Positions 1 to 64,000 of a stretch of 64,000 nucleotides of DNA are shown here, piece by piece. Position numbers and translations under genes: made by a program. Location: assembly GCA_002633005.1 (NCBI GenBank), contig NMRA01000106.1, positions 353,655-417,654 on the forward strand, read 5' to 3'. The stretch is from Phoronis australis (taxonomy: Eukaryota; Animalia; Phoronida). Under the pieces are notes generated by a model. It made no database searches. It saw only the letters and a list, made by a program, of their open reading frames with translations, and was not told where the DNA came from. Position 1 is the stretch's first letter; each line of letters starts with the position of its first letter.

Positions 1-505
1 GACATTTCGGCACGTTTTTCTGAAAACAAAGGATATTGAGTTTGCAATGGATTAAACTGCCGTGGTTGTAATGTCCTCAAGTATGTAGGTTGCCCGAAAA
101 GTACTTTGGGCTTGATCATATGAGTTACAACACAAGTAAAAAGCACGCAAATGGTGACACGGTTTGACAAAAGGTCTGTGAATACTTAAAATGAGCCTAC
201 ACGTACATGTACATGTACATGTATTATCTTAATGAGACTTCAATAACGTGATGAGAATTGCTGATGTCACGAAACATGTACCTTTCAAACAGGGCAAAGA
301 CAATACTTTTCATTGGACATTTTACCCGCCAAAAGGACCCATTTCATGAAACTTGTTTGCTCTTCACTGCATAATTTGCAAAGATATGGCCAAATGAAGA
401 TAGCACCGTCTTTTACAATTGTTTAGGACTTAACTCAAAATTTCAATATTCATAAAAAAATTTTGATTAGTTTCATGAAACGGGCATTGCATCGTAGTAA
501 CTCAC

Positions 506-721
506 GGCGGCTCAATGGAATGTCGGACTGTTCTTGTGTGCAATCTTTCCCAATGCCCATGCAATGCCGAGTCTCGATATCGTTGCCACTGCACACCAAA
601 TGCTGAACGATCTGGCGACCGCTGTTCCTTGGAAGGCACTGGCGGATTCTGCTGTGGCGACCGATTCCACAGTCAGCACCACACGGAGTCCAGCCAAGCC
701 ATTCGGACCATTTGCCTTTTG
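506..721 (-). CDS. Exon 9: TSP1 repeat 4 (frame not in ORF track)
   Basis: KGKWSEWLGWTPCGADCGIGRHSRIRQCLP...CSGNDIETRHCMG; tttcag acceptor, gtgagt donor, 216 nt, phase 1-1. Confidence 0.88.
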
Positions 722-3700
722 CTGAAAGTAATTGTGATCATGTCTTTCAGAGTTGCACTGTTCACACTTCAACTCGATAGTTTTCGAAAGATTAATGTTA
801 TGTGACAGCTGAGAAAATGCACAATTTTGACTATTTGTGGAACACCATGTCTTGAAAATGGCCGATCGTATTCTACATGTAATGGCACTGTGTTAGGAAT
901 TGGTTTTAAAGTTGTCCTCTTTGGATGGATTCGACATGTCAGTCAAGCTAAGAATAACAGTCAATCGGGTAGTGGGAACATGTAATGCAGATTAACGATA
1001 TCCAGCGAACGAACGAGGAAAAAATCTAGTATCGCTGATAAAAGTTCATAGTACTCTTTGCGGCCAAATGAATACACGACTGGACTACCATTGACGAACA
1101 ATCTCAACGTGAAATAAATTTGCCTTCATCATTCGTTTCACAACTATTTTATTTAATTTTCTTTAAAAATATCTGACATGAATAACCAGTTTAAAAATGG
1201 AACACGGAAACGTGTCCATGCCAACAACCCAACGCACTTTACGCTAGCTCACCAGGGGACATTAAAAACAACTTTCAAATGCAATGCATTGCGCGGAAGT
1301 AGTGTTTGCCATCAAGCAATTTATGCTCAAGTACGAAAAAGTACCGGAGCTCCTAATCTTGTAGCCGAGAATAAGAGTAGAATACAACGTAAAGTGTCTG
1401 ATAGTGATCAGACATGAGCATGCATGAACACTGACGTGTCAATAGGCTGGCGAAGTCTATGCAAGGCATAATATCGTACAGTATATACTACTGCTTGAAA
1501 TGGCCGGTTCTGGTGTTCATTTTGATAATGCGGCTCTGTATACTGTAGTTTCTGTGCAGTGAACTCAAAAACAAATCGTAGCTACAGTGTACGAAACTTT
1601 TGATGCTGCGGTACTCTTGCTACACTGGCTTTACGCTAGTGAACCGTCGCCACGGTGACAACTGAAGGCGTGACTTGACTGTGTTTGTTGGAACTAGAAA
1701 TTAAAACTCGAGTTTTTGCTCGAAATTTCGACTTTCTCCTCGAGTTTGTAGCTCAAATCTAGGAGGCTATCAAGCGTGATCGTGGATAAAACATATGAGT
1801 GAAAGCCTTAGTATGCTCGGTTACAGAAATGACTTGTATCAAGTTCACCCAAAAGTAGAGCGGAAAAAGGCAGAAATGATTTCGAGTTCTGATGTCCTTT
1901 TTCACGAAATAGGCATCAAGAAATTTTTTATGTCTTTTTCACGAAATTTTATTAATTCAGAACTTATATCGATAACACTGCTCAGTGCGCATGCATGCAA
2001 TTTGCTTTTGAAAACAATAAAATAATCAAGATTTACCTGGACAAGGGCCTTTGAAGCAGGGTTTGGTTATAGCCAGAGTTTTCTTTTGACCGGTGGACGA
2101 TATACATACGGGCGATTGAAAGCATATTCGCATAGATTTGTGTAGGCCGTAGACGCCGCAAGAAACCGAACAACGCGTCCATGGAGACCACTCGGTGTGA
2201 AACATTCCTGGAATCATGGAGAACAGTTGGAGTTTCACATTGCAAATGATTTGACAAAGCACGCACGTGCTATGAAAATATTCAATGAACAAACGCAAGC
2301 TATATTACACCACATTATAGCCTTGAATGGTCAATACAACCGTGTAATAACCCATTTAGTTATCTCACTAGTGAGATAATATTTTGGCGGCAATCGAGGC
2401 CAGTTTCGAAACCGGTCCGCAAGAGTTTCGAGTCGTCGACTTTACCACTGCACTACTCAGAGGCTGACTTAGATGAGCACGCGCAACAATCGCATGTTCA
2501 GCAAAGGGCACCGACATTTACACTATGAAAAGTAAGACGCATAATTTCCATAAATACGATATTTTAATTTAGTGAAATTTATCTCTCATTTTCTCTCACT
2601 TGTAAATCACCGATCTCCAATTTGAAAGCGGGTATCGTGTCGTCGGGATCCTTCGACTTGAGCATTATACTCAGTTACCAGTGGTAACCTACTTTAGCAG
2701 ACTACATTTTCTCGGTCGAAGCTTAGAGTGATAAATATGTAGTAAGCTATAATAGTTGCTAAACCTTAATTTATAGATTTACTTTCTTTCCATTGTGTTT
2801 AAATTTTCAATTGGTTTTAGTAAAAGCATTATTTGAAAAAAAATAGCTCGGCTTTTCTAAAAGGTCACGACCTGCGACTCCGGGCCTCTGACATAGATGG
2901 TAGATCGATTCATTGCAATTGTACACGAAAAACCCCGTGCATTTAACAAACTATCTAGACAAGCATAAATATTTACTCAGTAAATGTGTATATTTTCTGA
3001 AAGTACAAAGGCTACGAATTTTGATTTTTAACTTTTTAGCAAACTTTTATTAATTGGGTCACGTGACAGTGTTTTTTAGCAAAATTTAGCAAAAGTAAAA
3101 GTACATTGATAGCAAAACAACGATATCAAACACACGATCAAATTTTATTTGAGATAAACGATCAAGGTAATATTTCAAAAACGTTGTAACGAATTTCTAA
3201 AATATTATTTCGTTTTCGTTTATCAACGTTAATGATTTTTTATAAAAATCATGAAAGTATTATATTTAATAGCTCATCATGCAAAAGCGGAACACTGTAA
3301 AAGAATTCCTAATTTTGCTTATGAGAATATGCATAAAGAATTAAATCTGCCGTTTCTGAGATATGATGTTCCAAAATTTGCCAAATTTGGCCATTTTTAT
3401 AGGGTCTTATATAACCTAGTCAGGGAAACTGAATAATGTTATCCCAACACAAAATCAACCAAAGAAATCAGTTATTTTGTAGTGTCAGCAATTGCAAGCA
3501 GTATTGTTTCACTTCAAGCTCAACACAATTATCACGCAAGAGATATTTTCTTCGGCTTTCATTGACTATTAGGTGCATACATTTTCACCAATTTCATTAT
3601 TTACAAAGGCATAGGAAGTCTGGGGTGCAGCCAACGAAAACAGTAGGCTTTCATAGGTTCTGGTTGTGTGGGTTATTTGACAAATTAGCAACCTGGCACT

Positions 3701-6700
3701 CCGATGCAATCGTGCCCGAAGCAAATGGCCTCTTCATAATGTGGCGGATCACAAGTAAACCCTCCATGCGCAGGCGCTGGATTGTTACATCGTCGTCTGC
3801 GCAACTTCCGGCCCTCACCACACCGTGCTGAGCATTCATCCCATGGTCCCCACTGCGACCACTTTCCATCAACTGTCAAAAGAAAAGGAAGACTGCTGTG
3901 AAAATAGCTCAAACTGTATGTTGTAGAGTGGGAAAATGTCGTGCATGTCGTTTTCCCCACAGAAGATCTCGCCTGCCACTTTTGGTATGTAATTGATACT
4001 TTCTCCGAGATATTATTAAGAAGGTACATCTAAAACTGGTAATAACAGATCAAATCACATGATAATCACAATTTGCTAAATACATCGGTAATGTGATACT
4101 TTGACAAGATGATTTTTGCGTAGGTGAAGTAGTGTTTCATCTAATTACAAGTGCACAGTACCAAATGCATAATGTAATGAAATTGACCGTGCTGTTTTGA
4201 GAATTTGATTAAGGTAATCTTGAAGTATTATATTTCTGTTTTTAGGATGAAACGAGTAGGACAACCTGCCTAGCACGCCAAAATGTTTTGTGAAGTTCAT
4301 TATTTTGCGCGCACATGCAACCCATCTGGTCATTGATTCTAACGTGTAATGTAGTGCTATCAGTTCAGTGGCTGAAATACCTCCTAGGTGATTTTGTTTT
4401 GAAAAGCGACATAAGAAAGCTGCAGCCAGTTTCAGAGGGCTAAAGACTTAACCGTTTAGTTTAAGTCGACTTTTAATACATGGTTTATTTCTTCAAGTTT
4501 CAAGAACTTACCTTGACAACCCGAGGCGTGCTTGTAACAGCTCAGCGCTGACCAGTAATGAGTCTGAAATTAATACGTATTCATGTAGTGCTTTATGGGT
4601 TATGCTGAGTGTGAAGAGGAAATGCTGTAGCAACGGTATATGAACGTATGTCTCAGGCAATATTACATACCCGTTTCATCAAAGGTCTTATGACCGATAG
4701 TAGCTAAGACGGTCGTACGTACTCACGTTAATGCAAAGGCGAAGTTGCGATTTTTTTAAGAAAACGTTAGAATTGACGCAAAAAAGAAGAACATTTTTCA
4801 CAATGAAACATTACGACCGTGTGAGCTAAGACTGTTCATGTAGTTGCGACCAGTGCTGTAGTGGTAAACTTAGAGGTAAGTAGGCGCCGAAAGCTCACAG
4901 TATGACCTTGATGACTGATGGCAAATTACGGTGAGTACGCGCTACGTTCAAATGTCAAAAGGTGGTTGGTTGCGACCTTTAATAAAACAGACCCACTTTC
5001 CCGCAAGGTGTCGGTCAACTCTACCTATAAATTCGGTTTTCAAATTATAGTTCCCAGCGTTATGTTTAATGGAGTCACGCTCTTCGCTTCCCTTTCCAGT
5101 AGCTCTATTAGGAATTCAATCACACACAGACTGCGCTTGTACAGTAGCAGTGCAAATGTTTGCTGCAACGAAAGAAACTCCCTCGCTAATAGCCAAGATG
5201 GCTCCATGTATGTTTCTAAGACAAACTATTTTAGTTTTGACACTAGGCAAACAAGAGTGGATGAGATTTTGAAATAAAATGATACAACTATGCAATCCAC
5301 TAGTATATCGCGAGTGCCTTGCAATTCAACCCTCATTGGGCCACATCAGAAAGATAGAACGAAGCACGCATCATGTGTTGTACAGTCGGCAATCAACACT
5401 CATGAGTGTTCTGGGCCGTAAGCGACAGAATTCTTATACAACTATTCAGTGACCACTTTTGAGGGGCAATATTGGTTTTGATATTTTTGATATCGCGAAG
5501 CATTGTCACTAATGAGAAAGAAATGCTCGTGTGTAAACATTTCCATGAAATTTGACTTTTGAATCTGGCTAATTCTGTAAATAAGTTATGGAATGCTAGA
5601 TTCTCATAAAAGATGATACTGCAAATAATATTTCAATAGGTTGGTTAAGTCAGCACAAAGTTCTTTTTAAGTTTTTCAAGTTAAATGCAAATTTAAGGCA
5701 AACTTCTGAAATTATGAGCGTTAACTGGTGGTGAAGTTAGGAACTAGGACATAGATAAAACCAGGAAAAGAGCGGCAACAGCTAGAGCGGCAACACCTGC
5801 TGTTTTTTCCATCGCTGGGTTCCCACAACAGGTTTTCTTACCGCCTCTCTTCCCGAAATCGTCTTCAGAACTCTCAGAAACGTGCAGTGGTTTTCGAAGC
5901 AAGCTTTCTTCAAGTCCGGATGCGCTATGTGGACTGTCTTCATCACTGCCAGGGCTTCAAGTTCAGCTTTATTGTCCCTCCCTAAAACAAAATAAAATTT
6001 ACGACAGCTGTTACAGCAAATTTCCTATAGAAAATCTACCTCAATTCTTTCATGGGATTATTGGAACACGCCTCATAAAGAGCTCGTTAACACAATGTGG
6101 AAATTTTGCAACCAACTTCTGAATATCGGGAAGTAGGTCGTTGCAATGAAAACTGAGATACAACGGAACTCATCTACATGTAGGATAAATGACGAGTCGC
6201 AAGTTTCAATTGATTTCCGTTAAGCTTTATGGTAAATGCATTAGATTAATACAACATTGTAAATAAACCTGTATGAGGTTACACCCTTAAATCTAGTAGG
6301 CCCTGGTGTGGACCCAGGCCAAAATAGGCTTACTTAAGATAACCAACAAGGATTGATAAGGAATGAAGCTGCAAATACTATTTCCACATGATTTTGTAAT
6401 TAGAAATGTATTGTACCAAATTGATAGTTGTGACCAGTTAATGTTACGAAATGATAGCAAATTGTTCACGGGTATAATTATGAAAATTTATGGTCAGAAA
6501 AAAAAACAGCATAAAACACACGATGATGATTACAATTCATTAGAGTTTATCAAACTTTGTTAAGAACGTTCCAACATCTGCAGTACATCAATTCAACACC
6601 TATACGTTACTTTTTAAAGTAAAATGCAGTTTTCTAAGAAAGAAATTGACCGCGCCAACAGTAAGCGATAAAGTAGGTGGTCCTATAATCTCCGGCATTT

Positions 6701-9700
6701 GTGCATAAAAATTTGTTTTTTACAAAAACGTGAGATTAAACCGCCAGGGGTTATGAAAAAAGGGTTGCTTGAGGATAGGTTACATGAAAGTTGAAATGAC
6801 AAGTTGCCGACTGGCATGGTCACGTGATGAAACGTTTGAAGCTACAGCCAATGTGGACAGGGAAAATGTGACGAGATGGCGATTACAAGGCTGTACACAC
6901 GATGTATTAACGTGTGACGTAAATATAGATCTGACACGTTGCTAGTTGAGTTTTCGCGTCTACGTGAGCAGAAATACGAAGTAGACACGATGATAAGCTA
7001 GCATATAGTTGGGTTAATACGCTTAACAATTACCTCTTGGGCATCGACCGAAGCACCCTTCCTCCTCTCGCTCAAAACCAGAGCACCTGTAGCCTCCGTA
7101 GGTTGGCGCAGGGTTGTCGCATATGCGTTTTCTCGTGCGTATACCGCGGCCACAAGGAACGCTGCATTTTGTCCAACCCGTCCACTGAGTCCAAGACCCG
7201 TCCACTGTAAAATGTCGGCAAACGTGTGTAGGAGCACACTTCCTGTAATGTCAGGAAACCCCTAACGCCAGCAGTTCATCAAAAAGAATCAGACATGTCA
7301 TAGGCGCGTCAATCACTTCGTACTTCATTAATGAATGCAACTGTGTATACGTTAAAATGTCAGCATCAATGTTCTAATGAACTGCAGAGCCTCGGGACGT
7401 CATATTAAAAAATTGCCAATCTTAAGCGTGTAGATGTTGCTCTGACTCATAATGGAAACTGAAAGAAACTAAACGTGTGTTTTTGTTGCAGACAAATACA
7501 GTGTAATCTAACCGTGAACTTATTCCCAGTCTCTCCCCGCAGTCTTGTTCTTATTTCTCCCTCTCCTTATTTGGAAAATTATAACTCCAGCTCAACGCTC
7601 TCTTTATATACACTGTAGGACTCTTCATACCTTTGAACCATGTTTATCTTACCTGGGCAAGTGTTTGGACGTTTGGTAAAAACACACTCATACGTCATCC
7701 ATAGCCGGTACTGAAATCAACCAGAAAACTCTTTACTTTGGCTCCTTTGATCATGGTCAAAAAAGCAGCCGAGTAAATGGTCACCTCGTAGCTTTTACTG
7801 CAGGAAATTACCAGACAATTTCTACCTGCTTTACGTTTTACTCCTATTTAAAATATATTTTTGTTACAAAACTATTGATTAAATATCTCAATTAAGTCGA
7901 AGGCGATGTGTGATTATACCATGCTGCCTTGCTTCGAATAGCTCTTCACACGCAGAGTGGTGTGCCGCAAGTCACGTAACCCATTCAGGGTATTCATTTG
8001 GTGTGTGCTCAGCTTACTCCAACTCAGTTAGTCAACTCGCCACTCTTCGTTTTCACAGAGCCCGTGAAATGATACAGTAAATAACATTTCAATGACGCAG
8101 CACTACCTTGTGTCACAGAGCCACATCTGGCAGCTGTTTCTAGAAGCCAGTCTATGGATAGCTTAGCTTGTTTGGCGAAATCAGGCTAAAGCTAATAGAA
8201 AATCTATCTACTGTTCAAAGCCAAAAGAAGGTAATTCGTAGCTTGCTTGGGATCAGACTAAAAATCAAAGTCAAAAGAAAAAGTATTAACTTTTGTCTAT
8301 ACAGTAGCATTTGAGAAACAGGCATCTTGGTGACATTACTACCCCTTGCTGTACGATAGGGATCAACATAAAGGTCAAACAGTAGGTCCATCATGGACAA
8401 GCCAAAATCGCAGAATTCAAACCCAAGAAAATCCTCTCAACGACAATGAAAGTTCCAGTTTGAGTGATCAGTCAACTCCATTTGGTGTATGGTTCTGTCA
8501 CGCCAATGCTAACTTGATGTATTGAGAACCGAAACAAAACATTCCTGGACCAGTCATTCAACAGATCATGCAACTTTTTCCGAAAAACATGCACAGTGTA
8601 GCCGCAGCATTTGTTTAAAACAAGAGAAGGCTAACGAATTATCAATTGTCTTGTTATGGTAGGCGTAAGTCTTCAGACGGTTTTGTCACGATCCCCATGA
8701 AAAATATTACGAAGAGGTTTTGATTTTTAAAGAGAATATATGAAAGTTAGGTATCCCATGGAATTGTCACTGATACCAAATGTATTATTACATAAATATG
8801 TATCTACGAATGAGCGGAAACAGCAATTTGTGATTAAGTACTCATAAATTCATGGTTGAACACGTAAGGACGGCTAGCGTATGCTTAAAGCTTATAAATG
8901 TTGGTTCTTATGGCCTCATATGTGACGATACGCCTATATAACCAAGATCCGTAGGCACATGTCTCTATACATCAAAACATTTGAGTAAAACGTTTTTGTG
9001 ACAAATATCATGTGAGCGAAATGGAGTTATCCGTTCTTAATGGTGTACTTTGACGTGTATATAAAATTGCTATAATAGTAATATATATGTGAAAGGCCTA
9101 AGAATGTTCAAAAACCGCACAGGCATAGAGAACCATTTTAGCAAATTTATCCTTGTAAAAACGCAATATTTCGCCTACGGTCGAAAAAGCCTCAACAGGT
9201 CATAATTTTTGATTGGAGAAATATACACTGTACATAAAAAGCTTATTGCAATTTTGTAAAAAATGAAGTGAATGGGTCTGCGGAAAAAATGAAAAATTAA
9301 AGTGGAGCTTGGACGCTAATTCCTTATCTCTGTGATTGCATGGTCGAATTAGTTAAAAACATAACATATAGCGACGATGTGAATGTGAAGTAAGTTGAAA
9401 ATTGACAAATATTTTTAAGAGTGAGTTTTGTGTCGAAAATGATCCGACGTAAATCATTCAACCGTATCCAGTAAGTATAGTGACGTGGGGATGGAGGAGC
9501 CACCAAGGTACGTCATTAGTTCAAGGGTCACCTGAATTTTTTGTTTTCACATTTAAGTTGTCAATGAATGAAACTCACTGCACTGTTTAGCGTAGATGAT
9601 GTTCAAATAGCATTGTCGTTTAGTTACTGCTACACATGAGCATAGTTAGGGGCATGCAAATACATCTTTAATTTTTTTACTTGTGTACACCAGCTTTAAA

Positions 9701-10677
9701 GTGTCTATAAGGTTCGGAACGCCTTGTGGTGTTTTTAAAATGAGTGTGCTACTCGTCAAAGTCTTTAGCACATGTGAATTGGCTCGTGTGTTCAAGATCT
9801 ATGTAACAGAATCTCTAACCTTTGATTCATCGTTGATTCTGGGACTTGTGAATTTGAACATAGGCGTGTCTCCAACCACGTCTTCAGAGTCACACATCTC
9901 GTCTACTTCTAGACATTTCTTGACGAATCGCTCTCGGTCGGCCTCGACGAAAAATGGCAGTATTTTATTCATCAACTCATAAGTTGAGTCTATACCTTGC
10001 GACGGATCATCTTTCAGAGAAAAAAAACGAGAGTAAGAGTTTTGGAGTCAATGAATATTTTTATGTACACATACATGTATAGGCCTACCTTGTCATGGTA
10101 ATGAAGACATTGGTTTAATTATGAGATACTGATCAACTCTTTAGGTTATGCTTGCGTCTCATCAACCGTGGATGGGAATAATAATGTCATTAGCTGATCA
10201 GCACTTCTTTAAGAACTGAAAGAATGCAAATTGTGTAACAACATTTGATTTGCAGGTAACAGACTATTGTTATCTTTGTTGGGACCTGTACAACTATTTA
10301 ATTGTCAGCGCCTGATTGGTAGGAACCGTGCACAACAGGACAACGTTTATTCTGTTTCAAGGTCCCCAGTGCAGATCTTCCCAGTTGTGTAACCTAAGAA
10401 TACTCCGGTGATGACGAATGGCGAGTCAACAAACACACTTACATGTACTGTACTTACACACTTTGAGATTACACTGGAAAAAAGGACACCACGTGGTGCC
10501 TGGGGGAATGCTGCATTGTGGGAGGAAAAGTAAAAAAAGTTTACCTCGCAAAACGCTCATTTCAATGACTAACCTTGAGCAAATTATTCCGGCGTCCACA
10601 AACAGGAATTACTTACCTTGTTCGAAAGTAATATGAAGTAGTACGAGGAAAAATAACAAAGATCTCCACGTGGTCAT
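506..10677 (-). CDS. Spliced gene, probably 3'-incomplete: secreted protein with signal peptide, Gla-like module, TSP1, Gla-like module, TSP1 x3 (at least 413 codons in window)
   Basis: Nine exons with GT-AG borders and compatible phases: 10617-10677, 9820-10010, 7653-7710, 7034-7204, 5842-5981, 4512-4563, 3693-3872, 2037-2207, 506-721. The joined frame has no stop. There are four WxxWxxW/CxxxCG/RxR TSP1 repeats. The last exon ends in a strong C|gtgagt donor. Confidence 0.85.
2037..2207 (-). CDS. Exon 8: TSP1 repeat 3
   Basis: EWSPWTRCSVSCGVYG...MRIC...KPCFKGPCP; 171 nt, phase 1-1, ttccag / gtaaat. Confidence 0.9.
2385..2460 (-). pseudogene. Degenerate tRNA-derived (SINE-head-like) remnant
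   Basis: Minus strand GTAGTGCAGTGGTAAAG...GACTCGAAA...GGTTTCGAAACTGG gives A-box-, anticodon-loop- and B-box-like blocks with broken stems. Confidence 0.4.
3693..3872 (-). CDS. Exon 7: TSP1 repeat 2
   Basis: VDGKWSQWGPWDECSARCGEGRKLRRRRCNNPAPAHGG...; clear acceptor. The donor (CCAG|gttgct) is weak, so the 3' border is less certain. Confidence 0.9.
4512..4563 (-). CDS. Exon 6: aromatic-stack-like exon THYWSALSCYKHASGCQ
   Basis: atttcag acceptor, CAAG|gtaagt donor, 52 nt, phase 0 to 1. Same W..C..C pattern as exon 3. Confidence 0.78.
5842..5981 (-). CDS. Exon 5: second Gla-like module (...HPDLKKACFENHCTFLRVLKTISGREA)
   Basis: ttgttttag acceptor, GCG|gtaaga donor, 140 nt open, phase 1 to 0, L-x3-C-x4-C-x-F pattern. 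Confidence 0.75.
7034..7204 (-). CDS. Exon 4: thrombospondin type-1 repeat 1
   Basis: VDGSWTQWTGWTKCSVPCGRGIRTRKRICDNPAPTYGG...; 171 nt, phase 1-1, ttttacag / gtaatt. Confidence 0.93.
7653..7710 (-). CDS. Exon 3: aromatic-stack-like exon YRLWMTYECVFTKRPNTCP
   Basis: tttcag acceptor, CCAG|gtaag donor, 58 nt, phase 0 to 1. The phase-1 reading hits a stop. Confidence 0.75.
9820..10010 (-). CDS. Exon 2: first Gla-like module (...LPFFVEADRERFVKKCLEVDEMCDSEDVVGDTPMFKFTSPRINDESK)
   Basis: Poly-T tract plus aag acceptor, 191 nt open in phase 1 to 0, donor AAG|gttaga. It supplies the phase change needed by the next exon. Confidence 0.7.
10617..10677 (-). CDS. Exon 1: ATG and signal peptide MTTWRSLLFFLVLLHITFEQ
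   Basis: ATG at 10677, hydrophobic core, phase-1 donor CAAG|gtaagt. Confidence 0.8.
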
Positions 10678-11452
10678 TCTGCTCTCTGACCTCTTGTCCT
10701 TTCGACTTTTTCAACAATTACATACCTCTTGCTTTAGCTGAAATGTGTTCGTTTATGTGATAACGTTTAGTTACGTTTGGCGTGATGTCACTGACGGGTC
10801 AAGAATCCATTACACCCAAAGCACAAACATTCACCATAGCAACAAACATGATTTGGATCACGGTTTAATTCCTTCTTTTAATTTTCAATCTGAAATTACG
10901 ATTTTTGTTAAAGCAAATTCAGTATTCATTATTATCTTGTCAGTCAACTCGAAGCCAGCCACCAGGAAGAACATGAACTAAAGGATCTTTTCCCTTAGCA
11001 TCAAGCCATGGATATTTAAGATATTGTGGAGCTTGGTGCGAAAAGGTAATAAAATGATAACATAATAAGGGAAATGGAAATGTGTTGTTGATGTTGTTTT
11101 ATATCCAATAAAAAGACCACCTTTTTTAAAGTATGATCTTGAAAAAATTAACGCGAACTATGCGGATTTATCTCAAACTAAAAATAAGTCTTTTCTCATG
11201 GCCTGGGACTGATGGCTGGTACAGTAAGGCCCAGGACAAGCCATTATGAATACAGTTAGCGTGCACTACTTTTTTGGACATGGTAAGCCAAATCGAATTT
11301 AACAGAAAGATACCAGAGGATGCTAAGAATAAAAACGCAAACAACTTCATGAATGGTTTGCTGTTCATCCGGCTTTCCAATGTTTACTGAATACCATGGC
11401 TTGCCGGGACATGTAAATACATAAACACAAAACGAAGGTTGAACAAAATACA

Positions 11453-11520
11453 CATGGACGGCGCACCACAGGGGGCTGGGGAGGCTATAGCCCCCCTTTT
11501 TCAGTGTTGCGTCGCCCTTG
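11453..11520. mobile_element. Short GC-rich palindromic MITE-like element
   Basis: catggacggcgca...gggggctgggg...tgcgtcgcccttg has terminal inverted repeats. A related copy is split between 41831-41870 and 42299-42334. Confidence 0.6.
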
Positions 11521-11696
11521 ATACATGTAGTCTATGGAAGCGTTGTGGCAGTTGTTATCTACAATATAAAAAGTGCTTCGCCAGTAATCATCCAGAAATA
11601 TGGCTGCTAAATTCGACCTCTTTTCTGAAGTCTGAAATTATTTAAAATCCAATTTGCAACGTACATGGAGGTCAAACATTGGAAGAAAGACAAGAG

Positions 11697-12070
11697 AATA
11701 TATTTCAGAGGTACCTTAGAATCATACGCAGGAACATCGCAGCTTACGCATGAACCACCTACAAACGTAAGAATCATGCTTACAAGCCCATGATTCATGC
11801 ATACGAACCCAAAAATCACGCATACGAACAATAATGCGCATGAACCACAAAAAGCACACATCAGAACACATCATACCCAGAACCATCAAATCACACGCAA
11901 CTGAAGAGCACACTTTTTACGTTTGGTGGTTCGTGCCTATGATTCGGATGCCCGTGCGTATGACTTATGTTCGTCTGTGTGATTTGTGAGGCTCGTGCAC
12001 ATAATTTTTGACCAAATGCATGATTTTTGGGTTCGTATTCATGATTTTTAAGTGATTTATTGAAATATAT
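11697..12070. repeat. Fold-back element built from short GCATACGAACC-like subrepeats that flip orientation near 11905
   Basis: gcatacgaac/gcatgaacc units on the left, gttcgt units on the right, imperfect inverted ends. Confidence 0.55.
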
Positions 12071-14390
12071 ACATATGGCCATAGGTCCAAACTATAACAT
12101 ATACAAGACAGAAGGGCATTGTCAGGTACGTTACAAACTGGATAGTAAATTGTGACGCTTGAGAGCATGATGGATGAATTTTAAAAGTAGGATATCTGGA
12201 GTTCTCATGAGAGATTCAAATTTAGATGTCGTAGGAGAATGACAAAAACGACCACTTAAGTACTTAACCCGAAGGTCTTGGTAGCACTGCAAACTAACAA
12301 AAGGTGGTATTCGTCCTATACGCAACCCGAATTACATAACTCACACAACCTATTTTCATAGGGAATATTTTTGAGGCGACCTCTTTCCACTAGTAACGAA
12401 TGATTTGAACATCGCAATCGAGTCAGAGGCTGGATAATTCTCAAGACAATACATTGTTTTATACCTCACATAATAAGGCAATTTTGCGTTACATTCGATA
12501 TCAGATTGCCAGCCTTGCAAATAAGAGTTGTTGACACGTTGAGAAAAAACTGTCAAGAAATACGCTTGGTTTACCACACCCTAATTAATCCATACATCTG
12601 AAAAACCATACACAGACAGAAGTTTCCTTACAAAATTTGCCTAGTTATAAGATGATCTTCCGATCAGGTCTGACTGAAAAAGCATATCATATGGAGCCTT
12701 TACCCTACGATTACCAGGCATCTCCAGAATTTTGAACCAGTATTTTACACAGGATACAAAATATTTACTAAGCAATGGGAATCGACCACATTCTCCCATA
12801 ATTTCCGAGTTTGAAGAACAACTGCCTACTCCTAAAATGTGTTCAAAACTTGACATTTACATTTTCCAATTGTCCATATTCCTTAAAGCCCCATATTTCA
12901 GCGCCGTAACACAGATGGGGATAAACCATTTTATCGAACAGGTGAAATGCTATTGACGAGGATAGATCACGACATGTTAGCTTTAATTTACAAATTGCAG
13001 AGTCAGCTTTATTTGCTTGACTAGATAGGGCTTTAATGGCTTTGGTCCACGAAACTTTTGGAGTAATAAGTAGTCCAAGGTATTTGTAATGAGACATCAC
13101 GTCGACCAAAGTTCCTTTGTAAAACCATTTCTCATATCGTCTAAGGGGACCACAATTTCTGAAAACGACCACTTTAGTTTCCTTCAAGTTAAGTTGCTTG
13201 CCCCTTGATTCGCAAAATTCTGCCAAACAATTTAGCAGACGCTGTAAGTTGATGGCAGTAGAGGAACATAACACCATGTCGTCTGCGTACAGCAGGGAGT
13301 TGGAGTTGACTCTTGTCACTTGTTCGCTGATGTATGTGCTATTAATATCACTGTTTGCACTCAGCTGATCCAGAAATTCCTTTAGATACAACACAAATAA
13401 TAATGAGATGATCATGCCACCCTGGCGAGTGTCAACAGTACAATTAAAGAACTCTGTAAGACCATTTTGAGTTTTCTCACAAATGCGCAATTTACTATAC
13501 ACAGAGCGGATTATGTTGAAAATTTTACCATGCACATCAATGTTTTTCAGTCTATGGAAGAGTAAATTATGTGGGATTCAATCGAATGCTTTCGAGAAAT
13601 CTACAAAGGCACAGTAAAATCTCCCACCCTGCCGACTCAAATACTTGTGACACATAGCTTGAAGTGTAAACACTTGGTCAGTCGTAGAATAGCCTTTTCT
13701 AAAGCCAGGTTGAGACTCATAGAGTTTATCATTACTTTCAGCCCAGTAATAAAGACGATTATTTAGAAGTTTGGTAAAAAGTTTTCCCAAAGCACACAAA
13801 AGGGAAATACCTCTATAGTTATTTTCGTCCTTGATATTACCTTGTTTATGTACTGGAGTAAGCACTTCGTCACACCAAGTCTGGGGATAATACCCAGAAT
13901 AAAAAATTGCATTAAAAACTGGCGCTATCGCTACCTCAGTGCACTTCAGCATTTCAAAAATCACCCCATCATAACCCCCAGCTTTGCCATCAGGCAATTG
14001 TTCAACGGCCTCATATATTTCAGAAGGCAAAAATCAGTTTTAAGATCAACTGGGTAATTGTTAGTACACTTTTCACAGGAACTATCACGTTCAATCATTT
14101 CCTGCTTGGCAAATTTACTCAAAGACTCGTCAATAGAGCAGTTTTGGTTCAATTAATCCTTGAAATAGGCGTGCCATTTCTGCAGACTAATTGTAGAAGA
14201 CATACGGGATGTCCGAATATTGGATTTAATTATTTGCCAGAACTCCATAGGGTTATTTTGGAACGTTTAATGGCTTCAATAAGTCGGGCTTCATATGTTT
14301 TCTCTTTCTGTTTAAACAGATCATGGAAAGCCTTCTTTTTACTTTATACGCGTTATGGTAAAAAGACAGAAAAGTTGAACTTCGTCCTCT
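12054..14390 (-). mobile_element. Decayed, 5'-truncated non-LTR retrotransposon (RTE-X-like), RT pseudogene
   Basis: Frameshifted ORFs with NYRGISLL, QPGFRKGYSTTD, FVDFSKAFD, LLYADD and YKYLG motifs. A C-terminal CxxC..DEYH..C knuckle lies near 12290-12350. The 3' end has AATAAA near 12056-12061. The clade call comes from motif style only. Confidence 0.88.
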
Positions 14391-16639
14391 AACTCAAAAT
14401 CCTGAATCCGCCTTTGCAACGGCTACTTCAGACTGTCCGTGTTAAAAGACTGAGTGTTCCGCTAAACTCGATGTGTAATCCACGGAAGACACGAGCTCGA
14501 TGCTGCCAGTTAGAGCATTTGGTGTCTCACATGAGTGATAAAAGCACTATTCAACTAAAACCACAAACTCGTAGTTTTGAAAAACATGCTCTATCATGGT
14601 TTTTGGTGGCAAGCTGAGCGTGGAGTTTATAAATTCTTACAAATTGTTAAGAGTTGATGAGAGTTGCAGAGGATTTTTTCTTTAGTAAAGTGTGATGAGG
14701 AAGTCGTTTTCAAAAATCAAGAAAAAGAGAAAATTTATGCCGTTTCATCTGGGAACATGGCTCATGCCAAATCAGGTTCAGTATCCGAGAAATAACCTTA
14801 TGAACGTTACTTTCTTGCACTTCTCTACAGCTTTTGTTTCAAAAAAGTCTGACTGCGTGTCGACTTGAAAAACAATACACTCGTGCGTGACACGCACGCG
14901 CCATTTGCTCGATTTTACTACATTCACTGGAAGAGTACAATTTTGACGAAGAAAATTTGCTCTGAAGTTTGGTTGGCTGGGATAAAATTCTAAAAAGACA
15001 ACTAAGTGAAACCAATTCAGTTGTCGAACAGTGCACAGTTTTGTGGAAGAAGAATTGACGGAAAAATGACCAATATAGATGTCGCTCTATTTCTTTTCCC
15101 AGTTCCAGCCTGCCGCAAACAAATTTATTCTATCCAAGACTATCCTTTTCTAAGGGGAGCTTATTACCAGCTCCTGTCCAAGCCTTATACCCCACATGGA
15201 GTACGACGTATTGCGTCACTCGCACACGGACTAACCTTGTTTCCTGTTGGTCAAATGCAAAGTGGGAGGGCTTATGACCTTTTTAGGCTAGTCAGATGTC
15301 GGTCAGTTGGGACGTAAACTGACTGACATCGAAGCGTACGTAATAGCTAACCAAACCAAAACATCTTATTGGTCGCACAGTAATGGTGCGATGACTTGAC
15401 ACACTTGTGAAGTACATTTCGAATCGAGTCTGACGCGCTTCAATGACTCGTAATGTGTCAGAAAAGACCCGTCACAAGGTTACGCTAGGGGCGTTCCATA
15501 CACACACACAGAAACCCGTGTGTCGTTCGTCATGTTTCCAGAGGGTAGAGGACTGCCTAGATAGCGCTCACCTCTGAGACGAAATTTGAGGGGTTCCGAA
15601 TAGAGTCGTAACTATGATTGTGGCGGATAGACACCCATGAAGGTGGGGATCAATTTCCACAACACAGTTTACCAATCAAATGACTGGCAATGTACATGAC
15701 AGTTTTAACTGAAACTGCCAATCGGTAACTACATATGTAGCTTCCACATTTAAAAGTGACAGAACGAAATCATTTGAAACATGAACCATATTCAAGGTTC
15801 CAATTAAGTTTCAAGAGAATGAAATCACGGATACTACATTGAAATATGACTCCAGGTCATCAAGCCAGCTGTAAACCGGAATTAAATAACAATAAAAAAA
15901 CACAAATGAAAATATGAAAAAACTAAACAAAAATGTTTAATAAAAAGAAATCTACAATTTTTCTGTTCTCAGTACAATTTTGCAGCGAGTTTCCCTAACA
16001 GCACATGCTTCCGTGTGAGGTCACTCCCCAGCCATTGTCACAGCGCTTACCTCTTCTGGTACGCAAGTTAATTGTTCCACCGCATTACCAACACCTTCGC
16101 ACATAGGACCCGGAACGTCAGTTCTCTTTGGCTGCTCTACCCTAGCTCATATACATGTACATGATGCATTAGATTCGTAATAATTGGGGGGGCACTAAAC
16201 TTGGGGTACTAAAGTGTGCCCTAAACCGGCTGAATTTCGCTAAGATTTGCCGCGATATGAGTGAGGGTTAGTTGACCTTTGGGGGCGGCTTGTACCCGGG
16301 AAAAGCCCGGCCGGGAGTGTAGGGTGGTTCTGTGCCATGCGATGCTCGGGTGGGAACCACCGCAGGTCCTCCAGGTAGGTTTGTGCTTGCACCGTTATGT
16401 TGTGCAATTTCCCTTGTAGTTAAGGCATAGCAGTGTCTGCTAGGTGAGTGTGGTATGGGGTCAGTAGAGGTGCCTGTAATGTGCAGCAATCACAGCTTTC
16501 TCTCGGCGACCAGGGTGTGGCTGGGCTTCGAGCTTGGCGGGAGCGGTACTGTTCACCGTGAGGTATCCAATCTGTCCTCCTTTGCCGTGCCCCAAGTCTA
16601 ACATCGTGCCTGCATCCCGGAGGGCGGGGGGGGGNTTAT

Positions 16640-16862
16640 AGCCCAGTTGGCTGTTTGGTGTACCCACTTGGTACTTTATATGATATTTGCCCATTTGGCA
16701 GTTTGTACCTACTTGGTACTTGTTATTGAATTTGCCGCTTTGCTCGACCCAGTTGGTAGGCAATCGGCCAATACCCATTTGGTATCATGTACCCATTTGG
16801 TACTACATGTATGCTAACCTGTGCCACTTAGTATCCGATACTCAGTTACACTTTGGGTATCG
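16640..16862. repeat. Cluster of TACCCAYTTGGTAC-like imperfect palindromic subrepeats next to a G-run and an N
   Basis: At least six variants, e.g. gtacccacttggtact, gtacctacttggtact, atacccatttggtat, gtacccatttggtact. Confidence 0.55.
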
Positions 16863-19194
16863 GAAATGTGTGTGTTATCTCTTGTAATTAAGGAACCCAT
16901 CTGGTTCCTTCTGTGAAATATTTATTTGTAGAGCTGTGACCCTGAAATTCCCAATACAACTTAAAATATTTATTATTCTTGTTGTTTTATTTGTCCCCAA
17001 TAAATAACAATAAAGCAACAGCAGCATTGATATGAATGACATGTACATATGTACATGTATATTTGGACATTCGGTTTGCGATGATTAGATGCTTTCGGTT
17101 AGTGTTGATCGTCAATATTTTTGTGAAAAGTGCCTCGCGTAATTTTTTATCATTTGCCCAACTTCTTCCTTTATATACGAATGTAACTTTGTCTCCTACT
17201 AAAATACTTTCATGTCCCTTTATTATCTCTTGACTTACATCAACACAGGCCACTGTTGTGTATTTTGCTTGGAACGAACACCGGCGGTAAAATGATAATT
17301 AAGAATATAATTGTTTTTCGTTTAAAGTAGATTAGACAATACTAAGTAGCGATGTTCAGGCAGTCACTGCAGCTGTCAATAGCAAAAAGTTTACTCACCT
17401 TTAATTCACAGCTCATCAAGTTTTTAATTATTATTCCTGGCAATTTCGTTGTTTAAATTTGAGGCTGAAGTCTTGTGATTCTACCGTCGCGTGCAGAAGA
17501 ACGTGGTCAATAGTAATTTTGTGTGAATCTGTAAGTCGCTTACGCTGTTTATACCTTGTTTTTCAAAAAACTAAACTAACATGTGACTTTACAATACAGT
17601 ATAGCATATCAATTGTGAAATATTTCACGAGAATACAACAATGGAGATTATCAGTGATCTAATGGAAAAATGGATGTAGAGAAAATATATATGAGGGGAG
17701 CCTTATTGGAAACAAACCGCATCACAGAAATTTGTCACCCCAGCTTCCAGAACAATGCCATCATCGGCTCCACATATAGGGACAGATATCTTGTCTTACG
17801 GTCCAACATCATAGTAGTTAGAAAGGATTAGCAGTTAGGTGTATATTCTCAGACACTTAAACACCTTTGCTCATGTCAGGTTTAATTATCTTTTCAGGAA
17901 TAGCTGAGTGTAGCCAAAGATCAAATTGCTTAAATGTATGCCACTGTTCAAGCAACAGACCCTAGAGTTCAGTTTAGTGAAAGAGGTTTTAATATTTAAA
18001 ACAACTACTGTTATCATGATCCCAATCCATGGACCCGTTTCAAGAACACTGACTTAGCTAAGACAAATCTTAAAGGCAGCCTCCAGTGGCTAAAACACCT
18101 TTTTGACACCAGAAATGCAAGTATTTTTCATAAAAAATGTTGTTGTTTTTGCTTCTTACATACCACGAAAAGTAATTGACACGTAAATTACATCGCTCAT
18201 AATTCGTAGCCCCTTCGAGCGCTCCAGAAAAAATCTCAACCAATCAGAGTGCCATTTCTTGGACGTTTTGTACTTATCGATCTCTGGGCTAAAATGCCGC
18301 GTTGCGTGGTGTACGGTGTAGTAATGTCAGCGGCAATGGCATACATATGCACGTGCGCCGTGCGTTGAACAGATTCGTATCCACGACAAGGACTGGCGAC
18401 AAAATTCCCGATCAGCAAGATCTATTCTAGACTAGGTGCAAAACTGTATACAAATTCTACAGCTTCGCGCCGATGTGGGTAAAAAATGACTAAATAAAAT
18501 CTGACTCAGAAGTAGTGTCATTAAAAGCTGCACCGCTCTTTGAGTAAACCAAGTTCTTTACTGGTGTTGGAAAAAATATCGTACTACCGCTCATCTACTG
18601 CTAGAATTGAAGTGGGCTCTTCTGCGTCGGCTTTTGGTGATTACGTCACCTGACCTGAACAGTTTCTTTTCCCACGGTGTGTTCTTCTATCAACTGTTCT
18701 TTGCTGCCACGAGGTTGCGTACTGTCACAACAAATTGTCGGAACTTGTTTCATTTCGTTACAAGTTTTCAGTATTTTTAAGACGAGCAAACCGAATTTTA
18801 GAACGAACATTAGTGCTGCAAAGCTGTCATCCTGTTCTAAAAGATGTCGCAAAGTTTTAGTACTGCGCGTGTGCGTGTCAGGAGCGTACTGGCAAGGTGA
18901 GTGTCCGAATTGTCTCCGAGATTTTGTATGCACCCCGTCGGTCGTTGGCTCTGGGATATGAGTTTCACAACGAGGTGACTAACCCGGCCTGTATGAAATT
19001 TCGTGGTCTAACGGAGCTCCGGCTCAATTCACAGTGTTACCTAGCTGTATTTTGGAGATAGTTTTCAAACTCAGCTACCTGGCTGGCTACAAAAAAAATC
19101 TGCTGTGCGCACTTTGGTGTTGCTGTTCCGGCCAAGCGTATTGGGAATCTGGCCCAAATCGGAATATTCTGCATGATTTAGGTCGTTCCCGTAG

Positions 19195-20680
19195 GCCTAA
19201 CGCACAAGTCCTTTATTTTGAGTATCTGTGTAGTCTTAAATAAAGGATCCGTATGGGCATTAAAATGACTAGAGGTAATAGTACGTACGAACAGCCTTTT
19301 TCTGTAATTTGAATATTCTATGATGTTCACATCCCCATAGCAGAATGTCATAATTAAAATGAGGAAGGACAAGGAATTTATATACAGTTTTCAAAGTTTC
19401 AAAGGGCAAGAAATGTTTAATGCTGTTAAGAACACCACAGAATCTGAGTATCTTTCTCAACACATTGTTTACGTGTGGAGTCCATAACAGGTTTTCGTTG
19501 ATGGTAACACCAAGAAAATTCAATGGATAAACTCTTTCTTTTTCCAAGTCATTAAACTTTAAATAAAAACCATCAATACATTTTGGGTGTTTATGAAAAA
19601 ATATGAATTTTGTTTCAGTTGCATTTAAAACCAGTCCATTTACATTTAACCAAGACTGAATTTTCTCCAGCTCTCCAAAATACATGGGTGACTCATCAAC
19701 AAACAACGTGCTATGGATACCATAAATAATAGTAGTATCATCAGCATAAAGTATGCAGTCAGAGAAACTCGTGAACTTCACAAAATCATTCATATAAATG
19801 ATGAATAATAACGTACCCAGTATAGACCCATGTGGGACACCCTGCAGAATTGGAATTGTGTTAGATTTTATGTTATTAATATGAACATAGAGAGATAATT
19901 TCTCAAGAAGCTTAAAGACAAGGGATTGCAACCATAATATAGAAGTTTTTCGGGTAAAATTGAATGACTAAAGGGTCAAAAGCTTTGGAAAGATCAATTA
20001 GAATGGCCAGGGTAATTTATTATTTTCCATAGCCTCGACAATTCTATCCGTAAATTTAGCTGAAGCCAGTTCTGTCGAGTGCCCCCCACGAAAACCATAC
20101 TGGGCAGGTTGTAGCAAGTCATTAGATTGGAAATATTCGTAAAGTTGATTATAAATATTGTTTTTCGAAAATCTTTGAAAAGCCTGAATGAACAGAGATA
20201 GGCCTGTAATTATCTAAAAACAACGGGTACCCTTTTTTAAGTACAGGAATAACCTTGGTTATTTTCAGGTTTCAATTTTGGTTGAAAATGGACTGTTTAA
20301 ACACAAAACACAATGGTTCAATCAATAGATTGTTTAGACATTTTATTATTTTCATGGATATGCCATCTTGACCACAAGTAGGTTTAGCTAGAAAAGAATT
20401 AATCACTTTTCTAATATCAATTGGGGAAATTGGTTCAAATTCAAATCTACATGTAGAAGGGTATTTACAATATAAAAAAGACATGTGACAAGTTTGAAGA
20501 ATGGGTAGGTAGAGAGTGTGAGGCAATATTACTAAAATAATTATTAAAATGATATACAATCTCACCCTCGTCACAGACCACTTCATCTTTTATCTTCAAT
20601 CTGGTAGGTTTATTTGATAAGACATTTCTATTCAACAAATTATATAATAATATATGACAAACTTTAAATTTCGTAAACAT
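19195..20680 (-). mobile_element. Decayed non-LTR retrotransposon fragment (CR1/L2-group RT pseudogene)
   Basis: GQDGIS, GVPHGSILGTLLFIIYMND, LYADDT, FLGVTINENLLW, KLQKKAVR and NAHTDPLFK motifs split by frameshifts. Confidence 0.88.
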
Positions 20681-23275
20681 TTTATTTGTCTAGTTGAATC
20701 TTACACATATGATTTCAAGTAAACATAACTCTCACGGTTACATGTAGTACCGTCTCCTACCTGCAAGCGACAATTTCAAATTCTTGAAGCAAGTTGATGA
20801 AAAGTTTTGAAGTCTAATGATCATGTAATTTATTTTCAAGTGGTCTACGAGTCTCCTAGTCCAATGGCTGTCCGATATTCCAAAATGTATAACTCTCGTT
20901 CACATTCGCAATAAGTTCAACGGGACGAAGAGTTGCAATTTCGGCTTATGACTGTTGAGAAACTTTTAGGTCGCATACTTGGTAAAACTTCAATTCAGTT
21001 GCAAATAAAACTTAAAAGTGCATTGTGTTTTCTATAAGAAAGTGAATTTTTTAGTGATCTAGTCCACACTTATCACTATAAAACTTGTCTTGATAAAAAA
21101 TTACCGCCTCTGAGCTTGGGGAGGGCAGGGGTGAGGATCTTGACATTGCCATCTTTTAACACATGACCAGTTTCCGGGAGGTGATTAAAACAGCCGAAGG
21201 CACACCCTCTCCAGCAGCCCTTCTATATGTTGGTACAGGCATTTTTAACGGTTGTTCTGTTTCTCCAACATACATCTCTCCGCAGTTGTCTTCCTCACAC
21301 TCAATCGCATTCCACTAACACGCTCTTTCTCTCGTTTATCCTTATGATTTTGCAAGTACCTGCCCCAATGTTCTTACATAACTATATATCAGCCTTGTGC
21401 CATGGTGGCCACTGATACGTCTTAGCTTCTCCTCCGTTGGAGGACGTTACTTGTTATTACCGTTACTTACACTGTACCCTACCCACATTTGTGAAAGTCA
21501 TTTGGGGTAGCTGTAATAACGAGAGCTTGCAGGTTCACGTATGATCTCTTCTCTTCTCTGTCCCCGGGACCTGACATTAAGTTTTTCGCTCTGTACGTGA
21601 GATTCCGGGTCACGTCATACTTATAATTTATGCTTTAACAGGTGGTGGTAGTCGACTGCTAGATACTGGTCCGTGTAGGTACATGTAGGCTTGCGATACA
21701 CATTTCCGGCCAAACTTATGTACAATGTTCCCTTTGACGGAGGTGTGATGCCTCCAAGATGTATATGTAAGTAGTGCCCAGCAAACCAGATTTAATACGA
21801 ATACAATGAACTTTCCTTGATGGGACAACAACTACATTATTGTTCCACAATACTGGTTGTTCTCCATCATCGCAGCTGAGATGAAAGATGACAAAAACAT
21901 TGAAAATCCCATTGAAACATACTCAACTTTGTCACATTCTACCTGCCAGCAATTCCGCCTCCACCAGTTGTCTTAAATATCACACAGCCCAATGTCCACT
22001 ACTTTCCACCCACCCCGTGGTAAAAGTTTAGCAATCCCCAGCTAGGGGTCCAGTTTGATCAGCATGTTCACTTAACCACGAATAGCCAAAGGATACTTTT
22101 ATTGTTTTGAGGAGGTGGGTTTCTTATCTCCCACTATTACCGTTGTATTTGTCATATGGCCAACAGTATTTTGCAGGTTGCACAATAGGACTATAAACAT
22201 TGTGCCGAATCGTTATCACACATTCTTGTTTTGGGTCCAACACCAAAATTGTTTTACCCCTATTTTATTTCGTTATTTTTGTTGTAATTACTACCCTTCC
22301 TACGACCGCGAAAGACAATCATGTAAGCCGCTTACGTTTCCTGCATCTCGCTCTGTTTAGCTGGATAAAAACGAGAAGCCAATTTATTCGTTTACTTCGC
22401 ACATATTCGACCTGGTAATTTCCCTTTTTTGGGTCGCTGATGGTTTATTTTTTCGTATTGGTAACGGATATAAAATGTTATCACGGTAAGGAGTTTGTGA
22501 GATCGTTTTTTGAGATTAAAGACCTAATTTCATTTTAGTGTTTAGCCAACTAAAAGGCGAAATGCAGCCTTATTTGACTGTGTAATTGTTCTCATTGGAT
22601 GACGACTGTAACAGAATGTTAGTGCTGAAAACAATTCTAGTAACACCATGGTCCAGTTGCATAAAAGTTATACGCCGTTTACCAACAATGACGTCCATCA
22701 TCACGCCTCACGCTATTATTGTTGAACAATAAGCCTGAGGTCATGCAACAATCAAACTTATCCAGCGGATAATTTCGAAGTTTTATGCAACTCAGCCCAG
22801 AAGTAGAAGTGTTGCGCACAGACATTCGTGCATACATGCAAATCTTAACCACAATGGTGAAATCTTTTCAGACGTGCGCCGCTTATAAGGGGTCATTCGA
22901 ACTGATGTTCCCATGACTGAACCATTTGTGACCTTCAACTGCTTAAGTAAATTGTGGATACTGGCATCATCAGAAACAAACCCAAGTGATGCACGATTCC
23001 AAAGTATTTCTATTCCAGCGTTTGCAAATGATGACGCATTTTATCTCTCCACTAAGCATGGTACATAGGTAGCCGGGGAAATATTTTAGTCATTGAATAG
23101 ATAGCTGGGTGAAGATCGTGCACCCTGAGCCCGAACGATGCGTGTTTAAACTGAACCGTGCCACCTCTACGCAACTGTCATAGCAATCAAATTTGAGTTC
23201 CTCCTTGACCCACCTCTCTTGGTGCACTTAGCTCTATCAGTAGCCTGGTTTCTTACGCCGGGCTCAGTTAAAACA

Positions 23276-26200
23276 TCACATGATTGCGCATTTTGTGTTT
23301 GACTGTCCTTCCTTTTGATCCAATTTATCACAACTATCTCGAGTTCGCATCCTGAGTAGATCCGCCCTGATGCTAGGACGCCTTGCGTTCGGTGACACAG
23401 CTCCGCAGGCGTCACTCAGCTTCCGGCGTATACTCACTTTTGACCGACCCGTTTTCCCACCATTACTACTCACATAGTTCGGCTGAACTCTTCGATGTAA
23501 CGAAGGACTCATTTCAGTAGGTAGTTTAGCCTGCGTAAACAACTTCACAAAAACCTCATCAATGTTTAAATCCTTTTTGGCAGACGTTTCTACAAAATGA
23601 CACGAAGGAAGGTGATCGATGATATGCTTTATTTCAAACATGTCAACTGCTTTGTCCGCCAACTCACACTTGTTTCCAACTATCACCATGACGGCGTTGG
23701 CCATTTTCTTTTTTTTCTTTTGGTCACTCGACATTTGTAATTTACTTTCTAAGATCTGCTCCCGCAAACGCAGCACTTCTGTAAAGGACGCTGGGTTGTC
23801 GTAACTGAACACGAGCACAAACAGGTCACCTGAAACGACGGGAATGCAACTTAGCTTTGTGGCAAGGGCAACTGTCGAGAAATTGACGTTAATACCCAGA
23901 GTTCACATGCTGTATGGATCAGAAAGCACATCAGACGTCTGATCCGCTCTCTGAGAAATTAAAATGAGAAAGGTAGTCAGACATCCGCTCTATCTTGTTG
24001 TCGTCGGAACCCAAGTCGGGCATATACTAGCCTCCTTGCCATGAGGAGCCTACGTTCCAATGACGTGATTAGTGGTTAGGTTCTGCGAGCCTGTGGTGAT
24101 TGGCAAGAATAAGCATGTTGCACATAAATACAATGTTAATTACTCATGCAATCCTTCGTAAACGCTCATTTTAAGCGCCCAGACGTTTTTCTGATCAGAC
24201 TTCCAATCGTTCTATCTGCCCCCATGAAAATTTCATACGGTTCAAGTTTAATAAGTGCTTTACACTGCACGTGCGTGTATTGTTAAACACATTTTTTCAG
24301 GTAAGAGGCTGAGGAGCGCTGGCGTCTAAGTGTTTGACGAATACAACTATTAATTAAAATTTCTTGGTCTATTTACACCGACCTCTTGTCTATTTACACT
24401 GTCACGACGTTTCGGTCGGTCTATTCTCCGGCCATCGTCAGGTGTTCCTGCGTTCTTAAAAGAAGAACGGATATGTGGTACACCCATCATGGTGTGGTTT
24501 TTTGTCCAAGGCAGGATTTGAACCCTCGACTTCTGAAACTACAAATAATTTGAGTCCAGCACCTTAACCACGCAGGAACACCTGACGATGGCCGGAGAAT
24601 AGACGGACCGAAACGTTGTGACACTGTAAATAGACAAGAGGTCGGTGTAAACAGACCAAGAGATTTAAATAATAGTTGTAATACGCCACCACCTCAGAGC
24701 GGTTTTAAAAGGTCGTTTGAAGAATAATTATAATTATAAAGAATTTGGAAACCACCAAAAGATGTCAAATGTTTGTGTTCAGTAACCAGACAGATACAAT
24801 ACAAATTGACATGGAACTAGTCGTTTGAGACAAACGCATTATAATTAAGATTTAGGGGGTGTTATTTCGTGGTAAATTTGTCTTAATGAATCTTTCTTCG
24901 AAACTGATAGCGGACGATTCTTGTTTAAGCAGACCCTTCGGAGTAAACGTTTCTCAAACTTTGGGCGTCTTTTTAAGGTTTGGTGATGTCATGTTTGATT
25001 TTATAGGAAATTGTTAGCCCTTGTTAGTCTTTTTTGCGTAGTTTTCCGTAATACTTTCCTCGAAGCTTCCCGCACTTTTATGAACAAAGCCAACATTGTC
25101 GCACATTTGAGTATGGGTGACTAGAGATATCAGCACCTGACGGATGTATATAGACGTCACATACACAAAGGATTTGGGAATGGTGTTCATGGAAAACATT
25201 GGTTTAACACTGGTTTCCCAAAATTAAAGGTACCTATGCGATAGACATTTAACGAAAGTTGTTCTAACTAATAGATAAGAGATTCGAAACCTGACTTCAG
25301 CAAATTTGCGCAATATTTATGCTCCTTTGAAAACTAATTTACAGTTGAAATATAGTGCTTTTTCCTTTGTCGATCGATGCATCGTGCTCAGGTGTTACAC
25401 GGGATTTGTATAAAGATAAAGGTCTGGATGAAATCTGAAAACGACGAAGCACCAATCTACGTCCATTTCACTAATATAAAGGTTTTAACCATTCAGGTTG
25501 ACATCTTGCCTTATTGGAAACGGGTTTCGCTTATGACAGTTTTTGTTTTTCTAATTACCAGTTTGTCGTAGCTCTACAATCATGTGAGCCAATTTGGGAA
25601 AAATTTGTACGATATTTGTTAACTCGCATAGCTATAGTGTACATTTTTTATTGTGTTTTTAAGTGTGTGACAATGGCGTAATAGCTGATTGTCGAAAGAG
25701 CCCCGCCATATTGAAAAGCACTAACCTGTTAGACAGCGATCAGGTCTTTGGTGGACATGCGTTCAGCGCTATCTACAGATCCCATGTAATGGGAACGGGT
25801 GGTTTCAGCCTAGTGGTATAAGCAGCGTTCTAACACCTTCCCTGCCACTGTAATGTGGAAAAATCTCCGCTACTGAGTGGTGGAATGTACCAATGCTTTA
25901 CAAAAAGGCGAACCTTTTGAAATATCAATTGGTATGTAGAAAATGAATCTCTGTCCACCAAATCTGTGTTGGGATCAAGCGGAAGCTCAGTGTACTTTCG
26001 TGACCTCATTATTCTAGAGAGCGCCAATACAAAAATCCCCGTATTTTATTGTGACACTGATAGTACACGCGCGTCCCTCAGGTGATACAATGTACACCAG
26101 TTGAGAACGAAAAATACTTTTCTCGCCTGAAGCATTTAAATAGATGCTTGCGAAGTTCCTTGGGAAGCACCATACTATTTTTACCGAAGGAGAATTGTGA

Positions 26201-29200
26201 TAACCACCCTTTTGGAGAGTCGAACAAACGTTTCGAGTTCTTTTCAACTTATTTACATTTTTTCTTTTTTGCACTCACCCACGTACACTCACATTCAACC
26301 AAAACAAAACAAAAGCACTTAAATAATAATCTAAGGGACCCGTCTTTCATCCAACAAGGGCAACTGTGAAAAAATGAGCTTTTCAACGTTACAGTATTCT
26401 AATACTTCCGTTTTGAACTTGACTAAACAAGGTTTGAGGATATTAAGATTTTGTTTGTATATATGAAATTTACCAAGGCACAAAAGAGGGATTTAAGTTA
26501 TAGGCATACTGAATTTACCAACAAGTACGTCAATGCAACTAAGATTTAGAGATATATCCATGAATCAATCTTAGACCAAAAAAGGATGTAAAATTACAAT
26601 TCCAGATTTTTTTGCCAAATCTTTGGACCTGCTAAGCAAAAGCTACATCAAACAGAATCCAAGACGCCAATTTTAAAGAAAATCTGTTAGTGCCTACATA
26701 ATCTGTGTGCTATCTGAAACTGGAACCACCGAAGTCAAAGCAAAGTCAGAAGTACCACCTACAGATGAAACGCGTGCCGCCTTCTCACGAGACGGTATTA
26801 GGTTGCCAACTGTCTTCATACTTAGGTTTTCTTTAAATTTTTGGGTGTAAATTGGTCAAGTGACTTTTTGACGAGAAATTGCAACTGGGTTAAATTTTGT
26901 GCAGTACAGAAGATTAATAGCACAGTTCAGTTTTTGTGTAACTACAGACATTTTGTCGAAATGACTCTCGAAAGTCAAAAAAATAAAGTGAATTTTGTCG
27001 AAAAGCTATAACTTGCACTAACAGATTGATAGGAGAAAAAATTCAAAGTACGCATTATAAGATTGCAAAGAAATACTTTGAAAGCCGTCACGTATGCCCG
27101 TCTTTGGGAATTTGGCTGTGATAACCAGCGCATCTGAGCAGCACGTCCGATATCAATTCAGTTCGTATTCTAAACTTGAAGTACATGTAGCCATCGCCTA
27201 TGATTCGTTGTTTGAAAACTCCATTGAAAGCCCAAGCGCTTCTCAGTATTCTACTTATGTGTATTGCACTAGTACACCTTGATCTGTTAATGCTACTAAT
27301 GAGATACGTACAATCACTGCTGTGGCTCCTCTTCACGTCAATGCCCGCAGGATACGAATCATCGGGACCGGGTATACCTAAGGTTGTGTTTATTTATAAC
27401 TTCGACACCTTAAAAAATCTACGGTAAGAACGCGTCGTTGAACAATCAAAAATATAATGAAGTACCGGGCACACGGAAGAAAACAGTGTTGCGTAAAATA
27501 CGATTGTAAGCTTCACGAAGTCGTTATTGATTAAAAAAAACATCCACACGGAAAGATGGCAACAATGCTAACGATGCTAACGAAATGACTGCAAATTTCT
27601 CATTAGTAATAGATACTCTAAGAACTCGCCCCCGCCGGTGACTAAGTGTGCAGTTGAAACAGGTTATATAAGTTCTTTGTTGTGTTAATAACAATCGTAC
27701 TTTGAATGTTCCAATACAATGAGCCTTAGGGAATAAATTTTATTAATCCCCTCGGAAAGGACGACAGAACTGGCATGTTCGTGTACATGTATTGTGAGGA
27801 GATCTGAAGCACTCCTGCAGGCATTTAGCGCCAACTTCGTACGCAGGCAATCAGCATATTTTTAATTTAGGAAATAGATTCGTGAAAAGCCTGTGCATAC
27901 ATTTCGTGTTGATAGTGTTGATATTCTAGCATGATCTGTATGAGTTTTGATATTAGGTTGCCGTCATCGGTTTATGTTTTATCATTACGTACAACTGTAT
28001 GGTCATTGCCTCTTTGGAGTTGTCATTCTGCTGATAAGAGGATAGTGTTTCCTTACACTTTATTTTTTCTATACACACGTACATACACCTTGGCCGGGTT
28101 ATCTGATAAGCGACGTGGGAGTCATATCGATGTACAAAATGATGGTAGAGCGACGCACAGTGTACGCAAGGAAAATTTAATTAAAATCGCTGCTGATAAT
28201 CGTTTCAGTTGTGTTACCTCGTATTTGTAGTCTCGCCGGGCTTGTAGGGATTGCGGCCCAGCAGTGTGAACAAACTGGGCCATGATATGAACAACCTGCT
28301 CCGTCGCCGGCCAGACATTGTGTGGTCAAAGAATTGTGCAGGTTTTGGTATCACACAGTCCGTAATTTTGTTCGCTCAGCAAATTGCTGAAAATGCTGAT
28401 AATTGCAAATCATAGTACATGTAATTAGTCAAAGATCCACGATGAAACAATTGCCAATATCGCCAATTCAGTCTGTCAGGTTCTCTTAATCACCGCTGAC
28501 ATGACAACAGAAGTAAATTGAAACTTTGATCATATTCATTATTTACCCATTGTCCTTTCTGTGAACTTTAAGTGATATTGTTTTTTCTAAAGGTACAGAT
28601 TGCTTAGCTTATACGGTGGTGTGTACTCGAGAAAAGTCGTTAGTTTGTCGTGATCTCACCAAAGTCTTGTCGCGTGTGATCGCCTTTTCGTGTACATACA
28701 CAACATTGTGATCAGCGCTGCGCATACCGGCTGCGCATGCGTATTGAAAAGAACAAACCACCTTCATTGCATTATTTTTAGACTATGGGAACATGTTAAA
28801 CAGCAATGGTTTTCATACAAATGCAAATAAGCTGTACAAGGTGCATGTTAATTATACATGTACACCGATAAATACACAAAACGTGCCGAGAGTGGCACAT
28901 ATGAAATACCGGTAATATCCCACGAGGCAATATTCTGCGTATCGACCGAGAATGGATGCATGTTGAGTATTATTTATTCTGCTCTAACTATATTACTTTA
29001 AATAGTTTGGGGGAAACTTGATGATCAAGTAGGCTACTGCTGTCGATATTGACCGATTTTTTTGTACTTTCCATGTCAGCGTATAGAGAGCACTGTACAA
29101 AGTAGTCCCGGGAGTGCAATTCGGAAAACAATACTACGTGGCCGCATTGCACACATCTCAAGTTATTCAGCCCCTATGCTATAAACCTAAAAGTGTCATA

Positions 29201-32200
29201 TTCCACACCCATTCACCCATTGATGAAATAAAGCTATTACGCACAAATCTACATTTTTTAAAGATTTAGTTGACGATATCGCTGTACTGGTACACTGAAA
29301 ATAAATTTAATTTAAATAGGCTATTCAATAGCGAACATTTTGGTAATCTCAAACGCCATTGTGCAGAAAATCCGCACTAATTAATGAAATTTCATTAAGG
29401 TCAGAAGAATCACGCAAACTTCTTAAGTGGTTAAAATTAAAGCCTATGGCAGACATGTCCTAGTTTCATGAGATAACTCATATACGTGTAAAAAATCGAA
29501 AAAATAATGTCACGTTTTTGCTGAGAGTACACGTACAGGTGTTAGTATATTTCAATCTAGATTAGTAACGGTTCTCCAGTATGTTGTGCATAATTTGCAG
29601 GGAAATGTGTCCGTGATAGGATGCATTTTCTGTAATGAAATCGTAGGATTACGGTTTCCCTGTAATCTAGACCTCGACAATTAAGAGCTAACCGAAGACG
29701 TGGAACATAAGGAAATTGATCCATAAGGTAATTTAGTATATGACTTTGTGACATACAATGATAATGGTCATGCCAAAGAACTTTAAGGAAATGCATATTT
29801 CTCCATAACAAAAGTTCCATTGTCTGCTTTAACATTCAAATGGCATGAAACTGAAATAATATTACGTGTACGAGCACGAGCACCCTGGCACCTGATTATA
29901 TATATACATGTATATCAGAATCATTTCTGAGTTTGCGAAGAACTGGTTGAGAAGATATCGGGCGCAAAAATGACCACGACTAGTCACCTTGTAGAGCTTA
30001 GTTTCAAGGGTTGCCAAATCGACAGTTCTTTCAAAAACCGGAATCACTTCCATTTGACTATGGAACATCTTGAAACCAATTCCCTGGCGGTGAGTGGTGT
30101 AATTTACACGTGGATTTTTGTTATGTCTGCGGGTTTGTACCCGCTTAACCTGCATTGTTTTGTAAAGTATTCAACAGAAAATTTGAGGGTTATAGTGTCA
30201 ACAATTGTCAGAATGTCATGTTCCATACATGAGTGAGAACGCTACTGACTTTATTGTGCAGTGAAGCTGGCATTTCCTGTATCTGCTTTGAAAAATAAAT
30301 CTCGGTGGACAAGTTGGCAGCGGCACGTACAAGAAACAAGTGCAATTTGAACTTTTGGTAACATTGACTTTAAGCTGGCCGATTGTTTTTCTCTACAGTA
30401 GCGGATCTAGGATACCATAAGGGGGGGCAACATGTTTCCTCGGGGAATTGGGCAAAGCGCGATTGTATGTGCACAGGCAGCCCGAAAGTTGCGGGCGCCT
30501 GGGAGGTAGACATTCCTCCCCTTTCTGATCAATGACTATACGTCTGTGGATTTACAACTCCAGTTCTTAACAGAGTGGAATGTTTTTGTCTTGCACTTTT
30601 CAAAACTGAACAAAAATTAACGTTCGTAACGTCAATTTCACCAGCCTCTCATAAACAAAAGCTTTACGCCACATTCGCTTGGTTTTCATTCTCTGTTTTA
30701 ATTTTACATGAAACTGCAGTTGTTTTATAGCATCCAATACACCTAAACACAAACTGTTGGTTTAAGCGTCGTTGTAATCGGTTTGGAAGCCTTAGCATTC
30801 AAGCTAACATCGGGAGCGTCTCAAACAGGAACAAAAAATAACTACAAAAGTGTCTGTCGGATGTCACAAACACAATTAGCGATACCAAATTGCCATTAAA
30901 TTTGACCGCACTTTTTACATACTCAGATTTGAGCTTTCGAAGACATTTCAATCGACACAACCCTAAAACATAGAGTGCTGTGGGATCTTGTCAATGAATG
31001 ACTGCAAAGCGGGGCCCTGGTCCTTTTTCTTGCGTTGATGTACTTGGTTTGCTTAATTAAAAATCCAGCTTTGAAAGCGTAAGTTCATGTCATGAGACTT
31101 TTACTATGACTGCAAGTTGAAACGGACATGGACCGGCATGAGGCCCCGTGCCCCGATTTGTTTCGTGTCCTATGTGGTTGATACGGCTCTGGTGGCAATG
31201 ACGGTATCAAGTCCGATGTTTACACATTTCAAAAGCTTTTATGTCGGATAACGACTTCCCATGGGGTTTAAATCTGCATGAACTGGCTCAAGATCGGTTT
31301 GTAAAAAACAGAAATTGGTGTAAGAACACGATGTGAGATGGCGGATGCGTGATAGTGAATATGCTACAATTCAGTAGAAGGAAAATATTTTCCAGAGCCT
31401 GTACGACTTTCAGATATATATTTTGCTTACTTAAACAAACACTCGTTAAATTGTAAACAATACGTTTTGCCTGAACCTGATGGCTCTTTTCTGTATGAAC
31501 TGTCAGAAAACTGGCCTCTTAAGCGACTACTGTAGTAAGGATGTCTCATGTACCAATGGCCATGTTCTACTAAACGCAGGGTGTATTTTCGAGTGTATGT
31601 ACAAGCGTTGCATCCTTGTTAATTTCCTTCAGCCCTACACCCATTCGCAATATACTTAAACTAACGTTGGTGTGCTTTTGTCAACTTTTTTCAAACAGTA
31701 TTTACTAAAGAAATCCGTGGCCTACTTTGATCTGCTCAAACGCAATTGTAATTGGTGAGTGAACTACTTTTTCGAAAGCTTTTTAGCGCGATAGAAGTAA
31801 GATAACATACTCTTAGGTGTTGGATTACGTATTGAATGTTGGTAGATAGCATTTCCCCTTTGTTTTTGACTTCAAACTTGCTGAATAGTCTTTAAGAAGG
31901 GGTCGTGGTTTGAGAAGGCCGAGGGTATTGTGCCTTCTGCTCTAAAGATGACCTCAGCTCGTCCTAGTTTGCTCAAGGTGGTTTTGTGCGTGATATATAC
32001 ATGTACGATGACCTAACGTGAAAAGCCAATTCACAGCTCCTGGTCTCAAGAAATAACAATCTTAGTTCTTCCGAAGTCCTGGATCATCTTTAATTCAACT
32101 AAGGAGTAATCTGAGACTAAATTTTGCGGATAAGTGGTCGAAATCAACAGTTGGTTTTTTTGAAGAAAGGTCTGTTTACTGTGGCTTTTGCAGACTATAA

Positions 32201-35200
32201 AAACATAAGGTAATGGAAATCTCATAATGGAAATCCGGACTCATAGCATGAAACAAGGAGACGATGTCAGACAAACGAGATAGGAAGACTGTGAGGTTTT
32301 CCTGAAACACACGGTGAGTGCAAAGTCGCTGGCAAAAGCTTCCGACTCAGTCGTCAGCGAATCGAGGATTTCTTAAATAAGTTTGTAAATCGTACAAAAC
32401 TGGTCAGGTTGCACGTGAAATTTCATTATTAGCGTTTCAGAGAAAATATCTTTAAATCAAATAAAACATGTGAATTAAAATATGGTTTCACAGTCGAGTA
32501 TGTCTGTTTGAGCTCACCTGTTTTGCTGGCTGGTTATAAAGACACGTTTTATAGTCAATTGATGATTTTAAGTGCTCTTAAGCAGTGAATTAAAACACAT
32601 GTGCATAAGCACCTCTATTAATGTCACGTATCATGTTGATATAACTTGTTCGTTATATGCCGCCCTGAATCGTGCGAATGTAAGGTGAAACTTGGTAGTC
32701 ATTTTTTGTCATTTAGACTGACTTGCACGTATTTTCTGCTGCATGTCTATGATATCCAGGCTATTGGCATTTTGGCAGATTCATACAATTCGACAAAAAA
32801 TATGTCCTCGAGGTGAAATAAACTTGATTTAACTGAGATGGCCATTTATGCAAATACATGTATTGATGGTGATATATCCAACGTACCCTTCAACTTTTGT
32901 GCCTTGATATATACCGTCTTTACAAAAAAAAAGAAAAAATCGCAACATTCTATGCCACTTGCAACTTAAGACATATGAATTTGCTACATGTACCAAGTGA
33001 GCTGGTTCATTAGTTTGACCGTATGTGTACGCTGTGCCAGATCATAGACCGTAGACCATGGTCTACGATCTACATGTATGATCTGGCACAGCGTTCACAT
33101 GGCAGGAATATGCACGATTGAAGTGGTGACGTACAGCCTCAAGAAGAACGTGGAACATGTAAGTAAGCCCTTCAGCGAGGCTGATCATTTAATTCTCAAA
33201 TGGCATACTGCCGCAGTCTGAATTCTTCGAATTGACGTAGCAATTTAACTGTTCATATTTTGCCTGGAGAAAAAATCTTGGTTGGAAAATGTTTGCAAAT
33301 TTATGTTTATCTCAATGTTAAAGCCCTCTTTGGGTCTATGTTACGTCATGTTTTGGTCACCCCTTTCTTCCATTGTGTAAAAAAGAGATACATGTGATGA
33401 CCAATAAACACTTGTCTGTCATTAAGACAAAAAGTGTCTCAACCGTTCTGTCACATTTCAGTATTTAAATTCTATATTAGTGCAACACAGGTTTTAAGGG
33501 ACTTAACACCCGTGTAAGAGAAACAATGGGTAAAACTTTCATAACTGGGGAGCCATTACGACATACGTCAGATTTTTAAGTAGCTCAGATACCTCTTTTC
33601 CCAACATTTTGGCGTTAAGAGAAGTGAAATTTATCGTGTCTGAGTGCTTACGGATTCCGTCCCCTGCTCCCATTGAGCAGATGGTGGTCACTGTCCCAGC
33701 ATTGGGACAATGAACCACCCCAGTACTAGGACGATGCACCGCACCAGCACTGGCACGCTGAACGACTGGGCAGGAGTGAAAACTCGGGATTACGAGACGA
33801 GGATGGATCAAGATTGAGTTACCAAGACTCTCAGATTTCTCATGCCTCAAGTTCTCTGGTGACCACTGTCTGACCATTAACCGCGCGTAAGCATTGTGAG
33901 TTGAGATTTGTTCATTAAATTTTTACTTTGTTCAATAACGCTGTGCATTAAAACGTGAGACAGATCTCGTTTCAGTTCTGCGGAGTGTTAACTAAGGTTT
34001 TCTACAGCAGTACGATAGACTTTAAAATTGTGGTAGATATTGTTGCGCCCAATGAAACTTTTAAAAAAGGTAATCCCGGAAATTTGAAATAGAAATTCAA
34101 GGAGTTGGATGGAGAATTTTTGGGAGAGCTCAAGTATTGTTATTCAGAAAATCTAGCATATTAGCTAATTAGTGGAACGGACAGAACCTCTACATCACGC
34201 GTACAAAATGTCTAGCTGTATAAAACTCAGAAAAGTCCAGGTCCATCTTGATTACTGGAGATTTTATGACAATTATATGATTACAATAGCTGTCGCTCAG
34301 TCAGAATACGGGATCTGAAATCGAGACAGTCACTACATCAGCTGTCCCACTGCTAGACGTCATGAAAACGGCGACGCGGGCAAAGTGCAGTGCTAGCCAG
34401 ACCATGCAAGAACAAAGTTATGTATGTGTGTGACAAAAAGGGGAAAAGTCGAAACAATTGTATTAATTCTCTCTCTATAGTAATCTTTTGGGAGGAAAAT
34501 CGCCGTGAAATGAGTTGAGCATTTCTAGAAATGTTTGATAGACAGCCGGGTGGGTTTGCAGTCTTTGAGCAACTGCTGCAGGGTTCTCTGGGACTAAGTT
34601 CGTTTAATTCTGTTCAGCTTTGCGCATTTCATTCATCATGCTTTCCTGTCGACCTTCATGTCAAGGTTGTTAAGTTGATCGTAAAGTGTCCCTTGATGAA
34701 CACGGTGCGCTGGACTTAAAAGAATTGACACTTCGTTATTTCCTCAGACCAAGCTCGCACAATTTCAGGTCACGGCGACTTCTTCTAAACTGAGTTAGGA
34801 AAAAGACCAGACCAATTCTATAACGGTTGGGTGGCATAAATCAAAACTTGTTTTTTACAGAAAACACGAGTTCAACGTCACTTTAAGATAAAATTCCTTT
34901 GAATATATTAAATAAATCTTAATGAGTTAGACAACCATGCAAAATGTGTCACAAACTTTTCTATACGACAGTGAACAACAAATTTCACTCTCAAACAAGT
35001 CACCCAGAGCATAAGCAAGGAAAAGTGAGCTGAGTCAGGCTTGAATAGGTTTATTACCTTTTCCACGATTGTCATAGTTACATTTACACAGTTAGTGGAA
35101 AAGCAGTTTTAAGTACTGCCAACAAAATGGTTGAATGATCAGGTCACAGAAGGAGGTGAGTTAAAACCCTCGACGGAATCACCTCTATCCGTGTGAAGGC

Positions 35201-35638
35201 ATGAGAATGAATCGTGTTTCAGCCTGAAAAATATAGTACTTTGACCCTGAATTTAAGCTCCGTGGACCTAATTACATGTTGCAAAAAATAAGCAAGATAA
35301 GTGTATTTTTCTCGCATCGCAGCCAGAGCTTACTGTAGTTGTCAAGTTTAATGTGGTCTTTAGATGGACATCGACTTACCGGTCATTAAGCAGAGTCTTC
35401 TCATTGCCGGAAATGGATTGTTTCCCGATGTATCCAGGATATCAAGTCTGTAGGCTTCGCCACGTATTTTATAGATTTTCCTGTGAAAGTCTTCTATAGT
35501 TGGCGTGTACGTGTCAGTATATTTACTGTGAAGAAATCGTGACACCACGGCAGTCTTTCCAACTTTGGCAGACCCAAGCACAACGAGTCTATAACAGTTA
35601 TTCGCTGGAGCATTCTCGCCTTCGTCCTGCAGATCCAT
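23276..35638 (-). CDS. RASD: RASD-family small GTPase (Dexras1/Rhes-like), 270 aa, exons 35380-35638 and 23276-23829
   Basis: G1 GSAKVGKT, effector YTPTIEDFHRK, G3 DTSGNNPFPAMRRL, G5 ETSAK, plus LPTEMSPSLHR, PNARRPSI and CAAX CAIM. A phase-1 intron (ACCG|gtaagt ... tttcag|GT) falls at the LMTG/DLF position, as in RASD1/2. Confidence 0.95.
24402..24445 (-). ncRNA. Minimal type-I hammerhead ribozyme motif (GUC site)
   Basis: Minus strand cac-CTGACGA-T-GGCCGG-agaataga-CCGACC-GAAAC-GTC-gtg. The core is intact, helix II has one mismatch, and helix I is 3 bp (cac/gtg). Confidence 0.65.
24503..24571 (-). pseudogene. tRNA-Leu(CAA)-like SINE head
   Basis: GTGGTTAAGGTGCTGGACTCAAA...GAGGGTTCAAATCCTGCCTTGGACA gives a D-loop end, a CAA anticodon loop, a long variable region and a B box. 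The 5' end is cut by the hairpin arm. Confidence 0.6.
24578..24621 (+). ncRNA. Minimal type-I hammerhead ribozyme motif (GUU site)
   Basis: cac-CTGACGA-T-GGCCG-gagaataga-CGGACC-GAAAC-GTT-gtg. Confidence 0.6.
33023..33100. repeat. Loopless 78-bp palindrome centred on CCATGG
   Basis: The arms match except for two substitutions and a 6-nt insertion (TA to TACATGTA). Confidence 0.9.
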
Positions 35639-35939
35639 AATTGATATTAAATGTATTGCTTTTACCTGTAATCACCTACGTTTTAAGCTGCAATTTAATT
35701 TTGTAACTGCGCGGCAAGTAATCGCTGAACTGTCGCTTAGATTTGCATTTAAAGAAATCGATAATTCACGCACATATTCCTTTCCGAAGTGAAGGCAAAT
35801 GACAGAATGCCAATTAGCGTCTTTGAATCCGCATTTAAGTTCTTGTCTCTTGTGGAAAACAATTCTTTGCTCGGTAATAGCAAAATCTTCTGTCACCAGT
35901 GCTTCACTCTCCTCTGTCCGATGCGCTGTTCCGCTTTAA

Positions 35940-35958
35940 CTTATAGCTCTATATAGTA
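35940..35958 (-). promoter_or_regulatory. Possible TATA-like core promoter of the RASD gene
   Basis: Minus strand TACTATATAGAGCTATAAG about 300 nt upstream of the ATG. Supported by position only. Confidence 0.3.
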
Positions 35959-38900
35959 CAGGGTTAGTCAAAAGTGCGCGCTGCGTACATGTAAGTCATA
36001 TTGATTACTATCGACGTGTTATGACTTGGATGTCAACGCCGCTTCTAGCATCGTGAGAATTTGATAAATGAATCGAATCAGGAAATGCTTTTAGTTGGTT
36101 AGTTGATATTGATGTTGACATTTATTCCATTATTACCATGAAATATTTAGGATAGCTATATAATGACTTGATGATTCCTGTCCATAGCTAAAATGCAGGT
36201 TATTTAATTTAAAGTGTGTCTGCTGTACGTAATGCCAACGAGGTCCCCTGAGAGGGGACCATACAATCGGTGTCGATGGTGAGGTGGATAGGAGTCTATG
36301 TTGGTGCATGACTTTCCGAAACAATCTGGTCGATTGTGTCATGGCTTGTAAATCGCGTCTAGCCTGCCTTCGAGAGTTACCGCCAAACTACACAACATAT
36401 TTAAAGTCACTTAGTGTCGGAAGATTTTGCCAGTCTTATTTCTGGCTTGAAGAATTCAACAAAGAACGGATGTTACGCAAACACAAACCATCGAGTTCAT
36501 CATGACCTTACCATCCAAGTAGGTCATTCTTATTTCGGCAATTTTCCGCACGTGCACAAGACATGATGTGTGCTATTTATCTAACCAAAAAAAAATAAAA
36601 AAATAACATCGAACAGTTATGGCAGATATTTAATTGCTATTAGTATTCATGTATTTTACAAATGCAAGACTTAAACCGAGAATCAATGACGCTGATGGCC
36701 TCATGAATTCTTGACTTGGGTGATGGGTCTCAGCATAGAACATCGCCAAGAATTTTGATCTCGCGCACCCGGGCTGAAATTGCACGGCGCATGTATGTTT
36801 ATTTCGGTGTTGTTTCGTCTTAGAGGGAATCTTTGTTTAGTTCAAAGGTGAAGTGTATTCCAGTAATTTTGCATTTTCCTGAAAAATAGATCCAGGTGAT
36901 CAAGCACAATCTGAGCTCTACTAGGATTACCAAAGTCTGATGTACCTAGGACCCATAATCAAAATAAAATTTCCGTACATTTAATATACTTTAGCGCTAG
37001 ACCAATGGGGAAACCCTTGTCACCTTTTTTAAAAGCTTAATATACATGCTGTCACTAAAATGTTTCATAACTTTCATTTCAACAAAATTGTACAAGAACC
37101 AAATCATAAAAAGCCATTGACGAGTTCTTGATGATCTATGATTACACCAAAAAATAAAAGATTTTAATTTATAAATATTTAGTATTTTGTATTTATCTAG
37201 CAGATTAAAAATATGTTTTGATTCGAAAAGTCAAGATTGGTGTTACTACAAATGAGAATATTAATGATATCCTCCTTTGTATACTAAATGACTGGCTAAT
37301 TGGTTAATTAGCCCACTAATTATGTTGTAATATAAATCAATTTAGGGTTTAATAGTACCATAAACATAAATGAATCAGAAAGGTAGGCACTATATAAATG
37401 ACTAATTCAGCCAACAGAGAAATAATTTCACTGATTCAAAAGATTGCTACCGGATAAAATCATAATTTTAGAATATGGCAGGCACTCGTCCAGAAGTTTA
37501 AGTCTTGATATATTAATTGCACTTTTGGTGCCGTTTGATACAATTTCATTCTTCAGTAACACTCAGAATGCAATGACATTTACAAAAATGTGACAAACTA
37601 AATTACTCCACCACTGCGTAAGCGAAACTTGCAGATCAGGGTTAATTTTCTGGGCAAACATTTAGCTTTGAAATACACTGTTGATAGCTCTTACAGTGTA
37701 CGGAGTCTACGATATTATACAGAAGTTTAGCAATAGATTTATTTCTTGAGAAAGTGAAAGCTCAGATAAATGTGTGTTATGTGTCGCCGTAGATGAAGAG
37801 ACACTGGAACTCATTTTAGGATTGAAACGGGACGATACAAATGACAATATTCATAACAGACAGACAATGTTATTGGGAACATTCCTTGCCAACGGACTAT
37901 TGAAAAAAACGGGACATCTTAACTGAAACACTGAGGATAGCCGGATTAAATAGTGGAGAATCCGGGTTCATGCCGAAACCGTCTAGGATGAAATGTTGCC
38001 GCAGGACACCAAAACATTTCGCAATCCAGGCATCGTACATCCTGGGCGCACGCCTGAAAGTTCGCCGTGAAAAGGAAACCACTTTTAGGACATTTTCATG
38101 GGAAAGAGGCGGATATATTCATTCATGCATTATGAAAATTTGTGAAACAGGGTATCATTTCACATTTTTGTAGAATACTGAGGTTACACATCTCATGTCC
38201 TAGCGAGACATAAACTTTAAGTTTAAATTCAAGATGGAGATGTTTCATCTTCTGTGATCAGTCGATCAGAAAAACCCTCCATTACCACTAGGAAATCCAT
38301 GAAATCCGTCTACGCTGATTGCAAATTTTGACAGGATTTTCTTTTTTTGTATACGTATCGAAATAATGTAAACCCGTAAGCGTGTGAACATTACCCGTGA
38401 CTAAATGGAAGCTTTGAGAGGAGGATCGGGAGCACACGATCTCTTCTGCCACTTCATAACTCAAATTTGTGTACTATTTATGCCGGCAAAATTCCACAAC
38501 TAATGTACGTATAGGGGCAATGCTTTGATAGTAGATGTGCTACGGCTGCTCGATAAGTGTGTTAGTTACTTATCTTCACTAATATGCTTCAATAAAACGA
38601 ACTAATTTTCACCTTTATTTGAAAACATCGCCACAGAATCTACCGCCCACGTTTCCCCAACCCGAACTCCGACTTGCATAATATGATTTGGTCCCATTGT
38701 CGATGTGAGTTGAATCACCAACTCTATAATCATTGCATTAGCGTCACTGAGGGCAAAGAAGAAAGAAGGATCCCGTCCAATTTCGGCTGGTATCAGGGGG
38801 CTTTCCATTTATAGGCATGATGGACAACATTGGTCCGCACGGCTGTAGTCAAGTACATAGAGAGGCAGCACAGCGATTGGGTAGAGGGGCCCTCAAACGA

Positions 38901-39293
38901 TTGAGGTTGTTGAGACGGAGGGATGGGGTGCATACAGTTAGTTTCACCCGAGGTATGACGGCGCTAAATCACTGGCTACTAGAGAAATTTTATGATTTTG
39001 GTCTGAAAAATTGGCGTCTGTCAGTTCTTTCCAACCAATGAAAGCACGCTCATTTTGACCGAGGAATTCACGGTAAACCTAAATCAAAACTTTTGACAGA
39101 AAGTGCGTGTTTAATGTTTAACTGATGTTTTAAAATCTTGTTCTAAGTTTGCTCCGTAGCTGTATGAATCGTCCCAGATTCTGCTACTTGTCGCGGTGAT
39201 GACATAACGCCAGAACACGAATTCTGCGGTGATTGCTCCCACAGTCTGTGCCACTTTGAACAGGTTCTTCAGCTTTTTAGCTGTCTGACACCA

Positions 39294-39450
39294 CAGTGGC
39301 GGATCTAGGATATCACAAGGGGGGCCCAACCTTTTTGTCCGGCTGTAAGCATTTGCGTCAACTGCTCCACGATTGCAGATGCGCATAGCACCGAATGGGG
39401 GGAGGTCGGGAGGGGGTTTGCCCACCTCCCGCCCAGGAAATTTTTCTGTT
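39294..39450 (+). mobile_element. CAGTGGCGGATCTAG-type MITE end (related copy at about 30396-30545)
   Basis: Both loci start cagt(g/a)gcggatctaggata followed by a G-run and a GC-rich body. Confidence 0.55.
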
Positions 39451-40608
39451 TTTACATCTAAAAATCAAACATTTTCCTTGATTCCTGAAGTATTATCCAA
39501 GAAAAAAGGCAAAAAAACACAGAGAACGTGTCAAACAGGAAAAACTGCCAGTAACAAAGACTCGAACTCACGACCTGGCGGATACAGCACGCCTGCGTTA
39601 CCACTACACCACCACCACGATTTCACTACTAATGTTATACTAAGAGACCTACTTGTGTATGGTCTACAGCGTTTGCGCGCGAAACCTACTTCTTTTTGTA
39701 ATGCTTATTACGCGTTTTATATTTTGTGCCATTAATTCTTAGCGAATTTGTCGTATTTAAAATAGTCTTTAAATGCCCAAAAGACCAAATCCGTTTTTCG
39801 TGTTGGCAATAATGACGGGATTGCTTTGGAAATCGTCTTAAGATAAGGTTTGACAAAGAGAGCATTGCGAGTTTCTGAGTGATTCACTAAGGCTTCGGTT
39901 AAAATTCACATCTTACCAGCAGCTTCTGTTTTTTCATCGTCATTCAGGTTCCATTTTCTTTAAAAAATGAAGTAAATTTTCTTCATTGCACAGTGGAGCA
40001 GACGACGGAAACGGAGTCGTAGTGCGCAGCGCCACTGCCGGTCGTTCCGTTACGAATGCACCGTGTTCCGAATTTGACACTTGATATTGGATTTGAGACC
40101 CCCCACAACACTAAAACTCAACATTTCCCTACGCTCCTACTGTTTCATTTTTGGTGCATTTTTGCCTGCTTGTTAGTTGAAAGAAGTCATGTCAAGATGT
40201 GCAGCTAGTGAGGGACAATATTAATTCTGGGTTTACTCTAAAACGTACGCATTACTGAGGAACGGATTCCAGGGTAAGTTCCATTAAAAGCTTCGTGCTC
40301 CATGAGGCAACTTGTATACTTAACATTTGGTCTTTTGTCACCCCAACACTATAGGCGCGCATATGCCAGACTCTGACTAACCCGTCCTTTTATACATGTA
40401 TAAGTAGATAGATGTGCGTGGTTCAGCTCTGCTGCTGAAGGAAAGGTACATGTATTCGGTACAATTTCTCTTATCGTTCACCGATATTTAGAATTCGAAG
40501 ATGTATAATATTTAATCTTCAATAACAGTTATGTTGGTCGATTGCCTTACAAACGTTGTTTGACTTTGAAACTAGAACTCTAAACAGGCGCGTTGAATAC
40601 AATCCAGC

Positions 40609-41775
40609 AATAGGCCTTTTGCGAGTTTATAACAATAACGCAACATTATGTGAGATTTAACTGTGACGTCACGGGAAGTGGGGCAAAAGCTTGTCGTTTG
40701 GTCATTTGCCCAATACGGTAGCAGATTGTATTCTGTTATTGTCTTCGAGTTTTTAGCCGTTTAGTTCGAAAAATGACCAAAAAGCATTGCTGCTATGGCA
40801 AATGAAATTCAGATTCGCACTACAATACGTTCTATCGCGTTCTGTACTAATTTCGTCCCGTGTATTTTAAACGGGCGGTAGGAGAAATCCGCTCACTGAT
40901 CAAGTTTTCACCTCGTCAAAAATAGATTCTACACCTAAAATTACCACCTAAAAGGCTCTTACTTTCTTCAGTGACTCTTTCTGCTTCTAAACATATCTTC
41001 GATGAAGCATACTACGGGAATTCAGGTGACTTTGGGGAAGAATTCCAACTCCACTTTGTGGTTACTGTTAACTTTGTCCGCGCGCGCGATAACCACAACT
41101 GAGTCAGGTGAGTATGAGGCAAAGGCTACCGCGAGACTGAGCGAAGCGCGAGATCTGGCGCGTGACCTGGCGTGTGACACTTGCAAAATAGCATGAGAAA
41201 ATATCAAGTGAAATTTGTAAGATTTGTGTCCCTTGGACTTTTTGTTCGTCACAGGCGTGATTTCACGCAACTTCCTCAAAATGGCGGCCAGTGAGAGAAA
41301 CTCGAGAGAACCGCGAGGTTTTCATGGATATGCTCAAGTTATTTGTAGACCGTAGACTAAATTGTGTCCAGAGTCAGGGTATGTGTTAATTATAACTTCA
41401 TGTGCACATATGCATGTTTCATTTGATTTTATTTGCTGTATTTTGAAGTGAATATCTTTTTATGGGGATACACTATCGCCCCTGTATGCCTGCGGCATTC
41501 AGGCCTAGAGCGGGTTAAGTTCTAATTTCAGTCCGTTCACAGCTTCGCACAACATAACAAGTTGACATTTTCTTCGTCCATTCACAGTTATTCCACGATC
41601 CATCTACCACATCTTAAGTTGTTTTTACGTTTTAAGCTTACAATTCACCATAAGAACTCCAGTAAGTTTTAGCGTGTGTAGCAAAGACTCGGGGCAAAAC
41701 AAGAGCAATATGGCGGGTTTTGCCCCTTTTCGGTGACGTCACAGTGAATAACGAGAAACTCGCAAGTGAGCTATT
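40609..41775 (+). mobile_element. Non-autonomous DNA transposon remnant (Harbinger/ISL2EU-like) with decayed THAP start
   Basis: Inverted ends aataggccttttgcgagttt / aaactcgcaagtgagctatt and subterminal ctgtgacgtcac..ggggcaaaa / ttttgcccc..gtgacgtcacag. ATG at 40773 reads MTKKHCCYGK*NSDSHY. Confidence 0.65.
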
Positions 41776-41867
41776 ACGTCATCCGATATAGCCACCCCCA
41801 CTTATTTCAGCCTTGAGCTGTGTATGGTCACATAGGCGGCGAACCATAGGGAGCTGGGGAGCTATAT

Positions 41868-42306
41868 AGCACATTCCTAGTGGTCCAGTGTTGACTTCCT
41901 AGCACGATTCCAAATACCCTTCAAACAAGGGAAAATTGTAAAAAGTCTGACTGGTAATGACAAACTTTTACCTGAATTTCTGGAATCTTGAGTGAAAGAG
42001 TATTCGGATTATAGTCTCCTCTTTGTACAGGGGCAGTCGGGAATTTGATATTCTTCAGAAAAAAGGTAAATTCGCACTTTCTGGTCATTTTTGGCCTCTC
42101 AATTTTTTCCGATGGACGTAGCAAGGTAAAAATACAAGGCTTTGTTGCATATCGTCACATTACAGTAGCCCTATAGAGAGTATTTTCTGCCAGTTATGCC
42201 TTTTTCAGGTGTCTAAGACAGGTATGCAAGGGCTTTTGACCCAGGCCAGTGATAAGGTCCAAATAAGCAACTCGAACTGGGGTCTTAGTTGTAACTACTA
42301 GCTACT
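41868..42306 (+). repeat. ~440-bp dispersed repeat, copy A
   Basis: High-identity reverse complement of 49584-50019. Confidence 0.9.
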
Positions 42307-45300
42307 CCCACTTATTTCAGGGCTGCGCCGCCCATCTACTGTCGGTCGTAGCTGGTCCCTTTATCTCAAGTTCAAACAACTGACCTCGTTCTATTACTAC
42401 TGGTCTTTGAGACAATGTGTGAGAACCAGTAGCCAGAATTACTGATTCGGTTCTTACGAAACACGTTAGAAAAATCACATTTGCAATGTTAGTCTAAATA
42501 CGCGCAAAACTCGAAGCATATCGGAACCAATTTGACCATGGTGGTAATGCGCATAGGTGGCACTGAATAGTTAGGGTGCGGCCGCGGCCAATTTGCACTG
42601 CCAAAATATAGAAATTTTGAGGTAGGCCAAGTTTGGGGGCATTTTGTAGGTGGGCATTGCACGTAGGCTCAGTGAATGTGGTTTGTTTGTATTTGTGAAC
42701 ATGCTGTGAATAAAAAAGGCCACTTTCTTGGCTGTAGCTGCACTCTTCTTCAAGATGGCGGCCCCAGGCTGCAATTGTGCATTGTTGGGTAGCGACCGAG
42801 AAATTGGCTGTGATTTTAGGTAGCCCTCAAACAAGCAAGAATTGCCAAAAAACTAGTTGGTTGACAGTACTTTTGGACCACATTTTCGGAATTGGTAGGA
42901 AATTTGCTTTCAGACTCTAATGTTGGCTTTAGTCGTGCATCGGCAGGGAAGTGGTGTTTTTCGGGTGCAAAGTGCCGATTTTGCATTTTTTGCCCTTATT
43001 TTTCTTACTCTAGCTTGGTTTTCAGTGGGAATGAAATGGTCAAAAATACAAGAAAGAAAAAAGTTTCTGTGCTCATCTGCTGGGCTTTTTATGTGAAATA
43101 ATCGAAAACATGCCATTCTTTGCATCCTGTTTTTGACAGAGTGAAGAAAAGGTTACAAATCAAGTGATGTGTGTTTTGCTGGGCAAAACCCAGTGAGAAC
43201 TGTTCTGTGCCTCCATAACTAAATAAAGCCACTCACATGAGGCGCAATATTTTTATTAAAGTCGCATATACAACGCATTAGATTAAACGTAAGAATGATG
43301 TATCAGTATGATGGATGCAACATGTATAAAAAGGATCGTGGTTGGACCCTATTACCGACTGGATATAAACACAGAAAAACTCATTCGTAACGTGTTAAAA
43401 ACAAAACAGATTGCCTTAACTTCGGTTGTTGTGGGGCGATTTTGGTGATTCAAAAACTAACCACGATCACTATTTTGACGAGGAATTCAGAATTGTTCTT
43501 TGCTTATGTTCAAACAGTATTTTACTTGTTTTTTTTTTTAACAGCACAGTCCAGTCAGGCAAGCAATTATCGAATAAAACAGAGCTGCCTCTTCGACCAT
43601 AAATGCATGTACCACAATAGGCTAATCGCAAGATACTGCCTTATTCGTTTGTTATCCAATCGAACGGATGGGAGCATTTGATTACGAATTGTTAATAACG
43701 GGTGACTGGCTGGGAATTAGGCCGGCGACTTTACTTATCAGGCATTAGTAATCCATGTAATGAAATGCCCATTTTGTTAGCAATAATCCCGTAATTTCTA
43801 CTTTAAGGGATAGTGAAATCTTTTCGCAGCGTTTTCTACTCTATAAGTGAAAGATGGGTAACCATCTAGATCAAACAGTAATGATGACTTCGTCAAAAGT
43901 GGCAAGTTGAGGCAATTTGCTGAAAAAGTGCACTTAAGCATGTTCAACAAGCATTGCAACACATGTTATCATCTTCAAACGTCCGCCATTACGATGTGTT
44001 ATTGATCAAGTAGAGGTGTCAACTGTAAGTACGCGTTTGTTGGCTTGGCGCACACTTCTTCATAGTTTTAAATGGACATTCTCAGCGAGAAACATGCAGT
44101 AATTTTAATAAGTGGAAGGACGGAATTCAAGCCATTAGCTCCGCAGTAGTAGCCGAACGCGCTAAATAACAAACTGTTTTGAGTGTGTTTACATGGTAGC
44201 CATGGTTATCGATTTCCGCCAAAGTCTGGCAGACCGCCGCACAAATTAGCGATTTCAAAACAAATGCGCAAATGCTTTCGTTGGTCAAATCTAATAACAC
44301 CAAGAAGTCTATCATATCCAACAATAATCACAAAAATACGGTTTTCAGCCATAAAACCGGCAAAGTCCCTTTGACACACGTTGGAGTTTTACCCCGACAG
44401 GGCACCTTGACCCATCCTTCCTGATTCATGTTGTTTCATTGCTGGCGTTTTCTTCGTTACAGTTTCCTCTCACGTCAAGGGTTCCTGCAAGTGTTTTTTC
44501 ACCAGCTGCCAAACTCTAATCCTAAAGGCTGCTACGTTTCCTATTCATCTGGAGGTACATTCCATTGGAAAAGTACCACCTGTGGGATCTTTCGCTATCG
44601 ACAAATAGTCCGTCACAGCTTGAGTTTCGTGTGCACAGGTAGTAAGATAATATTGAAACTTGTCAAACTGTCAATTTAATTAATGTCACTGGGATTGTTT
44701 AAGTCAACTGAATAAGCACGCTTGACTTGCTACAGATCAATATTTACGCTGTATTGTCTACGTTACATCAGTGGATGACATGCGGCGGGTTCATTAAGCA
44801 AAATGCCTATGAGCCCATTTCCGGCGACCTTGACAACCATAGAAAAGAAGCAATGTTAGCTTGCGTTATTTCACGACTAGATTCTTGTGACCTTCGCAAA
44901 AATTGTTTTTGAGACATTCCACACTCACTGCCATTGTAAGAAACGGGTAAGTAATAGCCATAATCTAAATTCTTTCACAGTAGTCAGGACCAATTTGACT
45001 TTTCTATTTACTATCTGATAATGCTATGGTAGCTACAGTGTAATTGTTTTGTCAATTACTGGGTGTCAGTTTTCGCTTTGATGTGAACTTGGTTTAATTT
45101 GTAAACATCAATGTCAAACGCTTGACTCACTTCATAACAAACTGCTGTGTTGAGTCAGGAATTATGGTAAACAGTGAAGCAACGGAGAGTGAGGTGTAAG
45201 GACAAACAAAAGATAATGCAATACATATTCTTTATATGAAAGTAAAACTGTACATGTGAATAAGAGTCTGCTACAAGGCGTGATTTTGACCTTGCTTTTA

Positions 45301-46496
45301 AATAAAATTTCGCAACTTTTTTGTTGTTGTGTTTTTGAAAACCACAGTTCTGCCCTAGAGCAAGCATTAATAAGTGAGACATTTATTCGTTATTCCATAT
45401 CCTTCGAGAATCCGTAAACAGCTAACGCAATATGTGAAGAAAGCACTAATTCCGTCTGCCTAATCACCACTTGACTGGGAACAAGACGTGATGCCCAAAA
45501 GCACCGAGCGGCCAGTTTGCTAGAATTAGGCCTTTTAGTTTTGCAGCAACGAAGCGTTTTAAATCTTGATGACAACGCCGAGACCAAACGCTGGTACATG
45601 TGAATTAAAGCTTAGGCACAACACTGCGGATATTGATTGTTGTTCACTTTTGAGTAAAAATGTATGATAATCTTAGAAGGATTAATGTCTTATTAGGGAT
45701 TTGAAATTATCAAGAGAAAAGACAAGTAGAGCCTGAATCACAAATGGGCTAAAAGTAATCGTTCGGAATTTAATTTCATTTCCCATTTTCGACTGTCATC
45801 AAAAAGTGTATAGGACGAGTAACAGGGAGTCATGGATGTAGCGTCAGTAGTACAATTCAAGAAATGAACAACATTGGAATATTTAGTAGGCCTACTATTC
45901 ACAGTCCCGCTCCAGACAAGAACCTAAAACAAAAAAGCTGCTGGCATGCCATTTGGAAGCCACGGATTTTTCTTCGGAAACTGCTTGAGTTCTTTTTGTG
46001 CCATTTCCAATCCGCCTGGGAGCTATTTCTGTGTCTAGTAAAGTTTAAATGATTTGTATGGTGAAAACGGAGTGTTAGACGCCTGCTTGGAAAAGTCTTT
46101 TCGTTGTCTTGGCCTATTGTGCATACAGAAGAGTTTAAAAATGTAAGTTTAAGCAAGTTTAAATCAACGCATCACTGATCACCATCATGTACATTCTTCA
46201 GTGACGACAGTTTTAATATCAATACTAATATAGATTATTGAATATGAGAAGGTGGAAAATTAACGTACACAGCCACGACGTGACAGGCATACAACGGACC
46301 ACTGTGACGCATGACAAGAAGTGTTTCAGAATGGGAATCATTTTGCTTATTATTCACATTACGTTGGTGCAACACGCTAACGGGAATAATCAATGTTTGT
46401 GTCGTCGCTGACGGAGATGATGTTACCGTCAAACACACGTGGTAACCGAGTGGATGACCTCTAGACGAACCAGAAAGAGAGTTGGTTTGTAATTAC

Positions 46497-46554
46497 GCAC
46501 GTTTGGCGTCTTCCCTGATTTAGCACGTTTCGCGTCTTCCCTGATTTAGCACGT
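46497..46554. repeat. 26-bp tandem duplication
   Basis: gcacgttt(g/c)gcgtcttccctgattta twice plus gcacgt. Confidence 0.85.
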
Positions 46555-47669
46555 CCACGCGCAGGTCGATGACCTTGAAATTTCAAAAATATTATTGTAA
46601 AGATTGATTAAGAGTTGTTCAAAACGCAGACACTTAGAAAAAATTGGTCGGTAAACAGACACAGTCGCTCCACAGCAACTGTTGGACTAACTGGCTTCCA
46701 TTTTTCTCATTAGCGAGTCAGAGACAATCTTTTATTCCATCTCAAAATGACTTTTTGGATTTCTTTTCGGCCCATTGATTTTACCCTATGAGACAACATT
46801 TGTCTTTAAAGAGTGCTCTCATAACGTTTGTATACTTTGTACTCAGATACCAACTTTTCTTAATCTCGTAAAATGATCACTTCAGGTTTACAAACACGTA
46901 CTTTAGTATTTAAATTCCAAATTAGATGAGAAATATATTTGTACTAACATGGAAAGAAATCTTAAACGTTACAAGCCTCATCACATTGTGACTGGCTTAA
47001 CTGATACCTGCCAATATCAGAAGTACCGTGTGGTAAATCAATTTCACAGTGGCAGTTTTGAAACTGATTTTACTTGCGTAATTCAAAATGAATCACTGTG
47101 ATTTTTGCATTGTCACTTCGTTGAAAGAAATTTAAGTTACTCCTATTAAATTCCATGAATGCCCATTTAATGTATAACTGAGATGTTATAAGTGAAAACG
47201 TGACACTTTCTTGGGGGTTCACCAGGCTTAATGCTTTTGTACATCAATTTTCTTTTTCAATTACACATGTTGAATTTCAACTGTACATTAAATTTATTTC
47301 AGCTTGTTCCTTACATACAGGTGTAGGTGACAGGTGATTTTTGGGCTTGACAAAATAAGATACCTCATTATAAGTTGAGAACAGGCGAGACAAGCAGCCT
47401 TGTCTTACTCAAACGCAATTATTACTTACACACAATCAACTTGTCTATCATGTTCTAATCTGTATAGATAAGTAGCATCCCTGTATTTATTTTGTCTAAG
47501 GTGTCGGGGCTATTTATTTATTCGCTTATTTATTGAAGTACTTACTCTACTCGCATGTGAAATGTACGAATAGTAAAAAGTAATTACTGTCTCACTGTTG
47601 TATTGTTTAGTTGTTTTAAATTTTTAAATTGTTGATCCTCAATGAAGCGGCTTTTGCTTTTGAGGATAA

Positions 47670-47710
47670 ACACACACACACACACACACACNNNNNNNNN
47701 NNNNNNNNNN

Positions 47711-47765
<55 letters not shown>

Positions 47766-47843
47766 ACATCCACACACGCACACGCACATGCACGCACAAA
47801 CAAACACACACACACACGCACGCACACACATACACATACACAT
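47670..47843. repeat. (CA)n microsatellite spanning an assembly gap (N 47692-47710)
   Basis: Directly visible. Confidence 0.97.
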
Positions 47844-47952
47844 ATCAGTATAGTTGGGAAGCCGCCCTTCGTTAACACAAAGTTCGTTGAAAACGTGACT
47901 AAACTTTTTGTTAGACAGCTTGGTACAGAGTCGCTCGTAGAGTCAAAACAAT

Positions 47953-48064
47953 CTCCTTTCTTCAGGTGTGCAGCTATGTAGCAAAACACCGAGAGACATA
48001 ACAAACAACCAAATTAAAACACTAGCTATATTTTGCTACATAGTTGCACATCTGAAGAAAGGAG
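47953..48064. repeat. Inverted repeat with 34-bp arms containing CTGAAGA
   Basis: ctcctttcttcaggtgtgcagctatgtagcaaaa / ttttgctacatagttgcacatctgaagaaaggag. Confidence 0.8.
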
Positions 48065-49583
48065 CAACAATGTATCAAGTTTAGTCGTGCTTTCAAAGAT
48101 ATACACACTTATAAATATAATTATAATTTTATCGTACTTCATCAATTGTTAATAAACGTATTACCCCTCTCTTTATTCACTATTCAAAAGCAAGAAAGAG
48201 AAACATTCCAATTTTTCAAAAATCACCTAAAGCTGAGAAAAATTTAGCGTCCAGCAGTTTTGCAGATAAAGAGGAAGATGATATAAATTCACCTACCATC
48301 CACATTTCGACGCCTAACTTTCCTTTAGATCACTTATTCATATATAATTGGTCTCGGCATGTTCCTTTACTCCACATGGGAACTGTTTTTTTGGGGTTTG
48401 AAAAGTATGTTATTCCTTGAGACCACGCTCAGTGAATAAAATAACCCGCCGTGATAAGCCAACTTACAGAGTCTGGTCTCAAGCAAAACAATCTGTCGGT
48501 TCTTTCAAAACCACTGGGCTCCGTTTCAAGAATAGTGATTTAAGACTTGAGTCAGGTTTCTACTCTTACGCTCCTACTTCGCTATTGCTGAATAAAGATT
48601 GTTTCAATAGTTACTTACTTGTAGTTAACATTTTAGCAAAAAGGGGTTGAACTTATTTAAGTAACGGCCAACTACAAATGTATTAGTAACTTTTTTCTTA
48701 GAGATTACATGTATGTACTCTGCTGAATCAAAATTGAATTATATTTTAGAAATACGACACACCGAATTTTTAAAGTCACTTTTGTGAGCCAGTGTCTGAA
48801 ATCACGTCACTTAGGCAAATTGTCCTGATATCACAGTATTTTTTCAACTCTACATTAACACGTTTACATTTGTTCTCGTAAAGAGATGTGGCTTGACACT
48901 CAATACGTTTGTTAGACTCATCGAATATACTCGGAATAGTGTGTATGACACTTAAAGACTGGATCATAATAAATTGACTAATATATGTTATGAATGTAAA
49001 CAAGTCGCCTGAAGTGCGACCTCTTCATATCTTAATTGCCACTTTATCAGTGACGGTATCCGTGATTGCGAAGGTTTACATGTTTGCAAGAACATCCACA
49101 ATAAGATAAATCGCGTCATGTCGGTATTAATCATAGGTGTACCTGTTTATTGCCTGCCTTGTCTTTATACATGTACCTGGAATTCCATTTTATAACCACT
49201 TGTTATGTGTGTTTGACATGTGATTGAGTTCAAATGATAGAAAACAACAGATGTGTGAAGTTTTTGGAGAATACGAAGTTACATGTACTGTACTGTAGAC
49301 GATCACAAGTTATGGCATGACGCATGAACTTTGACATTGGTATTTTCGTAGAGAAAGTGGGCAGGAATCAACTACAACCTGGAAGCAAACTCACAACATC
49401 ATGTGCTTTGGCGACGGACCTAAAACCGTTTCAAAGACAAGGGATTTTTTTGTTTCTGTGATAATTACTTCGTTCAAATAAATCGTCTGTCGCATCTGAA
49501 AATAATTCTAATCCCAAAAATACGTTTTTCGGCCGTAACTCGATTATGTCCCCTTGACAAATGAATGCAATATCTGTACTTCC

Positions 49584-50019
49584 AGTAGCTATTAGTTACA
49601 ACTAAGACCACAATTTGAGTTGCTTATTTGGACCTTATCACTGGCCTGCGTCAAAAGCCCTTGCATACCTGTCTTAGACACCTGAAAAAGGCATAACTGG
49701 CAGAAAGTACACTCTATGGGGTTACTGTAATGTGACGATATGCAACAAAGCCTTGTATTTTTACCTTGCTACGTCCATCAGAAAACAGTGAGAGGCCAAA
49801 AATTATCAAAAAGTGCGAATTTGCCTTTTTTCTGAAGAATATCAAATTCCCGACTGCCCCTGTACAAAGAGGAGACTATAATCCGAATGCTCTTTCACTC
49901 AAAATTCCAGAAATTCAGGTAAAAGCAGGTCATTACTAGTCAGAGTTTTTACAATTTTCACTTGTTTGAAGGGTATTTGGAATCGTGCTAGGAAGTCAAC
50001 ACTGGACCAGGAATGTGCT
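49584..50019 (-). repeat. ~440-bp dispersed repeat, copy B (inverted relative to copy A)
   Basis: Shared blocks such as gtgttgacttcctagcacgattccaaatacccttcaaac and gtctaagacaggtatgcaagggcttttgac. Confidence 0.9.
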
Positions 50020-53000
50020 CTCAAAATGGCGGCACTTCGGTATCCTAGTAGACACTAGAGAGCAGAGGCCAAATTTCTGAACTCTGAGTTTACCCAAAAC
50101 AACTTCAAGGAACTACTGAATTTTCCATTTGTGGCAATCACGTGCCATTTAGTCCACAAAACTGACCCACACTCTTTCTTTATTTTTGCAGGAGACCTAC
50201 AAAAGCCTGAACCGAGGCCTTGGACCCTATCTGTTTCCTTTTAGTCCATTGGCACGTTTTACTCTACCCGGCCACGTAACTGTTTTTAACTGTATGATCG
50301 TTGTAAAAATAACCAAAATAGATAACTTAGATTTCGGTTTTCAAGTACCCGTTGATCACGTGTTTTGGTAACTCCTTGATCCATGATAGACAATAATTGG
50401 GTTCGCAAGTCATGATGCCAGACAAAGGAGCACGGAAATGCCTAAGACGAACTAAATCGTGTTCAGAGGTTTCAATTTTTGGATTATCTGCGCGTAAGCC
50501 TGTTTGTTACTTGTTAGAGCTAGACGATGTTTTATAGCCCAGGGGCATATATATGGGATCGGTAAATCAGTGCCGCACTATGGCTTAGTTACGTCACGAC
50601 AGCACCGAATAATTCCTAACCTATGTTCGAAACCCATATATGACAGCTCACGGCATTCATGAGTGGTACCAATCAAAGTTCCGATCTCCAAGATTATGGT
50701 CACGACAGAGCTAATGCCCTGAATGCAAACGCTACCGAGTCTTTCAATAAATTTTCAAATTTGAGACATGGTGTGAGCTGGTCCGACGGGATCAGAGTAC
50801 AAAATCTGAACTGTCTCAACATGCAATATGAACTCAGCATTTAAATTTATTATTTTCATATTCCATGAATCTTTCCGTCTTCATTACTAAATTTAGCGAT
50901 TTTTCAGCGCATCATTTGCCAAATGTGCGTGTGAGTTGTTCGCGACTTGACACTGGCAGGTTTTCCTTTCAAAGAGTAAAAGTCGCGGACTGTGCCGAGA
51001 AGTACGAGTTTGTGATCTGCTTTCAAATCAAAAATGTCACATGTCATACCTTGTCAACTCGCAAAATGTCGCAAATGTAATAGTCTAATGAGGATTGTCA
51101 CTTGCAGAAAATACAAACACGTTGATTTGAACAGCAACATGAATGATGCTAACAACATACCCTCGGTGGCATACATGTGTACCAAGCAGGTTTTTAGGCC
51201 CCATCAGACAAAAATGAGTACTGCAGACCTTGGTGAATGGTGTTATCAACCAGCATGTTTTGTCAGTGAGACTCCGTTTGTGTCTACACAATGCTGTTAA
51301 ATGGATGAAGACTAAGCCGCATAACATCTTTACGCAGCAATAGACCCGCCTTCCATTACAAAAACAACGTTTGATTCACACCACACACCGGAGGTGGTAG
51401 TTTAACCTAGTGCTCTAAGTGCCCGCTTTCTTTACTCAAGTTAGTGGGTTCGAATCCTACTGGGACAGACTACTAAACCCTTGAATCAGGTTTCTAGCTC
51501 CTCAGCTCGGTCTTAAATACATATTTATAAAGCATAGACCTAATAATGGTTCCAGGTGATCAGTGCAATGGGCCTACATGCGCGGCCTGCACACGACTGG
51601 TACAACGTGTATCAGACCGCCTTGAAGTAGGGCCTATAGCAAAATGTCTTAACAAACCCTGACGCCATTTCTCGCCTGAGTAAGGAACAAGTTGAGACCA
51701 ATTTTATAGCGGTAAGTGCTTGGTCTAAATCAAATTCTCTTTTCGGACGGAAGACGTGGTTTATATCCGCTTCAAGTGTTTTCCGACCCAGCAAACTTGG
51801 AGCCAGAGTTGCAGCAATACAATCGGACCACCTGCAAAGGAACTCTGCGCAATGCAAAGTTGCTGCAAGGGCAAGATTTATTAAACAACCTAACTGGGGT
51901 CTTGACTGTTGCTGGTGTTGCTGATATCGAGGCTACATGTATGATTCACGTAGATCGTGAGAGGGAAGACGTCCCCTATATTAGGATATCTCGGGTGGTC
52001 CGATGGGAACTTCAAGAGCCAACCTGTTGTGACAATAAGACGCCGGTGCACGTTTTCAGTGCAAAATCCTCACCGGGTTGTGCTCGCTACACTGTACAGC
52101 GACCCGCACTTGACAATGGTGAATGGTTTGACCAAGTCACAGTTGATACACTTTTCTGGAGCTTTTGCATGGCCAAAATTTGAGGATGCTAAGACCAACA
52201 GTTAGCTTGCTACGGAGTACGCTTAAAATCGGTCTACAACGCTTCCATAGAGGTCGTTTCGTAAAGGCAGTGCTCTCACAAAACGTAGCATCACGTAGCC
52301 TTTGCAAGATATTGTCATGCAGTACAGACATATTACGTGATCACACTATATTTACTCGCGAGATTCTTGAGTCTACGGAACTCAACAACCTTACATCATC
52401 ACGGAGCACATGGTTGTCCTTATTTTAATAAGGAGTTCTTTAAAGAACGTTCTTTGCTCGTGAATACACTTCTTCTTTTACGAGCTGCAATTATTTCTCA
52501 TAAGCCGCTATTTTGATCTTGCGGAAAGAACTCTTCTCGCACTAACCACACACGTTCTCACTTCGGTGAACAGACACATTTGACACGTCGTTCCAAGCAC
52601 CTTCTAAAGAGTGGCGGACATCTGCAACGAACCCGTGTCTCCTGTCGGTGGTGAAACAGCATGCTTCCTGATTCGCCATTAATGATAAAAGTCCTACATC
52701 CCGCAAGAGCAATTGCGGTAATGAGAAAAGGACGCTTGTACGCGTGCTATTCGTTCTGGTCGCCAGGGGAGAGGGCGGGCGACAGCGTGGATGTTTAAAA
52801 GCGTATTGTATTCTAAAACCGTTTTGATGTGGTGACAATATTTCAACATCGGTTCTAAAATCAATTGATATATTTACACCAAACTCTAGCCTTTAATTAG
52901 CCTGTCTATATTGGGACGCCGTTTCTGTCGGTCACTCCCCCAGCCATCCCCAAGTGTTACAAAGACCTTAGAAGAACGAGCACGTTTGAACGGTGCAATC

Positions 53001-53038
53001 ATTGCAGTCAAAGATGAACAATTTTTTCTCCTTTTTCT

Positions 53039-53116
53039 TGGAATAAACTGGGATTGAATTAGGGACCTTTAGATTTTCAGTCCAGTACTCTAACGATTAT
53101 CTCCCCTGAGTATTCC
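53039..53116 (-). pseudogene. tRNA-Phe(GAA)-derived pseudogene
   Basis: Minus strand ...TGGACTGAAAATCTAAAGGTCCCTAATTCAATCCCAG closely follows the eukaryotic tRNA-Phe anticodon and T arms. GGAATA/TATTCC could pair as an acceptor stem. The D arm and B box are damaged. Confidence 0.6.
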
Positions 53117-53661
53117 ATTAACTTGGACGTAACTTTGTTATACTTAAATCTTCCGTAGGAGTGGGATGTGTCACTTGGATGCTTGGACGTCACCTACTGG
53201 TGAAGCTAACAGACAGGTGATCAAACTTGAGGTCAGCATCATTGAACCGCTGGACACGTTGTCAGTAAAAGTACTGATCTTGGCCTGGTGATCTTTTGCT
53301 AGCCCCTGTTCGTCCTTCAAATTAATTGGGAGCGTTTTATCAAAGGCCGCAATTTCAGTCTAGTTACTGTATAACGGCCGTAACTTCGACATTAAGATTC
53401 ACAGTTAGTTCAATTAGGCTTGTGACGGTAGTGGTTAAGTTTGAATACGAAAAAACCAGCAATTTTTTTCTCATTCCATTTGCAATAACGCCCCAGCCCT
53501 ACGATCCTCACGCACGAATACGATCTAGATTTCATTCAGGAAAGCCCAACACAAATGATTACACTGATATTTTAAAAAGAAAACAATATTTCTTGATGGA
53601 CACCAAATAAAGTTTTCATTTTAACAATGCATAAGGCCTACTTAAGTCGCTTTCCCGTTGC

Positions 53662-53848
53662 TTACACAGCATATACTGCCCTCTTTAGTCGAAGAGGTCT
53701 CACAACATAACCGTAAGTCTGCCCGTGTATCATATTCTGAGTACTTGTGTCCTGGTTGAAATCTCTAGTAAAATACTGCTTATCAAATGTTTCAAAAGCC
53801 TCTAGTTCCCTACTAACGTAATCCTTTGTCTTTTGTCGATTTCGCCTT
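53662..53848 (-). CDS. DSL gene last exon: cytoplasmic tail ending AVYAV*
   Basis: tttacag acceptor in phase 2, stop at 53662-53664. Confidence 0.7.
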
Positions 53849-56617
53849 CTGTAAATAAAAAAGTAAAAATGAATATACATTTACTAGGAATGTACTGATT
53901 TCTTACAGTTTACAAGACATTTTATACGTTTTTTTACGAAGATCACTTCTAATAGTGTCGTAAGACCCTTAATGTCAGTGATGTTTTATCAAAATTCGCT
54001 TTGCACACACCTTTTGACAACAAGCGCTACCGCGAGGATGATAGCGAAGAGACCGACGAAGCATCCTACTCCAAGCGTGAGATATTGCCAGTTCGATGTA
54101 AACCACGAATCCTGTGTTGGAAATAAACGTTTTTAAGACGGTGATGGTGTTAACGATGATGGTAGCAGTGATGACGAAGGTGATTGCAATGATGATGGTG
54201 ATGAGGGTGATGACGAGGCGGTGATTTGGGTGGTGATGGTGGTGGTAATGATGATGGTGATGATGATGATGATGGATGATGACGACGACGATGATGATGA
54301 TGATGTTGATGATGACTGGTGGTGCTGGTGGCTGTGGAGATGGTGGTGGGGATCATGATTGTGAATATGATAATGACTGTGAAAATGACAGTGACGTAGA
54401 TGTTGTCCACGATGACAATGATGGTGCTGGTGGTAGTAGTGGTGATGGTGGTGGTGATGGTGATGGTGCTGGTGCTAGCAGTGATGATGATAATGATGAT
54501 GACTCTGACCACAAACCTGGCAACACGATAGATATACCAATTCTCTTAAAATAAATACAGATTTGAAAAGTACCAAACACCCAGGTGCGGGATAGTTAGA
54601 TTATTTATCATCGTCCTTTGAACTTTTGATGTGCAATACTTTATTAAATCGAGCACTATCTAAATGAAATTAGCAGACAGTTAAACCTGAGCCACAAAAA
54701 GATTAATCACTGTGATTGTTGACCAAGTTCCAATTACACAGTGATTATTTCAATTGTTAACCACAAAATGTGTCCGATAAGAAAGAAAATTACGACTATC
54801 AGTTACAAATCCATTAGGACCAGTCCAGGGTCCATCCAATCTACCAGGACAAGGGTCTTCTATCGCTTTTCTGTCGCCACATTGCCTCGAATTTGTTTAA
54901 GTAAAAGTTGTATGTTCGAAATCGACGACTTCTCAGTCTCTAAGATTAAGCATGGCTGTTATCGCCATAAGGCGCTGGCCTGGTGGAATACATTCATACT
55001 GTACAATACCTTTTGTGTACTATGGCACCAGACAATCGCACACAGGATTCCTTGAATAATCCGTATGAACCACAGAAGTATCTAACGAATTGCTGAATTA
55101 TTTTTTGTTTGTGAATCAACCACTTGTCATGGGTGTGGTTTGTGTGAGTGATTTCGGTTGGTGAAAATGAGTTTGGAGCTCTTAAAAGTTTGGAGTTTAG
55201 GTCCGTACACATGTGTCTACTTTTCGCTTGTGTGCCGGACAACGTGGTTTGTATGTTGACGTATGATTCAGTACTTTGTGCGAGCGATCAATGGCCCGTG
55301 CAAAGGACATATACATGCAATTATATTGTATTAAGTCAAAAACTTTACCTGAGGATTTTTTGTTGATTTCGACACATTTGACATAAACTGTTCCACGTAT
55401 CCTGGCCTTACCAATCGTTGAAGAGAACTCGTGTTGATTTCAGATGAATGCACAGAGATCATCAATATTTTTCTGAAATAATGGTCACATGAGCGGTAAT
55501 GAGCAAAGATATGGCACTGGATTCAACTGTACAATACTGTGTTAATTTAAGGAATCAATATACAATTCTTATGTTACTTTAGTTTTAAATTAATCAAAAA
55601 GTTTTTACCAAATGGTTTCGGTGAACGCAATGGTGCTGTCATGTATCGGGTAACTTATTTTGAATGTGTAATTAATTCGAAAAAAAAAATATATATACAG
55701 ACCTAATACGTAGCTACAAGTTGGTGACGTGATTGCAACTAAGAACAAATTAGCGTTACATATCTAAACTAACATTCCAGGATAGAGCTAAAAACGTGAA
55801 GGTTGAGCTGCTGGACCTTTAGTGCTATACCGATAGTCCTTATACTTACCCATCTATCTCAACTCCTACAGAGACGTTGTTCCTTCCCGTCTGTTGTGTT
55901 AGGTTCTTTAGAAGTTCTGCTCGCAACTTATCGGCGTGTTCCATGCTAACTTTGTAACCAACCAGCACTTTTATGTTAACTGAAAACGGTGCATGCTCGA
56001 GTGTGTTTCTGGATTTTGCAGTAGCCAATTTACTAAAAGTTGTTCTGAGGTTTTCCTGTAGAGTCGCCCATTTTGCAGACATGGTTGAAGATCTTTCGTT
56101 GGAATGCGTCAATCTTTCTTTCCATGTAGGTTTTTCAGTGATCAAATTCTTAGTGGAGTTTGTGTAGGATGTCTGCGTTGAAGTTGTCCATTCTTCATAT
56201 GTAGTGAACGACATTAAATTAGTCGATATTGTTTCTTCTTGTACATGTTTTTCAGTGGACGGGGTTAAGAGAGAAGATTTTTTATTTACTTTTGCTCTCG
56301 AACTTGCACTCTGAGTCCACGCATGCGTGTTTGACGTGGCTAAGGTTTTGTAAAGTATCTTCGAGAAACTGTTTTTTGGAGTCGACATGTTTGAGGTATG
56401 TTGTATGGATGTAAGTAGTGTATCGCCGTTATTTGTTGTGAGAAGCAAAGAAGAAAGACTGAAGGAAGGGAAATGAGATGACGATGGCAACGACGACGAT
56501 GAAGATGACGATGATGAGGATGACGACAATGGCGACGGCGACAACGGTGACAGTGACGCTAAGGATGAGGATGATGACAATGAAAAAGAAGATGATGAAA
56601 ATGATGACGATGAAAAA

Positions 56618-56656
<39 letters not shown>

Positions 56657-59600
56657 AATGATGACGACGATGATGATGGAGGTGGTGATGGTAGTGATGG
56701 TGATGACTGTGATGATGACGTCAACCACAAACGGGACGGTGACGACAATGATGCTAATGTTGATGATACTATTGATGGTGGCACGGATGTTGTCGTGAAT
56801 TTACTCATATTTGTAATTTCATCACCATCCACAACAGTTGTCACCTTTTCGGCAACGCTTTTTTTTGGAGTGGAGAAGGAATGCGTAGCGAGGACAGTGG
56901 CAGTTGATGTAATTGACCTCGCTTCTTTCTTTTTGGTTGACCTGTGAGTCGTCTCATGTTTCGAATTGGACGTTTTTTGGAAATAGATTATATTATCACC
57001 GCTCTCAGACGTCACCGTTGGTGGACTTGGGCTCCCGAGATCATATCGCGAGTTTGTTGTTTTATGAGATGGTAATTCTGAAGTGTTTTCTTGGGTTGAC
57101 GGTGTCAACGGCCAGGACGTTATCGATGTAACATTGTCAACGTGTACATGTTTGTTTTCGACAAGGGCAAAAGTTGAAGTACTGTCGACATAACTACATG
57201 TAGTGGTCGTACCCGTCACTGTGTTTGACGTCGAACTTTCTTCTGTCAAGTGAATAGTCGACTGATTCGATGAATTTGATAGGCTGCTAAAGATGGGAGA
57301 CGAAGTTATGTCCTCAGCAGACCATTGTGTTGAAATTAAATCAGACGCACGATGAGAAATGATTGACGTGAACTCTGTAACATCTAATACTGAGGTACTT
57401 GTCCATTTTCCAGCTACTATTGGCGGCGTTATTTGCACGCTAGTGTTTATAAAAGGATTCGTGTGCTTGGGTATCTCAATTTTGCTTTGTGTGCTCACGT
57501 TAGTATCAACGTGTATCAAATTCGCTGTTGATAATGTTGTAATTTGTGATTCACAGTTTCTTCCGGAAAATCCGTAACCACAAGTACAGTTATAGGTTTT
57601 TAGTGAATTTACACAACTTCCTCCATTTTGACATGGCAAGCTTTCACATTCATCGATATCGGCCTCACAGTAAGGACCAGTAAATCCGTCACCACATCTG
57701 CACTCAAAATCGTCCACTAAATTAAAGCACTGTCCTCCATTCTGACAAGGTTCACTTTTGCACTTATTTACGTCAGACTCACAATGAACTCCTGTATATC
57801 CGCTTAAGCACGTGCATTCGTAACTGTCGACTAAATCTGTACATTTTCCATCGTTTTGACAGGGTTCACTTTCGCACTCATTGATATCAACTTCGCAGTG
57901 AGCTCCTGTATATCCGCTTAAGCACGTGCATTTGTAACTGTTGACTAAATCTGTACACTTTCCACGGTTTTGACAGGGTTCACTTTCGCACTCATTGAAA
58001 TCGACTTCGCAATGAGCTCCTACATATCCGTTTAAGCACGAGCATTTGTAACTGTTGACTAAATCTGTACAGGATCCATCGTTTTGACAGGGTTCACTTT
58101 CGCACTCATTGAAATCGACTTCGCAATGAGCTCCTACATATCCGTTTAAGCACGTGCATTTGTAACTGTTGACTAAATCTGTACACTTTCCACCGTTTTG
58201 ACAGGGGTCACATTCGCACTCATTGATATCGACTTCGCAATGAGCTCCTGTATATCCATTGAAGCACGTGCATTTGTAACTGTTAACTAAATCTGTACAG
58301 TTGCCACCATTGCGACAGGGGTCACTTTCACACTCATTGATATCTACTTCGCAATGAGCTCCTGTATATCCGTTAGAGCACGTGCATTTGTAACTGTTGA
58401 CTAAATCTGTACAGTTGCCACCATTTTGGCAAAGTGCACTTTCGCACTCATTCATGTCATATTCGCAGTGGGCACCTGAATACCCTTCAGCGCACAAGCA
58501 CGAATAACTGTTCACGGAATCTTTGCATGTTCCACCATTTTGACAGGGCCCTTGAAGACACGCGTCAATATCACGATCACAGTTGTCGCCTCCATATCCT
58601 GCAAGAAGTATTGTTTTGTAATAATACATGTTTGTCGTTTTTTATGTTGATAATTTGGACCATTGATATCTAATAAAGTCGAGAGCCTAAACATCGCTTT
58701 CTAAGTAGCTCCAGTAACATTTGTTTTTGTTTTTGTTTTTATTATTGTATAGATGTGTGTGTGTACTTTGGTAGACTCATCAGTGTTTCTCAATTGCAAA
58801 CCGGCGGAGTTAGTTCGATTGCCACCTACACATGCAAATGCGTTCACGTTAAAGCCGGAACAAAGTTTCGTAGACGCAAGAATCGAGCTAAGGAAGCAAG
58901 AGTGAACCCGCGCATCGCTTGAATTACATGGCGATATCTCGCAAAGGCGTGCGTGATCTGACGTTTTCGAGAGGTTCTCGCGCACGTGTGAATGTAAACG
59001 GGGATATCTTGAAACAACTTTTAACTGCGTGGGAAAATGATTTCTTTTTGATAAATTTGAGAAGGAAGTCAACATTGTTCCAAATCAACTTTTTCTGGTG
59101 CAAGTTGCCCTGTCCAGAAGAACTGTTTCCGTTTGAATTTAGTTTGAAGTCGTGGTAAACTTGAATAGTAAAAGGTAGTTTATGTTTTGCACAGGTTCTT
59201 GTGAGATTATTCTGTTAATTTTGTACATAACACATCGACAAGAAACAAAATTGATCTAGTCAAGAACGAAAGTATGGAACACAACAAAATATGATGTGCT
59301 TCTTTAACAGGTGATGCCTACTTTAGAATACAAAACACAGTCATGGATAACTATAAAAACGCCATTTTAATATACAATGGCACAACACTCCCCAGTATTG
59401 TGCAGTAAATAATACGATAATTATTAATCTAGTTTTAAATTACGAAATATTTCTCCCAATACGATTATTTGATACTCTTACCTGGAAGACACAGTTTGCT
59501 ACCAGTTCTGGTATCGCAAGTATAATGCCCTGATGACGAATCCTGTGCCTTGCAGTACACGTTGCATTCATTGGTGTAGTAGTTATCGTCACAGAATACT

Positions 59601-62600
59601 CTATACTTATACGTGAACCTAAACAATTGTAATAAACACAAGGCTTCAGCAATGAAAAAATGCGTCGGCTGAGTGACTAATCTTCTTATAATTGTTCTCA
59701 AACTTCGTTAAAGACACCACTAGACTTTTTGTTAGCGAGCTTCATGCTAGCATTGCTCCGAAATTACGAACGTACTAGCATCAAGCTCGGTAATACAGAG
59801 TCTAGTCGTGTCTTTAACGAAGATTGTGTAAACGAAGGTCTACTATCGAGCTATACTAATTGTTCTCAATAAAAGTCTAAAATGCATTAGATATTCTTAC
59901 CGATGCATACTATCCATTTTATCAGGACGGTGTGGATAAGAGTGCAAGTTTTGTTTCCTGGTCCTAGATTAGAGGCCCAACAGGTCAATTAACCCACGCC
60001 CACCTTTTCAAATGTGACCCTTTTCAGATGATCGAAAAGCGTTTCGAAATGATGTGCAAATGCAATGTTTCATGAGATTTTAAGTCTTGATGCAATGTCA
60101 TGGACAGACGTTACTTAATCAAAGCGATATTAAGAAAATCATTGTTTTCAGTCTTACACGTTGGAATCTCGTCTCAGTTCTTTTGCTTTCCATGTTGCTT
60201 GACCCCGACTTGGAGCGGCTGGTTCTTCAATCTCTACGAAGTTTTTAAAAATTTCAGTATCTCTATTTCCTAGGTCATCGTCCAGGACTGTAATTCTCAA
60301 AAGAAAGCGTCCCTTAGAAGAAATAAAAAGATAAAGTATGACCATAATAAAAATTGCATTAGGTGATTATTGTGTTAAAGAGTTACAAAAGAAAATGTAT
60401 ACTAAATGCCCTGTTGCAATTTTAATCATATAAAAATGTTAACATATAAACCTTAACACGCCATTAGAAACAAAAACCAAGACGCAGTGGAACTTGTAAC
60501 GGTTTTCGTGTTTTTGTAGCATGGCATGCATATGGAACAGCTGTTCTTGTTTGCATCGGAATACGTTTAGCGGAAAATGTTTCGTTGAGTGACTAGAACT
60601 TTCATGACTTTGAAAGATTATTTAACAATCCTAAAAATACAAGAACATGCCTGTTACTGTAAAGGATAAAGAAAGAAGTTTATTACATCAGAAATGTAAT
60701 TAATTGGTATTTGTACTTTTGGGGATATTTACAAAAATCGCTGTTCGTTTTGGTTAAATGGTAACAAAATTTCGTACATGCCAGTAATTGACCTATCGCC
60801 AGGATTATAACTGACGGCTTAACTAACCAATCAGAACGCAGCATTCTTAATACGCCTTCGTCTGCGTTCCAAGCCGCCATTTTACACGACAAACAATCTT
60901 GTCGTCAGTAAAGCTTATTTTAGTCTATAGCTAAAAAATTGTGCGATAAGAATAGTGAAACGATGTTCATATGTCGTTTGTAGTTCTGACAACCGTTATA
61001 CAGCTCGAGAAGAATATCCCGTCATTTTTGGGCATTCCCGAAGCCGAAAAGTGTTGTCGATTGAGTAAACGATGGATCAAACTGGGTCGACGGCCACACG
61101 AGCAGCTAAACGTAACAATATTGCTGGATTACTCGAAGGTTAAACACAAAATTAATATATTTGTTCCAAGATGCGTACTTTTCAGCTTCGTGGCTATACT
61201 GTAGGCCAATCTAATTTTGACTCCGGAGTTTCACTCGTGTGGGGGCCTTTGTCTCGGCATCTGCTGGATCCCAGCACTAGTCTAGTGGTAGCCCCCGGAA
61301 AGTTGTTTTTAAGGACAGTTTTGTTTTTTTTTTTATTTATTTCAAACCTATAATGGACATCGTTCTGTTTCGTAGCACAGCTACGTTTTTTGCTATTTAC
61401 ATGTATATACGCGTAGGCTGGCATTCAACTGAACTCACCCGAATTGATAGATTCGATCGGCACATGCATGGGGGGCACTAGATTACTGAACTCAAAGCCT
61501 CGTTCGAGCTGTTGTTACGAAAAAATAAACTGTTGATTTACTTTTTGATGAGAACCTCTAGAATACACTACGCCTGCAGAGTTAAGGAGAGCTCATTTTG
61601 TAGTTGTTCAAACACGATACTTGGATTTATAAAGCTTTAAAAAACAATTTTAGTTATTTTTGTGAATGGCCACTTTTTCCACTACACCAGACTTGTCATC
61701 TTTTGTTACCATGCCACAGCTTAGTGATCATGCTACGTTCAAAATTAAATGCAAACTACCTTAATGCAATGAAACTACAAAAATATGAAGTTCAACGTAT
61801 TACTTGTCTTGATGGTGCACTGAATTACGGCCAATTCCATGCGTTAATTTGACTTTTGGACACAGCCCTAGACCTACCGGAGCTAACTGATTGCCTAGGA
61901 TAAGATGATTATGTACCTGAGCTACAAACCTGATTTTTAATCAAAATATTTCGCTCGAAGATTAGAAAAAATATAAATAGTGCTATCGACTCGACCTACT
62001 TTACTTGGAGAATACAATCAGTTGTGACCTACGTTTCATTTGGCGGAATTTAGAAGACGGCAGAATAAAAATATCGGCAAATCCTCAATTATTTTGTTCG
62101 AAAAATCCTGAAATCTATGGCATCGTACAGATAATTCGACTTCAAGGTAAATATCCAGCTTTACATGAACAGTGGCTTCATCAGTTTTCAAGTGAAGGTG
62201 AACCCCGTGTGGGGTTCTTCGGATTTTCGCTTGCTCCGAAATACTTTTCCTCGTGCACTTACTTTTTCATCGTCTCCTTTACAAATTCCCAAGTCATGAA
62301 CGGACGATTCTCAGCTGAAAAGTACCGCTTGTTGTCTTTGTCGAAGCTTTTTCGGAAAGTGCAAAAAACGCCCACCAGGAACGTCGTTTAGCGACTGCGT
62401 ATTTGCCTCTGACATCTTGCGTGCGTTCAGTAGACGCTAGGACCTACGCTAGGACCTAGCAAAAAGCTAGTCAAGTTCACGTGCTCTTATTTAAAATACA
62501 CGGTAATATTTCGCGTAATCTCGCAAAGTCTTGCTTTTAAGCTAGGTCCTAGCGTTACTGAACGGGAGGCTTGTTTGTTTGTTTGTCGGGTATCACGTGA

Positions 62601-62853
62601 CTTTTCGCAAGGAGGCGGAGCTTGCGATAGGTCAATTGGATCTTCACTCACTTAAACCACAATTAGAGACTGTTAAGAAAACGATCACAACTTTAAGTTC
62701 ACCTTTCAAGTTCAAACAACACTTACCAGCCACTGGTCAAAACTTGTTTCGAAGTTACAGTCTCCGCTCTTCAAGTCCTTTTCAAACAACACACTGTTAG
62801 TGTTTTCCTTTCCTGTGCACGTTTTTTGTTCTGGTATGACTCCATTGTTCACA
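53662..62853 (-). CDS. Spliced gene, 5'-incomplete: DSL-family (Delta/Serrate-like) type I membrane protein with C2/MNNL, DSL, 9 EGF, mucin stalk, SEA-like region, TM and short tail (about 1190 codons in window)
   Basis: Phase-compatible exons 62727-62853 (2 to 0), 60158-60312 (0 to 2), 59482-59618 (2 to 1), 55850-58598 (1 to 2), 55349/55412-55472 (2 to 0), 54011-54111 (0 to 2), 53662-53848 (2 to stop). Confidence 0.85.
54011..54111 (-). CDS. DSL gene exon: transmembrane helix
   Basis: DSWFTSNWQYLTLGVGCFVGLFAIILAVALVVKR, followed by basic RRNRQK in the next exon. Confidence 0.85.
54138..54503. repeat. Intronic degenerate (GAT/GGT)n trinucleotide tract
   Basis: Directly visible between the juxtamembrane and TM exons. 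Confidence 0.92.
55349..55472 (-). CDS. DSL gene exon: juxtamembrane region with two in-frame donors (55412 and 55349)
   Basis: tatttcag acceptor, open in phase 2. TTG|gtaagg and CAG|gtaaag are both phase 0. Confidence 0.7.
55850..58598 (-). CDS. DSL gene 2749-nt exon: 9 calcium-binding-type EGF repeats, Ser/Thr mucin-like stalk, start of juxtamembrane domain
   Basis: 927-aa ORF with DINEC..PCQNGG.C.D.VNSY.C.C..GY.G.HCE repeats. Borders cttgcag / gtaagt. Confidence 0.95.
56470..56775. repeat. Coding (GAT/GAC)n trinucleotide tract encoding poly-Ser on the minus strand
   Basis: Directly visible inside the large exon. Confidence 0.93.
57781..58464 (-). repeat. Six near-identical 114-bp coding tandem repeats (EGF2-7)
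   Basis: gcatttgtaactgttgactaaatctgtac-type block recurs every 114 bp. Confidence 0.93.
59482..59618 (-). CDS. DSL gene exon: DSL domain
   Basis: YRVFCDDNYYTNECNVYCKAQDSSSGHYTCDTRTGSKLCLPG matches the DSL consensus C..YY...C...C....D...GHYTC...G.K.C.PG. Confidence 0.92.
59702..59824. mobile_element. Hairpin MITE-like element with ~50-bp arms
   Basis: cttcgttaaagacaccactagact...gagcttcatgctag / ctagcatcaagctc...agtctagtcgtgtctttaacgaag. Confidence 0.75.
60158..60312 (-). CDS. DSL gene exon: C2/MNNL part (GRFLLRITVLDDD...ATWKAKELRR)
   Basis: Pyrimidine tract plus aag acceptor, gtaaga donor, 155 nt. Confidence 0.8.
62425..62564. mobile_element. Small TIR element with GCTAGGACCTA subrepeats
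   Basis: cgttcagta..cgctaggacctacgctaggacctagc / gctaggtcctagcgttactgaacg. Confidence 0.65.
62727..62853 (-). CDS. DSL gene exon: C2/MNNL part (...ENTNSVLFEKDLKSGDCNFETSFDQWL)
   Basis: Strong CTG|gtaagt donor. Joining gives FDQWL|GRFLL, like the Delta F-x-WP|GTFSL junction. Not in the ORF track. Confidence 0.65.
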
Positions 62854-64000
62854 CTTAAATATAACAAAAGACAATCTGTGATATCAAGGAAAAATGATCA
62901 TTTACAAAAACATGACACACTAACTTTCAAATCAGTCACGTAATATTTATTGTTCAATGCTTTTATCTTAACACTTTCAATATTAGCTAATAGATATCAC
63001 CACTGTACGACTCGATTTTGTGTTGGGCGAGAAAATAATGAAATGAGCTCAGGGCAGCTTCGAACCTGTAACCACCGCGATCGCATTTTAGTGCTCTTCT
63101 AACGGAACTACATGTTAATTAGTACCCCTTGATGAATGTCGATTATTTTTTTGGCGTATTTAGGTTTAAAGCCACGTTTAACGCCTTTGCAGCTCACCTG
63201 AAAATTAGGGCAAGTCGGGTTTGAAGGCAATTCTGTGGACTAAATAGGAAGCGATTTCCACGAATAGTATTCAGCAGTTCTTTGACGTTGTTTTGAGTAG
63301 GAGTCCAGAAATTGTGCCTCTGCTCTGTTCTACCGCAATCCATAAGACTCGCCTTTTTCTTGGCACTTCCTTGTTTGGCGTGCAATTTTTATTCAAATAC
63401 AGGTACTCTTCAGACGAATGGAAATTGGAAAAATCTGGTTCGTAATTATGTATTTAACCTATATTTCTGGAACCTATAGTTCAACAATACTTGGATTCTC
63501 TTCTCTGGTAGCGGGGCCGTCGCACGTTTTGGATTTTGGGAAAACAATACCAAAGTCGCAATTTTTGGGAATTTTTGTCATCTGATTTTTTCCGGTGGAC
63601 GTAGCAAAGCAAAATAATGTGTCTTCTATCAATTTCTTTATCCTTAAGAAACCCCATCGGTTGTGTTTTCTGTGAAATATGAGTTTTTTAGTTGTCTTGA
63701 GACAGAGTGGAAAAACATGCTTTTTCGAAGCCAGTCTGGTGATGACGTCGAGATGAGCCACCCAATATGTAGTCGTTTAAATCTTAACTAGTACCGTATG
63801 CGGCCTTGATTCAGCGAATGTCTTGCAGATGCATTCACTGGCAGGACCTGGCGAATGGTAATACATCGCAAAAACAAAATAGGTATTGTTGTTTTATAGC
63901 TGTAGTGAAAATTGATAACTTTAACAAGTCTATCCCGTCTAGAAATAATCTGAAATGCAATCTGCGGCCACATAATGAACAATTTCGATTGTACTACTGC

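What the first reader, a model, noticed from the sequence alone, without database searches (positions are those of the whole stretch)
4512..10677. Secreted TSP1 protein with two Gla-like modules that have lost most Gla glutamates but keep the coagulation-factor exon layout
Seen in sequence: between the signal peptide and the TSP1 exons are two exon pairs absent from the ORF track. Each pair is a phase 1-to-0 exon with a Cys pair, followed by a short phase 0-to-1 exon beginning x-x-(L/Y)-W. Module 1 is FFVEADRERFVKKCLEVDEMC...ESK|YRLWMTYEC. Module 2 is DLKKACFENHCTF...REA|THYWSALSC. Established: vitamin K-dependent proteins such as prothrombin and factor IX encode propeptide plus Gla on a phase 1-to-0 exon and the xxFWxxY aromatic stack on a small phase 0-to-1 exon, with consensus FLEE.....LERECxEExCxY/F. 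The F4-to-C17 spacing (module 1), the L-x3-C-x4-C-x-F pattern (module 2) and the intron position before xxFW all match. Inference: these are Gla-fold homologues in which ERE became VKK or KKA and most carboxylatable Glu and the RxxR propeptide site are gone. They may be vitamin K-independent or repurposed binding modules. I know of no described Gla-TSP1 protein with this layout, but I cannot run a search.
Basis: partly seen in the sequence, partly recalled or inferred. Interest (0 to 1): 0.85.

Follow-up and report, generated by a model that had tools for sequence, protein, structure and literature searches.

The report
Secreted TSP1 protein with eroded Gla
This animal gene makes a spliced RNA for a predicted secreted protein in which two small modules, likely worn-down copies of the calcium-binding head of blood-clotting factors, alternate with adhesive thrombospondin repeats, which suggests the head can be kept for a job that needs neither vitamin K nor calcium.

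Summary
The gene is real. Stranded RNA from 2 of 4 runs confirms all 8 coding introns, and no exon skipping was listed among exons 1-7. It encodes 431 aa: signal peptide, module 1, TSP1, module 2, then three TSP1. One TSP1 lies between the modules. Standard searches do not call either module Gla: Pfam gave no hit, hhalign P was 0.008-0.14, folds of single exons did not match Gla, and no orthologue was found. A profile of 63 real Gla domains, scanned over 393 positions, put its best two exon junctions exactly on the two real phase-0 introns in 3 of 4 settings; 0 of 1000 permuted profiles did so. Much of that comes from the x-x-F-W block, but the Cys exon adds support (20 and 6 of 1000). Module 2 keeps 1 Glu and module 1 keeps 5, against a reference median of 9. 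Both lack Phe-16 and a dibasic propeptide site. An intact Gla followed by a Cys loop and a TSP1-like start occurs in another animal contig (L078). Verdict: probably Gla-derived (about 0.7), probably vitamin K-independent, function untested; a new variant of a known kind.

The parts
17399..17430 (-). 3' end of an upstream non-coding exon (its 5' end was not mapped); spliced to 10737
   Evidence: Loose read ends at 10739 (81 and 45 reads) match the window at 17401 and are followed by a GT donor
10617..10737 (-). Exon 1: 5' UTR, ATG at 10677 and a predicted signal peptide of about 20 aa; ends in phase 1
   Evidence: in-frame stop upstream of the ATG; it holds the most hydrophobic 19-residue window of the protein, and no later window exceeds 0.55. 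No signal-peptide predictor was run.
9820..10010 (-). Exon 2 (phase 1-0): module 1a, with a propeptide-like stretch, C-x6-C core and 5 Glu
7653..7710 (-). Exon 3 (phase 0-1): module 1b, with L-W-x-x-Y block and C-x8-C loop
7034..7204 (-). Exon 4 (phase 1-1): TSP1 repeat 1
   Evidence: Pfam TSP_1 E=2.5e-11
5842..5981 (-). Exon 5 (phase 1-0): module 2a, with L-x3-C-x4-C-x-F core and 1 Glu
4512..4563 (-). Exon 6 (phase 0-1): module 2b, with Y-W block and C-x6-C loop
3693..3872 (-). Exon 7 (phase 1-1): TSP1 repeat 2
   Evidence: Pfam TSP_1 E=5.7e-12
2037..2207 (-). Exon 8 (phase 1-1): TSP1 repeat 3, divergent
   Evidence: Pfam TSP_1 E=0.0014, below the curated cut-off
450..721 (-). Exon 9 coding part: TSP1 repeat 4, a basic tail with a seventh Cys, and TGA at 452-450
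   Evidence: Pfam TSP_1 E=4e-05

Best explanation
The gene is spliced into a 431-aa protein with four TSP1 repeats and two small Cys modules that are likely decayed Gla domains, and it is predicted to be a secreted matrix or adhesion protein in which those modules would act as calcium- and vitamin K-independent structural or protein-binding units. Shown: transcription in 2 of 4 runs, splicing, exon phases, TSP1 repeats, loss of Glu, and no dibasic site or Phe-16 before either core. Inferred: a phase 1-to-1 cassette of [propeptide+Gla exon][aromatic block + Cys loop exon] was joined to TSP1 exons and came to occur twice. An internal copy cannot shed its propeptide without cutting the protein, so it cannot form the membrane-binding N-terminal loop (recalled Gla biology). 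Selection on the Glu residues and the cleavage site then lapsed, while the two Cys and the aromatic-Trp pair that hold the fold were kept. The basic TSP1 repeats (predicted pI 8.7) would bind sulfated glycans or cell-surface receptors.
For: Real Gla genes fetched here have a phase-0 donor 75 nt after the Leu of the core (printed for 11 of 19 genomic loci examined) and an x-x-F-W exon downstream (12 of 19), mostly ending in phase 1 after 25 nt. Module 2 has its donor 72 nt after that Leu. Junction-anchored profile of 63 Gla domains: module 1 was reached by 0 of 400 shuffles and 0 of 368 decoys, module 2 by 0 of 400 and 2 of 568. Of 393 positions, the two real phase-0 introns rank 1 and 2 in 3 of 4 settings and 1 and 3 in the fourth. 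0 of 1000 fully permuted profiles do this. With the F-W block kept and the rest permuted, 20 and 6 of 1000 reach the real scores. Unanchored HMM: module 2 reached by 1 of 568 decoys. The kept residues (two Cys, aromatic-Trp) are those PMC9669250 names as most conserved besides Glu (passages). A Cys loop follows the Trp block in fish prothrombin and in several invertebrate-type Gla proteins. L078 has an intact Gla, then Trp and a Cys loop, then a TSP1-like start.
Against: Pfam Gla gave no hit for any module exon. PDB sequence search found no Gla chain. hhalign probability was 0.4-4.9%, P=0.008 (exon 5), 0.14 (exon 2), 0.02 (both). Unanchored tests of module 1 are weak: 26 of 368 decoys, 3 of 300 shuffles. 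With the F-W block kept, 74 of 1000 permuted profiles still rank both introns in the top 2, and upstream-only ranks are 21 and 22. Module 1 needs a 2-residue insertion between the Cys and about 9 more before the intron. The two modules are barely similar to each other (local 1298 of 2000, global 54 of 2000 shuffles). AlphaFold folded exon 5 alone as a helical hairpin with both Cys in one helix. The family was chosen after seeing the sequence, and the reference set was picked on an intact core motif. No functional data exist.
Confidence: 0.66

Rival explanations
1. The modules are lineage-specific Cys-stapled spacers or an undescribed non-Gla domain, and the likeness to Gla is chance noticed after the fact.
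For: No curated or standard search calls them Gla. No relatives among 1.84 billion representatives for exon 5. The F-W block drives much of the junction ranking, and TSP1 exon starts also score on it.
Against: The intron is predicted to the codon in both modules. 0 of 1000 fully permuted profiles do this, and the Cys exon adds signal in both. Phases 1-0 and 0-1 match real Gla genes.
Confidence: 0.2
2. Module 1 is still a partly working acidic calcium-binding unit, perhaps partly gamma-carboxylated without propeptide cleavage, and only module 2 is fully decayed.
For: Module 1 lies right after the signal peptide, keeps 5 Glu in the core window and has net charge -6. Read by hand, four of these Glu fall at canonical positions 7, 19, 20 and 25 (numbering recalled). 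The carboxylase is present in invertebrates (PMC5578492).
Against: No Phe at -16 in the register I read, no dibasic site before the core, Glu14 and Glu16 replaced, and the Cys loop widened.
Confidence: 0.1
3. Only module 2 is Gla-derived; module 1 is unrelated or too altered to call.
For: Module 2 has canonical spacing and passes the unanchored test, while module 1 does not. The two modules hardly align with each other.
Against: Module 1 gives the best F-W block in the protein and the top anchored score in 4 of 5 runs. It has the same exon phases and the same Trp-to-Cys distance of 5 as module 2.
Confidence: 0.04

Closest known systems
Gla domain (Pfam PF00594) of factors VII, IX, X and protein C
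   Same: Phase 1-0 exon with a Cys pair, then a small phase 0-1 exon with aromatic-Trp at codons 3-4; L-x3-C-x4-C-x-F in module 2.
   Different: 1 or 5 Glu instead of about 9; no Phe-16; no dibasic cleavage site; roughly 7-8 residues shorter across the propeptide junction (read by hand against the consensus); two copies, one internal; TSP1 instead of EGF and protease.
Prothrombin N-terminus (Gla, aromatic block, disulfide loop)
   Same: A Cys pair follows the Trp block (P0037, L004).
   Different: Trp-to-Cys distance is 5, not 6; the loop is 6-8 residues and sits on the same exon as the Trp; no kringles or protease.
Unannotated intact Gla gene on metagenome contig L078
   Same: Gla, then Trp and a Cys loop, then a TSP1-like start.
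   Different: Its Gla core is intact and passes the Pfam cut-off; its introns lie elsewhere; the TSP1 match is partial and weak (E=0.03-0.1); exon joining was read from DNA only; orthology is not shown.
Drosophila Commissureless versus PRRG4 (PMC5578492; section 7 and passages read)
   Same: A published case for a remote, Glu-poor Gla remnant in an invertebrate protein.
   Different: Transmembrane sorting receptor; its propeptide residues are said to be kept; no TSP1; the paper calls its Gla homology weak.
Secreted TSR proteins such as properdin and cnidarian TSR-only proteins (PMC5446238, passages read)
   Same: Signal peptide and tandem TSP1 repeats with W-x-x-W and basic motifs; no enzyme domain.
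   Different: No Gla-like modules are mentioned ('gla' occurs 0 times).

Membership tests
Gla domain (PF00594) | Scores above the Pfam gathering threshold | tested here: not met
   No hit at E<=10 for exons 2 and 5 or the ORFs around exons 2, 3, 5 and 6, each scanned alone
Gla domain (PF00594) | 9-13 Glu in the core | tested here: not met
   5 in module 1 and 1 in module 2; reference median 9 of 63 domains; 9-13 in PMC9669250
Gla domain (PF00594) | C-x4-C disulfide loop | tested here: inconclusive
   Met in sequence by module 2; module 1 has C-x6-C; the bond itself is not shown
Gla domain (PF00594) | Aromatic-Trp block 18-21 residues after the second Cys | tested here: inconclusive
   Module 2: Y-W at 18 (met). 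Module 1: L-W-x-x-Y at 28 (displaced)
Gla domain (PF00594) | Exon layout: phase 1-0, then 0-1 with Trp at codon 4 | tested here: met
Vitamin K-dependent proteins | Propeptide with Phe-16, Ala-10, Leu-6 and a dibasic cleavage site | tested here: not met
   No R-x-x-R or dibasic pair before either core; 49 of 63 references have one. No Phe at -16, read by hand against the consensus in PMC5578492
Vitamin K-dependent proteins | Gamma-carboxylation and calcium-dependent membrane binding | not testable with these tools
   Needs mass spectrometry and binding assays
Gla domain (PF00594) | Gla three-helix fold | tested here: inconclusive
   Exon 5 alone, no alignment: helical hairpin, no Foldseek match at E<=0.001, no Gla among the 50 VIA rows shown. 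Exon 2 model pLDDT 48.5. The third helix lies on the next exon and was not in either model
TSP1 (TSR) superfamily | W-x-x-W repeats with six Cys, Pfam TSP_1 | tested here: met
   3 of 4 repeats are above the cut-off and the fourth has E=0.0014; six Cys each

The most novel reading that the evidence does not exclude
The Gla cassette is a mobile module that can be copied into the middle of a protein and survive as a vitamin K-free 'apo-Gla' domain. This gene would be the first expressed example with two such domains, and it would mark a hidden class of Gla-derived domains in invertebrate secretomes that Pfam misses but intron position can reveal.
Probability: 0.4. Interest if true: 0.7.

Novelty: new variant of a known kind. 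Interest (0 to 1): 0.48.

Why it matters
Gla domains are defined by their carboxylated glutamates and their place at the protein's N-terminus. Invertebrates have the carboxylase but few known clients (PMC5578492, passages). An expressed gene that keeps the Gla exon pair, the Cys and the aromatic core while dropping the Glu and the propeptide site would show that the scaffold has value without calcium, and that it can move inside a protein. It also gives a way to find such domains: search by exon junction instead of by the Glu motif. The impact is limited by having one gene, no orthologues and no function.

Tried and rejected
Orthologue hunts found nothing. Exon 2 against longer proteins: 5 candidates, none at E<=1. 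Exon 7: 4 generic TSP1 proteins of 5 candidates, none with a Gla or module match. Exon 5 against 1.84 billion representatives: 0 at E<=0.001. These are 46-63 aa queries, so the blanks are weak. A Gla profile search gave 904 hits among 7985 scored candidates; none of the 120 listed carries TSP1, those with a name are all vertebrate, and 784 were not seen. The Gla core pattern gave 0 matches in viral contigs and 19 in prokaryote genomes, 18 of which looked like chance; none was used. No whole genome is held, so paralogues and a carboxylase gene could not be sought. The Atlas could not read the window exon or P0036; two searches with stored factor X P0107 gave no usable hit. Folds: exon 5 gave only generic helical-hairpin matches, best Z 5.7; the exon 2 model was too poor to search; no control fold of a real Gla exon was run, so these blanks are uncalibrated. 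No run was listed as holding the stretch; the four runs came by species label. Exons 3 and 6 as decayed TSP1 exons were rejected, because they begin in phase 0 while TSP1 exons begin in phase 1. A membrane anchor was rejected: no hydrophobic window after the signal peptide. Nine paper searches listed no paper whose title or abstract start describes a Gla-TSP1 protein. The Ciona Gla paper (PMC1635082) is not held and may bear on novelty; no supplements were read. Earlier scan notes: three look-ups were empty and one listed other Gla cases.
Full report
Observation. The minus-strand gene has nine coding exons between 10677 and 450. Stranded reads from runs X1 and X2 cross all 8 introns (30-89 and 35-84 reads per junction). 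X3 and the X4 contigs show none, so expression is limited to some samples. All introns are GT-AG. A second lay at 95% likeness and 1% share over exons 1-7 listed 8 joints, none skipping an exon. A non-coding exon ends near 17399. The product is 431 aa with 33 Cys, predicted pI 8.7, no N-glycosylation motif and no hydrophobic stretch after the first 20 residues. The order is signal peptide, module 1 (exons 2-3), TSP1, module 2 (exons 5-6), then three TSP1. Four fixed RNA-DNA differences lie in TSP1 exons 7 and 8, two of them silent; none is fixed in the module exons.

Standard tests for Gla. Pfam gave no Gla hit for the module exons and the PDB sequence search found no Gla chain. To get real Gla sequences I scanned metagenome contigs for the core motif and got 82 loci. 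I kept 52 that looked like true Gla by eye and left out 30. A profile search added 120 database proteins. After removing near-duplicates, 63 of 192 domains formed the reference. This set was picked on an intact core, so it is biased towards high Glu. hhalign against 23 of these domains gave P=0.008 for exon 5, 0.14 for exon 2 and 0.02 for both, with probabilities under 5%. An unanchored HMM placed module 2 above all but 1 of 568 decoys, but module 1 was reached by 26 of 368. A local profile was reached by 3 and 8 of 300 shuffles. On sequence alone, module 2 is suggestive and module 1 is weak.

Exon-aware test. In 19 genomic Gla loci examined, a phase-0 donor 75 nt after the core Leu was printed for 11 and a downstream x-x-F-W exon for 12, mostly 25 nt long and ending in phase 1; four invertebrate-type loci had their donor at 84-93 nt. 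I fixed that junction in the profile and scored the modules at their RNA-verified introns. Module 1 was reached by 0 of 400 shuffles and 0 of 368 decoys, module 2 by 0 of 400 and 2 of 568. Trying all 393 positions as the junction, the two real phase-0 introns ranked 1 and 2 in 3 of 4 parameter settings and 1 and 3 in the fourth. None of 1000 fully permuted profiles did this. Against the reading: with the F-W block kept and only the upstream columns permuted, 74 of 1000 still put both introns in the top 2, and upstream-only ranks were 21 and 22. The upstream exon still adds signal, since only 20 and 6 of 1000 reached the real scores. The two modules barely resemble each other, so their matches to Gla are largely separate evidence. 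The family was chosen after the fact. I put Gla ancestry at about 0.8 for module 2 and 0.7 for module 1.

What has been lost. Module 2 keeps C-x4-C, the Leu before it, the Phe after it and Y-W at 18 residues, but only 1 Glu. Module 1 has C-x6-C, a longer linker and 5 Glu. The reference median is 9, and 49 of 63 references have a dibasic site before the core, which neither module has. Phe-16 of the carboxylase recognition site (PMC5578492, section 7) is absent in the registers I read by hand. The residues kept are those PMC9669250 (passages) names as most conserved besides Glu. Both modules end in a Cys loop five residues after the Trp, like the loop in fish prothrombin and several invertebrate-type Gla proteins.

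Structure. AlphaFold on exon 5 alone gave a helical hairpin (pLDDT 82) with no Gla match by Foldseek or VIA. Exon 2 with exon 5 as a second row gave pLDDT 48.5. Both models lack the third helix and had no family alignment, and no control was run, so this is inconclusive.

Relatives. No orthologue was found. None of the 120 listed Gla proteins has TSP1, but 784 hits were not seen. Locus L078, a 33% GC contig with introns, has an intact Gla that passes the Pfam cut-off, then an exon with Trp and Cys, then a second Cys and a partial TSP1-like start (E=0.03-0.1). That is a possible precedent for the pairing, read from DNA only. The organism is an animal; a marine invertebrate is my inference from weak bivalve TSP1 hits.

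Mechanism. Most likely (0.66) this is a secreted, basic matrix or adhesion protein. Its TSP1 repeats would bind sulfated glycans or receptors through W-x-x-W and basic motifs, as described for TSR domains (PMC5446238, passages). The two modules would be Gla scaffolds held by disulfides and the aromatic core, acting as spacers or protein-binding units without calcium. Both modules are phase 1-to-1 cassettes, which fits exon shuffling among phase-1 TSP1 exons. An internal copy cannot free its N-terminus, which Gla membrane binding needs (recalled, not from a call), and this explains the loss of Glu and of the cleavage site. The odd Cys in the tail could link two chains (inference). Rivals are chance likeness (0.2), a partly working module 1 (0.1) and only module 2 being Gla-derived (0.04).

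Known and novel. The modules fail membership of the vitamin K-dependent Gla family on Pfam score, Glu count and propeptide, and meet it on exon layout. The closest published idea is the weak Gla remnant proposed for Commissureless (PMC5578492). PMC9643190 (passages) lists Gla architectures of clotting proteins and does not mention TSP1. PMC13425148 and PMC3141003 (passages) added nothing on this. Nine searches listed no Gla-TSP1 paper, but most subscription papers and the Ciona Gla paper are not held. Verdict: real gene, probably a new variant of a known kind, interest 0.48.

Noticed in passing
L078:206-1079 (+): Intact Gla core with an intron right after the second Cys, then exons with a Trp block, a Cys loop and a TSP1-like start: a possible Gla-TSP1 gene in another animal.
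   Followed up: partly
L066:1317-1814 (-), L068:31-519 (-): Gla, Cys loop and a chitin-binding peritrophin-A domain in a short protein with a signal-peptide-like start (Pfam on L066).
   Followed up: partly
L034:142-1674 (+), L036:52-1707 (+): Gla, a transmembrane stretch and a tyrosine-kinase-like region, read by eye from the translation.
   Followed up: no
L088 (507-base contig of a bacterial assembly): Carries a Gla region that reads the same as the prothrombin-like L004, so it is probably animal contamination.
   Followed up: no
window 23279-23902 and 35363-35671 (-): Two exons of a Ras-family GTPase, Rhes/DexRas-like by recall, ending in a CAAX-type motif.
   Followed up: partly
window 55849-58641 (-): A 931-aa open frame with 9 EGF matches and a long Ser/Thr-rich mucin-like region in what appears to be one exon.
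   Followed up: partly
window 12843-14033 and 19269-20589 (-): Broken LINE-like reverse transcriptase pieces, read by eye; the first lies inside the 5' UTR intron of the gene.
   Followed up: no
window 7710-7920: Minor GT-AG joint into exon 3 from within intron 2, 3 reads in X2 only.
   Followed up: no
window about 1700-1750, 2330-3080, 4850-4975, 9297-9670: Intronic repeats that draw reads from both strands in all three raw runs.
   Followed up: no
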